From positions 28 to 64,027 of the forward strand of contig JBJOKQ010000001.1 in assembly GCA_046046005.1 (NCBI GenBank): a stretch of 64,000 nt of DNA. Reading direction: 5' to 3'. Origin of the DNA: Bacteroidota bacterium (GTDB taxonomy: Bacteria; Bacteroidota; Bacteroidia; Palsa-965). A program made the position numbers and the translations under genes. The notes beneath the pieces were generated by a model that was not told where the DNA came from, did no database searches, and was given only the letters and a program-made list of their open reading frames with translations. Shown here piece after piece: positions 1 through 64,000 of the stretch (positions within the stretch are counted from its first letter, which is position 1; each line of letters begins with the position of its first letter).

Positions 1-1938
1 GCCCGTCCGCGTTTGTATATCCACCACAGACCCAACAATTGTTGTAAGAGTCTGTATTCAGAGAAGCGTAACAGTATCGCAGTCCCGGTGCATTTTTGTT
101 CCACCATAAAACAGGTCTTGAAATAAGTACAATCGTGGGAGCATTTCGAATATCTTCTTCGAAGATTTCTGAATTATCGGGCACAGTAAAAAGAGGAAAA
201 TCAACTTCATTGTATGAATGAGTTACCAAAGGCAGCGTTTGGACAAATGTTGATTTCGAATATTCGTAAAAAGCAGGTATAAATAGAAAAGCGGTTTTCG
301 CATGACAAGCCAATCGTATTCTCTTACCTAACAACCGCTCCCAGTTGAGATCATTTCGTAAGCTGCATTGGTCGGAGATCGAATTTCTGATCAATATATC
401 CGTTTGTAAATTTTCTACGGCTGCAAGATCCAGCAGCATATTGAATGGTATAACATAAAAACTATCTACAGATAATCCCACGCGATCGTAAATCAACCTC
501 TTACTACTTGTGTCCTGACTTATTCCAAGTATACCTAATGCTAGCATCCTCAAGTGCTCCTCAATGGCCAACTCATTTTTCTCCGCCTGATTAATTTTAA
601 AAATTGTATTTACGAAACTATTTGTTTGAATTTGAGCATTGCCGGCAACTAAAATATTCCCCATTTCATCTCGACATAAATTGAAAGTTCTATCGCTAAT
701 TGAGCCGTTACCATTCAATCTGTAAATCCAATTTATAGCCCCACTACCTTTGTTAATACTTATGGTGGTGGCGTCAAGTCCTGATGAACTCCCGGTGCTG
801 TTTCCAGTAACAACTATATCCTCACCGTCACTTATTATTGCTTTAGCCTCGTCAAAAGAATCCGCCGAACCGTTGTAAGTCTGCGCCCATGTTATCTGTC
901 CGTTACCTCTATATTTGATGATAAAATAGTCGGAGTTGTTTCCTGCAATTTGAGTAGTACCCGTTACAAAAAAATAATTACCCGCATCCATTACAAGGCA
1001 TCTTGCTAAATCTACACCACCTGTTGTACCGGCATACGCTGTGACCCATTTCTGCAATCCATCTCCTCCTCCATACTTCAAAACAATCGCGTCAGAATTT
1101 GTCGCGCTGGCATAGCCCTGTCCAATTACAATAACATCCTGTGCAGAATTGACGCCGATATCGTGAGCATAATCACTATAGCCATTCTTGTAGCTATAGG
1201 TTGCGCTCCACTTCAAATTTCCCGTCCAATCATAACAAACCGTCAACATTTCAGAAATCCCATTTGTAGCTACGGAATTCCCCGTGATGCAGATGTCTTT
1301 ATTGACTTTTAAAGCGACCCCAATCGCGAAGTCGTTTAGATTACCCGCGCTGTTAAAATGTCGACTCCACTCTAATATTCCATCAACGTTGTATAGCAAG
1401 CAACTGTAGTCGTATTTTCCGCCATTCAAATTACTGTATCCAACAAGCACAATGCCTTCCGCAACAACTTCCATCCCTGTGCAAACATCATCCGATGAAT
1501 TCATTCTATCATAATCATTGCTCCATGTAACATTTCCTGCCGAATCCAACTTAGTAACAGCAATGTCTCTTCCATTACTTGTTGACGTTGTTCCTGCTAC
1601 ATAAACGCCGAACGAACTATCAACAACAATTGCAACCGGGAAGTCGTTTTCATTTGCTGAGCCGCTAATGGTTGTGGTCCAACGCAAAATACTATCGGGA
1701 GCAAATGACGTAATCAACCAGTCTGTATTACCATTGTTAGAAGTCGTGCTTGCAACGTAAATATTTCCTAGTAAATCTGTATAACCACTGAAACCTCATT
1801 GCTTATTGTAGCGCCGTTGTCTTCATTCCACAACAATGTTGTTTGGGCTTGCAAATGAATGTTACTCATAAGGATTAGTAGTGCAAGAACCAGCTTTGAA
1901 GTAATGTTACGTAACGGAAGAAATAATGAAAGAATCAT
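1..1938 (-). pseudogene. Secreted SBBP-type beta-propeller repeat protein. The 5' end is in the window and the 3' end runs off it. The reading frame is broken by a frameshift near 1771-1795.
   Basis: The minus-strand ATG at 1938 gives a signal peptide (…KLVLALLILMSNIHLQA|QTT) that hits TAG at 1768-1770. A second frame opens after TGA at 1796-1798 and stays open down to position 1. It encodes about 7 repeats of roughly 45 aa (…GNIYVAGTT…DIAVTKLDSAGNVTW…, …DIVVTGNS…DATTISINKGSG…) typical of SBBP beta-propeller repeats. These are followed by a non-repeat Cys-containing region (…NNCWVCGGYTNADG). The ORF track lists nothing here because the ORF is partial and frame-split. Confidence 0.6.
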
Positions 1939-2131
1939 ATGAGGTGTTTACTTGAATGACCAATTTAATACAATATTATATTAAAGCCAAGTACTGATTT
2001 AAATACCGCAAGTTTAATTTATATAATTAAATTTTTTGTTTACACCCAAGTTTAAGGTTGATGATTTTCTGGGTAAATTCTCATTCAAGTGCACCCTAAT
2101 TGACGGAAATTAAAACTGAAGAAGCATACTC

Positions 2132-3316
2132 TTACCTCACCCCGCACATCGCCTTAGTATCCTCAAACGCTTCGCACATGCGTTTTCTTGATTCAGCGTT
2201 TATCCATTGGTGTGTGGTGTCGGTTGCGCACCACTCTGCAGGAACAATCACGTGTTGCTTGAGCGCAGGATCGTAAGCGCGATACACCCACGTAGGAATC
2301 ACTTTGGTTTCTTTCAGTGATTTCTTCCCGGTAGTGTGATTTTTCTCAATGGAAATATTCAGAATCACTCCTGCATCTGTGTAGCGCCAATACTGATTGG
2401 AAATAAAATTTCCCAGCGACCACGCTACAAATCCTGAATCGAGAGATGCATTTGATGCTGTTTTGAATTTGTTCATCGGTCCAACCACATGCGGATGCGC
2501 ACCGATTACCAAATCGGCGCCGTGGTCTGCCGCCCAATGAAACATGGAGTCTTGCTTTGCAATCGGCTTGGCAACATTCTCAACGCCCCAATGATAAATC
2601 ACCACTACCAGATCCGGATTCAGTGAACGTGCTTTCAACACATCTGCTTTTACCAATGAACTGTCGGCTACATTCAACATGTACTTGTGTTCTGCAGAAG
2701 GATATGCGCCGTTCGTTCCGTATGTGTAATTGAGAATGGCAACTGAAATTCCGTTCTTCGAGAGAATGCGAATTGAATCTCTGTCGCGTTGCGAATCAAA
2801 TGTTCCTGTACTTCCCAATCCTGCTTCGCGGACTTTCTTGAGCGTGCGCTGCAAGCCTTCTTCGCCCGTATCCATAGAGTGATTGTTCGATGTAACGAGA
2901 AAATCAAATCCGGAATTCGTAATCGCGGTTATATAATCATCAGGAGTATTGAAAGCAGGATAACCTCCGTATGGTTTTTTCGGTCCCGCAAAAGTCAGCT
3001 CCAGATTTCCGATCATGATATCCGGTGCAGAGAGAAATTGTTTCACTTCTGCGAAAGAAGGATTGAAATCGTATGAACCGTCTGTTTGCTTTGCGTTGGT
3101 CATTTGCGGCGTGTGACACATCAAATCGCCCACAAAACCCAATGAAATCACTGACACGGAATCAGCAATCTCTTGTCCGATATTAACCTTCGCGTGGGGC
3201 TTTTCATTGGGAATTTCCTTCCAGGAAGCCAAAAGAATAGCTGCAAAAAGGAGCGTAATTCCGCCGAAATAGTGGAAAATATTCGAAAAATCGATGTTTT
3301 TGTGCTTTAGCAGCAT
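2132..3316 (-). CDS. CapA-family protein (poly-gamma-glutamate synthesis/capsule protein CapA-like metallophosphatase) with an N-terminal membrane anchor
   Basis: 394 aa. Motifs GDLMCH, NLE(L)TF, SNNHSMD and HWG.E…GAHPH(V)VGP are characteristic of CapA/YwtB calcineurin-like phosphoesterases. There is an N-terminal hydrophobic segment. Confidence 0.75.
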   Translation of the reverse strand: MLLKHKNIDFSNIFHYFGGITLLFAAILLASWKEIPNEKPHAKVNIGQEIADSVSVISLGFVGDLMCHTPQMTNAKQTDGSYDFNPSFAEVKQFLSAPDIMIGNLELTFAGPKKPYGGYPAFNTPDDYITAITNSGFDFLVTSNNHSMDTGEEGLQRTLKKVREAGLGSTGTFDSQRDRDSIRILSKNGISVAILNYTYGTNGAYPSAEHKYMLNVADSSLVKADVLKARSLNPDLVVVIYHWGVENVAKPIAKQDSMFHWAADHGADLVIGAHPHVVGPMNKFKTASNASLDSGFVAWSLGNFISNQYWRYTDAGVILNISIEKNHTTGKKSLKETKVIPTWVYRAYDPALKQHVIVPAEWCATDTTHQWINAESRKRMCEAFEDTKAMCGVR

Positions 3317-3478
3317 TAATCCGGCGTTTTAAATCGGGGCGACAAAGAAACAAATTCCCGCCTGAACCCGTAAGACCTTTTACGGAAATATTTGGGGAAG
3401 GTGCTTTGTTTCACTAATTTTATCAAACAAGTATTAACAACGAAAGCTCAACTCAAGTCATAATTCAACCCAATCAAC

Positions 3479-4270
3479 ATGAAAAAATTACTCGCTCTTA
3501 TCCCTGCAGCTGCAATTGCCTTTACGTTTGCAGCGTGTAAGAAAGAAACTGCGGCAGAAGGAGAAATCACTTCTGTTTCTTCATTGTATCGTACAGTAAT
3601 GTTCGAATACACTGCAACGTGGTGCGGACCTTGCGGTCAGTACGGATATCCTGAAATGCATGATCTGATTGCAGACTTCGTTGTTGCATCACCGAAAGCA
3701 TCTGTTGTGATTATGCGTCCGTCTGATGATATCGTTGATAACGTTCCTGCAGGACAGGAAGATCTTGTTGACTTCTTCGGATTCAGCGGCACTCCTGACG
3801 GAGCTGTTGGTGTGAATGGCGGAATGTATCCTGATTACAATGCGTTCAAGACTAAAATTAATCAAGCGCATACTGCTAACCCTGTTGCTAAAGCCGGTAT
3901 CGGTATCAGCCACACGCTTTCAGGCAGCACAATGACTGTAAACACAAAATCTGTTTTCTTCGAAGAAGTTGCAGGAACATACAACCTTGCAATCTATGTT
4001 GTTGAAGACAAGATCATGAACTCACAAAACGGACAAACACCTTCAGAAGTTGAGCACGTGAATTCTCTTCGCGCAATTGCTGACGGAAAAGCATTCGGAA
4101 CTACTATTGCTGTGAATCCTGCGAAAGGAACTAAAGTTGATGGTACTTACACTATCACACTTCCTGCTGAAACACGCAACAAAGACAATTGCAAAGTAGT
4201 TGCTGTACTCTGGAAAATGGATCCTGCTACAGGAGAACCAACAGACGTGCTGAACTCAAACACATATTAA
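3479..4270 (+). CDS. Lipoprotein with a thioredoxin-type WCGPC active-site motif
   Basis: Signal peptide with lipobox (…AFTFAAC). The motif YTATWCGPCGQYG is the canonical thioredoxin CxxC site. 263 aa. Confidence 0.6.
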   Translation: MKKLLALIPAAAIAFTFAACKKETAAEGEITSVSSLYRTVMFEYTATWCGPCGQYGYPEMHDLIADFVVASPKASVVIMRPSDDIVDNVPAGQEDLVDFFGFSGTPDGAVGVNGGMYPDYNAFKTKINQAHTANPVAKAGIGISHTLSGSTMTVNTKSVFFEEVAGTYNLAIYVVEDKIMNSQNGQTPSEVEHVNSLRAIADGKAFGTTIAVNPAKGTKVDGTYTITLPAETRNKDNCKVVAVLWKMDPATGEPTDVLNSNTY

Positions 4271-4273
4271 TTG

Positions 4274-4302
4274 AGAGGGTCTCGTAATTGAGACCCTTTT
4301 TT
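4274..4302 (+). terminator. Rho-independent terminator after the thioredoxin-like lipoprotein gene
   Basis: GAGGGTCTC-gtaattga-GAGACCCT stem-loop followed by TTTTTT. Confidence 0.7.
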
Positions 4303-4322
4303 AACGAATCAATTTTCCGAAT

Positions 4323-4970
4323 ATGAAACTGAAAGCGATATTTCTGATATTGTTGTGTGCATTTTTTGCCGCAGGAGATCTCGGTGCTGAAGAAATGAAG
4401 AAGAAGCGCCGCAAGAAGAAAAAGAGAAGAGGAAAAGTTGTGGCGTTCAAAGCCGGTCAAATGGATGTACAGGCCGGAGGAGGATTTGCCGTTAATACGA
4501 ATTATTCCAAATCGGATTATTCGATTTACGGAACAACTGAAACCAAAGGCGGATTCCCTTTCAGCATTCGTGCTGAATACGGAGTAACTGATTTTCTCGG
4601 AATCGGCTTGTGGTATGGTATGTACAAAGACAAGATCACAATCACAGATGTAACGGCGCCTACAAACATTTACGGTTACGAACATAAGTACATGCACCTT
4701 TGTGCTCGTCCTGCCTTTCACGTTCCGCTCGGAATGGCGAAGCTCGATCCTTACGTTGCAGTTCCATTTGGTTTGAACAAAGTGAAAGCAACTCCATTCT
4801 ATAATGAAGGAGGTGTAAACCTTGTTCAGGAGCCATTGAAATCAGGTTTCGCCTGGGCGATTCACGGTGGCGCTAATTATTACTTCACTGACAACATCGG
4901 CGCTTTCGTTGAAGGCGGTTACGGCCAATGGTTACCGATGGTGAACTTTGGTATAACGGCGAAGTTTTAA
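4323..4970 (+). CDS. Outer-membrane beta-barrel protein (OmpW/OmpA-like porin family) with a Lys/Arg-rich stretch after the signal peptide
   Basis: Signal peptide MKLKAIFLILLCAFFAAG. Alternating hydrophobic beta-strand pattern and a C-terminal aromatic residue (…ITAKF), typical of small OM barrels. An unusual KKKRRKKKKRRGK tract follows the signal peptide. Confidence 0.55.
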   Translation: MKLKAIFLILLCAFFAAGDLGAEEMKKKRRKKKKRRGKVVAFKAGQMDVQAGGGFAVNTNYSKSDYSIYGTTETKGGFPFSIRAEYGVTDFLGIGLWYGMYKDKITITDVTAPTNIYGYEHKYMHLCARPAFHVPLGMAKLDPYVAVPFGLNKVKATPFYNEGGVNLVQEPLKSGFAWAIHGGANYYFTDNIGAFVEGGYGQWLPMVNFGITAKF

Positions 4971-4991
4971 GTACTGACTCGTTTTATAGAA

Positions 4992-5019
4992 TCCCGCTGT
5001 TACACGGCGGGATTTTTTA
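4992..5019 (+). terminator. Rho-independent terminator after the OMP gene
   Basis: TCCCGC-tgttacacg-GCGGGA followed by TTTTTT. Confidence 0.6.
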
Positions 5020-5027
5020 TTTCTAAC

Positions 5028-5360
5028 AACCACGGCGACACGGAGAGTTTAAAAACAACCACGGAGGCACGGAGAGTTTAAAACAACCACGGTGACACGG
5101 AGAAAAAACTTTCTCTCTTACCCGAAACGATTAGTAAAATAATATCTCCGTGTCTCTATGGTGATTTCCTTTTATACGGAGAGATATTTGTTGTTTCTCA
5201 TAACCACACTCCGACAAGCTCAGTGCGGGCTCTGGCGCGGAGATATTAATTAAATAACCACGGTGACACGGAGAAAAAACTTTCTTTCTTACCCGAAACG
5301 ATTAGTAGAATAATATCGCCGTGTCTCCGTGGTGATTTCCTTTTATCTTGTCATTTCTCC
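5028..5360. repeat. Non-coding repeat cluster. Three short tandem copies (28-29-bp period) of AACCACGGnGnCACGGAGA lie at 5028-5103. They are followed by two copies (171-bp period, 5085-5175 and 5256-5346) of an approximately 90-bp element with 20-25-bp terminal inverted repeats. There are at least 9 CACGGAGA-type motifs in both orientations.
   Basis: Direct reading: AACCACGGCGACACGGAGAG at 5028, AACCACGGAGGCACGGAGAG at 5057 and AACCACGGTGACACGGAGA at 5085 and 5256. Each long copy ends with the reverse-complement arm ATCTCCGTGTCTCTATGGTG or TCGCCGTGTCTCCGTGGTG. There is no ORF of 60 aa or more on either strand. Confidence 0.8.
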
Positions 5361-5382
5361 GTGGTGCTCGTCTGCTGTATTA

Positions 5383-5417
5383 AAACAAAAAATCCCGCTC
5401 GATAAGCTGAGCGGGAC
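5383..5417 (-). terminator. Rho-independent terminator downstream of the SMC-like ATPase gene
   Basis: On the minus strand: TCCCGCTC-agcttatc-GAGCGGGA followed by TTTTTTGTTTT. Confidence 0.7.
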
Positions 5418-5443
5418 TTTTCATTACTAACCTAAACTAAACA

Positions 5444-8400
5444 CTAATTCTGCGTTTGTAACGCATGAATATAGTCTTCAAGTTTTTCAACGATGTTGTC
5501 GTAACTGAACTGTGCAAGCGGAGTCGGATTGATGTTGTGGAACTCCGGATTGTTATTCTTACGCAACGTATAAATGTTCTGCTTTCCTTCTTCGAAACGT
5601 CCGATCGGATCAATCGTCATTGTCAGAATCTGGTAGTCGTAGTTCTTCGCCAGCTCATAAAGCATATCGAAGTTTTCTCCCAGACCCGCAACTTCGTCGA
5701 TGGTCATGAAACGAACACCTTTGCGAATCTTTCTGTCTTTGCGGCTCAAACGATCGCTGTCGATGATAGATAGACGCGCAATACACAGAAGCGCAAGCAT
5801 CGTATAGTTCTGACCGTTTGATCCCGGTGCGTCTTCTCCCATTGGCGTTTTAAGGCTGATGGAAAGATCGAAGTACGATTTCGGATTCGTCAGTTTCTTG
5901 ATGTCCGGCTTCACGTTCTTTCCGTCGCTGTGCTCAAGGAATGCTTTGAGAATGATCGCATCCGCTCCTTCTCCTTCGCTCTCAAACATCTTGAACAATC
6001 CAACGTTTGCCGCTTTCGCAGCGATGTTCTTGTTCAATGAACGAATCCAGCTGATCGGATACGACTTTGATGGATCGAAGTTGATTTCAACGTAGTGACC
6101 GCCGGAAATTTTATTCGAACGGAAGAACTCGCGCATGTCATCAATACGATCGCGATACTCTGTATACACCTCTTCGATTTTCGAGAAAATACCGTTGATG
6201 ATCTTCAACTTGTGGTCGTTGATCTCGTTCATCTTCTGGTTGATATTCTTCAGGTGTTCTTCGATATCACTTGCAAGATCTTCTTCAACACGATCCGGAT
6301 TCTGAATGATCTTCGGCAACATTACTTCTGCAAGAGTCTGGAAATCGTATTTGTGATTGCCTTTCAAACGCTCATCATCAATGTTGAACTTGTCGTCCTT
6401 CATGATAGCGTCGTAATTCGACTCGTATGCTTTCTGCGTGGTGATCACAGTAACTTTCAGTTTGTTCACCTGTGATTCTTCCACCTGTTCCACCGCTTCT
6501 TCCGGATTGAATTCTCCGATAAGTTGTGTGTAACGTGCAAGAACTTCCTGATAGCGATTCTCCAATGCAGGCATCTGTTCCATCAATCCGATCAAACGTT
6601 GTTCGAGTGATCCCTGACGACGTGAAATGTCCTGTAAACGCTGTGAGAATGCGTTATAAAGCATCTTCGTGCTGGAGCCGTGTTCTTTTTCAATCTCACG
6701 GATTTCCTTGTTCACTTTCTCAAGACTCTGTTCTCCTTCATTGGCTTTGAGATATGTCTGAACATCTTTCTGCCAATCCGCAAAGCGCTCATCAAGCTGC
6801 TTCTTGGTGCTCTGGAAATTCTTGAGTTCACGTTCTTTCTCCGGAAGCTGATTCACTTCAAGCTGCTTAATCTGACCTTCAATAGCCATCAAGCCGCCTT
6901 GTGAATTGGAAATGATATCATCCGCTTCACGAAGTTTCTGCAATGCATCTTCCCAGTTCTTCTTCGCTTCATCGTAAACCAAACGAAGATTGTTCTTCGG
7001 ATTGGTGTACAGATCCATGATCATTTCAAATTCGTCTTTCGACATGATCAGTGAATCATCAGGAGAGAAATTCTCCAGGTCTTCACGCTTCAGCCATGCA
7101 TCGGAAACAGAAGTATTGAATCCGAATTCCATGAGATGTTCGCGAAGTGTGCGGTGTGTATTGCGTTCCGCATAAAGTTTCTCGAGTTCTTTCTCGATCG
7201 TATCTCCATACTTCTGCAATTCTTTCTCAATCGTGTCCGGATTGTTGAACATCTGTTTCGGAACATAAGTGATGTATTCCATCACTCCGCTCATATCAAC
7301 CCAGAATCCTTTTGAATCCTTGTCAACAGGTTTCAGATTCTTGTAAACTGCTTCCGGATTCGGAATGAAACGTTCTCCGTCTGTTTTCTCTCCCGGTTTT
7401 TTCGTTCCGAGAGTTTTGAAATGCATGAGAACAGATTCTTCTTCCTTCGTCAGCTTTCCTGCATTGCGGATTGCCCACTGAACGACAGAATCTTTGTTGT
7501 CGCTGTCGAACAACGGCATCAATTGCTCAAGACGATTGATTTCGCCTTCGAGCTGATCCATAATTCCGTCATACTCTGCCTGAGCCATGCGGTAATCGCG
7601 CGACCAGGAAGATTCTGCGAATGCTTCTGCAATTCCTTTGCGATTGAGGAAGTCCACAAACTCGCGCATCTTCTGACGTTCGCGCAATGTGCCGTCCTGC
7701 TTCTGGAATTGTTCTTTTACAAGCTCAACCGTTTTGTAAATACGCACCCAACCTTCAGCGGATTTTACTTTGTTCCACTTCGCACTCGCTTCGTCGTATT
7801 CGTTTTGAGCAATGGTATATGCTTTCTCATAAGAAGCGCGATTCTTCTCAGCGAAGTCGCGGTTCTTCTTTCTGTTTTCAAGTTCCGCTTCGAGACGCTC
7901 GCGCTCACCTGTAATGCTGTCGAGTTCGCGCTCCACAGCATCCATGTTGAGTTCATTCACGCGCTTCTCCAATTGAATCTGCTGGAGATTCACGTGAGCA
8001 GTTTCTTTTTGCGTACGCACAAGGTCACGACCGATTACTTCACGCTGATGATAAGCCCATGAAGTTTCGAGCAACAGCGCACGATGCGTTGCAGCGTCAC
8101 GTTTCTTTTTGTCTTCAAGCAATGAAAGAAGTCGATCCTTTTTCATCTTCACCGTTTCATACACGCGTGCACGACGCTTGTATTCTTCGTGTGCTTCTTC
8201 AATTTCTTTCTTGCGCTTTTCGTACTCTTTGTTCTGGTCGTCGTCGTTGGCAAAGAGGAAGTTTTTCAAATCTTCCGACTTCGCTCCGATTCCTTTACCA
8301 CGCGCGAACGATTGAAGAATCTGCGCAAATGTTTTCAGTTTCTTATCGTCGTGACTGAAGTCCGTTGAAAGAATCTGGTTATTGAACAGGATGCGATGAA

Positions 8401-8938
8401 ACTCTGCTGTACGCTGATTGAACTGCTTCATGATGAAGCCGCGTTTCTCAAAATGCTCGCGCATTTTATCAATCGGCAGAATCTGATTGTTCGGAAGGAA
8501 ATCGCGATACAACAGGAATTGATCCATTGCTTCGAGATTCATTTCCGCTTCCTGATTGAAGTCGTGTCCTTTCTGGATGATGAACGGATACACCGAACGC
8601 GCATTGGTCTGAATATGCGTTCCCACGATGATGAACTTGTTGTGTTCAACTTCAACATTGGCAAATGCATATCCGTAGTAACCCTGACCGGCGTCGCCAC
8701 CTTGTTTGAGAACGACACCTTCAACGGTACGTTTCTCGGTGGTCATTACATCCGTTCCAGATTCCCAGAATTCTTTTTTCGCAACGAAAATCAGCTGGAG
8801 AAGATCGGCGATTACCGACTTACCGGAACCGGAACCTCCTGTGAAATCCGTACGCAACGGGTGCAACAGATAATCGCAGTTGTTGTGATAAATCACACCT
8901 ACTGTCGATAGAGAGAATATTCTTGGATATTGTTTCAT
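5444..8938 (-). CDS. SMC-like ATPase of the MksB/JetC family (Walker A at the N-terminus, long coiled coils, Walker B/D-loop at the C-terminus)
   Basis: 1164 aa. N-terminal P-loop TGGSGSGKSVIADLLQ. About 900 aa of heptad-rich E/K/R/Q sequence. C-terminal signature …YTMLALLCIARLS… and Walker B FMTIDEVAGLG. It is the last gene of a three-gene operon, after kleisin-like and small acidic partners. Confidence 0.75.
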   Translation of the reverse strand: MKQYPRIFSLSTVGVIYHNNCDYLLHPLRTDFTGGSGSGKSVIADLLQLIFVAKKEFWESGTDVMTTEKRTVEGVVLKQGGDAGQGYYGYAFANVEVEHNKFIIVGTHIQTNARSVYPFIIQKGHDFNQEAEMNLEAMDQFLLYRDFLPNNQILPIDKMREHFEKRGFIMKQFNQRTAEFHRILFNNQILSTDFSHDDKKLKTFAQILQSFARGKGIGAKSEDLKNFLFANDDDQNKEYEKRKKEIEEAHEEYKRRARVYETVKMKKDRLLSLLEDKKKRDAATHRALLLETSWAYHQREVIGRDLVRTQKETAHVNLQQIQLEKRVNELNMDAVERELDSITGERERLEAELENRKKNRDFAEKNRASYEKAYTIAQNEYDEASAKWNKVKSAEGWVRIYKTVELVKEQFQKQDGTLRERQKMREFVDFLNRKGIAEAFAESSWSRDYRMAQAEYDGIMDQLEGEINRLEQLMPLFDSDNKDSVVQWAIRNAGKLTKEEESVLMHFKTLGTKKPGEKTDGERFIPNPEAVYKNLKPVDKDSKGFWVDMSGVMEYITYVPKQMFNNPDTIEKELQKYGDTIEKELEKLYAERNTHRTLREHLMEFGFNTSVSDAWLKREDLENFSPDDSLIMSKDEFEMIMDLYTNPKNNLRLVYDEAKKNWEDALQKLREADDIISNSQGGLMAIEGQIKQLEVNQLPEKERELKNFQSTKKQLDERFADWQKDVQTYLKANEGEQSLEKVNKEIREIEKEHGSSTKMLYNAFSQRLQDISRRQGSLEQRLIGLMEQMPALENRYQEVLARYTQLIGEFNPEEAVEQVEESQVNKLKVTVITTQKAYESNYDAIMKDDKFNIDDERLKGNHKYDFQTLAEVMLPKIIQNPDRVEEDLASDIEEHLKNINQKMNEINDHKLKIINGIFSKIEEVYTEYRDRIDDMREFFRSNKISGGHYVEINFDPSKSYPISWIRSLNKNIAAKAANVGLFKMFESEGEGADAIILKAFLEHSDGKNVKPDIKKLTNPKSYFDLSISLKTPMGEDAPGSNGQNYTMLALLCIARLSIIDSDRLSRKDRKIRKGVRFMTIDEVAGLGENFDMLYELAKNYDYQILTMTIDPIGRFEEGKQNIYTLRKNNNPEFHNINPTPLAQFSYDNIVEKLEDYIHALQTQN

Positions 8939-8962
8939 GTCTGATAGTTCAGTGTTGGATCA

Positions 8963-9661
8963 TTATTCGCTGTCGCCTTCTTCCACCGGATACAATCCGC
9001 CGGTGCGCTCTTCAATCGAATTCGTTTCATCAATCAGACGATCGATGTTGTGAATTTCGTAAGAGTACATGGTGAACAGTCGATCAATTGAAGGCATGAT
9101 TTCAAAGAGTTCTTTGTTGCGCGGATCGAAATGAATCCAGCCCATACGTTCGAATTCCTTGAGTGAGTTACGCACCCATTCGTCAATGGTGTTCTCGTCG
9201 ATTTCTGTTGCTTCTTTTTCGCGACGACGTGCAAAAAGGTTGTAGATGAAATTCTTGTACTCTTCGTTGGTCTTGAGGAGCTGAATGAAATCCGGAACGT
9301 AAATGTCGTTGATGAAATATTTGTCGATGCGGTGAATTTTCAGAAGAAGAATTCCAAGCAACGTGTGTTCAGGTGTCAACTTCTTCGCGCGCGACTTTAC
9401 GATACCGTGTGTTTCTTCATCCATTTCGAGGAAGTAGTAACGCGTGTAATCTGAACCCTTACCGGCGAGATTCACTTTGAAAAGATTGCGGTAGTACGCA
9501 CGAAGTTCATCTTCGTACTTCTCCACAAAATTGAACAGCTCTACCTGATGCGGATAGTTCTGAATATGTTGTCCGCTCTTGAACATGAAATCAACGTCTG
9601 CGAACAACGCTTCTGCTTCATCCGTCTCTAGGAAGCCGTACTTTTTATTTGCATTTTCCAT
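8963..9661 (-). CDS. MksE/JetB-like small acidic subunit (DUF4194-like)
   Basis: 232 aa with an acidic C-terminal tail (…YPVEEGDSE). It lies between the kleisin-like and SMC-like genes and overlaps the upstream gene by 34 nt, which suggests translational coupling. Confidence 0.55.
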   Translation of the reverse strand: MENANKKYGFLETDEAEALFADVDFMFKSGQHIQNYPHQVELFNFVEKYEDELRAYYRNLFKVNLAGKGSDYTRYYFLEMDEETHGIVKSRAKKLTPEHTLLGILLLKIHRIDKYFINDIYVPDFIQLLKTNEEYKNFIYNLFARRREKEATEIDENTIDEWVRNSLKEFERMGWIHFDPRNKELFEIMPSIDRLFTMYSYEIHNIDRLIDETNSIEERTGGLYPVEEGDSE

Positions 9662-11025
9662 ATGCCGATGTGTGGGTGTTTAGGATCCAAATTAAATTCT
9701 TCGCTCACGGTTACTTCGTAATCCGGATGTTTGGTGAATTCTTTCAGCACCAATGTTGCTTCCTTGATTGCCTGTTCAAAATCATTGTCCTTGTACATGA
9801 TTTTGAAATAATAATCAGAGAAGTTGATTTTCTTTTTCTTTTCCACGTCAGAAGAAATGATGTTGAACCATTCTTCAATGCGTCTCTCACGAGCCAGATA
9901 CTGTCTGCGCAATTCCGCCTGACGCGCAAGATCATCTTCATCCCAACTCAAGTTCTGCAACTGAATCGGAGGCGGCTCAAGTAGTTGCAGGTAATCAATT
10001 CCCACAACGCGGGAACGATCGCTGTAAATTTCTTTCTGAGAAATATTCTTCGGAAGGAAAACTTCCATCTCGTGCACCTTGCGATCCTTCAGCTTTTTCG
10101 TTCTGTAGAATTTGCTGGTTGAGTTTTTCATCAGGTACAGCAGGAACGATTCAATCTTACGATCAAAATCGCGCTTCTCGAAATCGTTGTAAAGCTTATT
10201 GATCTTCGGTTTGATTCTGTCGATCGTGTGCGACACGTTGATCAAACGCATTTCAATGTCTTTGAAATACATGCGCACATCGCGCTTCATTTCGCGAAAC
10301 TCAAACTCCACACCAAGATCTGCGTCGTCAAGCAGTTGCTTGATATCATCTTTCGAAGAGAATGCACTTGAAAGTTTATCCGCTTGTTCTTTGATGCGAT
10401 CAAGCAGTGCTTCACAGCCAATCAGCATTTCGCGGAAGTTGTCGTACTCGTTCTTCACGAGATCATTCAACTGCTCAACAGTATCTTCGATCTGCGCCTG
10501 AAGCGCGCGAAGCTGTGCGGAAATATCTGCCTTGTGCTTGAAGAACTGCGTGTGATACCAGTGACGGAAATCTTCGAGGTTCTCGAGTTTCAATCCGAGC
10601 AGCATCACAAGATCGTTGAACGTCTTCTGAATCTGTGAAGGATTGATTGCAGTGTGAACTTCGCGCTCCAGCATGTCGCAGAAATTTTCTGCATACGTGC
10701 TCAGCTGATATGTTTTCTCTTCGATGTTCTTGTCGATGAAGTGACGCAGCAGGCGGTGAATGGTTTCATCGTACTTCTGGGTTTCTTCTCCGCGCGCTGA
10801 TGCCTGACCGAGTTCTGCGTAAACCTGTTTGATGGTTTCCACAATGATGCGCTCAGGAAAAGTGCGCTCAATGATTCCGGCACGAACCTTCTGGAAAATA
10901 GCCAGAACGATCAATCCGTCTTCCTGACGCGGCACGAGAAGATTGTATCTTTCGCGCAGAATTTTCGGGAAGTGAAGCGGACGTGTGGTGCGTAGCGCCG
11001 GCGGGATTAGGGATAATTGCTCCAT
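9628..11025 (-). CDS. MksF/JetA-like kleisin-type subunit (DUF3375-like)
   Basis: About 465 aa, largely helical with coiled-coil segments. It is the first gene of the operon. The ORF track starts at TTG 11034; the first ATG is at 11025 (MEQLS…). Its size and position match JetA/MksF. Confidence 0.5.
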   Translation of the reverse strand: MEQLSLIPPALRTTRPLHFPKILRERYNLLVPRQEDGLIVLAIFQKVRAGIIERTFPERIIVETIKQVYAELGQASARGEETQKYDETIHRLLRHFIDKNIEEKTYQLSTYAENFCDMLEREVHTAINPSQIQKTFNDLVMLLGLKLENLEDFRHWYHTQFFKHKADISAQLRALQAQIEDTVEQLNDLVKNEYDNFREMLIGCEALLDRIKEQADKLSSAFSSKDDIKQLLDDADLGVEFEFREMKRDVRMYFKDIEMRLINVSHTIDRIKPKINKLYNDFEKRDFDRKIESFLLYLMKNSTSKFYRTKKLKDRKVHEMEVFLPKNISQKEIYSDRSRVVGIDYLQLLEPPPIQLQNLSWDEDDLARQAELRRQYLARERRIEEWFNIISSDVEKKKKINFSDYYFKIMYKDNDFEQAIKEATLVLKEFTKHPDYEVTVSEEFNLDPKHPHIGIWKMQIKSTAS

Positions 11026-11169
11026 AGAGAACAAATATATCTTTCCGCCCCAATGAAAACAGGTGTTGTTAACAGATTGTTCAAACCTTGTTTTTGGCTC
11101 TGAAAACTCACTTGCAATGTTGAAATCTTTTGTGTTTTTTTACTTGATAAAAACAGGGATTTTTCCTAA

Positions 11170-12150
11170 ATGATTACAAGCGAAATCAGAGGGGCGGAAC
11201 TGGCACCGGTTCAGGATCTGGAACTGCTCGGAATGCAGTACCGCAGAAGCCGCAGAAAATACCTGTATCTGCTGCTGATTCCGGCTCTGTGGGCTGTTTC
11301 TGCAAGCCTGTTTCTTGTCCCCGATTTCGAATGGGCGCCGGAGCTGGTGAGCCTGCTTTGCATTGTTTCTCTTTTCGGTGTGAGCGCTTTTGTTTTCGTT
11401 GGAATTTCTTCTCCTGATGAAATCAAACACCGTTATTCACAACTCATCATTCCCGGCTTGTTTCGCGAGCTCGGAGCACAAGATGTGGAAGTGTTCTCGA
11501 GCCACACAGTATCAACAGCTGCCATTCTCGACTCAAAACTTTATACGGGCGAATACGACTCGATTCAGCGCCGCGACTGCATAATGGGCAGTGTTCGCGG
11601 AATGCAATTCGGCATGTATGAAATTGCGATACAAACCGGGAGCTCCATGGGCGGGCGCTACAGCAGAACGTCGGTAATGACGAATCAGTTTTTCGGGTGG
11701 CTCATCATGATTCCTTTGCGCAATTTCCTTGGAGAACACTTCATCATCATGCGTGAGCGAGTGAGTGAAACGGAAGCTGACGACTGGCAGAAAAAAACCA
11801 TCAAGCGTTGGTCCGAATTTCCGCAGTTCTTCTACAATGAGAGCGATAAAAGTGAGTTCAACGAAACATTTCTTGTTGCAACTTCTCACCCGCAGCAGAT
11901 GAACCAAATACTGACGAAAGAAGTCAAAGATTTTCTGATGTTCTTAGCGGAAAGCTCCGGAAATACATTCGGAATTTCCATTCGCGGAAATATGCTTTGC
12001 GTTTTAATCGGTGAAGATGACGGAAGTTTTCATTATGCACCTGACGGTCTTTTCACTGAGAAAATACCGGATGAAAGCGCGGAAAATGCACGTTGGTATA
12101 TGGCATTACTCGATGGAATCCGCAAGAATTTCGCAGGAAAATATAAATAG
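11170..12150 (+). CDS. Hypothetical membrane protein with two N-terminal TM helices and a cytoplasmic domain; possibly DUF3137-like
   Basis: 326 aa. Hydrophobic segments are YLYLLLIPALWAVSASLFLV and LLCIVSLFGVSAFVFVGI. No recognisable catalytic motif. Confidence 0.4.
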   Translation: MITSEIRGAELAPVQDLELLGMQYRRSRRKYLYLLLIPALWAVSASLFLVPDFEWAPELVSLLCIVSLFGVSAFVFVGISSPDEIKHRYSQLIIPGLFRELGAQDVEVFSSHTVSTAAILDSKLYTGEYDSIQRRDCIMGSVRGMQFGMYEIAIQTGSSMGGRYSRTSVMTNQFFGWLIMIPLRNFLGEHFIIMRERVSETEADDWQKKTIKRWSEFPQFFYNESDKSEFNETFLVATSHPQQMNQILTKEVKDFLMFLAESSGNTFGISIRGNMLCVLIGEDDGSFHYAPDGLFTEKIPDESAENARWYMALLDGIRKNFAGKYK

Positions 12151-12159
12151 TAATCGCGA

Positions 12160-12573
12160 TTACTTTCTGCCGTTTTGTGCCAACGACCATCGCACTGCTT
12201 CTTCCGGATCACCGAAAATCTGCGTAGGCTGACCGGGTTTGTGAAAGCGAATGAAAAAATTTCCCACTAATCGCATTGGAAGATCACTAACCAGAATTGC
12301 AAACGAAGAAATGTAGCCTGATGGTGCTCCTGATGCTGCAAACTTTCGCGCTTCATCTGTTATCACCGGGGATGTACGCAAGTCAATGATCACACGAAAA
12401 TATTCCTGATCATTCGCTGTGATTTTTGCCAATTCCAGTAAACGTGCAGCATCTTCGCCGGTAATTTCCACACCCGGTTCAAATGTTAACCATGATAATC
12501 CATGCTCGTCGGACCAGATTTCAGCTTTGTTATCAAGCCGTCTCAAATTGTTCCGAACAGGGGGGTCAATCAT
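12160..12573 (-). CDS. Small STAS/SpoIIAA-like fold protein (possible anti-anti-sigma-type partner-switch component)
   Basis: 137 aa with mixed alpha/beta character. Weak resemblance to SpoIIAA-like/STAS proteins; the call rests on family-level resemblance only. Confidence 0.3.
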   Translation of the reverse strand: MIDPPVRNNLRRLDNKAEIWSDEHGLSWLTFEPGVEITGEDAARLLELAKITANDQEYFRVIIDLRTSPVITDEARKFAASGAPSGYISSFAILVSDLPMRLVGNFFIRFHKPGQPTQIFGDPEEAVRWSLAQNGRK

Positions 12574-12692
12574 GCTGCGAATGTAGTGATATCAATCTGA
12601 TTTCCAAACGCTTCAACACATATCACGACTTGTTGTTGATAATGAATTTAGAGGTCCTAATGCTGTATTGCAGCGTCCGTTAAATTTACCGC

Positions 12693-13937
12693 ATGATCCT
12701 CAATTACATCTGGATTGGCTTTTTCGTAATCGGTTTTGTTGTGGCTCTGATTCGCACAGTTTACGGCTATGCAGTCGGCAGCGAAACAGACGCGCATGTA
12801 TTTGCCGATATCGGAATGGGGACATTTACATCAGCGAAAACCGCATTCACCGTTGCGCTTGGACTGACAGGCACACTCACACTGTGGATGGGACTAATGC
12901 GCGTAGGGGAAAAAGCGGGCGCAGTAAATTTTCTTGGACGTTTGATCGGCCCTTTCTTCGCGCATTTATTTCCGGGTGTTCCGAAAGGTCATGCCGCTCA
13001 CGGACAAATCATGCTGAACTTTTCTGCAAACATGCTTGGGCTCAGCAATGCCGCAACACCAATGGGCTTGAAGGCCATGCAAAGTCTGCAGGACATCAAC
13101 GAAGAAAAAGAAACGGCATCGAATTCCATGATCATGTTTCTTGCGTTGAATACAGCTGGGCTCACACTGATTCCGGTAACCATTCTTGCTTTGCGCGCAA
13201 CAAATGGTTCAGCAAATCCTACTGATGTTTTCGTTCCGATTCTGATTACTTCATTCTGTGCTACACTCATTGCCATTCTCACTGTTGCTTTGCGTCAACG
13301 CATTCTCACATCAAAGCTCATCATGTGGCTTGGAGGCGGAATTGCTTTGATGGCAGGAGTGATCGCGTTGTTCATGAATCTTTCTCCGCACGCCAGAACG
13401 GAAGTTTCAACTGTCGGAGGAAATTTCATTTTGTTCGGCGTGATCGTTGCCTTTCTCATTGCAGCGGCATTGAAGAAAATAAATGTATACAGTGAATTTA
13501 TCGAAGGCGCGAAAGAAGGATTCGGCACGATGGTAAAAATTGTTCCGTATCTGGTGGCAATGATTGTGGCAATCGGAGTCTTCAGAAACTGCGGTGCCAT
13601 GGATTACATGAGCAAGGGATTGGAATGGATCTGCAATTTGTTTCAGGCGGATACGCAATTCGTTCCTGCAATCCCGGTGGCGCTCATGAAACCATTGAGC
13701 GGTGGTGGTACAGAAGGATTAACAGTAGATATTCTGGTGAAATACGGTCCAGATTCCTTCGTTGGCCGACTTGCATCCATCATGTATGCTTCTGCCGATA
13801 CAACCTTCTACATCGTTGCACTTTATTTCGGATCTGTTGGCGTGCGCAATACACGATATGCGGTAACGGCTGGCCTGGTAGCCGATTTCGCAGGAATTCT
13901 CGCGGCGATTTTTGTGGCGTATCTTTTCTTCGGGTAA
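12693..13937 (+). CDS. Nucleoside-recognition (Gate) domain membrane protein, SpmA/SpmB-like
   Basis: 414 aa polytopic membrane protein with two Gate-like halves (…NMLGLSNAATPMGLKAM… and …SGGGTEGL…) typical of spore-maturation SpmA/B-type proteins. Confidence 0.6.
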   Translation: MILNYIWIGFFVIGFVVALIRTVYGYAVGSETDAHVFADIGMGTFTSAKTAFTVALGLTGTLTLWMGLMRVGEKAGAVNFLGRLIGPFFAHLFPGVPKGHAAHGQIMLNFSANMLGLSNAATPMGLKAMQSLQDINEEKETASNSMIMFLALNTAGLTLIPVTILALRATNGSANPTDVFVPILITSFCATLIAILTVALRQRILTSKLIMWLGGGIALMAGVIALFMNLSPHARTEVSTVGGNFILFGVIVAFLIAAALKKINVYSEFIEGAKEGFGTMVKIVPYLVAMIVAIGVFRNCGAMDYMSKGLEWICNLFQADTQFVPAIPVALMKPLSGGGTEGLTVDILVKYGPDSFVGRLASIMYASADTTFYIVALYFGSVGVRNTRYAVTAGLVADFAGILAAIFVAYLFFG

Positions 13938-13960
13938 CCACCATACATAGTATCTTTACA

Positions 13961-14968
13961 CCCGTGAAAATCTCCGCGTCCATCTACTCTACTTCTGCTG
14001 AACTTGAAAAGGTTGTTAAAGACCTGGATGCACACCGCATCGATTTGTTCCACGTGGACTGCAATGATGACGTGAACGTTTTCAATGACATTGAGAAAAT
14101 CCGCAGCATCAGTAAAACTCCTGTTGATCTGCACATCATCTCCAATGATCCCGAAAAGTATTTTCCGCTGCTGGAAAAAACACCAGTTGATTATGTCACG
14201 TTTCAGTACGAAAATCTTCCGGGTAAACTGAATGTTCCTGCATCGATAAAAGGGAAACTCGGTTTGGCAATTACAGCTGTTTCGGATATTGATGCATTTG
14301 ATGCTTATGCCGATCGTTTCGATTTCATTCTGATGATGGCAACCATTCCCGGAAAAAGCGGAGGAGAATTCAATAAAGAAATCTTCAGAAAGATTCGTGC
14401 CTTCAGAAGAAAGTATCCTGAAAAGCGTGTACATGTTGACGGCGGAGTGAATGGAGAAGTTTCTTTCATTCTTCGTAACATGGGTGTGTATGCTTCTGTA
14501 TCGGGTTCTTATCTTTTCAAAGCAGATACACTCGGACTGGCGCTTCTCAATCTGAAAACGCATGAAAATGAATCGCATTTTCTGGTAAAAGACTTCATGC
14601 TCACCAAAGGAGAAATTCCGGTACTGCATCCGGGCGAAAGAAGTTTTACCAACGTTTTGAAAAACATCGAAGAGTTTCAGATGGGTTTCACGATTCTTGC
14701 TGACAACGACGGAAAGCTCGAAGGAATCATCAGTAATGCGGATGTGCGCAAAGGGTTGATGAAGAATATTTCGAATCTGAATGCAATATCAGAATCGGAT
14801 ATTACCAATAAAAACCCGGTGACGGTGAATGAAAACGCCAGCGTTGTGGATCTGATCCGACTGATCAAATCAAAAAAATTCCCGATTACCTATTTGCCTG
14901 TTGTGAACGACGAAAACCAAGTAACGGGAGCCTTAACATTTTTCAATCTTATCAAAGGAGAAGCGTAA
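13961..14968 (+). CDS. Ribulose-phosphate 3-epimerase-like TIM-barrel domain fused to a C-terminal CBS-domain pair
   Basis: GTG start at 13961. The track ORF from 13625 overlaps the previous gene and is rejected. RPE-like motifs are FHVDCNDD, ILMMATIPGKSGGEF and HVDGGVN. The C-terminal ~120 aa have a CBS-pair pattern (…GFTILADNDGKLEGIISNADV… and …FPITYLPVVNDENQVTGALTFFNL). Confidence 0.55.
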   Translation, partial: PVKISASIYSTSAELEKVVKDLDAHRIDLFHVDCNDDVNVFNDIEKIRSISKTPVDLHIISNDPEKYFPLLEKTPVDYVTFQYENLPGKLNVPASIKGKLGLAITAVSDIDAFDAYADRFDFILMMATIPGKSGGEFNKEIFRKIRAFRRKYPEKRVHVDGGVNGEVSFILRNMGVYASVSGSYLFKADTLGLALLNLKTHENESHFLVKDFMLTKGEIPVLHPGERSFTNVLKNIEEFQMGFTILADNDGKLEGIISNADVRKGLMKNISNLNAISESDITNKNPVTVNENASVVDLIRLIKSKKFPITYLPVVNDENQVTGALTFFNLIKGEA

Positions 14969-15029
14969 GTCTGTCATCCTTCGGCTACGCTCAGTCTGAC
15001 AACCGCCCAGTAAAACAGAATATTAAATT

Positions 15030-16028
15030 ATGATCATAGAATTAAAATCCTCCGTTAACGAAACACGTGCAAACGAAATTGCTGCTGACGTTAAAGCCTT
15101 CTGCATTCACTACGAAGGAAAATACACCCTCATCACTTCATCTTCTGTTAAAGAACTTGATGCAAAATATCACAGTGAGGCCGATCGCGTTACCGTGCTG
15201 AATGACGATATGCAGCTTTCTTCACGTGCCTGGAAACAGGAAACACGTTTGATTGATATCAATGGTGTGAAAATCGGAGGTAACACCAATCACACGGCAC
15301 TCATCGGAGGACCTTGCTCAGTTGAATCGGAAGAACAGATTGAACAGAGCGCACAGTTGATGAAAGAACTCGGCATCAATATTCTTCGCGCGGGAGCTTT
15401 CAAACCACGCACTTCTCCTTACACATTCCAGGGAATGGGCGTTGACGGTTTGAAGTTGCTTGCAAAAATGCGCGAGAAGTACGGATTGCAGATTATTTCC
15501 GAAGTGCGCGACGCAACCAACGTAGAAGATCTGATCGAGTACGCCGACATCATTCAGATCGGTGCGAAATCCATGTACGATCACGGTATTCTGAAGCGTT
15601 GCGGAAAAACCACAAAACCTATTCTGCTTAAACGCGGATTCGGCACCACACTTCAGGAGTTTTTGCAGTGCGCGGAATTCATTCTCGCCGGCGGAAATCC
15701 GAATGTAATTCTCTGCGAACGCGGTATCCGTACTTTCGAAACTAAAACACGTTTCACACTTGATCTTTGCGGTGCTGCATGGATGAAACAATACAGCAAT
15801 CTTCCTGTTATTCTCGATCCGAGTCATGCTATCGGTTACGCATATGGCGTTCCTGATCTCGCTCGCGCTTGTACAGCAATGGGTGTTGACGGATTGTTGA
15901 TTGAAGTGCATCCGAATCCGAAAGTGGCGAAGTCAGACGCTTCACAGCAATTGAATCACGATGAATTCCGTGCATTGACCAAAACACTCAAAGGTGTTGC
16001 GGAAGCAATCGGAAGAAAGATTATTTAA
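15030..16028 (+). CDS. 3-deoxy-7-phosphoheptulonate (DAHP) synthase, class I-beta, with an N-terminal ACT/ferredoxin-like regulatory domain
   Basis: Motifs GGPCSVES, GAFKPRTSPYTFQGMG and DPSHAIG match type I-beta DAHP synthase rather than KDO8P synthase. An extra N-terminal domain of about 85 aa is present. Confidence 0.75.
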   Translation: MIIELKSSVNETRANEIAADVKAFCIHYEGKYTLITSSSVKELDAKYHSEADRVTVLNDDMQLSSRAWKQETRLIDINGVKIGGNTNHTALIGGPCSVESEEQIEQSAQLMKELGINILRAGAFKPRTSPYTFQGMGVDGLKLLAKMREKYGLQIISEVRDATNVEDLIEYADIIQIGAKSMYDHGILKRCGKTTKPILLKRGFGTTLQEFLQCAEFILAGGNPNVILCERGIRTFETKTRFTLDLCGAAWMKQYSNLPVILDPSHAIGYAYGVPDLARACTAMGVDGLLIEVHPNPKVAKSDASQQLNHDEFRALTKTLKGVAEAIGRKII

Positions 16029-16030
16029 TC

Positions 16031-16687
16031 ATGAGCCAATACGCCGCTAATCTCGCCTACTTAATCCGAAAGCACGAACTGGAAAAAAACAGTTTGAGCT
16101 CAGAGCTCAGTGTTGCCAATCTCGCGCATCCGCTACCGGATGAAATTGCGCTGATTGCAAATCGCTTCTCACTCACAACGGATCTGCTGCTGAAAACAGA
16201 TCTCGAAACGCGGGAGAATGCGCGCAGCAAAGACATCCGCATGGTGATTTTCGATATCGACGGCGTGATGACGGATGGCGGAATGTATTACACGGAATCC
16301 GGTGATGAATTCAAAAAATTCAACGCCAAAGACGGAATGGTGATTCGTCGTTTACGTCAACGCCGTATTCATACAGGAATTATTTCTCACGGGTTTAACA
16401 CCAAACTCATTCAGAGTCGTGCAGATCGTTTGCATATTTCACACGTTGAAGTTTCTCAGGTTCCGAAGAAAGAAACGCTGGCTCGCTGGTGTAAAGAACT
16501 GAACATCTCTTTCGAACAGGTTTGTTTCATTGGTGATGATCTGAACGACGAAGATATCATCCGCGTTGCCGGATTCTCTGCTTGTCCTGCTGATGCCGTT
16601 GATGCTGTTAAAGAAATGGTACACGTGGTGCTGCAGCGTAAAGGCGGAGATGCCTGTATTCGCGAATTAGTGGATTTGTATTTGTAG
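16031..16687 (+). CDS. kdsC: KdsC-family HAD phosphatase (3-deoxy-D-manno-octulosonate-8-phosphate phosphatase-like) with a ~70-aa N-terminal extension
   Basis: The HAD-IIIA motifs VIFDIDGVMTDG and FIGDDLNDEDII align closely with KdsC/YrbI. The start is 3 nt after the DAHP synthase stop. Confidence 0.65.
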   Translation: MSQYAANLAYLIRKHELEKNSLSSELSVANLAHPLPDEIALIANRFSLTTDLLLKTDLETRENARSKDIRMVIFDIDGVMTDGGMYYTESGDEFKKFNAKDGMVIRRLRQRRIHTGIISHGFNTKLIQSRADRLHISHVEVSQVPKKETLARWCKELNISFEQVCFIGDDLNDEDIIRVAGFSACPADAVDAVKEMVHVVLQRKGGDACIRELVDLYL

Positions 16688-16816
16688 TTGAATTTCTCTT
16701 CTCGGAACAAAGTCATTGCAATGAGTTTCCCGCGAATCCAAGCCTGAGCTTTTCCTGATAATTTCAAAAGGGCAGTCGTGGCTGTATCGAGCTTTTCATT
16801 TTCTTATCTTCACATC

Positions 16817-18319
16817 ATGAAAAAGATATTCGCTTTCATTGCATTATTCATTGCCGTTTCACTCAGCGCTCAGCAACCGGCATTCATCACTGATTCTCTT
16901 TCAACGTACATGAAACGCGAAATGGCGGCATGGAATATTCCCGGAGCCGCAGTAGCTGTTGTGAAAGACGGAAAGGTTGTTGTTTCACAAGGATACGGCG
17001 TGAAAGAACAGGGAAAAACGGATGCAGTAAACGACGAAACTCTTTTTCAGATTGCATCGTGTTCAAAAGCATTCACAACAACGGCACTTGCCGTTTTGCA
17101 CGTTGAGAAAAAAATCTCACTCGACGATTCCGTTGTGAAATTTATTCCGGGTTTTCGCTTGTATGATAATTATACCACAAACGCCTGCACAGTGCGTGAT
17201 CTCGTTTGTCACAGAATAGGTCTGCAAACCTTTCAAGGCGATTTTGCGAATTGGGGCTCCAATTTCACGCGTGCAGAAATCGTTGGTCAATTGGCGAAAC
17301 AAAAACCTGTTTACGGATTCCGCGCAGCTTACGGGTATTGCAATGCGGCATATCTGACAGCAGGAGAAATCATTCCGGTTGTCACAGGAAAAACGTGGGA
17401 TCAGTATGTACACGATCAGTTTTTTGTGCCATTGAAAATGAATCGCACCTCAACAACGTATGAAGCGTTGATGGCCGATAACAACAAGGCAACTGGTCAC
17501 TCCTACTTTCTCGGAAAGAGCGTTACGATTCCGTATGATAACATCAACAATCTCGGTCCTGCAGGATCAATTAATTCCTGCGTGAAAGATCTTGCCAATT
17601 GGGTAATGTGTCAGCTCGACAGCGGACGCTTTGATGGCAAACAGGTAATTCCGTTTGCTGCGTTGCAAGAGACACGCAAACCGCATATGCCGCTTCCTGC
17701 GCGCACGAAAGGCTCTCACCTGGCAAGTTATTGCCTCGGCTGGCAAACGATGGATTACAATGGCGTACAGCCTTTCTGGCACAACGGCGGAACGAGCGGA
17801 TTCGTTACCACGGTTTGTTTTGTTCCGGAACTGAATCTGGGCATTGTGGTCCTTACGAACACCGATCAGAACAATCTGTACAATGCGTTGCGCATGCAGA
17901 TCATCGATGCGTACCTGAAAATGCCTTATAAAAATTACAGTCAGTTGAGCCTTGTGCCGTTCCTGAAAGGTCGCGCTGCTGAAGACAAAGAAATTGCGGA
18001 ATGGCAGAAAGCCGTTGCAGCAAAACCGAAATTGCCTTTGCCTGCTTCTGCATTTGCAGGAACGTATGTAAATCCGGTTTACGGCAAAATGGTTGTGGGT
18101 GTGCAGAAAGAAAAAATCACTTGTTTATTTGAGCACCATCCGAAGATTTACGGGTCATTGGAATATATGGGCGATTCGACTTTCCTCTGTACTTACAGCA
18201 CGCCGCTTTGGGGAATTAAGAAGGCTCCGTTTAAAATCAAAGACGGGAAAGTAACCGCGATTACTATTTCCGTGGCGGACTTTGTGGATTATATGCCGTA
18301 CGAGTTCATCAGGCAGTAA
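16817..18319 (+). CDS. Serine hydrolase of the beta-lactamase/penicillin-binding protein family (class C-like), secreted
   Basis: Signal peptide MKKIFAFIALFIAVSLSAQ. Active-site S-x-x-K motif FQIASCSKAFT. About 500 aa with a C-terminal extension. The ATG at 16817 is preferred over the upstream GTG. Confidence 0.7.
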   Translation: MKKIFAFIALFIAVSLSAQQPAFITDSLSTYMKREMAAWNIPGAAVAVVKDGKVVVSQGYGVKEQGKTDAVNDETLFQIASCSKAFTTTALAVLHVEKKISLDDSVVKFIPGFRLYDNYTTNACTVRDLVCHRIGLQTFQGDFANWGSNFTRAEIVGQLAKQKPVYGFRAAYGYCNAAYLTAGEIIPVVTGKTWDQYVHDQFFVPLKMNRTSTTYEALMADNNKATGHSYFLGKSVTIPYDNINNLGPAGSINSCVKDLANWVMCQLDSGRFDGKQVIPFAALQETRKPHMPLPARTKGSHLASYCLGWQTMDYNGVQPFWHNGGTSGFVTTVCFVPELNLGIVVLTNTDQNNLYNALRMQIIDAYLKMPYKNYSQLSLVPFLKGRAAEDKEIAEWQKAVAAKPKLPLPASAFAGTYVNPVYGKMVVGVQKEKITCLFEHHPKIYGSLEYMGDSTFLCTYSTPLWGIKKAPFKIKDGKVTAITISVADFVDYMPYEFIRQ

Positions 18320-19037
18320 GAACAACCGACAACACCTCGTGGCTCTGCATTTTCTGCATTGCAGGAATATGCGCTTCGTAGTAGCGCAGTAGCGTGTTCA
18401 AAATGATTTTCCGTTTTTCGCCATTAAGATTCAGCGCACCTAAATCTTCGAATGTTGCACGTGAAACGAGTTCGAACAATCTGGATTCCGGTTCGTCGAG
18501 ATAGTTGAAATGTCCGGGAACGCCGTCGATATAGATTCCGTTCACCAAATCGAAAACACTTTTCTCGCCCGCTTCATTATCCAGTGGATAAAACCCGAGA
18601 TACTTCGTAAGATTCATCATGAAAAGCAGATGAAAGTCCGCAGTGCCGTCCACGGTGAGATCAAGAAGCTGCACTGATTTTGAAATATAGTCGTACAGTT
18701 GCTCGTTGCGCTCTTCTTCGCGCACGGTTCTATGCAAAAGCTCTGCTGTAAATAACGCAAGACTTGTTTTTACAATATCGCTGTGAAGGTGCTGGTAAGG
18801 AACGCCCAGCGCGAGATCTTTAATGCTGTGCAGTGAGCTTTTCTCTTTCACCTCGATACGCAATTCCAGTTGCGTTAAGGGCTGAAGTAAGGGCGATTTT
18901 ATTTTTCCGCTTTTGCTGCGCGAAACTGTAACGATGAAAGATTGTAAACCGAAATCCCGGGTGTAAATTTTCGCAATCACTCTGTTATCCGAATACGGAA
19001 CAGTATGTATTACGATACCTTGGGTGTGATGAAGCAT
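18309..19037 (-). CDS. recO: DNA repair protein RecO
   Basis: 242 aa. The N-terminal OB-fold region (…GIVIHTVPYSDNRVIAKIYTRDFGLQSF…) and overall size and architecture are typical of RecO. Confidence 0.75.
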   Translation of the reverse strand: MLHHTQGIVIHTVPYSDNRVIAKIYTRDFGLQSFIVTVSRSKSGKIKSPLLQPLTQLELRIEVKEKSSLHSIKDLALGVPYQHLHSDIVKTSLALFTAELLHRTVREEERNEQLYDYISKSVQLLDLTVDGTADFHLLFMMNLTKYLGFYPLDNEAGEKSVFDLVNGIYIDGVPGHFNYLDEPESRLFELVSRATFEDLGALNLNGEKRKIILNTLLRYYEAHIPAMQKMQSHEVLSVVLTA

Positions 19038-19062
19038 TTACTTTAAGAACGAACGAGTGCCG

Positions 19063-21408
19063 TCAATGCATGAAGAGAATCTTCGTGATACGCGTTTCCG
19101 TTCCGTCTTCATTGGTAATGAACACCAGATATACTCCGGAAGCAGCACGTTGTCCCTGGAAATTATTTCCGTTCCAGATTGCTTGTCCGCCAAGAGCTGT
19201 TGTTTGATAAACAAGGTTGCCTGAAATATCTGTAATCTTCACATCGGCATCTCGCACCAAACCTTTAATCGCAATCGGCCCCGAATAGCCTGGCTGTACC
19301 GGATTGGGATAAGCATAAACGTCGCCCATCTCATCTTCACCTTCAACAGCATCTGAACGATACGAAACAATTCCTTTGCCCGTTGCAAAAAACACCTCAC
19401 CTGTCGAAGGATCAATTGTAACCCCGGTTACAGTATTACTCAATAAAGGAGAATTTTCTGTGGTGAAATGGAGTATTTCGTTTGTACCGTCGGCTGACAT
19501 TAAAAACACGCCACCGCTTTCCGTTCCGATCCATTTGCGATTAGCGCCATCAATTGCAATGGAAGTTACAACCTGGCTTTCCATCAGAATTTGGGTGTAT
19601 TCTCCTTGTTGAATAAGAATCTGCTGTGCATTACACCCTGCAGAAGAGAAAATGTTTTCTGCACAATAGAATACCCCGATTCCTTTATCAGTGCCGATCC
19701 AGATTTCTCCGTCGCGATCTTCTGCCATACACAAAACATCCGTTCCCGGCATTGCCCCGTTGGTGCTGGTAAATCCGAGTTTCTTCTTGCGATCATCAGA
19801 GATATCGTTAATGGTTCCGCCATCATCAAATACAATCATTCCTCCGTTTCGCGGCACAATCATCCACTTCTGACCCAACTCTGTAATCATGAGTTCACCA
19901 ACAGTTGTTCCGGTGACAATCATTCCCTGAAAATCAAATTCACTCCACGTGTTGTCTGTTTTTTTCACTTTCAGACATTTCATTGTGTGGGAGTTTACCA
20001 TCCACATATTTCCATCTTTATCATACTCTACTCCGCCTATTCCGCACCAAGGATATTCCACCTTGGACTCCAGAATGGAATTGTATTGGTTGTAAACATT
20101 CACAACAGTATTATTTCGCAACTCAACCAGTCCTTTACCCCAAGAGCTGAGCCATATGTGCGTATTGTCTTCCGGATCAATTTCACAGTAATTAATATCA
20201 TAAGTTGTGTCTAAGGCCGGAACAGAGGCGTTCTTCAGAACACTCCAGGAATTATTTTCATAAAGTGAAATTCCCGAAATATTGTAAATGTTATTCCATG
20301 CGTCATCTTTTCCTCCGGGAACAACAACCAGCTTACCATCCGAGAAATCCATATTCGCTGCATCAATACTTACCGGACCGTTCGGACGATATTGAGTCCC
20401 GAACCACGGTAGTGTCATGTCAACTAAACCTTTCTGATCATCTGCATACCAAACTTCGGTATTGGACACCGGAAACATGTCGTTCGGATACAAGAATATC
20501 TGTGGTCCCACAGCGTAATATGGGCCCGGGCAGATCATGTTTGTGTCAAACGGAATCAGTCCTCCTCCGTCCGCTATCCACATCATAGTTGATGTGCAAG
20601 CAAGTTTTTTTACTGTGTGTCCGTTTCCGAATGCCGGTACATAGTTCCATGCTGCAATATCGAAATCATAATACAACGTGGAGTCACGATTCAGGCCCAG
20701 CCCCATTTGGAATCGAGATAAATTCGCAACCAATTTATTATCGAAAAAAATCATCGTGTTGTAAATGCCGGTGGGAAGTCCGGGCATCTGAGTCCAAGCG
20801 GCATAGTTCGTCAGAAACGGATCGTTCAAGTTTGCAGTTGAAATTCCGGTTGCGGTCGAAACAAAAATTGTTGTTCCGTCAGAAGCAATTTGATAGGTTT
20901 TAAGATAGTTTCCGTTCGGACCAATGAGATAAGTGTCTTTAATTTCTTCACGATCGGTGTCGATAACAATTACTCCGAATCCTGTTGCGAGGTAAGCGAA
21001 ATTGCCAATGAAGTGAATGTCATTGATCGATTTATCTGCTACGATTTGAGAGCGTTTGATATCCGGCAGATTGATGATTTTATTTCCTTTGATCAGATCT
21101 ACATTCCCGTTCTGGTAGCCAACTACCAAAACATTATTAGCGGTGTTGTATTCAAGCGCACCAATAGAAAGATCACTCAGCCCTTCAATTTTGGTAATGG
21201 TTTCCATTGAAAAATCGCTTCTCGAGATTCTGAAAAGACTGTTATCCGTAGCCGACCACACGTGTGTTGCGCTACCGGTAACGGTTTTACATTGGAAATA
21301 CGGAAGGTGAATGGACCAACTGCCAATAGGCATAGCAACAGCAGAAACGCAAGTTGCCAATATCATTATCGCAGTAAGTAGGATATTACGAAGTAGCATG
21401 GTGAACAA
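19063..21408 (-). CDS. Secreted beta-propeller protein with a T9SS type-A C-terminal sorting domain
   Basis: Signal peptide. Repeated propeller-like segments. The C-terminus (…VYAYPNPVQPG…VKITDISGNLVYQ…ASGVYLVFITNEDGTETRITKILF) matches the Por/T9SS CTD. Confidence 0.65.
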   Translation of the reverse strand: MFTMLLRNILLTAIMILATCVSAVAMPIGSWSIHLPYFQCKTVTGSATHVWSATDNSLFRISRSDFSMETITKIEGLSDLSIGALEYNTANNVLVVGYQNGNVDLIKGNKIINLPDIKRSQIVADKSINDIHFIGNFAYLATGFGVIVIDTDREEIKDTYLIGPNGNYLKTYQIASDGTTIFVSTATGISTANLNDPFLTNYAAWTQMPGLPTGIYNTMIFFDNKLVANLSRFQMGLGLNRDSTLYYDFDIAAWNYVPAFGNGHTVKKLACTSTMMWIADGGGLIPFDTNMICPGPYYAVGPQIFLYPNDMFPVSNTEVWYADDQKGLVDMTLPWFGTQYRPNGPVSIDAANMDFSDGKLVVVPGGKDDAWNNIYNISGISLYENNSWSVLKNASVPALDTTYDINYCEIDPEDNTHIWLSSWGKGLVELRNNTVVNVYNQYNSILESKVEYPWCGIGGVEYDKDGNMWMVNSHTMKCLKVKKTDNTWSEFDFQGMIVTGTTVGELMITELGQKWMIVPRNGGMIVFDDGGTINDISDDRKKKLGFTSTNGAMPGTDVLCMAEDRDGEIWIGTDKGIGVFYCAENIFSSAGCNAQQILIQQGEYTQILMESQVVTSIAIDGANRKWIGTESGGVFLMSADGTNEILHFTTENSPLLSNTVTGVTIDPSTGEVFFATGKGIVSYRSDAVEGEDEMGDVYAYPNPVQPGYSGPIAIKGLVRDADVKITDISGNLVYQTTALGGQAIWNGNNFQGQRAASGVYLVFITNEDGTETRITKILFMH

Positions 21409-21511
21409 ATTTAACGAATCGTGCCGGTAATAAACAGAGAAAGTGGCTGTTTATTGTGTGTAAGCGTAGATTATTTCCAAGGGTTCGGACCCTCCAAGGG
21501 TCTTGTCGAGT

Positions 21512-21806
21512 GATTTTTCGCAACGCGAAAGGCGAATCCCGTACAACAAAAAACCGAACGCAGTTTGCGTTCGGCTATATTTTGTGGTCCCGGACGGGAG
21601 AGCCCGCGTTAAGAAAATGTCCGGTGGACATTTTTAGCGGGCGATGATTGCCGGAAGGCAATTGCACGTATTGCTGCGTTAAAAAATCATCCCGTGGATG
21701 ATTTTAGCGAGAGATTTTTCGCAACGCGAAAGGCGAATCCCGTTTAAAAAGTAAGCCACCTGCATTCTCATACAAGTGGCTATTATTTCTGTGGTCCCGG
21801 CGGGAT
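21512..21806. repeat. Imperfect tandem duplication (~203-bp period) downstream of tRNA-Arg. Each unit has a 31-bp box GATTTTTCGCAACGCGAAAGGCGAATCCCGT (21512-21542 and 21713-21743), a hairpin terminator, and a copy of the tRNA 3' end TGTGGTCCCGG(A/C)CGGGA (21583-21599 versus the authentic 21790-21805).
   Basis: The two 31-bp copies are identical. The flank CGGCTATATTTTGTGGTCCCGGACGGGA at 21571-21599 mirrors GGCTATTATTTCTGTGGTCCCGGCGGGA at the real tRNA 3' end. Minus-strand hairpins with T-runs sit at 21554-21574 and 21755-21780. Confidence 0.75.
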
Positions 21807-21865
21807 TCGAACCCACAACCAACAGAACCGGAATCTGTCATTCTATCCAGTTGAACTACGGAACC
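21792..21865 (-). tRNA. tRNA-Arg (anticodon CCG)
   Basis: The 74-nt cloverleaf was folded by hand: acceptor GGTTCCG/CGGGACC, anticodon stem ACAGA/TCTGT with loop TTCCGGT, T-arm GTGGG-TTCGAAT-CCCGC, discriminator A. CCA is not encoded. Confidence 0.8.
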
Positions 21866-21904
21866 TTCACGGCAAAGATACGAATCAGGATGTCATCAAT
21901 TCAT

Positions 21905-23068
21905 CTAGCTCAACGCTTGCTCCAAATCCCGAATCAACAACTGCGGATCTTCCAAACCGATATACATACGAACCATATTCCATGGCAACTGCGAACTCAA
22001 ACTGGCAGATGCGCGCAATGCACACACCGGCAATATCAACGATTCATGTCCGCCCCAACTAGTAGCCAGCAGGAAACAACGAAGTGCGTTGCAGAAATTT
22101 TCTACTTCCGAAACATCTTTCGCTTTGAGTTGTATGGTGAGCAATCCCCCGCCCTGCTTCATTTGATGGACTGCGAGATTGTATTGTGAATTCGTTTTCA
22201 GTGTTGGATAATACACCTTTTCGATCTTGGAATTTTGCTCCAACCACTCTGCAATTTGCTGAGCTGAAGTTGACGATCGGTTCACGCGCAATTCCAACGT
22301 TCGCATTCCGCGAATGATCAACCACGCATCGTGTGCACCGACGACTGCTCCAAGTGTCATGTATTCTTCCGCCATCATTTTGGAAATGCGCGCTGACGAC
22401 GAAGCAACAACTCCTGCGATTACATCCGAATGTCCGTTGAGATATTTCGTTGCCGAATGCACAACGATATCAACTCCCATTGCAGCCGGCTTCTGATTCA
22501 GTGGCGAATTATAACTGTTGTCCAGAATTGTTGTGATTCCCGCGCTCTTTGCATAATTAGTAATCGCGGTTATATTCTGCATTTCAAAAGTCATGGAATT
22601 CGGACTTTCCAGGTAAATCAGTCGCGTATTTTTCTGAACAGCCTTGAAGACCTCGTTCTCATCTGAAGCGTCAACAAATGTTGATTCAACTCCATATTTG
22701 GAGAGATATCCGGAGATCAAAGTGTTGGTCCAACTGTATGGTTTCTGCACGCAAACTACATGATCGCCGGCTTTCACTACCGACATTACTGCGGCAGCAA
22801 CGGCCGCTGATCCGCTGGCAAAAACCAATGCGTCTTCCGTTCCTTCGAGTGCTGCAATTTTCTTTCGCAAGATCGCAACAGTCGGATTATAACCGCGCGT
22901 ATAAAATGGTACCTGCAATTCCGTTTCCAACTGCTTTCGCATGGTGGCAACGTTAGGAAATGCGAAGTTGGAAGTAAGCGTCATCGGAGGATTCACAGCG
23001 TTGTAGTAATTCTCACGATCTTCTCCGAGGTGATTGAGAATCCAGGAAATGTTGTCTTCGTTTTTCAT
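21905..23068 (-). CDS. PLP-dependent Cys/Met-metabolism enzyme (cystathionine beta-lyase / gamma-synthase / methionine gamma-lyase family)
   Basis: 387 aa. Conserved lysine region …VVHSATKYLNGHSDVIAGVV… and N-terminal Gly-rich PLP-binding segment …ALVFASGSAAV…, typical of this family. Confidence 0.8.
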   Translation of the reverse strand: MKNEDNISWILNHLGEDRENYYNAVNPPMTLTSNFAFPNVATMRKQLETELQVPFYTRGYNPTVAILRKKIAALEGTEDALVFASGSAAVAAAVMSVVKAGDHVVCVQKPYSWTNTLISGYLSKYGVESTFVDASDENEVFKAVQKNTRLIYLESPNSMTFEMQNITAITNYAKSAGITTILDNSYNSPLNQKPAAMGVDIVVHSATKYLNGHSDVIAGVVASSSARISKMMAEEYMTLGAVVGAHDAWLIIRGMRTLELRVNRSSTSAQQIAEWLEQNSKIEKVYYPTLKTNSQYNLAVHQMKQGGGLLTIQLKAKDVSEVENFCNALRCFLLATSWGGHESLILPVCALRASASLSSQLPWNMVRMYIGLEDPQLLIRDLEQALS

Positions 23069-23169
23069 GGGAATAAAGAAGGGGCGGCTGTTGGGTTATT
23101 TCTGTTTTCCATGACAAAGAAAGTAACTTCAACTGTGCCGCCCCTGATTAATTCAGGAAATGCTGAATT

Positions 23170-24060
23170 CTATTTTTTACGAAGCAGGTAGATCTGGCTC
23201 GACCAAGCTTCTTTTCCTGCGCGGGAGTTTGAAATCCACCCTCTGCGGAATGCTCCGAAATAATTTACTGATCCTGTGAGATATTTTTCGCTCAGCATAG
23301 AAACGTAGTAGCTGTCGAATTTCATCGGGAGAATTTCCTTCACCTCAAATCCTCTCGGACCGAACAGTGCGCGGATATCGTCCGGACGGAAATGCCACAA
23401 GTGACGCGGCACATCGTAAGCTGCCCAATGTTTTCCGTAATGTTGCGCATCGTGTGAATTGCGATTCGGCACGGCCACGATCAAAAGTCCGTCTTGTTTC
23501 AGGATTGATTTAAGCTCCTCGATTCGGCCGTGCAGATCCGGAACGTGCTCGAGTACGTGCCACATGGAAATTACATCCATTGATCCCGGAGCAATATTCT
23601 TCAAAGCTTCTTCGGGTTGAACATCCAGCTGGTAGTTGGACTTGGCTGCAGCACGTGCGCGCTCGCCGGGTTCAATTCCGCGAACGTTCCAGCCGTCAAG
23701 TTTCATCGTGTTCAGAAATTCTCCCGTTCCACAACCAATGTCCAGCAGCGCCCCTTTTTTCTGGCGGGCGTTGATCATTTCGCATTTCTCGCGGAGCGTG
23801 CGATTGCGCACAGCCTGATACAAACGGCTCACAATTCCCTTTTTCGTGTTCGAGTGGGAAATGTATTCATCCGACTCATAAAACGCGCCCAGATCGGAAT
23901 TCTGAGGTCGTGGCGAGGTGTAAACGAATCCACAACCGGAACACTGCTGCAATTCGAAATTCTTTTTGCTGACCGTATAGTCTGTGCAGCTCAGAAATTG
24001 CGTTTTCTGATCAGAATTGCACACCGGGCAATTTTGAATTGAAATCAATTGATTTTCCAC
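23170..24060 (-). CDS. Class I SAM-dependent methyltransferase with an N-terminal CxxC…CxxC zinc ribbon
   Basis: SAM-binding motif LLDIGCGTGEF. N-terminal CPVCNS…CSGCG zinc ribbon. 296 aa. Confidence 0.75.
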   Translation of the reverse strand: MENQLISIQNCPVCNSDQKTQFLSCTDYTVSKKNFELQQCSGCGFVYTSPRPQNSDLGAFYESDEYISHSNTKKGIVSRLYQAVRNRTLREKCEMINARQKKGALLDIGCGTGEFLNTMKLDGWNVRGIEPGERARAAAKSNYQLDVQPEEALKNIAPGSMDVISMWHVLEHVPDLHGRIEELKSILKQDGLLIVAVPNRNSHDAQHYGKHWAAYDVPRHLWHFRPDDIRALFGPRGFEVKEILPMKFDSYYVSMLSEKYLTGSVNYFGAFRRGWISNSRAGKEAWSSQIYLLRKK

Positions 24061-24156
24061 AATTATTGTTTTAATGAATATGCAAGTATATTGATTTACC
24101 GCATATTAACCAAATTTTATATACATAATTTTATATGTTTTTTGTCACATTATCGA

Positions 24157-24176
24157 AATGTTCCACGTGAAACATT
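24157..24176. promoter_or_regulatory. 20-bp near-palindrome AATGTTCCACGTGAAACATT in the promoter region of the methyltransferase gene (candidate operator)
   Basis: 18 of 20 positions are dyad-symmetric around a CACGTG core. Related to the perfect palindrome at 26293-26306. Confidence 0.35.
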
Positions 24177-24303
24177 ATATGATCAGCAATACAGGTAGAA
24201 ATATTGCTTTTGCTTCTATGTAATTATCTGTATTACTGTTTATTAGTATATTTCTTATACAAAATATTTACACAAAACAACGTGTAAGCCGAAATTTTCG
24301 AGC

Positions 24304-24331
24304 ATGAAAAAAGCCGGCGTTTTTGCCGGCT
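24304..24331 (-). terminator. Rho-independent terminator after mnmG
   Basis: GCCGGC-aaaaac-GCCGGC hairpin followed by TTTTTT on the minus strand. Confidence 0.7.
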
Positions 24332-24361
24332 CGATTACTCTATAATTGTAAGGTTGGAAGC

Positions 24362-26242
24362 TTATCTTCCCAAATAAATCATGAGGACGGAAATGTCAGC
24401 TGGAGATATTCCGCTGATTCGCGAAGCCTGACCAAGACTTCTTGGTCTTTGGCGAGAGAGTTTTTCCTTGGCTTCGATTGAAAGAGATGCGAGCTTTTTA
24501 TAGTCCAGATCGTCATCCAGAAGTACATAATCCAGGCGCTGCATCTTGTCTGCAAGTTCGCTTTCACGCTGGATGTACCCTTCGTACTTCACCTGGATTT
24601 CGGCTTGCTCGATGTCCTCTTTACGGAAACTATTCAGAAAATCTGAAGTAGCCGAACTGATGTCGCGCAGATCCCAAATGGAAACACCAGGGCGCGATAA
24701 TACCGATGTCAGCTTTACCTTTTGGTTCAACGGACTTGATTCACGTGAAACAAGGAAAGCGTTCGCCTCTTCAGGACTAACTGCCTGTTCACGTAGAAAC
24801 TTGATGATCTTTTCTGATGCCGCCTTCTTTTCATTTACACGATCCATTCGTTCCTGAGAAGCCAATCCTAGCTCATAACCGCGCGGCGTTAGTCGCAAAT
24901 CAGCATTGTCCTGACGCAACAGAATCCTGTACTCTGCCCTGCTTGTAAACATGCGATACGGTTCTTCTGTTCCTTTAGTAATGAGATCATCGATCAGAAC
25001 TCCGATATAAGCATCGGATCTGGACAGAATAAATGGGGCCTTTTCACGAACAGAAAGGTGCGCATTAATTCCGGCGATCAAACCCTGACACGCCGCTTCT
25101 TCATATCCGGTAGTCCCATTAATCTGACCCGCGAAATACAGGTTCTTGATCAAATGCGTTTGTAGCGTTGAATCCAGCTGAATCGGCGGGAAGTAATCGT
25201 ACTCAATCGCATAGCCCGGACGGAACATCTTCACGTTCTCAAACCCCGGAATCAGACGAAGTGCTTTCATCTGCACATCCTCAGGCAAAGAGGTTGAGAA
25301 GCCGTTAACGTAAACTTCCACCGTATTCCATCCTTCGGGTTCTACGAAAATCTGGTGTCTGTTCCGTTCCGCAAAACGAGTGATCTTATCTTCTATAGAC
25401 GGACAATATCTTGGCCCCAAACCTTGAATTCGCCCAGCATACATTGGCGACTTTTCAAACCCGGTTCGAAGAATATCATGTACCGAATCATTCGTGTACG
25501 TAATGAAGCATGAGCGCTGCTCTTTTAACGGACTCGTGGTATCAGAATAAGAGAACTTCTCCGGATTCTCGTCACCAGGCTGCTCTTCCATCTTACTATA
25601 ATCCAGAGAGCGTCCATCAACGCGCGGCGGGGTTCCGGTCTTCATTCTTCCCGCCTCAAAACCAAGTTCAATAAGTTGCTCAGTAATTCCGGTTGCTGCC
25701 TTCTCTCCTGTTCTTCCTCCGCCAAAATTCTTCTCCCCTATATGAATCTTTCCGTTTAGAAAAGTGCCGTTAGTTAGCACGACAGCCTTAGCCCGAATAG
25801 AAACGCCCATGCTTGTTATTACGCCACGAGCATAACCGTCCCCAACAATCAGCCCCGACACCATGTCTTGCCAAAAGTCCAGATTAGGCGTTTGCTCTAA
25901 CATCAGTCGCCATTCCTCGGCAAAACGCCAACGGTCGGACTGCGCGCGCGGGCTCCACATTGCGGGACCCTTGGAGCGATTAAGCATTCTGAACTGTATC
26001 GCTGTTTTATCCGTTACAATTCCGGAGTATCCACCCAACGCGTCAACTTCACGAACAATCTGCCCTTTAGCCACCCCGCCCATAGCAGGATTGCAACTCA
26101 TCTGCGCAATCGTCTGCATGTTCATCGTTACCAAAAGTGTCTTAGAACCCAGATTGGCTGCTGCAGCTGCGGCTTCGCAACCGGCATGACCAGCTCCAAC
26201 AACTATAACATCATACTCTTCGAAAATCGCCATAGAGTGCAA
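24362..26242 (-). CDS. mnmG: tRNA uridine-5-carboxymethylaminomethyl(34) synthesis enzyme MnmG (GidA)
   Basis: 626 aa. N-terminal FAD-binding YDVIVVGAGHAGCEAA. Length and the C-terminal region are typical of GidA/MnmG. Confidence 0.9.
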   Translation of the reverse strand: MHSMAIFEEYDVIVVGAGHAGCEAAAAAANLGSKTLLVTMNMQTIAQMSCNPAMGGVAKGQIVREVDALGGYSGIVTDKTAIQFRMLNRSKGPAMWSPRAQSDRWRFAEEWRLMLEQTPNLDFWQDMVSGLIVGDGYARGVITSMGVSIRAKAVVLTNGTFLNGKIHIGEKNFGGGRTGEKAATGITEQLIELGFEAGRMKTGTPPRVDGRSLDYSKMEEQPGDENPEKFSYSDTTSPLKEQRSCFITYTNDSVHDILRTGFEKSPMYAGRIQGLGPRYCPSIEDKITRFAERNRHQIFVEPEGWNTVEVYVNGFSTSLPEDVQMKALRLIPGFENVKMFRPGYAIEYDYFPPIQLDSTLQTHLIKNLYFAGQINGTTGYEEAACQGLIAGINAHLSVREKAPFILSRSDAYIGVLIDDLITKGTEEPYRMFTSRAEYRILLRQDNADLRLTPRGYELGLASQERMDRVNEKKAASEKIIKFLREQAVSPEEANAFLVSRESSPLNQKVKLTSVLSRPGVSIWDLRDISSATSDFLNSFRKEDIEQAEIQVKYEGYIQRESELADKMQRLDYVLLDDDLDYKKLASLSIEAKEKLSRQRPRSLGQASRISGISPADISVLMIYLGR

Positions 26243-26292
26243 AGGTAATGAATGGTCATTTCGAGCCTACAAGATTAACAAGCTGCGTTGTC

Positions 26293-26306
26293 GTTCCACG
26301 TGGAAC
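26293..26306. promoter_or_regulatory. Perfect 14-bp palindrome GTTCCACGTGGAAC in the mnmG promoter region (candidate operator)
   Basis: Perfect dyad symmetry. Located between the upstream gene's terminator (26308-26337) and the mnmG start at 26242. Confidence 0.4.
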
Positions 26307-26307
26307 A

Positions 26308-26337
26308 AGAAAAAACCCCGAGCTGTTTGCCCGGGGT
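26308..26337 (-). terminator. Rho-independent terminator after the small secreted protein gene
   Basis: On the minus strand, a CCCCG…CGGGG stem followed by TTTTTTCTTG. Confidence 0.6.
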
Positions 26338-26359
26338 TCTGCTATCATACGCGCCAAGA

Positions 26360-26818
26360 TTACTTCGCTGCAGGAGCAGGAGAAGAAGGTGCTGAATAAA
26401 TCAAAATGTTATGCGTGCCTGCGCCATCACGATAATCCACTTTAAGCTCAGTGCCGGTATTAGAGAGAACTTTAAACTGCTTAACCGCACCTGCGTCAGT
26501 TGTTAATTTAATATTGGTTCCGGAGGCATCAACTGTCCATGTACCACCTTCTGCAATTCCTTCATAGATCAAACGGTAACGACCATTCTCCATAAGGTTA
26601 AGCAAGTCATTCTTTTGCGCATCAGTTGGCGTTTGGGGCAGATCATAACTTTCTGTGCCTTTCAGCTTCCATTCTTTAACGAGGGCTTTGCCCTTTTCAT
26701 TCAGAACAGGAGTTGTTTGTGCCGAACCGTTCGTAGCCGGAGTAATTGCCGTTTTGCCTTGCTGAGCAAACATTGCGAATCCACCAAGGCAGAGCAGGAG
26801 GGTGAAGAGTTTTTTCAT
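26360..26818 (-). CDS. Small secreted protein (signal peptide), lipocalin-like or unknown function
   Basis: Signal peptide MKKLFTLLLCLGGFAMFAQQ. 152 aa, beta-rich. Confidence 0.45.
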   Translation of the reverse strand: MKKLFTLLLCLGGFAMFAQQGKTAITPATNGSAQTTPVLNEKGKALVKEWKLKGTESYDLPQTPTDAQKNDLLNLMENGRYRLIYEGIAEGGTWTVDASGTNIKLTTDAGAVKQFKVLSNTGTELKVDYRDGAGTHNILIYSAPSSPAPAAK

Positions 26819-26822
26819 AGTG

Positions 26823-27260
26823 TTAGTTTGTACGTAAATCTAATGCTTTTTTTTCTTCAAGTCTCATGCGCTTTGCCTGAGCCGTAGTCTTGTCTTTGAA
26901 GCCGCAGAGATGCAACAAACCGTGTGCCATTACGCGAGAAAGTTCATCTTTGAAGTGCTCATCAAACTCTTTTGCATTTTCACGCACACGATCTATACTG
27001 ATGTAGATCTCGCCGGCAACCGCTCCCGAAGGTGCGTCCCCAGGAAAAGTGATAATGTCCGTAAGCGTATTGTGGTTCAGAAACTGCCGATTCATGGCCA
27101 ACAAACCGTCATCCGATTTGAATACGTAAACAAGAGAGTCGATGGAAAAGCTGTGAGACTTTGCAATGCGCTTAAGCCAAGCCCTGACTTTAATTTTATC
27201 GCGTAGGGTAAATTTTATTCCGTCAGAGTAGAAGTTAATCTGACTTGTAACCTTTGGCAT
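26823..27260 (-). CDS. ybeY: rRNA maturation endoribonuclease YbeY
   Basis: Conserved HGLLHLCGFKD motif (H…H…H zinc site). 145 aa. Confidence 0.85.
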   Translation of the reverse strand: MPKVTSQINFYSDGIKFTLRDKIKVRAWLKRIAKSHSFSIDSLVYVFKSDDGLLAMNRQFLNHNTLTDIITFPGDAPSGAVAGEIYISIDRVRENAKEFDEHFKDELSRVMAHGLLHLCGFKDKTTAQAKRMRLEEKKALDLRTN

Positions 27261-27263
27261 ATA

Positions 27264-27692
27264 TCAGTTTGGGATGATATTGAAATCCAAAAGTACGGTA
27301 CGGCCTTCATCGGAAAATTCGACCTTGTCGGCAAGATGCTTCATGAGAAACACGCCGCGACCACTAGGTTTTTCTATGTTCTCCGGATTGGTTGGATCGG
27401 GCAGGGCAGAAGGATCGAAACCGGTTCCTTGATCGTGAATGACGAATGAAATGTGTTTGTCAGTAGCCTTGAACTCTACATCCACCTGCTTGGTTGGATC
27501 GGCTTTGTTGCCATGGTGAATAGCGTTGTTGACGGCTTCCGTTACCGCAACCAAAATATTACCATAGTGATCTTCTGAAACCTGGTATGAAGAGCAGATA
27601 TCGTTTATCAGCTTTTCTACGATTACAACGTTTCCGGAAGAAGAGGGAATGGATATTTTCTGCTCCCGTATCATTTCTTCTGTTAGGGTCAT
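27264..27692 (-). CDS. Anti-sigma regulatory factor (RsbW/SpoIIAB-like serine kinase, HATPase_c domain)
   Basis: N-box …TEAVNNAIHHGN… and G-box …DQGTGFDP… of a GHKL ATPase in a 142-aa protein, the typical RsbW size. Confidence 0.7.
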   Translation of the reverse strand: MTLTEEMIREQKISIPSSSGNVVIVEKLINDICSSYQVSEDHYGNILVAVTEAVNNAIHHGNKADPTKQVDVEFKATDKHISFVIHDQGTGFDPSALPDPTNPENIEKPSGRGVFLMKHLADKVEFSDEGRTVLLDFNIIPN

Positions 27693-27693
27693 G

Positions 27694-30600
27694 TTACTCT
27701 ACACCGCTGAAATAAAGGTTCACTTTATTCTTGTAGTATGGAACCAGGGCCGGGGGAACCGTCCGCAACAGTTCAGCTTCCTGTTGCTTTTGTCTGTTAT
27801 ACTCAGAAAATCCGTCAGGGTTACTTAATTCGTAATTTTTTGCTTCGTTCGCCTGACGTTGTTCATCCTGTTCGCGCTGTTGTTCGGCTTTCTCAAACTC
27901 CAGCATCTTATCAAGAATGTCTTGCTGACGCTTCAGTGTTTCTGCGTTGATATTCTTATTGACCAGATCCGTTTCGGTTTCTTCCATCTTCTCCGCAACA
28001 TCACCACCTGGAGTTCCACCGCCGTTCTGTTCAGAATCTTTCATTGCCTCCTGCATCATACGACGCAAGCGTTCCTGTTCTGCAGCCATCTTCGCCAACT
28101 CTTCCGATCCAACACCACCTTGTCCGTTCTGGCCTTTCTGCATGGCATTCTGCATGCGCTGGTTCAACTGTTGCTGTTGCTGACGAATTCCGCTCATGCC
28201 CGGTTTGTTCTTTCCGGACTTCCCAGGCTTACCGCTACCGGGCTTGTTACAGTTTCCTCCTTTGCAATCTTTAGGTTCGCCTTTGCTCTTCATCTGTGCG
28301 TTCATCTGTTGCATCATCTGCTCCAGTGATTCATCAAGCATCAAAGCAAGAGTATTTATAGACGTCATTGCACGTTGCTGTCCGTTCTGTGCTTGTCCTG
28401 GTTCACGATATGCAAGACCGCGAATAGCGCGATCCATATTGAAATTGATATTGGTGATTTCCTTATTCACCAACGGAGAAATCTTAGGATTGCGTTTCGT
28501 TAAAGCAAGAAGCGAGTCTTCAATCATGCGTGCATCATCACGAAGACGGTTCTGCTCGCGCGCCAAAGTAACATACTGCGGATCTGTTGTTCCGATCTTA
28601 CGCGCTTTCATCATCAATGCTTCCTGGTCGAATGAAAGCTGAATAAGATTATCCAGAAGCGTGCGGATGGTTTGCATGTCTTCGCCTTCACTTTCGCTCT
28701 CCATTTTCGATTGCGCGTCTTCCATTTTCTTCTTGAGATCCTGCATCTGATCAGAAGCATTCTTCTGCGACTTGGAACCGCCTTTCATATCGCCGTTCTT
28801 CATCTGGTCGGAAGCGTCGCGCTGCTCTTTCTGAATCTGCATTTCTTCCAGATCCGTATTCGGTAATTCATGCGGCTCTTCCAGCTTCTGATTGAGTGAA
28901 TCAAGCTTGTCCATCTGATTGCGCAGTTCATTGAATTGCTTGTTGAGGCTGTCCTGCTGTTTGCGGATATCTTCTTTCTGCTCTTTGCTCAAGCTTTTCT
29001 GCTCTGACATTTTTGACAATGAGTCTTGCTGTTTCTGCAGAGTATCAATTTGCTGAATTGCTTCTTCCAGTTTATTCTGGAATTGCATTTCGCGGAAAAG
29101 ATTCAGTGTACGATCAAGATCCTTCTCGGTATTCTTGTTGTCCTGCTTCATTTCCTCCAGCGTCTTTTGCGTTTTATCCTTCTGCGGATTCTTGAGCAAT
29201 TCTTCCAGCTTGTCCAGCATCTTCTTCATCTCATCTGTAGAGAGCTGATTGAAGAGTTCATTCATTTCCTCCTGGTTCTCCTCAGCATTCGGATCATTCG
29301 GCATGAATTCCTGCTGCTGCTGCACATTCATTGCGTTACGCTGCTTGAGCATATCTATGCGCTGTTGTAAGGCTTGCTGACGCATTTTCAAGGCTTCAAG
29401 CTTCTTCCGCTCTTCCCAGGAAAGACTCTTCTTCTCAAGCACCTTTTTGTGCAAATCATCGATATCCTTCTGAAGTTGTTTCGATTCTTCGATGGCCGCT
29501 TCCAGATCTTCTTCGATCTTGGCGTTAGCCGAATCGTTCATGTTGGCAAGATCTTTCAGTGTCGGAGCTTTGTAAATCATTCGCTGTGAGCGAGTTGACT
29601 TCGCGCCATGCACCGCGTCGTTGTCCCACACTTCGAAATAATATTCGATTTCATCGCCGGCTTGCACTCCGAACGTCGACAAATCCCAGTAATAATAAAA
29701 CTGATCGCGAACGAGTGAAGGGCGCAATGGAATATTCACGAATTCTGCTCGTGGTTCAGCAGGAGTGCCTGATGAATCTTTTGCATTGAGCAGACGGTAC
29801 ACGAATTGCATGCGCGAGAAGCCGTAGTCGTCGCGAACTTCTCCTGTGAAATACATGCGCAGATTCGACACAGAATCTTTTTTCTCCTCAACGTTGATTG
29901 CAGGATACAAATCCGGAATTACAGTAATGGAGTAGCCAATGGAATCTTTGCTCTTGAGAAATTGATTTGCAGTGTGCAATGAGTATTTCTGACTTTCGAG
30001 CAGACGTTTTGAGAAAGAGAAACGATCTTCTCCGTCCTGACGCAACTTGAAGCTCGAATCAGCAAACGCCATCACAAATGAAGACGTTGAGCGTGTAGCG
30101 AACTTCCAATTGATAACTGTTCCTGCAGGAACAACAAGATCTCCGGTATTGCGAACTGTTTCGTTTTTCTTCCCTGTGTATGCAGGATATTTAAGCTCTG
30201 CATCGAAGTTGAGAACGATAGGATTCGGAATTACCTTGAGAAGATATTCTTTGGATGTAAATCCGTCAGCGAAAAAGCGGAATGATTTTTCTTTCTGAAC
30301 ATTGCGGAAAACGTAACTGAAGTTGATGGTATTTTCCTTGTTCATTCGGTACTCGTTTCCGTCAACAAGTAGTTTCACTTCAGCCGGAATTTCGGCACCG
30401 GAAAGCTTTACGTTCAGTGTAAAATCTTCGTTCTCTACTGCTTCTAGATTGCCATTGATTTCAAATGAAAACGGCGCTTGTTCTTCGAAGTAATCAGAGT
30501 GATTCACGAGGCGATTCGTGCTTTCTGTAAGCAAGCTTGCATTGGTGAAAATGATTACAGCAATGGCGAGCAAAGGAAGAAGTGCCCATTTTACATACTT

Positions 30601-31071
30601 GCGATTCTGACTGAAATCAACCGCAGATGTAAACGGAACAGGTTTGAGTTCGCTGATCTTCTGATTGATGCTGGCTTCAATGAGTTCTTTACTAGCGCCT
30701 GTACCAGAGCCGTCTTTCTGCAGCTGCAGCACATTCAGCAATTTATCTTCAACATTGGTGAAATGCTTTCCAATGATCAGCGCGGCTTGTTCATGCGAAA
30801 TGACTTTGCCGATTTTATTGATTCGGAAGAGGGGAAGAGCAATGAATCTGCCAATCACATAGCCCGCAGCAGCGATGAAGGACCAAAAAAGAATCGTGCG
30901 GGGAAGCGTATCGAAGTGAGCATAATATTCCAGCAATGAAATAGCAAGATAACCGCTGACCACAATGGCAATTGTGTACAGAGATCCGCGCAACAGCTGG
31001 TTCTTGTAGTACTTGCGAATGAACTCGTCGAGTTTCGCAATCAGAATTCCATATGCGCTGTTATTTTCCAT
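27694..31071 (-). CDS. Large membrane-anchored protein (1125 aa) with an N-terminal TM region and a very long Q/E/K-rich coiled-coil region; possibly DUF4175-like
   Basis: N-terminal TM helices (YTIAIVVSGYLAISLLEYY and ILFWSFIAAAGYVIG). Residues ~500-1100 are low-complexity coiled coil (…LQKQQDSLSKMSEQKSLSKEQKED…). The next gene (RsbW-like kinase) starts 2 bp after this gene's stop. Confidence 0.5.
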   Translation of the reverse strand: MENNSAYGILIAKLDEFIRKYYKNQLLRGSLYTIAIVVSGYLAISLLEYYAHFDTLPRTILFWSFIAAAGYVIGRFIALPLFRINKIGKVISHEQAALIIGKHFTNVEDKLLNVLQLQKDGSGTGASKELIEASINQKISELKPVPFTSAVDFSQNRKYVKWALLPLLAIAVIIFTNASLLTESTNRLVNHSDYFEEQAPFSFEINGNLEAVENEDFTLNVKLSGAEIPAEVKLLVDGNEYRMNKENTINFSYVFRNVQKEKSFRFFADGFTSKEYLLKVIPNPIVLNFDAELKYPAYTGKKNETVRNTGDLVVPAGTVINWKFATRSTSSFVMAFADSSFKLRQDGEDRFSFSKRLLESQKYSLHTANQFLKSKDSIGYSITVIPDLYPAINVEEKKDSVSNLRMYFTGEVRDDYGFSRMQFVYRLLNAKDSSGTPAEPRAEFVNIPLRPSLVRDQFYYYWDLSTFGVQAGDEIEYYFEVWDNDAVHGAKSTRSQRMIYKAPTLKDLANMNDSANAKIEEDLEAAIEESKQLQKDIDDLHKKVLEKKSLSWEERKKLEALKMRQQALQQRIDMLKQRNAMNVQQQQEFMPNDPNAEENQEEMNELFNQLSTDEMKKMLDKLEELLKNPQKDKTQKTLEEMKQDNKNTEKDLDRTLNLFREMQFQNKLEEAIQQIDTLQKQQDSLSKMSEQKSLSKEQKEDIRKQQDSLNKQFNELRNQMDKLDSLNQKLEEPHELPNTDLEEMQIQKEQRDASDQMKNGDMKGGSKSQKNASDQMQDLKKKMEDAQSKMESESEGEDMQTIRTLLDNLIQLSFDQEALMMKARKIGTTDPQYVTLAREQNRLRDDARMIEDSLLALTKRNPKISPLVNKEITNINFNMDRAIRGLAYREPGQAQNGQQRAMTSINTLALMLDESLEQMMQQMNAQMKSKGEPKDCKGGNCNKPGSGKPGKSGKNKPGMSGIRQQQQQLNQRMQNAMQKGQNGQGGVGSEELAKMAAEQERLRRMMQEAMKDSEQNGGGTPGGDVAEKMEETETDLVNKNINAETLKRQQDILDKMLEFEKAEQQREQDEQRQANEAKNYELSNPDGFSEYNRQKQQEAELLRTVPPALVPYYKNKVNLYFSGVE

Positions 31072-31412
31072 GTACCTACCACAAACTTACTGCAATATAA
31101 CCCATTTCCCTAGGAGATGATACGTTTTTCATTGGGAATAGTTTGTTAAAAGATGCATGAAGCGCCGCGATTCCACAATATATTTTCAGTTGTTGCGCAA
31201 TCTTTTACTGCTTGCTGCGTTGCAATGCTAAACGCGCATATGTTCAGACTGCTTCATCTTGTGTTAGTCGTGTGCATTCTCGTAACAGCAGTTTCCTGCT
31301 CTTCGCAATGCAAACGCATGAGCAAAACCAACGCGAAACTCATTGCGGGAAATCACGATTTCGGTAAGGGAAAAGAGTCGAAGAAATACAAAAAGATGAA
31401 TCGCCGCTGAGC

Positions 31413-33356
31413 TTACGGCATTCTGATTCCTGCGATCAAAACATCATCTACCTGCTCTAAAGCGCCGCGCCAGCGGTGGAAATGTCCTTCCAGTTCTCCT
31501 TCCTGCATGAGCATTGGGCGTATCGATTGTTCTTCCAGTAATACACGCAGTCCTGAAGTTTTCAGCTTCTTTCCTTTCGCACCACCGAATTGATCTGCAT
31601 AACCATCCGTGAAAAGATAAAGCGTGTCGCTTGATGAAAGTCTGGTGTGATGCGAAATATAAACCTGATCATCCGCGCCAGGACCTCCGATAGGTGCTTT
31701 GGTCGGAGCCAATTCTTCCAATGCGCCGGAAGCCCGCTTGATCCAAAGCGGTCTGTTTGCGCCTGCAAAAACAACCTCCTGCGTAACAGTGTTGATGCGC
31801 ACGAGACAAATATCCATTCCGTCTCGACTTTGCGAATCACCGTCTGAAGTTTGACGTAAAGATCTCCGAACACCTTTGCTGAGTTGAGCAAGAATTTCTG
31901 AAGGCTCATCCGTTTCACGTGAAATATCATTGAGTATTTCCATTCCAAGCATGCTCATGAAAGCGCCGGGAACACCATGACCGGTGCAATCCGCAACAGC
32001 GAAAAACAGGTAATTATTTTTACTGTGCATCCACCAGAAATCGCCACTTACAATTGCTTTCGGGAGATAGAACACGAATGAATCAGGGAAGTGCGCGCGT
32101 AACGATTCTACAGGAGGCAGAATAGCACGTTGAATACGTTGTGCATAGTTGATACTGTCGGTGATTTCGTTTTTCTGCGCTTCAATTTGGGCGTTCTGCA
32201 ATGCAAGCTGCTGGTTCGATTTACGTTTGTTGGTGTATGCGTAAAACATTGCGGCAATACCGAGCAATCCCAGAAACACGAGAACGATGAGGAAGTTGCG
32301 CCACATCGCATCTTCGGAAGCTTCTGCCTTGAGCTGATCGTTTTCGCGCTGCTTTCGTTCGGTCTGATATTTAGCCGACATTTCGGAAATCTGCTGCGAC
32401 ATATCTTCCTGAAAGATGATGCTCTTGACAGAATCTTTCATTGAGAAATAGCGCAACGCGGTTTTAAAATCGCCTTCGTCTTCATAGATGGATGCAAGTT
32501 CTCCGTAGCAATTCTTGAGCACGTCTTTATTGTCAATCTCAATACAAACTTTTGCCGCTTCCAATTGAAGATCGCGTGCTTTCGGAAGATCACCTTTCAT
32601 GCGATAGGCGCTTCCCAGATTATTGAGAAATCCTGCATAACCGAATTTATCATTGGTAATACTGTAAAGCGGTCTGCATTTTTCGAAATAAACAATTGCG
32701 GAATCTGCGTTCTTGTGATAAAGAAACATCGAGCCCATGTTGTTGTAAGCAATAGCCAGTGTTGCCGGATTGCCCAGCTTTTCCCTGATAGCGGTGCATT
32801 TGCGGTAATACAAATCTGCACTGTCGATCTTTCCGGTCTCTCTGTAAATCAACCCGATATTTCCATAACAAGCCGCTACGCCTGCAGAGTCATTTGTAGC
32901 GATGCGCACAGCCATTGCGTTTCTGTAATGCTCCAGCGCCTGATCGGGACTTTTCAGATTCCAGTAAATGATGCCGATGTTATTTTCGCAATTCGCAACA
33001 CCACGTTGATCATGCAGCGATTCGTAAATACGTTGTGCATTCTGCAGCTTCTCAATCGCATCATTGAGATTGCTTCTCTGCCATGAGATGCGCGCAAGAT
33101 CTTCATACGCATCTGCTTCGCATCTTTTCAATCCGGCATTGATCGCCGTCTTCAGTTCCAGTTTTGCAAACAACTCCGCGCTATCGGTGTTTGAACCCAC
33201 ATAGTGCGTAAACAGTCTGCGATAAGTAATGGTTTGCAATGAATCATCCTTTGCCTGATCGGCTGCAGACATTAAAGAGTCGGCTTTGCTTTGTTGCGCG
33301 AACAAACCAAGCGAAAGGAAAATGAATGCGAATGAAAATATGCGGCGCAGAAACAC
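31413..33356 (-). CDS. TPR-repeat / transmembrane / PP2C-type (SpoIIE/RsbU family) serine phosphatase
   Basis: Signal/TM segment. Multiple TPR-like repeats (…AYNNMGSMF…, …NNLGSAY…). TM helix FLIVLVFLGLLGIAAMFYAY. C-terminal PP2C/SpoIIE motifs DCTGHGVPGAFMSMLG and …FTDGYADQFGG…. Confidence 0.75.
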   Translation of the reverse strand: MFLRRIFSFAFIFLSLGLFAQQSKADSLMSAADQAKDDSLQTITYRRLFTHYVGSNTDSAELFAKLELKTAINAGLKRCEADAYEDLARISWQRSNLNDAIEKLQNAQRIYESLHDQRGVANCENNIGIIYWNLKSPDQALEHYRNAMAVRIATNDSAGVAACYGNIGLIYRETGKIDSADLYYRKCTAIREKLGNPATLAIAYNNMGSMFLYHKNADSAIVYFEKCRPLYSITNDKFGYAGFLNNLGSAYRMKGDLPKARDLQLEAAKVCIEIDNKDVLKNCYGELASIYEDEGDFKTALRYFSMKDSVKSIIFQEDMSQQISEMSAKYQTERKQRENDQLKAEASEDAMWRNFLIVLVFLGLLGIAAMFYAYTNKRKSNQQLALQNAQIEAQKNEITDSINYAQRIQRAILPPVESLRAHFPDSFVFYLPKAIVSGDFWWMHSKNNYLFFAVADCTGHGVPGAFMSMLGMEILNDISRETDEPSEILAQLSKGVRRSLRQTSDGDSQSRDGMDICLVRINTVTQEVVFAGANRPLWIKRASGALEELAPTKAPIGGPGADDQVYISHHTRLSSSDTLYLFTDGYADQFGGAKGKKLKTSGLRVLLEEQSIRPMLMQEGELEGHFHRWRGALEQVDDVLIAGIRMP

Positions 33357-33368
33357 ACCGACAAGCTA

Positions 33369-34268
33369 TCAAAAATTCTTCAACCTGCCAAAGACGCCCA
33401 GAGGCAAAACACCGTCGTGTTTGGCTTTGAGAAACAACTCTCCTGTTTCAAGAGAATGTTTCTGTTCTCGGAAAAGATTCTCGAGAATCATTGCAGAGAA
33501 GCCCAGCGAGTATGCGTTAAGAATAAGGAAATGCTCATTGGGATCCAGCAGTTGCACAACAGAATGCACCATCTCGTTGATATTCTCTTCGAGTTTCCAT
33601 TTCTCTCCGTTCGGTCCGTGTCCGTACGCCGGCGGATCCAGAATAATGCCGTTGTAAAAATTTCCGCGACGCTGTTCTTTTTTTACAAACTTCAACGCAT
33701 CGTCCACCATCCAACGGATGTTGTCGAGATTGGACAGTTGCATGTTTTCGTTTGCCCAGGTTACAACCTGTTTAATGGAGTCAACGTGTGTAGTTTCTGC
33801 CCCTGCTGCGCGCGCTGCCAGTGTAGCGCCACCAGTGTAAGCAAACAGATTCAGAAACTTCGGCTTGGGCGTTTTCATTTCGCGGATGGAACTGTAAATG
33901 AAATCCCAGTTCACGGCTTGTTCAGGAAATACTCCAACGTGTTTGAAAGAGGTCAATCCCAATCTTAGCGTAATGGATTTTCCATCCGGAAGACCGTAAG
34001 AAATGGTCCATCGCTCCAAAGCATCACGCTTTAATTTCTCCCAATCGCCGGCAGAGCTGCTTTTCGGAACAAACTTTACGTGCGCCAGTTTCTCCCATTC
34101 TTTCATTGGTAAAACGGGCGACCATACGGCCTGCGGTTCCGGGCGGATAGTTATTTGTTTTCCGAATCGTTCGAGTTTTTCAAAATTTCCGGAATCCAGA
34201 AGTTCGTAATCTTTCCAATTGGCGGGCGAGAGCAGCTGCATGGGGCAAAGATAGTCAGCAGTTGTCAC
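33369..34268 (-). CDS. Class I SAM-dependent methyltransferase (RlmI/YccW-like rRNA methyltransferase family)
   Basis: Motifs NLFAYTGGATLAAR and GIILDPPAY are typical of the RlmI/YccW catalytic domain. Confidence 0.6.
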   Translation of the reverse strand: MTTADYLCPMQLLSPANWKDYELLDSGNFEKLERFGKQITIRPEPQAVWSPVLPMKEWEKLAHVKFVPKSSSAGDWEKLKRDALERWTISYGLPDGKSITLRLGLTSFKHVGVFPEQAVNWDFIYSSIREMKTPKPKFLNLFAYTGGATLAARAAGAETTHVDSIKQVVTWANENMQLSNLDNIRWMVDDALKFVKKEQRRGNFYNGIILDPPAYGHGPNGEKWKLEENINEMVHSVVQLLDPNEHFLILNAYSLGFSAMILENLFREQKHSLETGELFLKAKHDGVLPLGVFGRLKNF

Positions 34269-34314
34269 TTGACAGTAAGCAGTCTTACAACTGTATAACT
34301 ATCTTTGCAGCGTT

Positions 34315-35862
34315 ATGTCAGAAAACAGAAGAGTGCGTGTGCGATTTGCGCCAAGTCCTACAGGACCGCTTCACATGGGTGGAGTGAGAACGGCGTTGTA
34401 CAACTATTTATTTGCAAAAAAACACGGGGGGGATTTCATTCTCCGTATTGAAGATACCGATCAGGATCGTTTTGTCCCGGGAGCGGAAGAATACATCATA
34501 GAAGCATTGAAGTGGTGCGGCATTGAGCCTAATGAAGGTGTGGGTTTCGGCGATGGTCCGTGTGCGCCTTACAAACAAAGCGAGCGCAAGGATGCGGGTG
34601 TGTATGCGCAATACGCGAAGCAGTTGATTGATTCGGGAAATGCATACTATGCATTCGACACAAAAGAAGAATTGGACGAGCAGCGTGCACGTTATGAGAA
34701 AATGAGCAAAACATTTTCTTACAACGCCGTTACACGTCAGGAATTGAAAAACTCACTGGCACTTTCAGAAGATGAAGTGAAGCGTCGCATTGATGCGGGT
34801 GAAACTTACGTTGTTCGCGCGAAGATGCCGCGCAACGAAGAAGTTCGCTTTCACGATCTCATTCGCGGATGGGTTGTTGTGAATACATCACAGCTGGATG
34901 ATAAAGTTCTTTTCAAGAGTGACGGAATGCCAACATATCACCTGGCGAACATTGTGGATGATTACACCATGAAAATCACACACGTGATTCGTGGAGAAGA
35001 ATGGTTGCCTTCGGCGCCGTTGCATGTATTGCTTTATCGTTTTCTCGGATGGGAAGACGTAATGCCGCAGTTTTCTCATTTGCCTTTGCTGTTGCGTCCG
35101 GATGGAAACGGTAAGTTGAGCAAACGCGATGGGGATCGACTGGGATTCCCGGTTTTTCCATTGACAGGTGAGTTGCTTGATATTAAATCGGGCAAGCCAG
35201 AGAAGTTTACGGGCTACAGAGAGAGCGGATATTTTCCTGAAGCGTTCATTAACATGCTGGCGCTTCTGGGCTGGCACAGCAGCGGAAATCAGGAATTGTT
35301 CAGTAAAGAAGAGTTGATCAATGAATTTTCATTGGAGCGCGTGAGCAAATCCGGTGCGAAGTTCGATGCTGAAAAAACGAAATGGTTCAATCAGCAATAT
35401 CTGCGAATGAAGGCAGATAGTGAGCTGGCTTCGTTGCTGGTTAAAGAGTTTCCACAGGTTGGCTCAAAAGACAACGCATACCTCACAGAAGTTTGTCGGT
35501 TGATGAAAGAGAAAGTGAATTTCGTTCGTGAAATTTACGAGCAGGGAACATACTTCTTCGAAGATCCGACAGTGTATGATGACGGTGTTGTTAAAAAGCG
35601 CTGGAATGAAGAGTCGAAAAAATTTATTGCGGCTGTGAAAGATGCATTTGCATCAACAAGCGATTGGAGTGCTGCGGAGCTGGAGAAAACATTCAAAGCC
35701 ACTGCAGAAGCAACGGGAACAAATCCGGGAAGCGTGATGCAATTGTTCCGCGTTTGTGTAAGCGGAGCAGGAGGAGGTCCTGTGTTGTTTGAAATGGTTG
35801 CGTTGCTTGGAAAAGAAACGATCATCAGAAGGCTGGAAGCGGCATTGAATAACATTAAATAA
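34315..35862 (+). CDS. gltX: Glutamate--tRNA ligase
   Basis: HIGH-type motif PSPTGPLHMGGVRTAL and the KMSKS-equivalent LSKRDG. 515 aa. Confidence 0.9.
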   Translation: MSENRRVRVRFAPSPTGPLHMGGVRTALYNYLFAKKHGGDFILRIEDTDQDRFVPGAEEYIIEALKWCGIEPNEGVGFGDGPCAPYKQSERKDAGVYAQYAKQLIDSGNAYYAFDTKEELDEQRARYEKMSKTFSYNAVTRQELKNSLALSEDEVKRRIDAGETYVVRAKMPRNEEVRFHDLIRGWVVVNTSQLDDKVLFKSDGMPTYHLANIVDDYTMKITHVIRGEEWLPSAPLHVLLYRFLGWEDVMPQFSHLPLLLRPDGNGKLSKRDGDRLGFPVFPLTGELLDIKSGKPEKFTGYRESGYFPEAFINMLALLGWHSSGNQELFSKEELINEFSLERVSKSGAKFDAEKTKWFNQQYLRMKADSELASLLVKEFPQVGSKDNAYLTEVCRLMKEKVNFVREIYEQGTYFFEDPTVYDDGVVKKRWNEESKKFIAAVKDAFASTSDWSAAELEKTFKATAEATGTNPGSVMQLFRVCVSGAGGGPVLFEMVALLGKETIIRRLEAALNNIK

Positions 35863-35871
35863 ACAAGAATC

Positions 35872-36222
35872 ATGGGAGTACTTCATGTAAACGGAATCCG
35901 ACTCAGAGCCAATCACGGTTGTTTGCCGGAAGAAGAAAAAATCGGCGGAGATTACATTGTGGATATCACAATCACTTCCGATTTCTATCAGGCAGAACAT
36001 TCGGATGAATTGGCAGACACTGTTGACTATTGCGTTGTATTTGATGTAGTAAAACGCGAAATGGCAATCAGAAGTAAACTGATTGAACATGTTGCCAAGC
36101 GTATTCTGGATGGCCTGAAAAAGGAATATCACGGTGTGAGCCGTTTTGATGTAAAGGTTACGAAGATCAATCCGCCGATTAACGGACCCGTAGACAGCGT
36201 TTCTTTTGTGATTTCAGGATAG
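35872..36222 (+). CDS. folB: Dihydroneopterin aldolase
   Basis: 116 aa. The N-terminus (…IRLRANHGCLPEEEKIGGDYIVDI…) matches the FolB fold. Confidence 0.75.
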   Translation: MGVLHVNGIRLRANHGCLPEEEKIGGDYIVDITITSDFYQAEHSDELADTVDYCVVFDVVKREMAIRSKLIEHVAKRILDGLKKEYHGVSRFDVKVTKINPPINGPVDSVSFVISG

Positions 36223-36271
36223 GTACACAGGTTCAGGGAAATTATTACTTTTGTGTCCCTTGTAAAAACAA

Positions 36272-36342
36272 GGTCCTGTGGCCGAGTGGCTAGGCTCAGC
36301 TCTGCAAAAGCTGCTACAGCGGTTCGAATCCGCTCGGGACCT
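36272..36342 (+). tRNA. tRNA-Cys (anticodon GCA)
   Basis: Hand-folded: acceptor GGTCCTG/CGGGACC, anticodon stem CAGCT/AGCTG with loop CTGCAAA, T-arm AGCGG-TTCGAAT-CCGCT, discriminator U. 71 nt. Confidence 0.75.
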
Positions 36343-36355
36343 CGATAAAAATGAA

Positions 36356-36382
36356 GCCCGCACTGCATAGTGCGGGTTTTTC
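36356..36382 (+). terminator. Rho-independent terminator after tRNA-Cys
   Basis: GCCCGCACT-gcat-AGTGCGGG followed by TTTTTC. Confidence 0.7.
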
Positions 36383-36421
36383 ATTTGATGAGGTAGGAGG
36401 CAAAGCTTGCTTTGGCGAAGA

Positions 36422-36733
36422 CTGAAGCAAATGGAAAAACGATGCGACAGCAGCGGCTGAAGTTTTGTGACTCAGCCCGTCCCAATGCGTGATCATGCAA
36501 ATAACCCGCACAACAGCCAGCATTTGAATTCTGACTCAGCCAGTCCCGAAGCGCGATCATGTAAATAACCCGCACTTGCTGAAGCAAATGGAAAAACGAT
36601 GCGACTGCAGCGGCTGAAGTTTTGTGACTCAGCCTGTCCCAATGCGTGATCATGCAAATAACCCGCACAACAGCGGAGCATTTGAATTGTGACTCAGCTT
36701 GTACCAATGCGCGATCATGCAAATAGCCCGCTC
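36422..36733. repeat. Two tandem ~157-bp units of about 93% identity. Each unit contains two degenerate 44-bp sub-repeats (TGACTCAGCCnGTCCCAATGCGTGATCATGCAAATAACCCGCAC, four in total at 36468, 36532, 36623 and 36689). Located between tRNA-Cys and ttcA.
   Basis: The spacers between sub-repeats 1-2 and 3-4 are near-identical (AACAGC…CATTTGAATT). This is a tandem duplication, not a CRISPR array. ORF-track ORFs here (36381-36743 minus strand and others) repeat the peptide AGYLHDHALG and are repeat artefacts. Confidence 0.85.
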
Positions 36734-36759
36734 TTCTCCGCATTGATTACCTTTGCACC

Positions 36760-37563
36760 ATGCCGGTTCACACTCCATCCGAACAATTACTGAAACGCCT
36801 GCGCAAATCCGTTTGGGAAGCACAGGAAAAATTCGAGTTGATCGTGCCCGGCGATAAAGTGATGGTTTGCCTTTCCGGCGGGAAAGACAGTTACACCATG
36901 CTTGATATGATGTTGCATATGCAACGAGTAATGGATAACAGCATTGAAATTATTGCTGTTAATCTGGATCAAAAGCAACCCGGATTTCCCGAGCATACTC
37001 TTCCTGAATATCTGAAATCGAAAAACGTTCCGTACCGTATTCTGGAACGCGATACGTATTCGGTTGTGACTGAAAAAACACCTGAAGGAAAAACCATGTG
37101 CAGTTTGTGTTCACGACTGCGCAGAGGAATTCTTTACGATGCTGCCAGCGAAATGGGCTGTACGAAAATTGCTCTCGGACATCACCGTGAAGATATTCTG
37201 GAAACATTCTTTCTGAATCTTTTCTTCGCTGGTAAATTAGAAGCAATGCCTGCGAAATTCAGAACAGATGACGGCCGGCATGTTGTAATCCGCCCGCTTG
37301 CTTTCTGCAAAGAAGAAGATATCATTGCTTATTCCGAAGAGCAGAACTTCCCGATCATTCCTTGTAATCTGTGCGGCTCACAGGAAAATATGCAACGCAA
37401 AGTGGTGAAGAAAATGATGGCGGAATGGGAGGAGAAATATCCGAACCGCAAGGAAATCATGATGACGGCTCTTGCAAACGTGCACTCTTCACATCTCTTT
37501 GATACGCGCAACTTCGATTTTTCCGCTCTTACGGAAATGATTCGCATACCGGAATCACTTTAA
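36760..37563 (+). CDS. ttcA: tRNA 2-thiocytidine(32) synthetase TtcA (PP-loop ATPase)
   Basis: PP-loop motif CLSGGKDS plus the [10 protein letters not shown] and C..LCG cysteine clusters characteristic of TtcA. 267 aa. Confidence 0.85.
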
Positions 37564-39108
37564 TATTCCGTTCACCGTAAAGAGAGTGATCTCCGGATTG
37601 TTTCTGTATGTTTCCGGAATGTTCTCAAGATCAATACAGCCGATTTTATATCCGCGAAGCACAAGTCGGTGTATGAACTCTGCATCCGGCGTTTGATTGT
37701 ATGCAGTATGTCCGGTGTAAAACATGAATGCGGCGCGGGAATTATCGGGATAGTTGAACACAATCCATTTTCCTTCTTTACATACCGAGGAAATATGCTC
37801 TGCCCGCAATTTATCATCTCGCAACTGATCACGGTACCTTGCAAATTCTGAAAGCGAACTGTGATTAGTAATGATATGCGGAGGATCAAGTGTAAATACC
37901 GCAACAAGAAAAACGGTCAATGCCGTTAACGTCTTCTGCTTTGCAATTCTCTCGAAAAACCGGGACAATAGCATAGCGATTCCCATTAACAAAAACGGCA
38001 CGATCGGCAACATAAACAACGGCATTTTTGTTTTGGCAAGAGTGTAAAACACGAAGAAGAATAAAACAGCTGCGAGAATATATAACCCGCGTTTTTGTCT
38101 TGTGTCACTCATCATAAGAAACAAAAGTCCGGGAACAGATAGTAATGAAAAAGTCCATCCCATCAATTCTCTCAGCGCATCAAAATGGTAATACCATTCG
38201 CCTTCGTGACCTTCGATAGCAATTGTAAAGTGAAGAAAATTGTACTCCATTTCATACGCCGCTTCAGCAGGGAAATAACGAAACGTGTGAATCTGCCAAG
38301 GCAGAACGAGAACAACAACTGTTGCAGCAGCCAAAAATAAATGCAACCATTTCTTTTTGTCCGACCTGTTCTCGCGAGACAATAACCACAATCCCCATGA
38401 GCCGAAAACAAGCATGCCCGGCATCCATTTAACAAGTACTGCGCAACCCACGAGAAAACCTGTAAACAATGCCTGTCGCCATGAGCCGGTGTCGGTATAG
38501 CGCAGCCACGACCAGAAAGAAAAAATCACGAATGCTGAAAATATAAGATCGTTATGATCAGTGTTGCGGAATCCGCTTACCAGTTGAATGAAATAAGAAT
38601 GACACGCAAAGAGCACAGCAGCAATCCACGCAGCAGGAGATGATGCAATGCGTTTAACAATTCCGTAAACGGCAGGAACCATAAGTGTTCCCAGAATGAC
38701 GGAAGGAAGTTTTACTGCGAAAGGAGTAGCGCCGAACAGTTTTACAAACGCCGCGATAATCCAAAGGAATAAAGGAGGCTTATGCAGCCAGATATGATTC
38801 CGCGCCCAATCTTCCATTACAACAGGTAAAACCGGATCGTTGTAGAGCATTGGTGTTCCGGGATGTGCGATGAGATTCTTTGCAACAAGCGCGTGATATT
38901 GTTCATCCCAATCGTATAGAAATGGATCCGTTTGCGTCATGAGCATACGGAGAATGAACGCGCCGCAGCAGAGCAGGAGCATAGCGATGGAATTCCTGCC
39001 GTATACGCGCGCAAATACTGCGGCCGCTATCATGGCTATGCCGGCAGTCAATAATGAATTCTGCTGCGCTGTAAATGCGTTAAAGAGCGTTATTTCATCG
39101 GCGGCCAT
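37555..39108 (-). CDS. Polytopic membrane glycosyltransferase of the GT39/ArnT-PMT-like family
   Basis: 517 aa with about 11 TM helices. The N-terminal loop …[13 protein letters not shown]… resembles the ArnT/PMT DE-containing loop. Confidence 0.55.
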
Positions 39109-39638
39109 ACGCTGCTAATTTCAGGATTATCGCGCATGTAAACCACCCAGATTTTATCGCCCGGTTTTTTCCAGAGATCAATCGGGTCCATAAGGTTGGG
39201 AACATCCCCTCGGTAAGGTCTTCCGCCAACAACATAAGTGAATTCGATAATGCGCGGGTGTTTTCCGTTGATATTCTTAGAACCATCAACACGAATGCTG
39301 CTCACTTCGCCCTGAACATGCGCTCCTTCCTTTAAAGGATCGAGCTCATTTTTTGCATCACGCAAACCTTTTCTCCACAGGAAAACTCCAATGATAGGGA
39401 AGATGATACTCCAGAAAAACACAAGAGTAAACACCATACCGATAATCGTATTCACGTTGTTGGTGTACTTCGTTGCGCGAATGAAAGATTTGGGCAATTC
39501 TCTTGGCGCCGGAGGCGGAGGAGCGCCGGCACCCGATCCGTCACTTACAGGTAACGACCCGCCGCAATTGGGACAATTGCTATGTGAAGGTTGATAGAAC
39601 TGAGATTTGCACCAGGGACAAGTAACATAGAAATTCAT
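39090..39638 (-). CDS. Zinc-ribbon + TM + DUF3592-like domain protein
   Basis: N-terminal CPWC…CPNCG zinc ribbon, a proline/Gly-rich linker, one TM helix, and a C-terminal domain resembling DUF3592. Confidence 0.45.
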   Translation of the reverse strand: MNFYVTCPWCKSQFYQPSHSNCPNCGGSLPVSDGSGAGAPPPPAPRELPKSFIRATKYTNNVNTIIGMVFTLVFFWSIIFPIIGVFLWRKGLRDAKNELDPLKEGAHVQGEVSSIRVDGSKNINGKHPRIIEFTYVVGGRPYRGDVPNLMDPIDLWKKPGDKIWVVYMRDNPEISSVWPPMK

Positions 39639-39687
39639 GCAGAGGCTAATTTCCGCTCAAGGTACAACACGAAAACCAATTGGATGC

Positions 39688-39945
39688 TTAGCCCACCATG
39701 GAGCTGTTGATCAATTCGGCGCCAACAATATCATCAAGATCAATTGCCATTCCGAAGTTCGCTTTGTTGCGCGCGTCAAATCGCTCGCTCAATGTTGCAA
39801 AGAAATATGACGACGTTCCAACCGTGCTGTTCTCCCAGATCACACCGAACACTTCTTTGCCGGACTTCAATTTGAAGCGACAGGGGCGATCGTTAACTAG
39901 AATAAATTCGTTGCGGGTCATATGCGGCTTTCTCAAATTTCTCAA
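39688..39945 (-). CDS. Small hypothetical protein
   Basis: 85-aa ORF, with a possible internal start at MTRNEF. A plus-strand ORF overlaps it, so the strand assignment is uncertain. Confidence 0.25.
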   Translation of the reverse strand: MRNLRKPHMTRNEFILVNDRPCRFKLKSGKEVFGVIWENSTVGTSSYFFATLSERFDARNKANFGMAIDLDDIVGAELINSSMVG

Positions 39946-39993
39946 TTAAAACGCTGAGAAGCCAGATTGTGTTGCCTTCATTTATAAACAAAC

Positions 39994-40029
39994 GCGCCAA
40001 CCTGTTAACTGTTATTAACCGATTGGCGC
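39994..40029 (-). terminator. Probable terminator after the ferritin gene
   Basis: GCGCCAA…TTGGCGC 7-bp stem with a 22-nt loop, followed on the minus strand by GTTTGTTTAT. Confidence 0.4.
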
Positions 40030-40056
40030 AAATTGTTAATTACTCTGTGGCGGCAA

Positions 40057-40578
40057 CTACTTTTCTGCTCCTGCATCCGCAGCGTCTGCGGCAGCAAGTG
40101 TTTGAAGGTCGCGGTCGAACAGATACAGTCCGCCTTTTTCTCCGCCAATCAACTTCAGCTTATCAAGCACTTTGCGTGCAAGTGCTTCTTCTTCGATCTG
40201 TTCGGAAACATACCACTGCAGAAAGTTGTGCGTAGTGTAATCGCGCTCTTTCAAACAGGTTTCAACAAGTTTGTTGATTTCGTTTGATACTTTGATTTCG
40301 TGAGAAAGCACAAGCTCAAATGCCGCTTGCACCGACTTGAATGTTTTCGGCGGCTCAGTTGTTGGGGGTACAATTCCATGTCCGCCTCGCTCATTGATAA
40401 ATTTAATCAACTTGATCATGTGCATGCGCTCTTCGTCGGCGTGACCATAAAGAAACTGCGCAACGCCATCCATGCCTTGAGTTTCAGCCCAAGAAGCCAT
40501 TGCAAGATAATATTGTGACGAGTTGCCTTCAAGTTCAACTTGTTTGTTGAGTGCGGATTCTATTTTCTTTGATAACAT
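40057..40578 (-). CDS. Non-heme ferritin
   Basis: Ferroxidase-centre residues in context …ELEGNSSQYYLAMASWAE…, …HADEERMHM… and …SHEIKVS…EQIEEEA…. 173 aa. Confidence 0.85.
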   Translation of the reverse strand: MLSKKIESALNKQVELEGNSSQYYLAMASWAETQGMDGVAQFLYGHADEERMHMIKLIKFINERGGHGIVPPTTEPPKTFKSVQAAFELVLSHEIKVSNEINKLVETCLKERDYTTHNFLQWYVSEQIEEEALARKVLDKLKLIGGEKGGLYLFDRDLQTLAAADAADAGAEK

Positions 40579-40699
40579 GTTTTCAGAATTTGGTTCTCAA
40601 AGTTAAGAAGTACAATGATCGTTCTGAATTTTCATCTGTGTAATATTCTGAAAAGAGTGAAACTTTTTCGGAACTTTATTGCTTCAAAACCGAACAACC

Positions 40700-41314
40700 A
40701 TGAAAAAACTCTTATTCCCGTTTATCTGTATTCTGGCATTCACTATAACATCGTGCTCTGGAATCCGAATTGAAAAACGACACTACAGCGGCGGTTTTTA
40801 TGTTGAAACAGGCACAAAAAACAGAAGCAACGCAGAGCAAATCGAAACAGAATCTGTTGCTATTAAGCAGAACAATGCCGAGCCGAATTCCGCTCTTCGG
40901 GTAACGAAATCATTGGAGAGTCCATGTGTTGCTAAATCAGAGAATTCCGCTCCATCACAAGAGTCCGAAAAGAACAGCGTAGCAAAAGTGATTATTGACA
41001 AAATCAAAAGCACTACGCCTGCAGGAAAGACCGAAACGAACATTTCAACTGCAGAAGAAAATAAAGTTGTAACCACAGAACAGGAAAATTCTTCCGCTCC
41101 GGCTTCTGATGTGCCGCTTTGGGTATATGTGCTTTTGGCGCTGTTTATTCCACCGTTGGCTGTTTACCTTAAGCAAGGCGTAACAAACATGTTCTGGATT
41201 GATCTTATCCTTTTTATTCTCGGATACGGATTATTCCGCTTTTCATATTACCTCTGGGGAGCGGCACTGGCAGCTGTTGTAATCGCGCTTCTGGTAATAT
41301 TTGATGTGCTTTAA
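40700..41314 (+). CDS. Lipoprotein with a C-terminal YqaE/Pmp3-family (UPF0057) membrane domain
   Basis: Lipobox …FTITSCSG. A Ser/Thr/Glu-rich low-complexity middle region. The C-terminus …VLLALFIPPLAVYLKQG…ILFILGYG… matches the Pmp3/YqaE two-helix proteolipid. Confidence 0.55.
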   Translation: MKKLLFPFICILAFTITSCSGIRIEKRHYSGGFYVETGTKNRSNAEQIETESVAIKQNNAEPNSALRVTKSLESPCVAKSENSAPSQESEKNSVAKVIIDKIKSTTPAGKTETNISTAEENKVVTTEQENSSAPASDVPLWVYVLLALFIPPLAVYLKQGVTNMFWIDLILFILGYGLFRFSYYLWGAALAAVVIALLVIFDVL

Positions 41315-42691
41315 TCAGCGGATTCCTTTCCGCTCTTTCCACATCTGATTAAACGTTTTCTGCGCTACAACAGGAAGTTCGCGGCGTTCGCCCCACGACT
41401 TTCTGAAGAACTGACGCAGCATAAAGTTTTTAAGCTTCGCGCCGCCTTTGTCCATATTCGAGCGCTTCATCATAGCGCCTTTCCAGAAAAACCACATCAT
41501 ACTTTCTGTTTTACTGGAAGGACCTTGTTGTACACTCTCGCGGCGATTGTACTGCAGCAATTGATGAATGTCAATGTTCACAGGACAAACCTCTGTGCAT
41601 TTTCCGCAGGATGTTGTCGCGAAACTTAAGTGACGATAGTTGCCTTCCGGTTTCAAATGCTGCATCACTACGGATCCGATCGGGCCGCTGTAAACAGCAT
41701 CGTATGTATGTCCGCCTACATTCTCAAAAACAGGACACGCATTCAAACATGCTCCGCAACGAATACAGGAAAGCGCCCGGCGTTGTTCGGTTTGTGCGAG
41801 CAGATTACTTCTGCCGTTATCAATGAGCACAACCACCATTTCTTTCGGGCCGGATTCTCCTGCGGCAGCAGGACCATTGACAACGCTGTTGTAAACTGTC
41901 ATCTTCTGTCCGGTTCCGTAAGTAGCCAGCAGCGGCCAGAAAATATCGAGATCTGCGAGAGATGGAATAATCTTTTCAATGCCCGTAATTACAACGTGCA
42001 AATCGGGCGCTGCGAAACTCATCCAGGCGTTGCCTTCGTTTTCGGTAATGGCAACGCTTCCTGTTTCAGCAACAAGAAAATTAGCACCGGTAATTCCCGC
42101 ACTTGCCTTGTGAAACTCGGAGCGAATGTGCGCGCGCGTCCATTGCATAATTTTCGAAGGAGAAAGATTCTCATCTGTCCCGAACTTCGTATGATACAAT
42201 TGTGCAACATCTTCCTTCGACTTATGCATCGCAGGGGTTACAATGTGATACGGTGCTTCTCCGGCAGTTTGCTGAATGAATTCTCCCAAATCGGTTTCAA
42301 CGGAGCCGATTCCTACGCGCTTGAGTAAATCATTCAAGCCGATTTCTTCCGTAACCATTGATTTCGACTTCACCACCGTTTTCACATTTCTGGATTTCAG
42401 AAGTTCAAGAATTTCTCTTCCTGCTTCTTCTGCATCCTGAGCCCAAATCACTTTGCCGCCTCTGCGGGTGAAATTGGTTTCGAAGTCGATCAGATAACGA
42501 TCCAGATTTTCAATTACGCGATTCCGAAGAACTGCTGCGCGCGAACGGGCTACATCAAGACGCACGTATTGCGACTTCCCGGAAGTAACAGCCTGATTAT
42601 ACTGTGCAATGTTGTGCTGCACAGTTGCGCGCTCTTTTGCGTCGAACACGCGTGATTCTGCATCGCGATTGAATTGCTGGAGATCTGCCAT
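41315..42691 (-). CDS. lutB: Lactate-utilisation iron-sulfur protein LutB/LldF family
   Basis: Two 4Fe-4S ferredoxin motifs (CIRCGACLNACPV and CGKCTEVCPV) downstream of a LUD-like domain. 458 aa. Confidence 0.75.
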   Translation of the reverse strand: MADLQQFNRDAESRVFDAKERATVQHNIAQYNQAVTSGKSQYVRLDVARSRAAVLRNRVIENLDRYLIDFETNFTRRGGKVIWAQDAEEAGREILELLKSRNVKTVVKSKSMVTEEIGLNDLLKRVGIGSVETDLGEFIQQTAGEAPYHIVTPAMHKSKEDVAQLYHTKFGTDENLSPSKIMQWTRAHIRSEFHKASAGITGANFLVAETGSVAITENEGNAWMSFAAPDLHVVITGIEKIIPSLADLDIFWPLLATYGTGQKMTVYNSVVNGPAAAGESGPKEMVVVLIDNGRSNLLAQTEQRRALSCIRCGACLNACPVFENVGGHTYDAVYSGPIGSVVMQHLKPEGNYRHLSFATTSCGKCTEVCPVNIDIHQLLQYNRRESVQQGPSSKTESMMWFFWKGAMMKRSNMDKGGAKLKNFMLRQFFRKSWGERRELPVVAQKTFNQMWKERKGIR

Positions 42692-42692
42692 G

Positions 42693-44318
42693 TTACTTCT
42701 TCAATTTGTCGCGGCGCAATGCCGGCGTACGGTTTGCAAGATCCCACGCTGTATAGAAAACAAGACGTGTACGCACTTCCATTAATCGGAAATTAATCTT
42801 CGATACTTCGTCCGTCTCCTTGTGATAATCGGCGTGCACACCGTTGAAGAAAAACGCAACGGGAATTCCGCGCTTGGCAAAATTGTAATGATCGGAACGA
42901 TAATAAAACATGTTCGGATCATCGGGCGCATCAAAGCGATAATCCAGTTTCAGTTTTGTGTGTTTCTTGTTCGCCGCTTCCAAGGTCTTTTTCAGATCGG
43001 AACTGATCATCGCAGAACCGATTACATAAACAAAGTTGCTGTCTTTGCTGTGTATATCGTCAACGCGACCGATCATATCAATGTTCAGATTACACATTGT
43101 GTTCTCCAATGGATAAACAGGGTGGGTTGTATACCACGAAGAACCCAGTAATCCTTTTTCTTCCCCCGAAACGTTCATGAACAGCATACTTCTGCGCGGG
43201 CCTTTACCGTCTTTCTTCGCTTGCATGAATGCTTCTGCCATTTCCATCACTGCAACTGTTCCCGTTCCGTCGTCATCTGCACCGTTAAACACTTTTCCAT
43301 CATGAATTCCAAGATGATCATAATGTGCGGTAACTACAATAATCTCATTCTTGAGATCAGTCCCTTCTACAAATCCGAGTACGTTTTCCGTTGTCAGTTT
43401 TTCTTCCTTGCGGGAAATGTTGATGCTCAAGTTCGAAGAATACACAGCAGAAATTGTTTTCCCGCCTGTATTAATTGTGCTGCGGAAATTCTCAACGGTT
43501 TCTGCAGATCCCGACTGCGCAAGAAGACTGTTTGCCATAGCACTGCTGATGTAAATCATCGTAACCTGGGGTTCTGCGTTCGGTTCCGCGGGCTCATCAA
43601 GATTAAGCGAATAACCTTCAATGCTGTGTTGTGCCTGCGCTTTACTCTTCTCAAAATCTTCGGTTACTACCAGAACCACGTTTGCGCCGACCGCTTTAGC
43701 TGCATTCAATTTTGCACGACGCTGAGTTGTCCACATTCCCGGTTTGTCAGTTCCTGTGAGTTTGAAAACTCCGCCGTTAACCGGTTCTCCGTCGAGAATC
43801 ATGATCGTTTTATTTCGGTAGAAGTCCTTGTTCTGTGCTGTTCCTGCGGCGTAATCAGAGTAATTTTTATCATCTATTCCGTAACCGGCAAATACAAACT
43901 CAGTGACATTTGTTTTGATCGGTTGCGCATAAGAAGTGTAGAAGAAATCCTTCATCTTCTCATACGTTTTCTCTTCTCCTGCTTTGTTCTTGGCAGAGAA
44001 AGTTCCTTCACCTCCTGAAATCTTTATAAGTTTCACAATCTGATACCAGGACCCGTCTGCCTGCGGTGGAATTCCAAGCGCTTTGTAAAAAGCGGCAATA
44101 TATTCAGCTGCCATTTTTTGTCCTCGCTCGCCGGTCTCTCGACCTTCATATTCATCTGAGGCAATAATGGAAAGATGTTTTCTTAAATCTGCAGCCGTGA
44201 TTGATGCTGCGTATTTATCAGAGTCAGACGGAGCTTTTTTTATTGCGGCTGTCCACGCAATTGCTGCTATAGAAATTGATAACAGGAAAACTTTAGAATT
44301 CAGTTTCAACATGTACAA
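42693..44318 (-). CDS. M28-family aminopeptidase with a PA domain, secreted
   Basis: Signal peptide. Zinc-ligand motifs …AHYDHLG… and …GADDDGTG…. A PA-like insert. Confidence 0.75.
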   Translation of the reverse strand: MYMLKLNSKVFLLSISIAAIAWTAAIKKAPSDSDKYAASITAADLRKHLSIIASDEYEGRETGERGQKMAAEYIAAFYKALGIPPQADGSWYQIVKLIKISGGEGTFSAKNKAGEEKTYEKMKDFFYTSYAQPIKTNVTEFVFAGYGIDDKNYSDYAAGTAQNKDFYRNKTIMILDGEPVNGGVFKLTGTDKPGMWTTQRRAKLNAAKAVGANVVLVVTEDFEKSKAQAQHSIEGYSLNLDEPAEPNAEPQVTMIYISSAMANSLLAQSGSAETVENFRSTINTGGKTISAVYSSNLSINISRKEEKLTTENVLGFVEGTDLKNEIIVVTAHYDHLGIHDGKVFNGADDDGTGTVAVMEMAEAFMQAKKDGKGPRRSMLFMNVSGEEKGLLGSSWYTTHPVYPLENTMCNLNIDMIGRVDDIHSKDSNFVYVIGSAMISSDLKKTLEAANKKHTKLKLDYRFDAPDDPNMFYYRSDHYNFAKRGIPVAFFFNGVHADYHKETDEVSKINFRLMEVRTRLVFYTAWDLANRTPALRRDKLKK

Positions 44319-44386
44319 ATATAAACACGTGTTACGCCACGCAATAGCACATGTAACGTGTTACTTATACACAGTGTCGCTGTGAA

Positions 44387-45364
44387 TTAGTTTGAGGCGC
44401 TTCTGAAAATGATCCGGCGCTCAGAAACTTCTCCATTCTCGATATACAGAATGTAAGCGCCTGCGGACTTTAGCATACTTCCAATCGGCACAATTGATTG
44501 CCCGTTGTATACTTGGTCGCTTACCAACAAGCCGTTCGCTGAAAAAATGATGACCCGGTTTGTTCCGGATTGTAAAAGCTTTAATTCTGTACTCTCACTC
44601 GCAGGATTCTGAATGGCCGAAAGAATGTGTACCGTTGCTGAGTTTATTCCTGTACCTGCAAGTAATAACTGTTGTATGTCGGTTATTACATCTGTTTCAT
44701 GGTCTTGGATCCATCCGTACTTATTGTAAACCGTTCCATCCGGGCGTAATAAGTAGCCGTTATTCGGTGAAGGGCCGAAGTTCTGCCAATATTCATTTCC
44801 TGGTCCATCCGCATATACCGGGCATGAAGAGCCTTCGTTCTGAATCGTCTGTTTGATGCAGTTTATTCTGTCGTTGTATACCTTGTGTTGCCGAATAAGA
44901 ACATTGTCTGTGTAATTCTGTTGTGTTGTCCAAACTGTACCGGTGTAAGGAGAAATGTCCGGAGTTACCGGATGCGTCTCTAATTGATATACGACAAGAA
45001 TATTCACCTGAGAACCGAACATTGAAACTAAGGCCGGTATTATTTGTGTTGCAGTATAACGATAGGCCGGACAAGTTCTCGATCCTGAGATGAGCAGGAC
45101 GGGTTTATTATCTGTGATAAGCTGTGATAATTGCAAAGCGTTGCCCGAAGTATCATAAACAATAAGGTCTGCAACCGGGTTTCCGGGCTGGTATCCGCCA
45201 TTTATGAATAAAGAAGTGGAGTCTATGTAAGGGACAAATTGCTGAATAGAATCAGTAACTGCCGGCGCGGGTCCGCAATTGATACAAGAAAGCAATTGTG
45301 ATTGCCCTGAAGTCCTTACGCAAATCGAAAGGATAAAAACGAAAAATGTAATTATTCTGAGCAC
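44387..45364 (-). CDS. Secreted protein with a probable T9SS type-A C-terminal domain
   Basis: Signal peptide MLRIITFFVFILSICVRTSGQ. C-terminal ~80 aa (…IIFSANGLLVSDQVYNGQS…SAGAYILYIENGEVSERRIIF) has CTD-like character. Confidence 0.45.
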   Translation of the reverse strand: MLRIITFFVFILSICVRTSGQSQLLSCINCGPAPAVTDSIQQFVPYIDSTSLFINGGYQPGNPVADLIVYDTSGNALQLSQLITDNKPVLLISGSRTCPAYRYTATQIIPALVSMFGSQVNILVVYQLETHPVTPDISPYTGTVWTTQQNYTDNVLIRQHKVYNDRINCIKQTIQNEGSSCPVYADGPGNEYWQNFGPSPNNGYLLRPDGTVYNKYGWIQDHETDVITDIQQLLLAGTGINSATVHILSAIQNPASESTELKLLQSGTNRVIIFSANGLLVSDQVYNGQSIVPIGSMLKSAGAYILYIENGEVSERRIIFRSASN

Positions 45365-45400
45365 GGATGAAACTAAATCATGCTCAAGATAGAAAGAAAA

Positions 45401-45832
45401 TTAACAGCTGATTTTATTAACGCGATTTGCGTGTCTTCCGCCTTCGAATGCGGTGTTGAAGAAAACGTCCACGCATTCTTTAGCTGTTTCTTCAGAGATG
45501 AATCGAGCCGGCAATGAAATGATGTTGGCGTTATTGTGTAAACGAGCCAATTCAGCAATCTCTGGTAGCCAGCAAATTGCAGCGCGGATTCCTTGATGTT
45601 TGTTAGCGGCCATACTGATGCCGTTTGCAGAACCGCAAATCAATACGCCGGATTCTGAGCGACCGGATTCAATATCGTCTGCTACAGGATGCGCATAATC
45701 AGGATAATCAACACTCGCTTCACCATTGGTTCCGCGATCTGTAACCTCATGGCCATTAGAAATGAGATAATTCTTGATAAACTCTTTCAATTTATAGCCT
45801 GCGTGATCAGCTCCAATCGATATTTTAGCCAT
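45401..45832 (-). CDS. rpiB: Ribose-5-phosphate isomerase B
   Basis: MAKISIGADHAGYKLKE…ICGSANGISMAANK… are RpiB/LacAB signatures. The ATG at 45832 is preferred over the track start at 45853. Confidence 0.85.
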   Translation of the reverse strand: MAKISIGADHAGYKLKEFIKNYLISNGHEVTDRGTNGEASVDYPDYAHPVADDIESGRSESGVLICGSANGISMAANKHQGIRAAICWLPEIAELARLHNNANIISLPARFISEETAKECVDVFFNTAFEGGRHANRVNKISC

Positions 45833-46337
45833 GATGATGGTGATTTTCTCCAAAGGTACAGTGGTAATTCTTGCGAATACAAAAACTTAATTAACAAAGA
45901 GAGCATTGGGCATAAAAAAGCAGTCTGAATTTGAATCATTTACAGTTAACTTTATAAACACAATTCCGGTGTATAACTTGTTTTTCTGTGTATAAACTAA
46001 AGAGAAAGAAATTTGGATTCCGGTTAACAAATGTTCAGTGCATTTAATATTCAGAATCACAATAGTTGTTGAAAAAGAGTTAGAAGGAAGAAATGCACAT
46101 AAAGTTGACGACCTTTGTACTGTTTAATTACGCACATTCAACTTTATTAACAGTCTTGTTAGCATTGTGAATGAAGTTCAACGTTTATTGAAAATGAACA
46201 TCTTACATCAGAATAATATGTTCATAGAATGTTATAAGGTGGTAACAAACTTGAAATCCTACGAAACTGAAAACGAGTTTTACACCATATTGACAAGCTA
46301 ATAGTAATAATAGATTTTATATAAAATAAGATTACTA

Positions 46338-47324
46338 ATGATAACAGGGCCAATGAGCAAAGGATATCTCGATATTAAAATTGATCCTACTCTTGATATA
46401 TTTGCAGAGATCAAAAAACTCAAGCGCGAAAAAAATGCAATTCTGCTCGCGCATTATTACCAGGACGGCGATATTCAGGATGTTGCGGATTTTATCGGAG
46501 ACAGTCTGGGACTTGCACAGAAAGCTGCCGCCACAGATGCTTCTTTAATTGTTTTTGCCGGTGTGCATTTTATGGCTGAAACAGCCAAGATTCTCAATCC
46601 GAATAAAAAAGTTGTATTGCCGGATCTGAATGCCGGATGCTCGCTTGCCGATTCATGTCCCGCAGCGCCCTTCGAAGATTTCCGTAAACAACATCCCGAT
46701 CACATTGTGATCACTTATATCAACTGCACAGCAGAGATCAAAGCTTTGAGCGACATTATATGTACTTCAAGCAATGCAGAACAGATTGTTGCCAGTTTAC
46801 CAAAAGATCAGAAGATCATATTTGCACCTGATAAAAATCTGGGCCGATACATTGCTAAAAAAACCGGACGCGATATGTTGTTGTGGGACGGTTCGTGCAT
46901 GGTGCATGAAATATTTTCGTTGGAGCGAATCGTGAAACTCAAAGCGCAGCATCCGAAAGCGAAATTCATTGCACATCCCGAATGTGAAACACCGGTTCTT
47001 GAACTGGCAGATTTTATCGGTTCAACAACTGCGCTGCTGAATTACACGAAGAAAGATTCAGCAATGGAGTACATTGTTGGAACAGAAACAGGAATTCTCC
47101 ATCAGATGCAAAAAGAATCACCTGATAAGACATTCATACCTGCTCCTCCGAACAATAATTGCGCCTGCAACGACTGTCCGCACATGAAACTGAATACACT
47201 TGAAAAACTGTATATTTGTTTAAAGCACGAACAGCCGGAAATCATTCTTCCGGAAGATCTGAGAAGCCGTGCAGAAAAGCCGATCAGACGAATGCTTGAA
47301 CTGTCGGCACAGTTCGGAATGTAA
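46338..47324 (+). CDS. nadA: Quinolinate synthase
   Basis: Cysteine ligands and the …[18 protein letters not shown]… motif typical of NadA. 328 aa. Confidence 0.85.
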
Positions 47325-47332
47325 GAGCTGAA

Positions 47333-48874
47333 ATGATGAAACTGAATATCCGGATCCTTTTTACAGCATTGTTGTTGTGTGTATTCACATTTGTGAATGC
47401 TCAAACTTCCAATGATCCGAACGGATACAATAAGTTTTATTATGAAAACGGTAAGTTGTCCAGTGAAGGACCTATGCGCGATGGTAAGCCTGATGGTTAC
47501 TGGAAAACATATCATCTCAATGGTAAATTGAAATCAGAAGGAAACAGAAAAGATTTTCAGCTTGATTCTGTATGGAAATTTTATACCGATCAAGGAAAAC
47601 TCTCACTCGAATACACATATCGCGAAGGAAAGAAAAACGGTCCGACACGTACCTACGATTCGAATGGTCGACTCATCACGGAAGAAACTTTTGTGAACAA
47701 CACAAAACATGGTGTTACTACTGAGTTTCATGTAAATGGAAAAGTGCATAAAACAATTCCGTTCACTGAAGGTCGTGAGCAGGGAACCGGTTATGAATAT
47801 GATTCAACCGGAACAATTATCACAATAACGCAATACAAAGCCGGATTTGTTCAAAGTACTGAACGCATCAACCGTCGTGATATTAACGGATTGCGTCAAG
47901 GTGTGTACAAAGAATTCTGGCCGAACGGAAAAGTAAAATCGGAAGGTCGTTATCTGAACGACAAGAAGAACGGATACTTTAAAGAATACAACGAATTCGG
48001 AAATCTCATTGTAGCGACCAAATGGGAGAATGGTGTTCTTGTTGAAAATCCGCCGGAGCTGGCAAAGATCGAAACAGTAACATCTTATCATAGTAATGGA
48101 AAAATCAAAGAAGTTGGAAATTACAAAGACGGTTTTCCTGAAGGAGTTTTTCGTCAGTATTCTGAAGAAGGAAAACTGATTGGTTCAGAAGTTTATAAAG
48201 ATGGCATTCTCGTTGGTCAAGGAATTTTTGATGAAAAAGGAAGAGAGCAAGGTCATTGGAAAGAATTTCATGAAACCGGAGAACTGAAAGCAGAAGGTGA
48301 TTATGTCAACGGTGTTCGTGTAGGTGATTGGACGTTCTATTATCCGGAAGGGAAAATAGATCAGAAAGGAAAATACGATCAACGCGGACGACCGATAGGA
48401 ACCTGGAAATGGTATTATGAAAACGGTCAGCTTCTTCGTGAAGAAAAGTATACTGATGGTTTGAGAAACGGAATGCTCATTGAGTATGACGAGAACGGAA
48501 AAGTGATTACTCAAGGAGAATATATCGACGGACAAAAAGAAGGTTTCTGGTTTTTTGAAATTGATGATTACCGCGAAGAAGGAAATTACGTTGCAGGTGA
48601 AAGAAACGGATTATGGAAACACACATACACCACAACAGGCAAGCAAAGATTTGAAGGAAATTTTATCAATGGACAACCCGACGGAGAACACATTTACTGG
48701 TATGATAACGGTAAAGTGTGGCAGAAAGGAAAGTACATCTATGGTCGCAAAGAAGGCGACTGGAAACATTATCAGGAAGACGGAATATTACTGTTAACCA
48801 TCACTTATAAAGATGGAGTGGAAATAAAATTCGACGGAGTAAAAATCAAACTGGAAGATCCAGATCCGAAATAG
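47333..48874 (+). CDS. Secreted MORN-repeat protein (YwqK-like repeat family)
   Basis: Signal peptide. About 18 tandem ~23-aa repeats of the form GxWKxYYENGKLxxEGxYxNGKKxG. Confidence 0.75.
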
Positions 48875-48875
48875 A

Positions 48876-51800
48876 ATGAGCTCCGGAAAATCCAAACTAA
48901 AACAACTTAAGGACCTCAGTCACGCCGAACTTTTAAGTGAAGCTGAACACATGGCGGAGCGTTTACGTGCGTTGGAGTACAACGATGTAAATCACCGACC
49001 GGAAGTTAATGTGGAAATGGATCAGGAGTTGGTTCAGAAGAATCCGTTTCTGATTACTGAAATTCTTGATCAGGTTGATGAAGTTGTTTATTTCATCCGC
49101 ATCAACGAAGATGGTTCCCGCACGTTGAGATTTCTCAGTAAATCGACAGAAGAAATTCTTGGAATAAATCACGATGAATACATGGCCGATCCTGCCGCGT
49201 TGATTAATCGTGTTCATAAATCAGATGCTCCGGAAATTTTTGCTGCTGCACGAAAACTTCGGGAAACGAAGAAGCCTCTTGCGTTTGTTTACCGCTATCT
49301 CCATCCGAAAAAAGGCGAATATATATGGCTCGAAGAGAAAGTATATCCGCAATTTGAAAAAGACGGAAGATATGCAGCGAATCTCGGAATCTATCGCGAC
49401 GTAACGGATCGTATCAGAAACGAAGAGCTGATCAACGAAGCAAAGATTTCATTGGAAAGAGTGTTGAACTCCATTGATGAAGTTGTCTATCACATGGATC
49501 TCACACAACCGCCGGAGCAACGCATTCGCTTCGTCGGAACAAACATTGAAAAAGTTTTCGGAATTACGATTGATGAATTTCTCAAAGGAAACACTTCCTT
49601 TATCGATAACTGTCATCCGGAAGATGTTGAGGCTATTCGAAATCAAGCCGCACAAATGCGGGCAACGAAATCACCAGCAACATTTGTTTATCGTTATTTC
49701 CGCCAATCTGATCGTCAATACATTTGGGTTGAAGAACGCGTTATACCGTACTACAATGCAAATGGTGATCAAACTGAAATTTTCGGCGTAGCGCGCGATG
49801 TCTCCGAACAAATCAACAACAGGCAAAAACTTCAGCAAAGCGAAGAGCGTTTTCGTTTGCTGGCTCAGAATGCAGACGACATTATTTATCGCCTGATGTT
49901 TTATCCGGAGCCGCATTATGAATTCATCAGCGATTCATGCGAGCGTATTACCGGATATTCTCCGAAGGATTATTACAATGATGCGCAGTTGGGATTTAAA
50001 ACCGTTCATCCGGATGACGCTCCCAAAATGCAGGGTTCCGTGGAATTAATGCGGAATAACTCCGGAAAAATATTTTCTCACGACGCAGCACCATTGATCT
50101 TCCGCTCTTACAGAAAAGACGGACAATTAATCTGGACAGAAACCAACAACCGACCGATAATCGATAACTCCGGAATGGTTATCGGTATTGAAGGAATTTC
50201 CCGCGACATTACAGAACGAAAATCTGCGGAGCAGGAGGTTGTGAACAGTCGCGAAAGCTATCGCTCGCTGGTTGATGAACATCCGGACGGAATTGTAATC
50301 GCATCTCCCGACGGATTAATTGCATTCGTGAACAAATCAGTTTTGCGCATTACCAGAATAAATTCTGAATTAAAAATAATAGGTAAAAGTCTTACGGAAT
50401 TCCTCACGCCCGAACAACAACAACGTTCAGCCGAAAGAATGAAGAAGGTTGCCGGGGGAGAAGAAGTTCCTTTTGAAATTATACAACTGCTCAACACGCG
50501 CGGAGAAGTATTGGAAATGGAATCCCGTGTGATGAAATATCAATACTTGGGTAAACCCGCGTTTCTGGTTTTTCTTCGTGACATCAGCGCAGAAAGGAAA
50601 CTGCACACCGAACAGGTTCGTCTGCAGTTGGCCGAAGAAGCCAACAGAAAATTGCAACAGGAAATCCGCGATCGTATTAAAGCGGAACGCGAACTCAGCG
50701 CAGCACAAAAAAATCTGCGTTTGTTGATCGACAGTTCCCTGGATATGATCTGCGCTTCCGACCCTGATGGATATATTACCGAATTTAATGCCGCGGCACA
50801 ACACGCTTTTGGCTATTCGCTAAGTGAAGTAATCGGAAAGCACGTAACAATGCTTTACGTTATTCCTGATGAAAGAAATAAAGTTACCCGGCAGCTTAAC
50901 GAAGAAAGTGGATTTTTTTCCGGCGAAGTGCAGAACAGAAGAAAGGACGGAAGCATTTTCACAGCATTTCTTTCTGCAAGCACACTCAAAGATGAGCAAG
51001 GCAATGTGATAGGCTCAATGGGTGTATCGCGCGACATCTCTGCAATTAAAAATTCCGAAACAGAACTTCGACTCAACGAAGAAAAATACCGCGCCATTTA
51101 CAGTCAGGCGTACGTTGGTATTGCACTTGTTGATAAAGAGAATGAAAAATTCGAACAGGTAAATCAACGTCTTTGCGATATTCTCGGATTCACAATGGAG
51201 GAATTGCAGACGAAGTCAATTGAAGACCTGCGTATAAAAGGAGATCTTTCCAGATTGCCTTCCGGAAAAGATTTTATACGTCGCGGATTCGAACGTATTT
51301 TCGATGAGCAACGCTACAGAAACGCGGCCGGTGAAGAAGTAATATTCAACATTACAATTTCACTCATCAAAGATGAAAACGGGCAACCACTCTTTTTCGT
51401 TTACATCTATGAAGATATAACTCCGAAGAGAAAGGCCGAAGAACAGATCCGTATTCAGGCAGCAAAACTCAACGCGGTATTTGAAAGTTCTTCTCACATG
51501 ATCTGGACAATGGATCGTGAGTATAAACTCACATCATTCAACAACAACCAGATCAAATGGCTCAAAGATGTTTACGGTCTGAAACCGTATATCGGAATGC
51601 CGATGATGTCGGGAGCCATGATTTCAACCGAAGATTATAATTCATTCTGGAAAACAAAAGCAGATCAGGCGCTTGCCGGAGAAACTCTGAAATTCGAAAC
51701 GCTTTTTGAAAGTAAGAAGGGAATAAAATACTGGAGAGAAATATATCTCAATCCGATTCGCAACGAACGCGATGAAGTGGTGGAAATATCCTGTATTGCG

Positions 51801-52469
51801 CATGACATCACCGATCAGAAACTGGCAGAAGAAAACATCAAACAGTCGCTGAAAGAAAAAGAAGTTCTTCTGAAAGAAGTTCATCACCGCGTGAAGAACA
51901 ACCTTCAAGTGATCTCCAGTATTCTGAATTTGCAGTCTTCGTATGTGAAAGACAAAAAGAGTCTGGATCTGCTGCTTGAAAGTCAGAATCGCATTAAGTC
52001 AATGGCTTTCGTCCACGAAAGTCTTTATCAAACAAAAGACTTCTCCAATATCAATTTCTCTTCGTACGTTGAAAATATCACCAGCAATCTGGTTCACTCG
52101 TATTCCAATCCCGATAATCCTCCGCAACTCAAACTTGACCTCGACCCGATTCAGTTGAATCTTGATACTGCAATTCCATGCGGACTCATTATAAACGAAC
52201 TGATTTCAAACGCGCTCAAATACGCGTTTAAGGACAAGAAGGGCGGACAGCTGGACGTTACAGTAAAAACCAAAGGAAACGCCATTCAAATTGTAATTGC
52301 TGACAATGGTAAAGGGTTTCCCGACAATGTGGATTTCAGAAACACGGAATCTCTCGGCTTGCAGCTTGTAGTAACGCTGGTTGATCAAATCAACGGCAAA
52401 ATTGAGCTTGAAACGAAAAAAGGCGCTAAATTCACCATCGATTTCATTCCACCCGGAACCAACAATTAA
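48876..52469 (+). CDS. Multi-PAS-domain sensor histidine kinase (HisKA_2/HWE-type with HATPase_c), 1197 aa
   Basis: At least 8 PAS/PAC-like modules (recurring …FVYRY….D..Y.W.E… PAC motifs). H-box [19 protein letters not shown]-terminal ATPase motifs [12 protein letters not shown] and DNGKGFP. Confidence 0.8.
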
Positions 52470-52474
52470 AAGAA

Positions 52475-53227
52475 ATGTCTAAAACCAACATCCTGATCGT
52501 TGAGGACGAAAGCATAGTAGCGAAGGACATCCAGATGAGTCTTCGTAAACTTGGTTATAACGTTGTGGCAATTTGCTCCAATGGAGAAGACGCAATTCGC
52601 GCCGCGGAAGAACACGCTCCGGATTTGGTGTTGATGGATATTATGCTGAAAGGCGATATGAGCGGAATTGAAGCGGCGGAGCAAATTCGTTCACGATTCA
52701 ACATGCCGATTATTTACCTTACAGCATACGCAGACGAAAGCACGCTGAGCAAAGCAAAAATTACTGAGCCTTACGGTTACATCATCAAACCGTTCAAGGA
52801 AATTGATTTGCGCACTTCCATTGAAATGGCGCAATACAAACACCAGAAAGAAACGGACGTACGCAAAGAGCGTGACTTCCTCTATTCCATTGTGGAGAAC
52901 AAGGATTTCAAAGACATCATCTTTGTAAAATCAAATTCACGACTGGTAAAAGTTCGCACCAAAGACATTTATTTCATTGAGGCGCTGAAGGATTATGTGG
53001 TGATCAATACGTTGAATGCGCGTTACACCATTCACTCCACAATGAAAGATATTGAGCGTAAACTTTCTCCTAACGAGTTTGTACGCGTACACCGTTCTTT
53101 CATTGTTCGCATTGACAAAATTGTAGCAATTGAATCACCGAATTTGTTGCTCGAAGACGAAAAGAAACCGATTCCTATCGGAGGTTCTTACAAAGACGAA
53201 CTGACGAAAAAGATCAATCAGGTATAA
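52475..53227 (+). CDS. LytTR-family response regulator (REC + LytTR DNA-binding domain)
   Basis: REC-domain phospho-acceptor context …LVLMDIMLKGD…. A LytTR-like C-terminal domain. It begins 6 bp after the kinase stop. Confidence 0.8.
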   Translation: MSKTNILIVEDESIVAKDIQMSLRKLGYNVVAICSNGEDAIRAAEEHAPDLVLMDIMLKGDMSGIEAAEQIRSRFNMPIIYLTAYADESTLSKAKITEPYGYIIKPFKEIDLRTSIEMAQYKHQKETDVRKERDFLYSIVENKDFKDIIFVKSNSRLVKVRTKDIYFIEALKDYVVINTLNARYTIHSTMKDIERKLSPNEFVRVHRSFIVRIDKIVAIESPNLLLEDEKKPIPIGGSYKDELTKKINQV

Positions 53228-53230
53228 ATG

Positions 53231-53263
53231 AAAATCCCCGCGAATTTTGCGGGGATTTTTTTT
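53231..53263. terminator. Bidirectional rho-independent terminator between the response regulator (+) and rnr (-)
   Basis: AAAA-TCCCCGCG-aatttt-GCGGGGA-TTTTTTTT. Confidence 0.75.
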
Positions 53264-53266
53264 GAA

Positions 53267-55600
53267 CTACTTTCTGCCCTTCCTTCCACGTTGCACTTTT
53301 CCTTTTCCGCGATTTTCTCCGCGATTATCATTTCGGTTGGAAGAATTGCCACCCGGATTCCACAGCTGCGGTTTCGTAGGGTGAAACATTCCGCCTTCAT
53401 CATCGTCATCATTTCTTCTTCTTGATGTTGTACCGGAAGCCTTGCTTTGGAAATCCACCAACTCAAAATCAATTTGCTTCTTGATAAGATCGGCGGATTT
53501 AATTTTCACATGAAGTTTATCGCCCAATGAAATTGTTTTGCCGCTTCTTACTCCGCGCAATCGGTAGCTTTCAGATTCAAAAACATATCTGTCGTCTTTA
53601 AGATTGCGGACATGCACCATGCCTTCACATTTATTGCCTTCAAGTTCAGCAAAGAATCCGAACTCGGTAACACCTGAAACCATGGCTTCAAATGTTTGAC
53701 CGATTTTATCCTGAAGAAATTGCACCTGCTTATATTTTATTGAGGCGCGCTCAGCTTCTGCCGCGAGTTTTTCTCTTTCGGAACAATGTTTACATTCTGC
53801 TTCCAGAGTTTCGATATCGGGAGGAGCCACGTTTGATTTACCTGCGTCTTTATCAAGGTACAGTTGCAACAAACGATGCGCAAGTACATCCGGATAACGA
53901 CGGATAGGAGAGGTGAAGTGAGAGTAGAACTGAAATCCTAATCCGTAGTGCCCGATGTTCTGAGTGGAATAAACCGCCTTGGACATTGTACGGATAGCAA
54001 GCGTTTCAATCATGTTCGCTTCCGGTTTTCCCTGTACATCTTTCAGAAGTTTGTTCAACGATTGCGCAATTGCTGCGTCACTTCCGGCGTTCATTTTATA
54101 TCCGAAGGTGTGAACGAAATTCGAGAACTCTTCCACTTTGTCCGGATTCGGCGCTGCGTGAATTCGGTAGACAAACGGTCTGCGATTGTCGGTTTGTTTC
54201 TTCGCTTCTTCACCGGCTTTTCTGCGAAGCGCAACATATTCTGCAACGCGTCTGTTCGCAAGCAACATGAAATCTTCAATGAGCTGATTCGACTCTTTCA
54301 TTACCTTGAAGTAAACGCCTGTAGGATTTGCGTTCTCATCCAAATGAAATTTAACTTCCTCGCGATCAAATGTGATGGAGCCCTTGCGTAATCTTTCTTC
54401 GCGAAGATTACGTGCAATTTTATTCAGAGTCAGAATTTCTTCCTTAAACGGGCCGTCGTTTCCTTCAATAATCAATTGCGCATCTTCATATGTAAAACGA
54501 TGATCGGAGTTGATCACCGTTCTTCCGAACCATTCGCGATGAATTTTTCCTTGTTCATCAAGTTCGAATACTGCAGAGAAAGTTAATTTCTCTTCATTCG
54601 GACGAAGTGAGCAAACAAAGTTTGAAAGCACTTCAGGCAACATCGGAACAACACGATCAACGAGATAAACAGACGTAGCGCGTTCAATAGCTTCTTTGTC
54701 CATTATTGTTCCCGGATGCAAATAATGAGAAACGTCAGCGATGTGAACACCAACTTCCCATTTACCGTCATCCAGTTTTCGTATTGACAGCGCATCATCA
54801 AAATCTTTTGCGTCGAACGGATCAATAGTGAAAGTTGTAATGGAGCGGAAGTCTCTGCGCTTCGCAATTTCCTCGGCAGTAATTTCAACCGGAATAAGAG
54901 AAGCAAAGCGCTCCACATCTTTAGGAAATTCATACGGAAGACCGTATTCCACCATTATTGCATGAATCTCTGTGTTGTTGTCGCCCGGTTCACCGAGAAT
55001 AGCCACAACTTCTCCTTGCGGTAAGTCAGAATAATCTTCCCAGGAAGAAAAACGAACAACAACTTTTTGTCCGTGCTTCGCTTTCCCGATTTTATCAAGC
55101 GGTACAATGAAATCCGGATATTTTCTGTTGTCCGTAATCCCGAAAGCCACTTTACGTTCTACTTCAAGTGTTGCAACAAAATCAGTTCTGCTGCGCTTCA
55201 CAATTTCAATTACTTCTCCTTCGCCGCCTCTTCCGAAAAGTTTAACACGAACTGTATCTCCATGCAAACTTGCCTTCGTGTTGCGCGGTGAAATGAATAC
55301 ATCTTTTTCGAAATCCGGAACCACAACATAGGCTGCGCCGGTTGCGGTCATCTCAATTACACCAACAGCTTCGCGTCCACCGCCTGCGAGCATAAACTTC
55401 CCGCGATCGGCCTCCTCCAGGACGCCTTTTGTCACCATATTGTCAAGCAATTCAGAAAGTATGCGCCGCTCCTCGGGCTTGTCTATGTTTAAGCCCGCCG
55501 CTACTTGTTTGTAATTCAGCGATTTGCCGCGCTGCGAGGTGAAGTATTTCAACACGTCTTCAAATAAAAAATTACCCTCTTTTTTAGATTTTCTCGCCAT
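53267..55600 (-). CDS. rnr: Ribonuclease R
   Basis: RNB catalytic-domain motifs (…DFDDALSI… region), a C-terminal S1 domain and a basic Lys/Arg/Gly tail. The ATG at 55600 (MARKSKKEG…) is preferred over the track start at 55624. Confidence 0.85.
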   Translation of the reverse strand: MARKSKKEGNFLFEDVLKYFTSQRGKSLNYKQVAAGLNIDKPEERRILSELLDNMVTKGVLEEADRGKFMLAGGGREAVGVIEMTATGAAYVVVPDFEKDVFISPRNTKASLHGDTVRVKLFGRGGEGEVIEIVKRSRTDFVATLEVERKVAFGITDNRKYPDFIVPLDKIGKAKHGQKVVVRFSSWEDYSDLPQGEVVAILGEPGDNNTEIHAIMVEYGLPYEFPKDVERFASLIPVEITAEEIAKRRDFRSITTFTIDPFDAKDFDDALSIRKLDDGKWEVGVHIADVSHYLHPGTIMDKEAIERATSVYLVDRVVPMLPEVLSNFVCSLRPNEEKLTFSAVFELDEQGKIHREWFGRTVINSDHRFTYEDAQLIIEGNDGPFKEEILTLNKIARNLREERLRKGSITFDREEVKFHLDENANPTGVYFKVMKESNQLIEDFMLLANRRVAEYVALRRKAGEEAKKQTDNRRPFVYRIHAAPNPDKVEEFSNFVHTFGYKMNAGSDAAIAQSLNKLLKDVQGKPEANMIETLAIRTMSKAVYSTQNIGHYGLGFQFYSHFTSPIRRYPDVLAHRLLQLYLDKDAGKSNVAPPDIETLEAECKHCSEREKLAAEAERASIKYKQVQFLQDKIGQTFEAMVSGVTEFGFFAELEGNKCEGMVHVRNLKDDRYVFESESYRLRGVRSGKTISLGDKLHVKIKSADLIKKQIDFELVDFQSKASGTTSRRRNDDDDEGGMFHPTKPQLWNPGGNSSNRNDNRGENRGKGKVQRGRKGRK

Positions 55601-55781
55601 TTTCTCGCTAAAAGTTAAACACATAATGAGATTCTGCTAAATGTACCCTAATCCCCCTGTGAAATCCCCTTCATTTTTTCTAAACTTTTTAACAAAATCC
55701 AACGAAAATTTCGTTGATTTGCAGTTCTGTGCTTTAACCTGCGGCAATCATGCTGAAGCGCAGCTAACTAATTGAAAAAAC

Positions 55782-58748
55782 ATGAAACAATTCGCTACGT
55801 TTTTTTCTTATGCTTCTAAGTCTGTAATTGCGCTTACCGTGCTGTTTTCATTAGCAGGAGCGCAGGACGCAAAGGCTTGTCACGGGGTTGCACTTGTGGG
55901 TCTAGTGACAAATAACACCGGCACCTCAATGACACTGGACGGTTCATCCGATGCAGCTACGTGTGGTTGCGGTCCGTATTACCTTGAAGTGGAAGTTACT
56001 TGCCAGCCGACATTTCAGGGTACGCCTCCGGTTTGGACAGATCCTTCATGGAATACTGCCGGTCAGCCTTACTACCATTCAATATTGAATATTCCTGGCT
56101 ATTCTGCTCCGTCATGGACAGACAATTGTTCAGTGGAACCATATACTCAGCTTGTTATTCCGTTCGCCAATTTATGCCCGGGAACACTTTATCATTGGAG
56201 ATATCGCGAAAACCCGGCTACCGGAACCCCTTCGGGATGGTTTAACCTTACAGACTTCACTACTCCGGGAACACCTCCCGCATCAATTCTCGTAGCTACT
56301 TCGGAGTTGCTTTCAACCGGTAATCCGCAGTATTCAGGATGCCCAGGAGACCTATTCCAACTTGATGCCAGCGTGAGCGGCGGATGCCCAGGTGCAACTT
56401 ATGCTTTCACTTGGACTCCTGCTTCAGGACTGAGCAATCCGAACATACCAAACCCGGTTTGTACATTGTCAACTAATATTACTTATACCGTTACAACTTC
56501 CGGAGGGTGCTTCACTATTACTACTGCCGACGATACCGTGAACCTTTCAATCGGCCCACCGCCGATCGCCGGTACTCCGCAAGCTTTCCCAACAGGACTT
56601 TGTTCCGGACAATCTGCATGGGTTGTACTTTCCGGGCAAACGCCGGGCACGACAATTCAATGGCAGGTTTCACCAAATGGAACCAACTGGTTTAACGTAC
56701 CGGGTGGAACAAACGATTCTCTCAATACAGGACCAATCAGTTCTTCGCTATTCTATCAGGCTATTGTTACAGGTAGCGGCTGGCCCGGTACCGGTTGCGG
56801 ATCCAGTACCTCTACAATTACACAAGTCTCGGTCAATCCTTCACCTGTAGCCAATGCCGGACAGAACATTTCAATTTGTGCCGGGGGAACCGCCAATCTT
56901 ACGGGTTCAGGAGGTGTAACTTACACCTGGCAACCAGGTAACCTGTCCGGATCTAACGTATCTGTGACACCATCGGGCAACACAACATACACATTGTATG
57001 TTACCGATGCGAGCGGATGTTCCGACTCCGACATGGTAAGCGTAAACATTTCAATTCCTACAATTACAGCCAGCCCATCGGTTAGTGTTTGTAATGGAAA
57101 CTCAACTGTAATTGTTGCTTCGGGTTCTTCCGGAATGACATACAGCTGGTCGCCGGCAGGAACACTTACCGGAGCAACCACACAGAACCCAACTGCTACA
57201 CCTACCGTTACAACAACGTACACTGTTGTAGGAACGAATTCATTCGGCTGTACAGCTACTGATTCGGTATTAGTAACGGTAACCACCGCACCACCACTTG
57301 CAGTAAGCAACGATACTTCACTTTGTAACGGCGGAGCAGCCGTACTTACTGCTAGCGGCGCAACAACTTATACCTGGCAGCCGGGAAATTTTAGCGGATC
57401 TTCGATTTCAGTTTCGCCGGTAACCACGACCACTTACGTTGTTGTAGGAAACACAAACAACTGTATCAGCAATGATACAATCATCGTAACCGTGGCTCCT
57501 CCGCTTGCAGTTTATGCAGGACCCGACTTCGGAGTTTGTGCAGGAACACAAATCACGATGAACGTTGGAGTTAGCGGAGGAACATACAGCTGGACACCTA
57601 CAGCTTCAATTGTAGGCAGCACAACTGCACAGTCAGTAATTGCTAACCCAACCGGAACGACTTCATATACAGTGAATGTTACGGATGCGAGCGGATGTGT
57701 TTCTGCAGATACAATCACCGTTACTGTAAACGGAATACCGACCGTTACAGCCTCAACTACTGACAACACAATTTGTGTGGGACAGAGCTCTAATGTGATG
57801 GCGGCCGGCGCAGCATCTTATGTATGGACGCCGAATATCAACATCGCTACACCAAACCAGTCCGGCAGCTCTGTTAACCCAACCAGCAATACAACTTACA
57901 CCGTTACAGGAACAGATGGTAACGGTTGCTCAGATACGGCGCAGGTAACTATTTATGTGAATCCGCTTCCTAATGTTCTTTTCTCTTCTCTGCCTTCTGA
58001 GTGCGGAGACACCAGCGGAATCATTTCGGTTGATGGACCAATAGCCGGAACTGGGCCGTTCACATATACAATGAATTCTCAACCCGTGATTTTCCCATTG
58101 GGATCATTTGCACCGGGAAGCTATAATGTAACCTACACAGATGCGAACGGATGTACGAACACTACTTCAGTTTTCGTGTTTCAGCAGAATACTGCGAGTG
58201 TTCAGGCTACAGCAGATCCGATATTCGGAACGTATCCTTTGCCGGTTAATTTCGGCGCACAGGCATCATCCGGCGTAAATAATTTCGTGTGGACATTCGG
58301 AGATGCCACCTTGCCGTCTAACACACAAAACCCTTCGCACACATACGGTGCTCCCGGAGTGTATGAAGTTGTTGTTACAGCATGGAACGATAATCCGCTT
58401 TGCGCAGTTACAGACACGATCTACATCGAAGTGGTGGAACAGGCAACCCTTGCTATGCCAAACGTATTTACACCGAATGCTGATGGAACGAATGATATTC
58501 TCGCGGCAACAATCAGCGGAGTTAAAGAAATCAATATTGAAATCTTCAACCGTTGGGGCAGTGTAGTTTACAGCGGAAGTCAATCCGGAATCAGCCCGGT
58601 ACCGCAGGATCTCAACTTGTGGGACGGTAAATCCAAAGGCGGAAAAGTTTGTGAAGACGGCGTTTACTACTACGTACTCACTGCGATCGGTTACGATACA
58701 AAAGCTTATCCGATGCAGGGATTTGTACAGTTGATCACAACTCCGTAA
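55782..58748 (+). CDS. Large secreted Ig-like repeat protein with a T9SS type-B (gliding motility-associated) C-terminal domain
   Basis: Signal peptide. About 10 Thr/Ser/Gly-rich beta-sandwich repeats (…CxG.sxxLTASGATTYTWxP…). C-terminal signature PNVFTPNADGTNDIL…IEIFNRWGSVVY. Confidence 0.8.
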   Translation: MKQFATFFSYASKSVIALTVLFSLAGAQDAKACHGVALVGLVTNNTGTSMTLDGSSDAATCGCGPYYLEVEVTCQPTFQGTPPVWTDPSWNTAGQPYYHSILNIPGYSAPSWTDNCSVEPYTQLVIPFANLCPGTLYHWRYRENPATGTPSGWFNLTDFTTPGTPPASILVATSELLSTGNPQYSGCPGDLFQLDASVSGGCPGATYAFTWTPASGLSNPNIPNPVCTLSTNITYTVTTSGGCFTITTADDTVNLSIGPPPIAGTPQAFPTGLCSGQSAWVVLSGQTPGTTIQWQVSPNGTNWFNVPGGTNDSLNTGPISSSLFYQAIVTGSGWPGTGCGSSTSTITQVSVNPSPVANAGQNISICAGGTANLTGSGGVTYTWQPGNLSGSNVSVTPSGNTTYTLYVTDASGCSDSDMVSVNISIPTITASPSVSVCNGNSTVIVASGSSGMTYSWSPAGTLTGATTQNPTATPTVTTTYTVVGTNSFGCTATDSVLVTVTTAPPLAVSNDTSLCNGGAAVLTASGATTYTWQPGNFSGSSISVSPVTTTTYVVVGNTNNCISNDTIIVTVAPPLAVYAGPDFGVCAGTQITMNVGVSGGTYSWTPTASIVGSTTAQSVIANPTGTTSYTVNVTDASGCVSADTITVTVNGIPTVTASTTDNTICVGQSSNVMAAGAASYVWTPNINIATPNQSGSSVNPTSNTTYTVTGTDGNGCSDTAQVTIYVNPLPNVLFSSLPSECGDTSGIISVDGPIAGTGPFTYTMNSQPVIFPLGSFAPGSYNVTYTDANGCTNTTSVFVFQQNTASVQATADPIFGTYPLPVNFGAQASSGVNNFVWTFGDATLPSNTQNPSHTYGAPGVYEVVVTAWNDNPLCAVTDTIYIEVVEQATLAMPNVFTPNADGTNDILAATISGVKEINIEIFNRWGSVVYSGSQSGISPVPQDLNLWDGKSKGGKVCEDGVYYYVLTAIGYDTKAYPMQGFVQLITTP

Positions 58749-58772
58749 TCGCAGAATCTATTGAAACAGAAA

Positions 58773-58806
58773 AGCGGCAGAATTATTTCTGCCGCTTTCG
58801 TTTTAT
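58773..58806 (+). terminator. Rho-independent terminator after the Ig-like repeat protein gene
   Basis: AGCGGCAGAA-ttat-TTCTGCCGCT followed by TTCGTTTT. Confidence 0.65.
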
Positions 58807-58889
58807 AATGAGTTGCTGTTAATGTGAAAAAGAAGGATGTCGTTTACGGACATCCTCATTATCATTAACCAAACCAATTCTTATTCAAC

Positions 58890-59615
58890 TTACTGTCGTA
58901 TAATCTTGTAACGACTAATTGATCCGTTACTGAGATGCGTTTCAACAGTATAAATTCCGGAGGCCCAATGTTGCGTTTCAACAACCGGATTCGGCCCGCG
59001 TGCTTCATGAACTATTTTACCCTGCGCATCACGTATGATTACGTTTTCGATACGCAGATTACTGTTAACACTGTTTATATACAACGGTCCATTTGACGGC
59101 ACAGGATACATTCGTATGTCCGCGACTTCCCTTTCCGGCCCGAGAGAACTAAGCGTATCAATGAGAAAGACATTGAGCGTAATGGAATCTTTTGTTGCAA
59201 ACGAAGAATTGGATCCATGCGAAACGGGCCAGACGACAACCACGTTGTTCCCGATGTGAAATCTTCCGCCCTGGCTTCCGGTCTGAAAATCTACCGGTAT
59301 AATAAATAAACTGCTGTCGCCGGGCAACAGATAGAAGAACTGATACAATTGATAATAAGTAATCGAGAAGGGCACAACGAGGCCCGTGTCAACATAACCT
59401 TCAATTGCAATAGAATCCACAAACGTAACGGAGTCGCTGTAGTTTTTGATATATGCTGCAATCGGAATGGAGTCGCCTGCAAAAGCAGTATCCGGCCATC
59501 CTGAAATACCATTAGGAGTGAAGCCTATCGTGTCCTGAGCTTTGAGGCCCGAGGGAGTCAGCGCTACTGAAAAAACAAAGATCAGCAGCTTCAATATTTG
59601 TTTTCCGAGCTTCAT
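58890..59615 (-). CDS. Secreted protein with a T9SS type-A C-terminal sorting domain
   Basis: Signal peptide. C-terminus …MYPVPSNGPLYINS…IRDAQGKIVH…ASGIYTVETHLSNGSISRYKIIRQ. Confidence 0.65.
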   Translation of the reverse strand: MKLGKQILKLLIFVFSVALTPSGLKAQDTIGFTPNGISGWPDTAFAGDSIPIAAYIKNYSDSVTFVDSIAIEGYVDTGLVVPFSITYYQLYQFFYLLPGDSSLFIIPVDFQTGSQGGRFHIGNNVVVVWPVSHGSNSSFATKDSITLNVFLIDTLSSLGPEREVADIRMYPVPSNGPLYINSVNSNLRIENVIIRDAQGKIVHEARGPNPVVETQHWASGIYTVETHLSNGSISRYKIIRQ

Positions 59616-59706
59616 ATGGTTTGTTCTTGAAGTTTATATCCGATACAAAAATAGATGCAGGGAAACAAAAAAACACCTAGATTTGGTTAATTCTTACGCG
59701 TTCAAG

Positions 59707-61158
59707 ATGAATATTCTTCAGCAAATCATTGCCTCGATGAACAAAGAGGAAGTGCGGCATCTAAAGCTTTTTATGAGCCGGACTAACGCTACATCTGACA
59801 GAAAAGATATAGAACTGTTCGATTACATTCGTCAGCGGCCGGAAGATTATGATGAAACTAAGATTCAGGCGAAGCTTTACGGAACTTCAGACAAGAACGC
59901 GCTGTACAGACTCAAGAACCGTTTGCTTGATGATATCGGGAAGAGCCTGACGTTGCAGTACAGCGACGAAAGCGATTTCAATCACATATCCGTAGCGTTG
60001 CAGTTGGCAAGGCATTTTATCGGGAATTCGCAATTTCAGATTGCGTTGCATTTTCTGGGAAAAGCAGAAAAGAAAGCGGTTGCTGCGGAAAACCACGAAT
60101 TACTGGAGCTGATATATTCTGAATATATACGTTACTCTCAGGAAACGCTTGGGGTTAATCCGGCAGAATATATCCGCAAGCGAAGAGAAAACCGCCAAGA
60201 GCTGAATGATATTCAGGAGATAGACGACATTCTTGCGGAAGTGGTTTATAAAGTGCGCACCACGCAGAATTTCACAGGACAAGATTATCGCATTATTGAG
60301 AATTTGCGGAAACGTGTTGCCGCGCTCAGTAAAAAAAGCAACGGCACGAAGAGTGCACAATTGCGTTTTAAAATTTATCATTCGTTAAGCCGCATTCTGC
60401 TGCAGAAGCACGACTATAAATCTTTGGAAAAATATTTGGTTGATACGCTTGCGGAATTTTCCCGCGATAAACTATTCACCAGAAATACCCACGATGCGCG
60501 TCTGCAAATGCTGACTTATCTGGCGAATGCACAATTTAAAAACAATCACTCAACAGCTTCGCTCGCCACTGCAGAAGAATTACGAAAAGCGCTTTCTGAA
60601 TACGGAGGATTGCTTCATGATAAATACCTGTTCTTCTATTACAACATTCTAGTAATTAATCATTCGGTACACAACAGAGACAAGGCAATTGAAGTACTGA
60701 ACGAGATTAAAGAAAATCAGGTTATCACGCGACAGCCGCATTACCATGTTTTCATTTATCTGAATCTGACCGTTCTTTATTTCGATAATTTCAATTATAA
60801 ATCTGCTTTGCGCAGTCTTGTTCGGTTGACAATGGAAGACGGATTCCAGAATCTCGATGTGTATCTCCGAATGAAAATTGCAATTGCGGAATTGATTATC
60901 CGTTACGAACTGAAAGATGAAGATTTTCTGAGCAAACGAATAGATCAGGTTGGTAAAGAATATTCAGAAGCACTAAAAACCAAAGAAGGAAAGCGTCATG
61001 CAGAAATGCTTGCTCTTCTCGACGAGTTTGCGCGGGCGGAATCTGTACTCCGCAACAAACCGCTTCAGAAAAAGATTGCAAATTTCATTGACAAAATGCC
61101 GAATCCTGTTGGAGATCTGATCAACTACAACAACTGGCTAGCTGGAAAGCAATATTGA
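59707..61158 (+). CDS. Hypothetical cytoplasmic all-alpha protein (TPR-like helical repeats)
   Basis: About 484 aa from the ATG at 59707 (MNILQQIIASMNKEE…). The track ORF starting at 59542 overlaps the upstream convergent gene. Confidence 0.4.
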   Translation: MNILQQIIASMNKEEVRHLKLFMSRTNATSDRKDIELFDYIRQRPEDYDETKIQAKLYGTSDKNALYRLKNRLLDDIGKSLTLQYSDESDFNHISVALQLARHFIGNSQFQIALHFLGKAEKKAVAAENHELLELIYSEYIRYSQETLGVNPAEYIRKRRENRQELNDIQEIDDILAEVVYKVRTTQNFTGQDYRIIENLRKRVAALSKKSNGTKSAQLRFKIYHSLSRILLQKHDYKSLEKYLVDTLAEFSRDKLFTRNTHDARLQMLTYLANAQFKNNHSTASLATAEELRKALSEYGGLLHDKYLFFYYNILVINHSVHNRDKAIEVLNEIKENQVITRQPHYHVFIYLNLTVLYFDNFNYKSALRSLVRLTMEDGFQNLDVYLRMKIAIAELIIRYELKDEDFLSKRIDQVGKEYSEALKTKEGKRHAEMLALLDEFARAESVLRNKPLQKKIANFIDKMPNPVGDLINYNNWLAGKQY

Positions 61159-63303
61159 TTATTTCTTCTTACCAGTCCGCTTTTCAATCGCGGTCCGCTC
61201 CTTGTTCTTGCGCACAGCGAGATCCCGATAGTATGCGCCTTTCTCGTTGTTTCCCTGACGGAAAAAGTACATTGACAAACGCTCCAGCCGAAGAGTATTT
61301 TCCGGATTGATTGCTGCCGCCTTTTCCAATACTGCCGCTGCTGAAACAGTATCGTTGTATTGCAGATATACAGTACTCATCGCATTGTACGGAACATCGG
61401 ATTTTGGATTTGCCTTAGCAGCATTTCGCAAAACATTCATTGCTGCGGACGAATCTTTGTAATGTGTCATGTAAACGCGACTCAGTTGATCTGCGCTGTT
61501 CACATATTCCGGATCCTGTTTCAATCCTTCTGAAAAATACCATACACAGGAATCCAGCATCGCGGAATCCGTTACAACATTCTTTGTTTTCGAAAGTTGT
61601 TCATACGACATACCGAGATTGAAATAAGCTTCGGCGTAATCGGCTTTTATAGCTATCGCTTTCTTAAAATACGGAACACCCTTTCTGTAATCCTCAGTGA
61701 AGTAATAGGCGGTCCCGAGGTTACTCCAGGCGGTGTAATAGGTCGGAAATATTTCTGTCGCCTGTGTATAATACTCGCGCGCCTCTCCGAAACGTTCAAC
61801 TGCGAAACGTTTTTTCTCCAGTGCCATTTGTTGTGCTTGCTGCGCCGCAGGATTGTTTCCCTGCATCATAAATTGCTGCGCCTGCATCAGAATCTGTTGT
61901 GCTTCGTAATTGGCCTGTGCAGCCTGAGCAGACAACAGCGAGCCAAGGAGCATATTGATTTTAGCAGACTCCGGTGCGAGCTCCACATCGTTTCTGTAAA
62001 GTGTTTCTTTGTTCTCCCACGCTTCATTACGCGCAATTGTCCGGATGCTGAAAAGCACAGCAATTCCAGCCAGTGTGAGTTTCAGATTTGAGGAAGTTGT
62101 TGTTTTCCATTCGAATGTTTCCGAGTTCGTTTTAAAAACACGGAACAAAACATCTATCGCAGCAATACAGAATCCCATTGATGCGATTGTCATGAAACGT
62201 TCGGCCATAATTCCCGGCGCAGGAGCTAAAATGTTTGAAAATGCCAGCGCATTGAGCAGGAAAAAAATCAAACCAAAACCGGTTGCAGTGCGTTTTCTGA
62301 ATTCCAGAAATGTATAAACCGCAAGAACCGCGCATACCGCAACACCCGCCAGTACAACAGGGTTCGACCATGTTGCAAGAGGAACCTCATTCAAACCATA
62401 ATAGAATATCAACGGATGCGGAATAAACATTAGCCACAGATACCGGGCCATTACATAAAACACAACAGGCAAAATTTCAAACCAGCCCATGTCGGTTAAC
62501 GGATTTTCAAATGGCAGGAGATCTCTTGAAGCTTCAGGCAATTTTGAAGTCAATGAGAGCTTCACGATAAAGGCGAGAAGAGCTAACACTCCCAAATACA
62601 ACGCAGGTTTGTGCCACTTTTGATTTGAAAAATACCAAACCGAAAATGGCGACAGTATTACAACAGGCAGAATGGATGTTTTAGAAAGTATTCCGAGAAG
62701 TGTATAGGTCGAAGCAAGTGCCAATTGAAAAATTGATCCGGTTTGACCGTGTTTCCAGGCGCTGCGCATCGTAAGAATTGCAAAGAACAGAGCAAGAATT
62801 TCATCGCGACATTTGATATTATCCACCGTTTCTGTATGAATGGGGTGAACCAGAAAAAGCAGAGCGATGAAGAACGGAAACCACCTCGACTTATTCGGAA
62901 ACCACATCCTCAACAAACTGAAAAACAGCAAAACCGTTATTGCAAACAACAGCACGTTGATGAAGTGACTGACGTGCGGCTTCTCGCCGAAAAACTGTAT
63001 TTCCAATGCAAAAGAAGCTACAGAAACCGGACGATACGAATAGCCTGAACCGTCGGTGTTGAAAAAGGTTCTGGACTTGAAAATTTCAGGTATTCCCTTG
63101 ATTCCTTGCTGGGTGAGTTTATTGGAGCCGGCAGTGTAGAACTCGTCGTCCAGAGCATATTCGTTGAAAATACCATTTCCGTATACAGCGAAAACGAGCA
63201 CAAACAACAAGACGCGCAGTCTGTTTTTTTGAAACCAGGCCTTAAGACCGCCTTGCTGCGTTTTTTTAGCTTCAATGGGACTCTTTTTCACTTTCGAACT
63301 CAT
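61159..63303 (-). CDS. Membrane protein with an N-terminal polytopic domain (PMT_2/TMTC-like) and C-terminal TPR repeats
   Basis: 714 aa. 10 or more TM helices in the N-terminal ~430 aa. C-terminal TPR-like repeats (…AWSNLGTAYY…, …AYFNLGMSYEQ…). Confidence 0.5.
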   Translation of the reverse strand: MSSKVKKSPIEAKKTQQGGLKAWFQKNRLRVLLFVLVFAVYGNGIFNEYALDDEFYTAGSNKLTQQGIKGIPEIFKSRTFFNTDGSGYSYRPVSVASFALEIQFFGEKPHVSHFINVLLFAITVLLFFSLLRMWFPNKSRWFPFFIALLFLVHPIHTETVDNIKCRDEILALFFAILTMRSAWKHGQTGSIFQLALASTYTLLGILSKTSILPVVILSPFSVWYFSNQKWHKPALYLGVLALLAFIVKLSLTSKLPEASRDLLPFENPLTDMGWFEILPVVFYVMARYLWLMFIPHPLIFYYGLNEVPLATWSNPVVLAGVAVCAVLAVYTFLEFRKRTATGFGLIFFLLNALAFSNILAPAPGIMAERFMTIASMGFCIAAIDVLFRVFKTNSETFEWKTTTSSNLKLTLAGIAVLFSIRTIARNEAWENKETLYRNDVELAPESAKINMLLGSLLSAQAAQANYEAQQILMQAQQFMMQGNNPAAQQAQQMALEKKRFAVERFGEAREYYTQATEIFPTYYTAWSNLGTAYYFTEDYRKGVPYFKKAIAIKADYAEAYFNLGMSYEQLSKTKNVVTDSAMLDSCVWYFSEGLKQDPEYVNSADQLSRVYMTHYKDSSAAMNVLRNAAKANPKSDVPYNAMSTVYLQYNDTVSAAAVLEKAAAINPENTLRLERLSMYFFRQGNNEKGAYYRDLAVRKNKERTAIEKRTGKKK

Positions 63304-63378
63304 GCTGCCGAAAGTACAAATTTCAACGTGTTGATACAGTTATTTTCCTATTTTTGAAGCGGTCAAACTCATCACTTA

Positions 63379-64000
63379 ATGAAGAAATTTTTACCAGCCG
63401 TTTTGGTTGCCCTTATTTTTTGCGGTTTCTCAATCGCAAAAGTTAACGCGCAGTGTGCTAACGATAACGTTCTCACAGCGGGGAATCTTACACCTCCCGG
63501 GGTGGCTTTGTCAACAACACAGAACTTCCAATGCGGTCAGTATGTAGTGGCCCAAGTTGTAAGCGGTGCGAATTACACTGTAGCGACTTGCAGCAACAGT
63601 TCATTCGATTCTCAGATTACCGTATACGATGATGTTACCGGAGCTTTCATTGCATACAACGATGATGGCTGCGGAGTCCTCAGTACGGTTTCGTTCACAG
63701 CAACAAATTGCAACACTGTCAGGATTTTGCTGGATCAGTATTTCTGTACTACATCAACTTCTTCTTTGGATGTTACAATGACAATGAATACCGCGGGTTC
63801 GGGAGCGCCTACTCTAACTCCTGCTTCGGATTCTGCAGAATGTTTCGGAGGAACAACTACTATTGGGGTTGTTTCAAACGGTTCCGGAGGTGTACCTCCG
63901 TATAACTATTCATGGCTTCCGATCACGAACCTGTCGTCACCAACTGCGTCTCAAACAGCAGTAACTTCTGTTACGTCAAATGCAACATACACGCTTACAA
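63379..64000 (+). CDS. Secreted protein, 5' partial (runs off the window end); Cys- and Thr-rich, probably another cell-surface/T9SS cargo
   Basis: ATG at 63379 with signal peptide MKKFLPAVLVALIFCGFSIAKVNAQ. Open to the end of the window. Confidence 0.5.
   Translation, partial: MKKFLPAVLVALIFCGFSIAKVNAQCANDNVLTAGNLTPPGVALSTTQNFQCGQYVVAQVVSGANYTVATCSNSSFDSQITVYDDVTGAFIAYNDDGCGVLSTVSFTATNCNTVRILLDQYFCTTSTSSLDVTMTMNTAGSGAPTLTPASDSAECFGGTTTIGVVSNGSGGVPPYNYSWLPITNLSSPTASQTAVTSVTSNATYTLT

What the first reader, a model, noticed from the sequence alone, without database searches (positions are those of the whole stretch)
5028..5360. Iteron-like CACGGAGA motif cluster and hairpin elements where JetD would be expected
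Directly downstream of the SMC-like gene's terminator lie three 28-29-bp tandem copies of AACCACGGnGnCACGGAGA. They are followed by two 171-bp-spaced copies of a ~90-bp element whose ends are 20-25-bp inverted repeats of the same motif. At least nine CACGGAGA/TCTCCGTG octamers occur in both orientations within 340 bp, with no coding capacity. The architecture resembles iterons or binding-site arrays, MITE-like foldback elements, or a structured sRNA locus. Its position, exactly where the fourth Wadjet gene normally sits, suggests it could mark a deletion or insertion scar, or a loading or regulatory site for the adjacent condensin-like complex. The final repeat unit includes the jetC terminator hairpin, and a degenerate copy of that hairpin occurs at 5211-5232. 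This suggests the whole 3' end region was duplicated in tandem.
Basis: seen in the sequence. Interest (0 to 1): 0.55.

Follow-up and report, generated by a model that had tools for sequence, protein, structure and literature searches.

The report
Orphan foldback repeats of GxxExxY cassettes
The repeat cluster is real, but it is unrelated to the neighbouring condensin genes. It is a nest of gene-less, partly decayed copies of a hairpin-forming repeat found in many bacterial phyla, whose complete form brackets a small nuclease gene of unknown function, an association I could not find described anywhere.

Summary
Window 5025-5366 holds 14 CACGGAGA-like octamers, 7 of them exact, and there are no other exact copies in the 64 kb. 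They form three tandem 28/29-bp arm units, two 95-bp foldbacks (94% identical, 171 bp apart) and one solo reverse arm. The cluster lies between the convergent terminators of an OMP gene and a MukB-like gene.

The condensin/JetD reading fails. Four related species keep a three-gene MksF/E/B operon, have no JetD-like gene and lack the cluster. PADLOC finds no Wadjet.

The arm (TTC)ACCACGGAGACACGGAGA is a cross-phylum dispersed repeat. The motif also occurs in viral contigs.

Longer versions enclose a ~124-aa GxxExxY gene (PF13366), whose fold resembles Cas4 and lambda exonuclease. Conversely, 46 of 80 GxxExxY genes fetched by protein alone are bracketed by these inverted arrays, and 10 more have one arm.

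Between two Bacteroides species the arms are 88-97% identical, against 67% for the enclosed coding sequence. One empty site was found.

The window copies are ORF-less orphans, and sister strains have lost one 171-bp unit. That the cassette is selfish or mobile is inferred, not shown. Rfam and the searched literature hold no description.

The parts
4988..5016 (+). Context: intrinsic terminator of the OMP_b-brl gene (4323-4970). It forms the left border of the gene-free gap.
   Evidence: Terminator scan: 13-bp stem followed by a T-run. Pfam PF13505 for the gene.
5025..5053 (+). Forward arm unit F1: AACA-ACCACGGCGA-CACGGAGA-GTTTAAA (two octamers).
   Evidence: the repeat finder family D2 and TRF.
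5054..5082 (+). Forward arm unit F2: ACCACGGAGG-CACGGAGA. It is the only window arm that passes the strict family pattern.
5082..5110 (+). Forward arm unit F3. It is the third tandem copy and also the left arm of foldback A.
5081..5175 (.). Foldback A (95 bp). Its right arm, at 5136-5167, has decayed (CATAGAGA). It folds weakly as a hairpin (DNA dG -10.7 kcal/mol, z -2.0).
5176..5251 (.). 76-bp spacer holding two degenerate arm fragments: TACGGAGAGATAT at 5175-5187 and CGCGGAGATATTAAT at 5236-5250. It is unrelated to the sequence that follows foldback B.
   Evidence: (I9, I20)
5252..5346 (.). Foldback B (95 bp), which is intact. Arms lie at 5253-5281 (+) and 5309-5338 (-), with a 41-nt loop. 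DNA hairpin dG -20 kcal/mol, z -6.2. An A-rich 5' flank and a T-rich 3' flank give it the look of a bidirectional terminator.
   Evidence: (I5)
5345..5366 (-). Solo reverse arm R3 (read on the minus strand: CACCACGGAGAAATGACAAGAT). A two-octamer arm sits at the equivalent place, next to the mksB terminator, in the related species L131.
   Evidence: (D3)
5393..5416 (-). Context: intrinsic terminator of the MukB-like gene (5444-8938, minus strand). It forms the right border of the gap.
   Evidence: (I14)
5444..11034 (-). Context, not part of the element: the three-gene MksF-like (9628-11034), MksE (8963-9661) and MukB/MksB-like (5444-8938) operon.

Best explanation
Window 5025-5366 is a nest of gene-less, partly decayed copies of a widespread foldback repeat. 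Its arms are inverted arrays of 8-9-nt units: ACC-RCNGAG-N-CRCNGAG..., most commonly (TTC)ACCACGGAGACACGGAGA.

The complete form of this element is a cassette of about 450 bp. In it the same two arms tightly bracket a ~124-aa GxxExxY gene (PF13366/TIGR04256), a minimal PD-(D/E)XK nuclease with a Cas4/lambda-exonuclease-like fold.

Most likely the arms act at the DNA level, as paired recognition or hairpin-forming ends of a selfish, horizontally spreading cassette. The far more numerous gene-less foldbacks would be its non-autonomous or left-over copies, comparable to REPINs with their RAYT or to 23S-rRNA intervening sequences with their small ORF.

In this genome the copies sit in a gene-free gap between two convergent terminators and have no functional tie to the condensin operon. 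They are decaying and recombine with each other, as the 171-bp deletion in sister strains shows. At most they add hairpins that reinforce bidirectional termination.

Shown:
- the window repeats belong to the cross-phylum repeat family;
- the arms and the GxxExxY gene are associated;
- the arms are conserved above neutral sites between two Bacteroides lineages;
- filled and empty sites exist;
- the local copy number is polymorphic.

Inferred:
- the cassette is mobile;
- the nuclease acts on the arms;
- the action is at the DNA level rather than the RNA level.
For: (1) Cross-phylum repeat. The titles name about 15 phyla, including Acidobacteriota, Planctomycetota, Chloroflexota, Bacteroidota, Pseudomonadota, Nitrospirota, Gemmatimonadota and Lentisphaerota.
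- In 62 cases a forward copy is followed 40-300 bp later by a reverse copy. The consensus is TTCACCACGGAGACACGGAGA(n)CACGGAGAA...TTCTCCGTG(n)CTCCGTGTCTCCGTGGTGAA.
- Interiors are unrelated between genomes. Within a genome they are 70-87% alike (L041/L074; L044/L061/L062).
- 43 viral contigs also carry the motif, 14 of them as foldbacks.

(2) Cargo. Six of the 120 loci have a GxxExxY gene next to the arms. In L050, L069, L088, L110 and L119 the arms enclose it; in L054 the gene has arms of a different 9-mer. The gene scores PF13366 at E 6e-42 and TIGR04256 at 6e-42.

(3) Reverse test. 80 GxxExxY genes were fetched from metagenomes by protein pattern only.
- 46 have a forward arm upstream and a reverse arm downstream, and 10 more have one arm.
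- Background is 7 arm matches in about 100 kb of the same loci.
- The arms hug the ORF: arm offsets from the tblastn match are mostly about 25-155 nt upstream and 34-190 nt downstream.
- The same arms occur in isolates: Bacteroides finegoldii, Bernardetia, Gemmatirosa and Sphingomonas.

(4) Constraint on the arms. At the same locus in two Bacteroides species the arms are 87.5% and 96.7% identical. The coding sequence is 66.7% identical (third codon positions 42%) and the spacers 35-52%.
- The two arms of one element always share flavour: 26 CAC/CAC, 20 CGC/CGC, 0 mixed.
- Every variable arm position is concordant above independence.

(5) Foreign and insertable.
- Cassette GC is 0.48-0.51 against 0.56-0.59 in the flanks.
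- The radA|FAD-gene junction is filled in four Bacteroides genomes and empty in Bacteroides sp. 51, where the intergenic region is 13 bp.

(6) DNA level rather than RNA level. Arm mismatches show no strand bias. G-U-compatible mismatches number 23 on the sense strand against 27 on the antisense strand in the core (p=0.67), and 66 against 68 overall.

(7) Nuclease. D...ExK is invariant in alignments A3 and A5. The AF2 model has pLDDT 93.9. Its best PDB folds are Cas4 SSO0001 (4ic1; E 4e-4, TM 0.56), lambda exonuclease and RecE.

(8) Local evidence.
- The cluster is present in all near-identical strains, with a 171-bp recombinational deletion in L002 and L007.
- It is absent from related species.
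- No Mks or OMP relatives occur in 203 motif or cargo loci.
Against: - No target-site duplication was seen at any junction.
- No near-identical, recent copies were found within one genome; the best pair is 87% identical.
- The interiors of gene-less foldbacks contain no recognisable remnant of the GxxExxY gene (best E 0.03). They are therefore not simple internal-deletion derivatives.
- Arm flavour does not follow GxxExxY protein similarity (0.609 vs 0.606, p=0.17). This argues against a protein that co-evolves with its own arms.
- No convincing GxxExxY gene was found in the window or in 250 kb of DNA from this clade; the single weak hit (E 0.001, window 279-404) is judged spurious. The host's genome-wide copy number could not be measured, and the 64-kb window has only this one cluster.
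- Only one of the seven window arms passes the strict family pattern; the others differ at one position of the first octamer.
- The 80 test genes are the closest relatives of a query taken from a motif-bearing locus, so the 58-70% figure may hold for a large subfamily only. GxxExxY genes at about 40% identity (Prevotella, Fusobacteria) are flanked by direct repeats instead.
- At the Bacteroides locus a third lineage (sp. 214) carries arms of another flavour and period, so conservation of the arms is not universal.
Confidence: 0.72

Rival explanations
1. The element works at the RNA level. The foldbacks would be transcribed hairpins: bidirectional terminators, mRNA-stabilising or RNase III processing stems as in 23S-rRNA intervening sequences, or a small RNA locus. 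The long-range stem of the full cassette would release or protect the GxxExxY mRNA.
For: - Predicted folds are strong (z -6.8 and -6.5 for the region; foldback B z -6.2).
- Terminator-like hits occur at the arms: 7 found against 0.9 expected.
- In Bacteroidota copies the arms are flanked by an A-run and a T-run (L109, L032, window foldback B).
- The Coxiella intervening sequence is a 428-nt selfish element with a 28-bp terminal stem and a small ORF, cut out by RNase III. It has lower GC than its host and was acquired horizontally (PMC4990558).
Against: - There is no excess of G-U-compatible over A-C mismatches on the sense strand of 35-46 cassettes (23 vs 27; 66 vs 68).
- No Rfam family matches, at gathering score or at E<=10.
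- In most phyla the flanks are TTC...GAA, which is the wrong polarity for an intrinsic terminator.
- The window cluster lies between two canonical terminators, so little transcription should reach it.
Confidence: 0.15
2. The cluster is functionally tied to the adjacent SMC-like system. It would be a scar where a fourth Wadjet gene (JetD) was lost, or a loading or regulatory site for the condensin-like complex.
For: Position immediately downstream of the MukB-like gene. A two-octamer arm is also present next to the mksB terminator in the related species L131.
Against: - PADLOC gives no JetA/B/C/D match even at E<=1. Pfam gives MksE and MukB_N.
- Four related species have the same three genes and no fourth. 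The DNA downstream is variable: an IS3 insertion, small unrelated ORFs without Pfam or PADLOC hits, or other filler.
- The motif occurs in at least 120 genome loci and 43 viral loci without any Mks homologue.
Confidence: 0.03
3. It is a REP/REPIN population served by a Y1 (RAYT-type) transposase.
For: Inverted doublets forming hairpins are the REPIN architecture (PMC3116915). Sister strains carry a 157-aa Y1_Tnp gene about 9 kb away.
Against: - That gene is absent from the window itself, and its flanks in L001 carry no CACGGAGA-type arm.
- The arms are not self-palindromic REPs and lack the GTAG head (sequence; the GTAG criterion is from my own knowledge).
- The gene found between the arms in six of the 120 motif loci, and bracketed by them in 46 of 80 further loci, is a PD-(D/E)XK nuclease, not a Y1 transposase.
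Confidence: 0.03
4. It is an array of iterons or transcription-factor binding sites: a replication origin or an operator for the flanking genes.
For: Three direct repeats at 28-29-bp spacing plus inverted copies.
Against: - The context is chromosomal housekeeping genes and tRNAs, with no initiator gene.
- The site lies downstream of both neighbouring genes, not upstream.
- The same motif is dispersed over many phyla in unrelated contexts.
Confidence: 0.02
5. It is a chance cluster or an assembly artefact.
For: Short-read assemblies can mis-join repeats. L002 and L007 differ by one unit.
Against: The structure is identical in six independent assemblies from different samples. There are 7 exact octamers in 325 bp against 1.6 expected in 64 kb.
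Confidence: 0.01

Closest known systems
REPIN-RAYT systems (REP doublets forming hairpins, with a REP-associated tyrosine transposase)
   Same: - Short inverted doublets form hairpins and are dispersed in intergenic DNA.
- They are far more numerous than the single small protein gene that is itself flanked by the same repeats in inverted orientation.
- The partner gene can be vertically inherited at a fixed locus, as at the Bacteroides radA locus.
   Different: - The partner is a ~124-aa PD-(D/E)XK (Cas4/lambda-exonuclease-like) protein, not an HUH/Y1 transposase.
- The arms are arrays of tandem 8-9-nt units, not individually palindromic REPs with a GTAG head.
- Nearly the same arm sequence recurs across about 15 phyla, whereas REP sequences are lineage-specific.
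- Transposition has not been shown.
23S rRNA intervening sequences (IVS) with the S23p ORF, e.g. Coxiella burnetii (PMC4990558)
   Same: - A ~430-450-bp selfish unit made of ~28-bp terminal inverted repeats around a ~120-aa ORF of unknown function.
- Lower GC than the host, sporadic distribution and horizontal acquisition followed by vertical maintenance.
   Different: - It lies in intergenic DNA between protein genes, not inside 23S rRNA helices 25 or 45.
- The ORF family is different: GxxExxY nuclease rather than a four-helix-bundle S23p.
- There is no evidence here for RNase III excision, and mismatch statistics give no RNA-strand signal.
MITEs (miniature inverted-repeat transposable elements)
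   Same: Terminal inverted repeats, small size (60-300 bp), no coding capacity, intergenic location, several copies per genome with related interiors.
   Different: - No target-site duplications were found.
- No parent IS with a recognised transposase was found.
- Interiors are not deletion derivatives of the gene-bearing form.
Cyanobacterial STRR (short tandemly repeated repetitive heptamers) and other simple intergenic tandem repeats
   Same: Tandem 7-9-nt units in intergenic DNA of unknown function (comparison from my own knowledge, not tested).
   Different: Here only 2-4 units occur per arm. They are always organised as inverted pairs and are linked to a specific gene family.
Wadjet / JetABCD and MksBEF(G)
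   Same: The neighbouring operon has an SMC-like ATPase, a MukE/MksE kleisin-associated protein and a third upstream gene taken as MksF-like from its position only; it has no family hit.
   Different: The repeat is not part of it. There is no JetD/MksG gene, no PADLOC Wadjet hit, and the operon is three-gene throughout the clade.

Membership tests
   F2 (5058) passes the strict pattern. F1, F3, F4, R1 and R2 differ at one or two positions, mostly in the first octamer (CACGGCGA, CACGGTGA). Three exact ACCACGGNGACACGGAGA copies lie in the window (F1, F3, F4).
   Arms at 5082-5110/5136-5167 and at 5253-5281/5309-5338. Foldback B has DNA dG -20 kcal/mol, z -6.2.
   The loops are 41 nt and there is no ORF. 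tblastn finds no convincing GxxExxY gene in the window or in 250 kb of clade DNA; one weak hit (E 0.001, window 279-404) is judged spurious. The window copies belong to the gene-less class, as do 62 foldback pairs among the 120 genome loci.
MITE | Terminal inverted repeats on a short non-coding element | tested here: met
   (I2, I5)
MITE | Target-site duplication flanking the element | tested here: not met
   No direct repeats were seen at the junctions of the window elements, of 62 foldbacks, of the cassettes, or at the Bacteroides filled and empty sites.
MITE | Autonomous partner IS with the same TIRs and a transposase | tested here: not met
   The only recurrent enclosed gene is a PD-(D/E)XK nuclease with no known transposase activity.
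MITE | Many copies in the same genome | not testable with these tools
   Only 64 kb of the host, plus flanks, is available, and it holds one cluster.
REP / REPIN-RAYT | A Y1 (RAYT) gene flanked by the repeat | tested here: not met
   The Y1_Tnp gene of L001 and L003 has no arm in its flanks, and the gene is absent from the window.
REP / REPIN-RAYT | Inverted doublet of the repeat forming a hairpin | tested here: met
Wadjet (JetABCD) | JetA, JetB and JetC profile matches | tested here: not met
   PADLOC: no Jet model at E<=1, only weak LmuB and ZorA coiled-coil hits.
Wadjet (JetABCD) | A JetD (Toprim/DUF2220-type) gene in the operon | tested here: not met
   No ORF lies in the 473-bp gap. There is no fourth gene in L131, L133, L135 or L137. 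The small downstream ORFs have no Pfam or PADLOC hit.
Iterons of a replication origin | Direct repeats next to a replication-initiator gene on a replicon origin | tested here: not met
   The neighbours are an OMP gene and the mks operon. The 589-kb chromosomal contig context holds housekeeping genes.
23S rRNA intervening sequence | Insertion within 23S rRNA helix 25 or 45 and excision by RNase III | tested here: not met
   There is no rRNA in the window (Rfam), and the element is intergenic. RNase III cleavage is not testable here.
Any Rfam RNA family | Covariance-model match | tested here: not met
   Nothing at gathering score in the window or in 18 motif loci. At E<=10 only spurious sub-threshold hits appear.

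The most novel reading that the evidence does not exclude
GxxExxY genes and their inverted octamer-array arms form a previously undescribed, cross-phylum class of selfish element. It would be driven by a minimal Cas4/RecB-like PD-(D/E)XK nuclease and would be functionally analogous to REPIN-RAYT, with a large population of gene-less foldbacks as its non-autonomous copies or excision footprints. The window's cluster would belong to that population. This would give the 'function unknown' family PF13366/TIGR04256 (7,990 of 8,000 scored candidates at E<=1e-10 in one search) a testable role, and it would give a source for a common type of intergenic hairpin in soil, sediment and gut bacteria.
Probability: 0.3. 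Interest if true: 0.8.

Novelty: new variant of a known kind. Interest (0 to 1): 0.58.

Why it matters
Locally the finding is deflationary. The repeats say nothing about the condensin operon, and the 'missing JetD' premise is wrong for this clade.

The by-product is more interesting. A nearly invariant ~20-nt arm built of tandem octamers recurs in about 15 bacterial phyla and in viral contigs. It brackets a very large family of small nuclease genes of unknown function. Between two Bacteroides lineages it is conserved better than the gene it encloses.

If the link is functional, it defines a new nuclease-associated repeat system that can be tested in cultivable Bacteroides, Sphingomonas and Geothrix. 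It would also explain many small bogus ORFs and hairpins in metagenome annotations. If it is already known to curators, the result is simply a correct classification of an ordinary dispersed repeat.

Tried and rejected
- Rfam, at gathering score and at E<=10, on the window and on 18 motif loci: nothing.
- Literature searches: nothing relevant. Terms tried were the arm sequences in eight spellings, GxxExxY, PDDEXK_3, PF13366, TIGR04256, TIGR02436 and PF05635.
- RAYT idea: the Y1_Tnp gene is absent from the window and is not flanked by the motif.
- A transposase-bearing parent element between distant arm pairs: the longer pairs enclose GxxExxY or ordinary genes such as a TonB-C protein in L038.
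- Gene remnants inside gene-less foldbacks: none.
- Co-variation of arm flavour with the protein tree: none.
- RNA-strand bias of arm mismatches: none.
- Clean empty site for a gene-less foldback (L073 vs L098): ambiguous, because both carry arms of different flavour in the same gap.
- Crude ORF-context statistics for 62 foldbacks: mostly between co-directional genes. The simple ORF caller put 15 'inside ORFs' in GC-rich DNA, so no conclusion was drawn.
- PDB sequence search for GxxExxY: no hit. Only the fold search was informative.
- Phage database: no GxxExxY gene. Plasmid database: 8 of 72,556 records, mostly chromids.
Full report
**1. What is in the window**

The region 5025-5366 lies in a 473-bp gap between two convergent genes.
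- On the left is an outer-membrane beta-barrel gene (4323-4970, plus strand, PF13505), followed by a canonical terminator at 4988-5016.
- On the right is a 1164-aa MukB/SMC-like gene (5444-8938, minus strand), with its terminator at 5393-5416.

The gap contains the following:
- three tandem 28/29-bp units, AACA-ACCACGGnGn-CACGGAGA-tail, at 5025, 5054 and 5082;
- two 95-bp foldbacks at 5081-5175 and 5252-5346, 94% identical and 171 bp apart;
- a solo reverse arm at 5345-5366.

All seven exact CACGGAGA octamers of the 64-kb window are here, against 1.6 expected per 64 kb. With one mismatch allowed there are fourteen. Each arm is itself a tandem pair of octamers.

Foldback B is an excellent hairpin (DNA dG -20 kcal/mol, z -6.2). 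Foldback A has a decayed right arm (z -2.0). The forward arms alone do not fold.

The two '171-bp units' match only over the 95-bp element, and their tails do not align. This is therefore two copies of one element, not a tandem duplication that includes the terminator.

**2. Strain and species comparison**

The flanking OMP protein is encoded, with identical sequence, on 14 public contigs.
- Five assemblies (L001, L003-L006) have the same gap as the window.
- Two (L002, L007) are exactly 171 bp shorter. They carry one hybrid foldback whose left part matches copy A and whose right part matches copy B. This is the signature of recombination between the two copies.

Homologues of the MukB-like protein were found at 90, 81, 79 and 72% identity, and their loci were fetched.
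- All keep the same three genes: a 465-aa upstream gene, MksE (PF21980), and the MukB-like ATPase (PF04310 in many homologues).
- None has a fourth, JetD-like gene.
- What follows the ATPase gene varies: an IS3 transposase gene, small ORFs without Pfam or PADLOC hits, or about 330 bp of unrelated DNA.
- None has the CACGGAGA cluster, although L131 keeps a single two-octamer arm beside the terminator.

PADLOC gives no Wadjet hit for any of the three proteins, even at E<=1. The premise 'where JetD would be expected' therefore does not hold for this clade, and the cluster is a lineage-specific addition.

**3. The motif is a cross-phylum foldback repeat**

The collection holding one genome per species was scanned for ACCACGGNGACACGGAGA. 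This pattern has 17 fixed bases, so by my own estimate, assuming uniform base composition, about 70 chance hits are expected in the whole collection.

The record titles name, among others, Acidobacteriota, Planctomycetota, Chloroflexota, Bacteroidota, Alpha-, Beta- and Gammaproteobacteria, Nitrospirota, Geobacteraceae, Armatimonadota, Gemmatimonadota, Lentisphaerota, Elusimicrobiota and Sumerlaeota. They include the isolates Geothrix limicola and Longilinea arvoryzae.

In 62 cases a forward copy is followed 40-300 bp later by a reverse copy. The consensus is:

TTC-ACCACGGAGA-CACGGAGA-(n)CACGGAGAA ... loop ... TTCTCCGTG(n)-CTCCGTG-TCTCCGTGGT-GAA

- Loops range from a few bases to about 250 nt.
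- Loops are unrelated between genomes, but 70-87% alike between copies in one genome.
- 43 IMG/VR viral contigs also carry the motif, 14 as foldbacks, with up to three on one contig.
- None of 203 motif or cargo loci encodes a relative of the window's Mks proteins or OMP.
- Rfam has no matching family.

**4. The full-length form carries a nuclease gene**

Where the two arms are 420-630 bp apart they enclose a ~120-aa ORF of one family (L050, L069, L110, L119). L088 and L054 show the same arrangement.
- The ORF scores PF13366 (PDDEXK_3) at E 6e-42 and TIGR04256 'GxxExxY protein' at 6e-42.
- D...ExK is invariant.
- No PDB sequence relative exists.
- A confident AlphaFold model (pLDDT 93.9) is closest to Cas4 SSO0001 (4ic1; E 4e-4, TM 0.56), lambda exonuclease, LHK-Exo and RecE.

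As the reverse test, 80 GxxExxY genes were fetched from metagenomes by protein pattern only.
- With a strict arm pattern, 46 have a forward arm upstream and a reverse arm downstream, and 10 more have one arm.
- Most of the rest show looser variants by eye.
- Background is 7 matches in about 100 kb of the same loci.
- The arms hug the ORF, giving a unit of roughly 450 bp.
- The octamer 'flavour' varies: CACGGAGA, CACAGAGA, CGCAGAGA, CGCCGAGA, CACGAAGA, CGCAAAGT.
- The two arms of one element always agree: 26 CAC/CAC, 20 CGC/CGC, 0 mixed. Every variable position is concordant above independence.

Cultured organisms show the same arrangement:
- Bacteroides finegoldii (between radA and an FAD-protein gene), Bernardetia, Gemmatirosa;
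- Sphingomonas parapaucimobilis (between fabD and fabG).

One caveat applies. The 80 genes are the nearest relatives of a query taken from a motif locus. GxxExxY genes at about 40% identity in Prevotella and Fusobacteria are flanked by direct repeats instead.

**5. Evidence bearing on mechanism**

(a) Constraint on the arms. At the orthologous Bacteroides locus, two species differ at 33% of coding-sequence positions (58% of third codon positions) and at about half of the spacer positions. They differ at only 4 of 32 left-arm positions and 1 of 30 right-arm positions. A third lineage (sp. 214) has, at the same site, arms of another flavour with a 9-nt period, and a GxxExxY gene only 60-63% identical.

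(b) Foreign composition. Cassette GC is 0.48-0.51 against 0.56-0.59 in the flanks. An earlier survey noted multiple transfers for PF13366 (PMC3424549).

(c) Filled and empty sites. Four Bacteroides genomes have the cassette between radA and the FAD gene. Bacteroides sp. 51 has a 13-bp gap reading TGA-TTCACCAT-AAGCT-ATG.
- The empty site keeps exactly the outer 7-8 nt of the left arm.
- This is either a preferred target word or an excision footprint.
- The lineages are about equidistant (radA DNA 75-77% identical), so the polarity is open.

(d) No target-site duplications were seen anywhere.

(e) No RNA-strand signal. Arm mismatches compatible with G-U pairing are as frequent on the antisense strand as on the sense strand (23 vs 27 in the core; 66 vs 68 overall).

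(f) Arm flavour does not follow protein similarity.

(g) Gene-less foldback interiors contain no gene remnants.

Taken together, the arms are functional and are linked to the nuclease gene, and the unit behaves like a horizontally acquired insertion. Whether the nuclease mobilises the arms, merely homes into pre-existing foldbacks, or is regulated by them is not settled. I rate a DNA-level selfish-cassette model as the most likely, an RNA-level hairpin role second, and everything tied to the condensin operon as very unlikely.

**6. Comparison with known systems**

- REPIN-RAYT (PMC3116915, PMC3337134) is the closest analogue in architecture. It has hairpin doublets, a small gene flanked by the same repeats, and gene-less copies in excess. 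The enzyme class, the arm structure and the cross-phylum sequence constancy all differ.
- 23S-rRNA intervening sequences (PMC4990558) are the closest analogue in size and layout. The location and the ORF family differ, and RNase III excision is untested here.
- MITE membership fails on target-site duplications and on a transposase-bearing parent.
- I found no description of the arm sequence, or of repeats around GxxExxY genes, in 8 million searchable papers. Subscription journals and database curators' notes could not be searched, so 'undescribed' is provisional.

**7. Verdict**

The window feature is an ordinary-looking, decaying, gene-less cluster of a dispersed repeat, and it sits where it does by accident. 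The family it belongs to is a cross-phylum octamer-array foldback coupled to a Cas4-like mini-nuclease gene. That family is a new variant of the repeat-plus-small-enzyme theme and deserves a proper genome-wide and biochemical test.

Noticed in passing
L002 10648-10951 and L007 682-985, versus window 5081-5422: Two sister-strain assemblies lack exactly one 171-bp unit. They carry a hybrid foldback whose left part matches copy A and whose right part matches copy B, which indicates recombination between the two 95-bp copies.
   Followed up: yes
L001 19856-20329 and L003 12354-12827; window 13937-13960: Sister strains carry a 157-aa Y1_Tnp (PF01797, IS200-like) gene between the Gate-domain gene and the Ribul_P_3_epim/CBS gene. 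The window has no such gene there. Its flanks carry no CACGGAGA arm.
   Followed up: partly
L135 8529-9353: In a related species (MksB 79% identical) an IS3-type transposase gene (rve) sits immediately downstream of the MukB-like gene. The DNA after this operon thus recurrently receives insertions.
   Followed up: no
L228 3868-3882, versus L219 1423-1902, L226, L229 and L231: The empty radA|FAD-gene junction in Bacteroides sp. 51 reads TGA-TTCACCAT-AAGCT-ATG. It keeps the outer 7-8 nt of the cassette's left arm. This could be a target word or an excision footprint and is unresolved.
   Followed up: partly
L231 3870-4372: At the same Bacteroides site, sp. 214 carries a GxxExxY cassette whose arms have another flavour and a 9-nt period (AACCGCAGAGTTACGCGGAGTTGCGCAGAG). 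Its gene is only 60-63% identical. This reflects either an independent insertion at the same site or a concerted change of both arms.
   Followed up: partly
L054 690-1230; L045 around 7900; L067; L097 around 4990; L042 620-700: Other tandem 8-9-mers occur beside or instead of CACGGAGA arms: CACCGATGA arms around a GxxExxY gene, CACTGATGA, ATCGGGTG x4 and TGCGGATTG x4. This suggests a wider class of octamer-array repeats.
   Followed up: no
L278 (Prevotella nigrescens) 250-900; L279 (Fusobacteria bacterium ZRK30) 300-880: Distant GxxExxY genes (about 40% identity) are flanked by direct 25-45-nt repeats rather than inverted arrays. This looks att-like or cassette-array-like.
   Followed up: no
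L234 5857-9337; L233; L240; L257; L268 (IMG/VR contigs): Predicted viral contigs carry two or more CACGGAGA foldbacks each (three in L234), spaced by a gene or so, and no GxxExxY gene.
   Followed up: partly
L131 8496-8964: In the closest other species, the gap after the MukB-like gene holds about 330 bp of unrelated DNA with small ORFs of about 78-89 aa on both strands (no Pfam hit). It also holds one two-octamer arm (CAACCACGGAGGCGCAAAGA) beside the terminator.
   Followed up: partly
L109 6615-6701; L032 974-1107; window 5252-5346: In Bacteroidota copies the usual TTC...GAA flanks are replaced by an A-run and a T-run. This gives the foldback the form of a bidirectional intrinsic terminator and may reflect lineage-specific exaptation.
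   Followed up: no
window 9628-9661: The upstream 468-aa gene (taken as MksF-like from its position only; no family hit) and the MksE gene overlap by 34 nt. This overlap is kept in all related loci and is consistent with translational coupling.
   Followed up: no

What the first reader, a model, noticed from the sequence alone, without database searches (positions are those of the whole stretch)
5444..11034. JetABC/MksFEB-like condensin operon with no JetD/MksG partner
Three co-directional, tightly packed genes: one encoding about 465 aa, one encoding 232 aa (they overlap by 34 nt), then one encoding 1164 aa after a 24-nt gap. The last has an SMC-like ATPase architecture: N-terminal Walker A GGSGSGKS, long coiled coils, C-terminal Walker B FMTIDEVAG. 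This is the canonical order of Wadjet (jetA-jetB-jetC) and MksFEB systems. Wadjet plasmid restriction needs a fourth gene, JetD/MksG, a Toprim/topoisomerase VI-like nuclease. It should sit immediately downstream of the ATPase gene. Here that position holds a terminator and a repeat cluster. No ORF of 60 aa or more exists on the minus strand between 4970 and 5444, nor upstream of 11034. So this is either a chromosome-organising MksBEF-type condensin in a Bacteroidota genome or a Wadjet remnant that has lost its nuclease.
Basis: partly seen in the sequence, partly recalled or inferred. Interest (0 to 1): 0.7.

Follow-up and report, generated by a model that had tools for sequence, protein, structure and literature searches.

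The report
Nuclease-less MukBEF-like condensin in Bacteroidia
Three adjacent genes encode a complete DNA-folding (SMC) machine whose closest relatives are four-gene plasmid-cutting Wadjet systems; this lineage has lost the cutting enzyme and keeps the rest as a slowly evolving, fixed chromosomal operon, a likely fresh example of a defence system turned into a chromosome organiser.

Summary
Three co-directional minus-strand genes encode 465, 232 and 1164 aa, with a 34-nt overlap and a 24-nt gap. All three subunits are assigned:
- **ATPase:** MukB/JetC-type SMC (MukB is the best profile and Foldseek match; Rad50 is far weaker; no zinc hook).
- **Middle protein:** Pfam MksE/MukE.

No JetD/MksG is present in the window or in 24 orthologous loci. 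All 11 distant relatives sampled (nine distinct operons, 27–37% identity) carry a fourth gene abutting the ATPase gene, a short Toprim protein with weak JetD_C hits. Two of these loci are listed as Wadjet-group "FEBG" operons in Bürmann et al. 2025. The three-gene clade nests inside the four-gene clades, so the nuclease was lost.

It is not a decaying remnant: synteny is conserved, ω is 0.013–0.032 (DAHP synthase 0.010), catalytic motifs are 100% conserved and the promoter is conserved.

Best reading: a domesticated, nuclease-free MukBEF-like loop extruder acting on the chromosome. A nuclease in trans and Smc-ScpAB co-occurrence could not be tested. This is a new member of a known kind, of moderate interest.

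The parts
9628..11025 (-). mukF/mksF-like kleisin gene (465 aa): N-terminal winged helix, long helical middle domain, disordered linker (about residues 330-360), C-terminal winged helix
8963..9661 (-). mksE/mukE-like KITE subunit gene (232 aa), with a clade-specific acidic C-terminal tail
   Evidence: Pfam MksE PF21980 at 1.1e-17 (65.4 bits, cutoff 27) and MukE PF04288 at 4.6e-6 (26.1 bits, cutoff 25). NCBIfam MukE 8.5e-7. PDB MukE 7nyw_E 0.0012. No JetB model hit in PADLOC. The acidic tail is seen only in the three-gene clade and its sister.
5444..8938 (-). mukB/mksB/jetC-like SMC ATPase gene (1164 aa): head halves at 1-230 and 949-1164, coiled-coil arms at 233-477 and 570-941, small hinge at about 480-570
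   Evidence: Family profile vs PDB: MukB 7nyw/9gm6 at 3.6e-9, also 1qhl and 3euj. Model pLDDT 78.8. Foldseek: MukB 1.3e-25, type II JetC 8.8e-23, Smc5/6 and condensin about 1e-13, type I JetC 7e-12, Rad50 2.5e-9. Walker A, Q-loop, signature and Walker B/D-loop are 100% conserved in 37 clade sequences, and there is no CxxC. Many homologs carry a precomputed PF04310 MukB hit.
11032..11039 (-). Promoter -7 box TATATTTG (Bacteroidota sigma-A consensus TAnnTTTG), 7-14 nt upstream of the kleisin ATG; implies a very short or absent 5' leader
   Evidence: Present at -9 to -15 in 20 of 20 orthologous loci. The consensus itself comes from established knowledge of Bacteroidota promoters and was not tested here.
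11066..11083 (-). Conserved tandem element TGAACAATCTGTTAACAA (TnAACAA-N4-TnAACAC type) at a fixed position -58 from the ATG; candidate regulator site or upstream promoter element
   Evidence: Found at -57/-58 (or -52 where the start call shifts by 6 nt) in 17 of 20 orthologous loci. The other three appear by eye to carry a one-mismatch variant.
5383..5416 (-). Intrinsic terminator of the operon (hairpin TCCCGCTCAGCTTATCGAGCGGGA followed by TTTTTTGTTT on the minus strand), 28 nt after the ATPase stop codon
   Evidence: Sequence read. The hairpin was found by the terminator scan, and the T-run was read on the minus strand.

Best explanation
The three genes encode a complete, nuclease-free SMC complex of the MukBEF-like (Mks/Wadjet) group. 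It has a MukB-type ATPase dimer, a MukF-type kleisin that bridges the heads, and a MukE/MksE-type KITE dimer.

It descends from a four-gene family, found so far only in Bacteroidota, of the form F-E-B plus a short Toprim MksG/JetD. That family sits in defence islands. On the branch leading to one uncultured Bacteroidia lineage the nuclease gene was lost. The remaining three genes became fixed at one chromosomal position and now evolve as slowly as core metabolic genes.

Inferred mechanism: like MukBEF and Pseudomonas MksBEF, the complex loads topologically on DNA and uses ATP hydrolysis to extrude loops on the host chromosome, contributing to chromosome folding and segregation rather than cleaving plasmids.

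Shown here: subunit identities, absence of the nuclease in cis, nested phylogeny, synteny and purifying selection. Inferred: loop extrusion, and the chromosomal (housekeeping) rather than defensive role.
For: Subunit identities.

Fourth gene:
- Present and abutting the ATPase gene in all 11 distant loci sampled, nine distinct operons spanning every other clade including the two basal ones.
- It has invariant LCEN / WxxGGxN / DWDxxG motifs. Six of eight products hit Pfam JetD_C, and several hit PADLOC JetD models, best 1e-6.
- Two of these loci (WJFD01000002.1, JAFDXR010000001.1) are listed as 'FEBG' Wadjet-group operons in Data S1 of PMC7617805.
- It is absent from the window and from 24 orthologous loci plus L036, L032 and L035 (tblastn and HMM on six-frame translations; best E about 3).

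Phylogeny: in the NJ tree the three-gene clade plus P0038 nests inside the four-gene clades.

Synteny: the same flanking genes (Gate, RPE, DAHP synthase on one side; OMP, Omp28, PGA_cap on the other) occur across about 24 species-level MAGs.

Selection:
- Against L001 (dS about 0.4), omega is 0.013, 0.018 and 0.032, against 0.010 for DAHP synthase and 0.035-0.116 for the other neighbours.
- dN is among the lowest in the neighbourhood, comparable only to DAHP synthase, at greater distances.
- Divergence co-varies with flanking genes, Pearson 0.79-0.91 against PGA_cap.

Other support:
- Catalytic motifs are 100% conserved.
- The promoter is conserved in 20 of 20 loci.
- In the 50%-identity sister clade the F-E pair and the B gene were seen at separate housekeeping loci.
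- There are no plasmid-borne relatives.
- The window context is housekeeping, with no defence or mobile genes.

Precedent: the literature states that MukBEF and P. aeruginosa MksBEF probably arose from Wadjet by JetD loss and organise chromosomes (PMC10586767; PMC7617805).
Against: - No functional data exist for this family.
- The rest of the genome could not be searched, so an MksG/JetD or another effector encoded in trans is not excluded.
- The N-terminal segment of the E subunit (MENxN..GFLE) is conserved in both three- and four-gene versions. In type I Wadjet an N-terminal JetB motif contacts JetD (PMC10586767), so a docking surface may have been retained.
- Whether these genomes also have Smc-ScpAB is unknown. 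If they do, the role could be auxiliary.
- The tree is a midpoint-rooted NJ tree without an outgroup or support values.
- The split arrangement in the sister clade rests on two contigs from different samples.
- Strong conservation and synteny are also compatible with a conserved non-nucleolytic defence or silencing role.
Confidence: 0.6

Rival explanations
1. Nuclease-independent defence. The three-protein complex still recognises small circular or foreign DNA by loop extrusion, but it neutralises it without cutting (compaction, silencing or sequestration, as proposed for Smc5/6), or it hands the DNA to an unrelated effector.
For: All its closest relatives are defence-type four-gene operons in defence islands. 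The N-terminal E motif is retained. The review notes that SMC complexes can restrict DNA without a dedicated nuclease (PMC10586767).
Against: The locus is syntenic, and its evolutionary rate is as low as DAHP synthase, unlike the long branches and patchy contexts of the four-gene relatives. No defence genes lie nearby in the window.
Confidence: 0.2
2. A complete Wadjet system whose MksG/JetD nuclease is encoded elsewhere in the genome (a split system), so plasmid cleavage is retained.
For: The sister clade shows that genes of this system can be unlinked. The E N-terminus is conserved. Only 64 kb of this genome, plus flanks of about 10 kb or less (often much less on short contigs) in the orthologs, could be searched.
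Against: No trace of the fourth gene appears in the window or in any of about 27 three-gene or sister loci. In all 11 four-gene loci the nuclease gene overlaps or abuts the ATPase stop codon, suggesting tight coupling.
Confidence: 0.12
3. A decaying Wadjet remnant: non-functional leftovers after deletion of the nuclease gene.
For: The nuclease is missing, and the slot downstream of the ATPase gene holds only terminators and repeats.
Against: All three reading frames are intact in 24 or more species-level genomes (where the contig covers the gene). Omega is 0.013-0.032 and all ATPase motifs are 100% conserved. The promoter is conserved.
Confidence: 0.02
4. A Rad50/SbcC- or RecN-type DNA-repair ATPase with two accessory proteins, as some automatic annotations say ('DNA repair protein SbcC/Rad50', 'exonuclease SbcC').
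For: JGI names on several homologs. There is a weak PADLOC LmuB hit over the coiled coil.
Against: Foldseek ranks MukB (1e-25) and JetC far above Rad50 (2.5e-9). There is no CxxC zinc hook and no SbcD/Mre11 neighbour. The partners are MukE/MksE and MukF-like.
Confidence: 0.02

Closest known systems
Bacteroidota four-gene Wadjet-group operons (FEBG) with a short MksG, e.g. Chitinophaga sp. SYP-B3965 WJFD01000002.1 ('FEBG 244') and Bacteroidetes bacterium JAFDXR010000001.1 ('FEBG 386') in Data S1 of Bürmann et al. 2025 (PMC7617805). Flavobacterium commune/psychrophilum and Sphingobacterium siyangense entries have the same gene sizes.
   Same: F, E and B are homologous end to end (22-31%, 28-34% and 27-37% identity). 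The gene order F-E-B and the overlapping or abutting gene junctions are the same. The E subunit has the same Pfam MksE match.
   Different: Those operons carry a fourth gene of 284-329 aa (Toprim, JetD_C-like) abutting B. They sit among defence or mobile genes and lie on long branches. The window's clade has no fourth gene, a fixed housekeeping location, short branches and an acidic tail on E.
MukBEF of Escherichia coli / Photorhabdus (gamma-proteobacteria)
   Same: A nuclease-less member of the Wadjet group with F-E-B operon order. It is the best structural match for both the ATPase (MukB 1e-25) and the kleisin (MukF 8e-8), and MukE is detected by Pfam, NCBIfam and PDB searches. It is a chromosomal, vertically inherited housekeeping operon.
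   Different: MukB is about 1480 aa against 1164 aa here. Sequence identity is only 10-14%. Pfam MukF and MukB models do not reach threshold for the window proteins. The phylum differs and the loss of the nuclease was independent. MatP, topoisomerase IV and other MukBEF partners were not examined.
MksBEF of Pseudomonas aeruginosa (and MksB of mycobacteria)
   Same: A three-gene Mks complex without MksG that acts on the chromosome. [quoted passage not shown] The E subunit shares the Pfam MksE family.
   Different: It comes from a different branch of the Wadjet group. No sequence comparison was made here. The Pseudomonas complex coexists with Smc-ScpAB, whereas co-occurrence is unknown for this lineage.
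Wadjet types I-III (JetABCD), as in Doron 2018, E. coli GF4-3, P. aeruginosa PA14 and Neobacillus vireti
   Same: The overall SMC-kleisin-KITE architecture is the same. Type II JetC (8.8e-23) and type II JetA (5.6e-4) are the next-best structural matches after MukB and MukF.
   Different: There is no JetD. No PADLOC JetA, JetB or JetC model matches any of the three proteins. E matches MksE rather than DUF4194. The context is not a defence island.

Membership tests
Mks/Wadjet group of SMC complexes (MukBEF-like, sensu Bürmann 2025) | SMC ATPase of the MukB/MksB/JetC type (ABC head halves, long antiparallel coiled coil, hinge) | tested here: met
   Profile vs PDB: MukB 3.6e-9. Model architecture. 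Foldseek: MukB 1.3e-25, JetC type II 8.8e-23, ahead of all other SMCs.
Mks/Wadjet group of SMC complexes (MukBEF-like, sensu Bürmann 2025) | Kleisin of the MukF/MksF/JetA type (N-terminal WHD, middle domain, linker, C-terminal WHD) | tested here: met
Mks/Wadjet group of SMC complexes (MukBEF-like, sensu Bürmann 2025) | KITE subunit of the MukE/MksE/JetB type | tested here: met
   Pfam MksE 65.4 bits (cutoff 27) and MukE 26.1 bits (cutoff 25).
Mks/Wadjet group of SMC complexes (MukBEF-like, sensu Bürmann 2025) | Operon order F-E-B with tight gene junctions | tested here: met
   34-nt overlap and 24-nt gap. The same order is seen in all relatives.
Wadjet anti-plasmid defence system (JetABCD / MksBEFG) | Toprim/Topo VI-A-like nuclease JetD/MksG encoded with the operon | tested here: not met
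   No ORF in the downstream slot. tblastn and an 8-member HMM of the family's own fourth gene find nothing in the window or in any ortholog. The rest of the genome was not searchable.
Wadjet anti-plasmid defence system (JetABCD / MksBEFG) | Recognition by curated defence-system models (PADLOC JetA, JetB, JetC) | tested here: not met
   No Jet model hit for any of the three proteins at E up to 0.01.
Wadjet anti-plasmid defence system (JetABCD / MksBEFG) | Restriction of circular plasmids by ATP-dependent cleavage | not testable with these tools
   Needs transformation or cleavage assays.
MukBEF sensu stricto (gamma-proteobacterial) | Sequence membership in the MukB (PF04310), MukF and MukE families | tested here: not met
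   Only MukE passes, marginally (26.1 vs 25). There is no MukF hit. The window ATPase has no MukB hit above threshold, although some homologs carry weak precomputed PF04310 hits.
MukBEF sensu stricto (gamma-proteobacterial) | Replacement of Smc-ScpAB, with co-evolved partners (MatP, etc.) | not testable with these tools
   Whole genomes of the clade could not be scanned. There is no Smc, ScpA or ScpB in the 64-kb window.
MksBEF (nuclease-less Mks condensin, P. aeruginosa type) | An F-E-B complex lacking MksG, maintained on the chromosome | tested here: met
MksBEF (nuclease-less Mks condensin, P. aeruginosa type) | Contribution to chromosome organisation or segregation | not testable with these tools
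   Needs Hi-C, cytology or genetics.
Rad50/SbcC and RecN SMC-like repair ATPases | Zinc hook (CxxC) at the coiled-coil apex (Rad50/SbcC) and an Mre11/SbcD partner; no kleisin or KITE | tested here: not met
   Only two Cys in the protein and no CxxC. The partners are kleisin and KITE. Rad50 ranks far below MukB.

The most novel reading that the evidence does not exclude
This uncultured Bacteroidia lineage has repeated, independently of the gamma-proteobacteria, the step that produced MukBEF. A plasmid-cutting Wadjet system lost its nuclease and became an essential, vertically inherited chromosome organiser, possibly displacing Smc-ScpAB. Four-gene relatives at 32-37% identity still exist, so the defence-to-housekeeping switch can be dissected by swapping subunits and adding the nuclease back.
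Probability: 0.2. Interest if true: 0.75.

Novelty: new member of a known kind. Interest (0 to 1): 0.5.

Why it matters
How chromosome-organising SMC complexes such as MukBEF relate to plasmid-cutting Wadjet systems is an open question. Reviews propose that MukBEF and MksBEF arose from Wadjet by loss of JetD, but MukBEF is so diverged that the transition cannot be reconstructed.

Here the derived three-gene form and its four-gene relatives coexist within one phylum at alignable distance. There is a clear contrast in context (defence islands against a fixed housekeeping locus) and in evolutionary rate. A few clade-specific changes can be tested, including the acidic tail on the E subunit, the conserved promoter element and a split operon in a sister clade.

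That gives a tractable natural experiment on what makes an SMC motor self-tolerant and chromosome-directed. It would also be the first candidate MukBEF-like condensin in Bacteroidota. In addition, the kleisin family is invisible to current Pfam, PADLOC and NCBIfam models, so these systems are under-annotated.

Tried and rejected
1. Sequence searches of the kleisin found only helical-bundle noise. I tried the single sequence, a 16-member profile against 1.84 billion representatives, and a 55-member profile against PDB and Pfam. The assignment therefore rests on predicted structure.
2. A profile of the fourth-gene family against PDB sequences found nothing. Its JetD identity rests on consistent sub-threshold Pfam and PADLOC hits, the Toprim motifs and the published catalogue.
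3. The second large-ORF cluster at 46338-53227 was checked as a possible second SMC system. It is NadA, a MORN-repeat protein, a PAS histidine kinase and a LytTR regulator.
4. The repeat cluster downstream of the ATPase gene was checked for a known RNA family and for copies elsewhere. It has no Rfam hit, and the motif is confined to this intergenic region.
5. Plasmid searches with the ATPase and the kleisin found no match.
6. dN/dS at larger distances is unusable because dS is saturated. Only the L001 comparison gives a reliable ratio.
7. Whole-genome questions (MksG in trans, presence of Smc-ScpAB) could not be addressed.
8. The SbcC/Rad50 labels given by automatic annotation were considered and rejected.


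Full report
**1. Observation**

The ORF scan finds three co-directional minus-strand ORFs:
- 9628..11034: 468 aa from a TTG. The biologically likely start is the ATG at 11025, giving 465 aa.
- 8963..9661: 232 aa.
- 5444..8938: 1164 aa.

The ATG start is supported by homolog N-termini (MEQLSLIPP). A conserved promoter box also overlaps the upstream TTG.

No ORF of 60 aa or more lies between 4971 and 5443 on either strand. That interval holds a terminator for the + strand OMP gene (4988-5016), a terminator for the operon (hairpin 5393-5416 with a T-run on the minus strand) and about 360 bp of short palindromic repeats between them.

ORFs of 96, 71 and 124 aa lie at 11140-11907, but they are shadows inside the + strand DUF3137 gene.

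**2. What the three proteins are**

*Middle protein.* This is the only one with a curated family match: Pfam MksE at 1.1e-17 (65.4 bits against a cutoff of 27) and MukE at 4.6e-6. It also matches NCBIfam MukE and PDB MukE. It does not match any JetB model.

*1164-aa protein.* It has no Pfam match above threshold, but there are several lines of evidence:
- Many homologs carry a precomputed MukB N-terminal hit.
- A 25-member family profile finds MukB heads as its only specific PDB matches: 7nyw and 9gm6 at 3.6e-9, plus 1qhl and 3euj.
- Its AlphaFold model (pLDDT 78.8) has the SMC layout of two head halves, two long arms and a small hinge.
- Foldseek ranks MukB first (1.3e-25), then type II JetC (8.8e-23). 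Smc5/6 and condensin (about 1e-13), type I JetC (7e-12) and Rad50 (2.5e-9) are well behind.
- It has only two cysteines and no CxxC hook.

So the refutation condition 'RecN/SbcC-type instead' is not met.

*465-aa protein.* It has no detectable sequence relative outside its own family. Negative searches were:
- Pfam, PADLOC, NCBIfam and PDB with the single sequence.
- An exhaustive profile search of 1.84 billion representatives, which returned only 240 clusters, nearly all full-length ones 430-467 aa plus shorter fragments.
- A 55-member profile against PDB and Pfam.

**3. The missing fourth gene and where it went**

The ATPase family has 89 clusters in the word-indexed search. All named members are Bacteroidota.

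*Four-gene relatives.* I looked at genomic context for 11 distant loci (nine distinct operons, 27-37% identity) that cover every other clade of the tree, including the two basal ones:
- Ferruginibacter (L025)
- Sphingobacteriaceae (L026)
- Elizabethkingia anophelis (L027, L028)
- a 3.9-Mb genome (L029, L030)
- Chitinophaga (L031)
- L033, L034, L038 and L039

Each has a fourth gene of 284-329 aa that overlaps or abuts the ATPase stop codon. These fourth-gene products are homologous to one another. They share invariant LCEN, WxxGGxN and DWDxxG motifs, which I read as the Toprim glutamate and DxD. Six of eight hit Pfam JetD_C, below threshold (best 2.7e-4). Several hit different PADLOC JetD models, best 1e-6.

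Independently, Data S1 of Bürmann et al. 2025 (PMC7617805) lists two of these very loci as Wadjet-group 'FEBG' operons, with the fourth gene called MksG: WJFD01000002.1 and JAFDXR010000001.1. Flavobacterium and Sphingobacterium operons with the same gene sizes are also listed. These four-gene operons sit next to AbiE, AAA_21/OLD-like ATPases, Fic, DUF4365, caspase-like, TmtA-like, recombinase and transposase genes.

*Three-gene clade.* The window, 24 orthologous loci from species-level MAGs (72-99% identity) and L036 have no trace of the fourth gene, by tblastn or by an 8-member HMM on six-frame translations (best E about 3).

*Tree.* In a midpoint-rooted NJ tree the three-gene clade and its 51%-identity sister (P0038) nest inside the four-gene clades. 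Their nearest outgroups, P0042 and P0044, both carry the fourth gene. The parsimonious reading is one loss of the nuclease on the stem of this lineage.

*Sister clade.* There, the F-E pair (L035) and the B gene (L032) were found at separate housekeeping loci without a fourth gene. Those two contigs come from different samples.

**4. Remnant or maintained machine?**

The data point to a maintained machine.

- **Synteny.** The operon sits at the same position in about 24 genomes. A nucleoside-transporter-like gene, ribulose-phosphate epimerase, DAHP synthase, a HAD hydrolase, a beta-lactamase-family gene and recO lie on one side. Two OMP genes and a PGA_cap gene lie on the other.
- **Conservation.** The three proteins are 72-92% identical where flanking RecO, beta-lactamase and OMP genes are 40-65% identical.
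- **Selection.** Against the closest genome (dS about 0.4), omega is 0.013 (B), 0.018 (E) and 0.032 (F). DAHP synthase is 0.010 and the other neighbours are 0.035-0.116. At larger distances their dN is among the lowest in the neighbourhood, comparable only to DAHP synthase.
- **Co-divergence.** Pairwise divergence of F, E and B co-varies with that of flanking genes. Pearson r is 0.79-0.91 against PGA_cap over 14-17 loci, at roughly half its rate.
- **Catalytic motifs.** Walker A, Q-loop, signature motif and Walker B/D-loop are 100% conserved in 37 sequences.
- **Promoter.** A Bacteroidota -7 box (TAnnTTTG) lies 7-14 nt upstream of the start in 20 of 20 loci. A tandem TnAACAA-N4-TnAACAC element sits at a fixed -58 in 17 of 20.
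- **Mobility.** No relative is found on plasmids.
- **Context.** The 64-kb window is ordinary Bacteroidota chromosome: T9SS PorZ and CHU_C proteins, MnmG, GluRS, NadA and RNase R.

**5. Mechanism**

Shown: a complete F-E-B set with intact ATPase chemistry, no nuclease in cis, descent from a nuclease-bearing family, and strong constraint.

Inferred from what is established for MukBEF and Wadjet (PMC7617805, PMC10586767):
- The kleisin bridges the two ATPase heads and dimerises through its N-terminal domain.
- The KITE dimer binds the kleisin middle region.
- The complex entraps DNA and extrudes loops at the expense of ATP.
- Without a nuclease, the outcome is DNA folding rather than cleavage.

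The housekeeping signature makes the chromosome the most likely substrate. This matches MukBEF and P. aeruginosa MksBEF, which the literature already regards as Wadjet derivatives that lost JetD.

I put about 0.9 on the composition and evolutionary history, and about 0.6 on the full statement including the chromosomal role.

**6. Caveats and rivals**

I could not search the rest of any genome in the clade. So an MksG in trans (0.12) and the presence or absence of Smc-ScpAB remain open.

The E N-terminus (MENxN..GFLE) is conserved in both three- and four-gene forms. In type I Wadjet, an N-terminal JetB motif contacts JetD. This could mean a retained docking site, or simply a structural role.

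A nuclease-independent defence or silencing function (0.2) fits the ancestry but fits less well with the evolutionary rate and context. Decay (0.02) and a Rad50/RecN-type identity (0.02) are rejected by the data.

**7. Comparison with what is known, and novelty**

The kind is known. It is a nuclease-less member of the Mks/Wadjet group, and Fig. S1A of PMC7617805 documents repeated MksG loss. The four-gene Bacteroidota relatives are already in that paper's operon table.

The three-gene clade does not appear there. Five contigs that existed at the time are absent by accession or length, and there are no 'Bacteroidia' or 'Flavobacteriales bacterium' entries. I found no paper describing a MukBEF-like condensin in Bacteroidota.

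I therefore rate it a new member of a known kind. Its specific value is that the derived and ancestral forms are close enough to compare directly.

Interest is 0.5. It would rise to about 0.75 if the lineage proves to lack Smc-ScpAB or if the operon proves essential.

Noticed in passing
window 5025-5366: A cluster of short palindromic repeats lies between the two facing terminators. There are two 95-nt direct copies (5081-5175 and 5252-5346, 94% identical). The core AACCACGGnGACACGGAGA occurs five times here and nowhere else in the 64 kb (0.01 expected). There is no Rfam match. It looks like a small REP/MITE-like intergenic element.
   Followed up: partly
window 11066-11083 (minus strand): A tandem TnAACAA-N4-TnAACAC element sits at a fixed distance (-58) from the kleisin start. 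It is conserved in 17 of 20 orthologous loci, and the other three appear by eye to carry a one-mismatch variant. It could be a regulator binding site or an upstream promoter element; no regulator was identified.
   Followed up: partly
window 8963-9020 (C-terminal end of the 232-aa protein): The E subunit of the three-gene clade and its 50% sister ends in an acidic tail (…YPVEEGDSE; DFEENEEEN in the sister). The tail is absent from all eight four-gene relatives aligned, so it is a clade-specific change that coincides with nuclease loss.
   Followed up: partly
L032:8001-11522 and L035:1779-3835: In the roughly 50%-identity sister clade, the ATPase gene stands alone between OmpA-like and TonB-receptor genes. 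The kleisin and MksE genes sit together at another housekeeping locus. This looks like a split operon, but it is inferred from two contigs from different samples.
   Followed up: partly
L029:12186-13190; L031:12370-16082; L027:699-6078; L038:10102-14987: The four-gene relatives sit in defence-island-like contexts: a TmtA-like fragment next to a transposase, AbiEi/AbiEii, AAA_21/OLD-like ATPases, Fic, DUF4365, caspase-like peptidases and an MComp1/SMC_N protein.
   Followed up: no
L023, L021, L003/L018/L020/L024 (record titles): Several MAG contigs that carry this Bacteroidia operon are labelled Synechococcus sp. UW140, Chitinophaga pinensis or 'uncultured Chryseobacterium sp.', although the operon and its flanks are 72-88% identical to the window. 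This is probably bin contamination or mislabelled taxonomy.
   Followed up: no
P0018, P0020, P0024, P0027, P0032, P0038, P0088, P0089: Automatic annotations name these MukB-like ATPases 'DNA repair protein SbcC/Rad50' or 'exonuclease SbcC'. The fold and the partner proteins show this is a misannotation.
   Followed up: yes
window 27694-31071 (minus strand): A large 1125-aa ORF has only a DUF4175 match (4.7e-13 over residues 289-490). It is otherwise uncharacterised.
   Followed up: no
window 11170-12150; L036:4942-7746: A DUF3137 gene is transcribed divergently from the operon in the window and in several orthologous loci (duplicated in L036, next to a HepT/MNT-like pair). It is very poorly conserved (23-36% identity; 83% in the near-identical L001) next to the highly conserved operon.
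   Followed up: no
window 21791-21865 and 36272-36343; 24362-26242: tRNA-Arg(CCG) and tRNA-Cys(GCA) genes, and mnmG/gidA. There is no clear GC-skew inflection in the window, so no inference about proximity to the origin was made.
   Followed up: no
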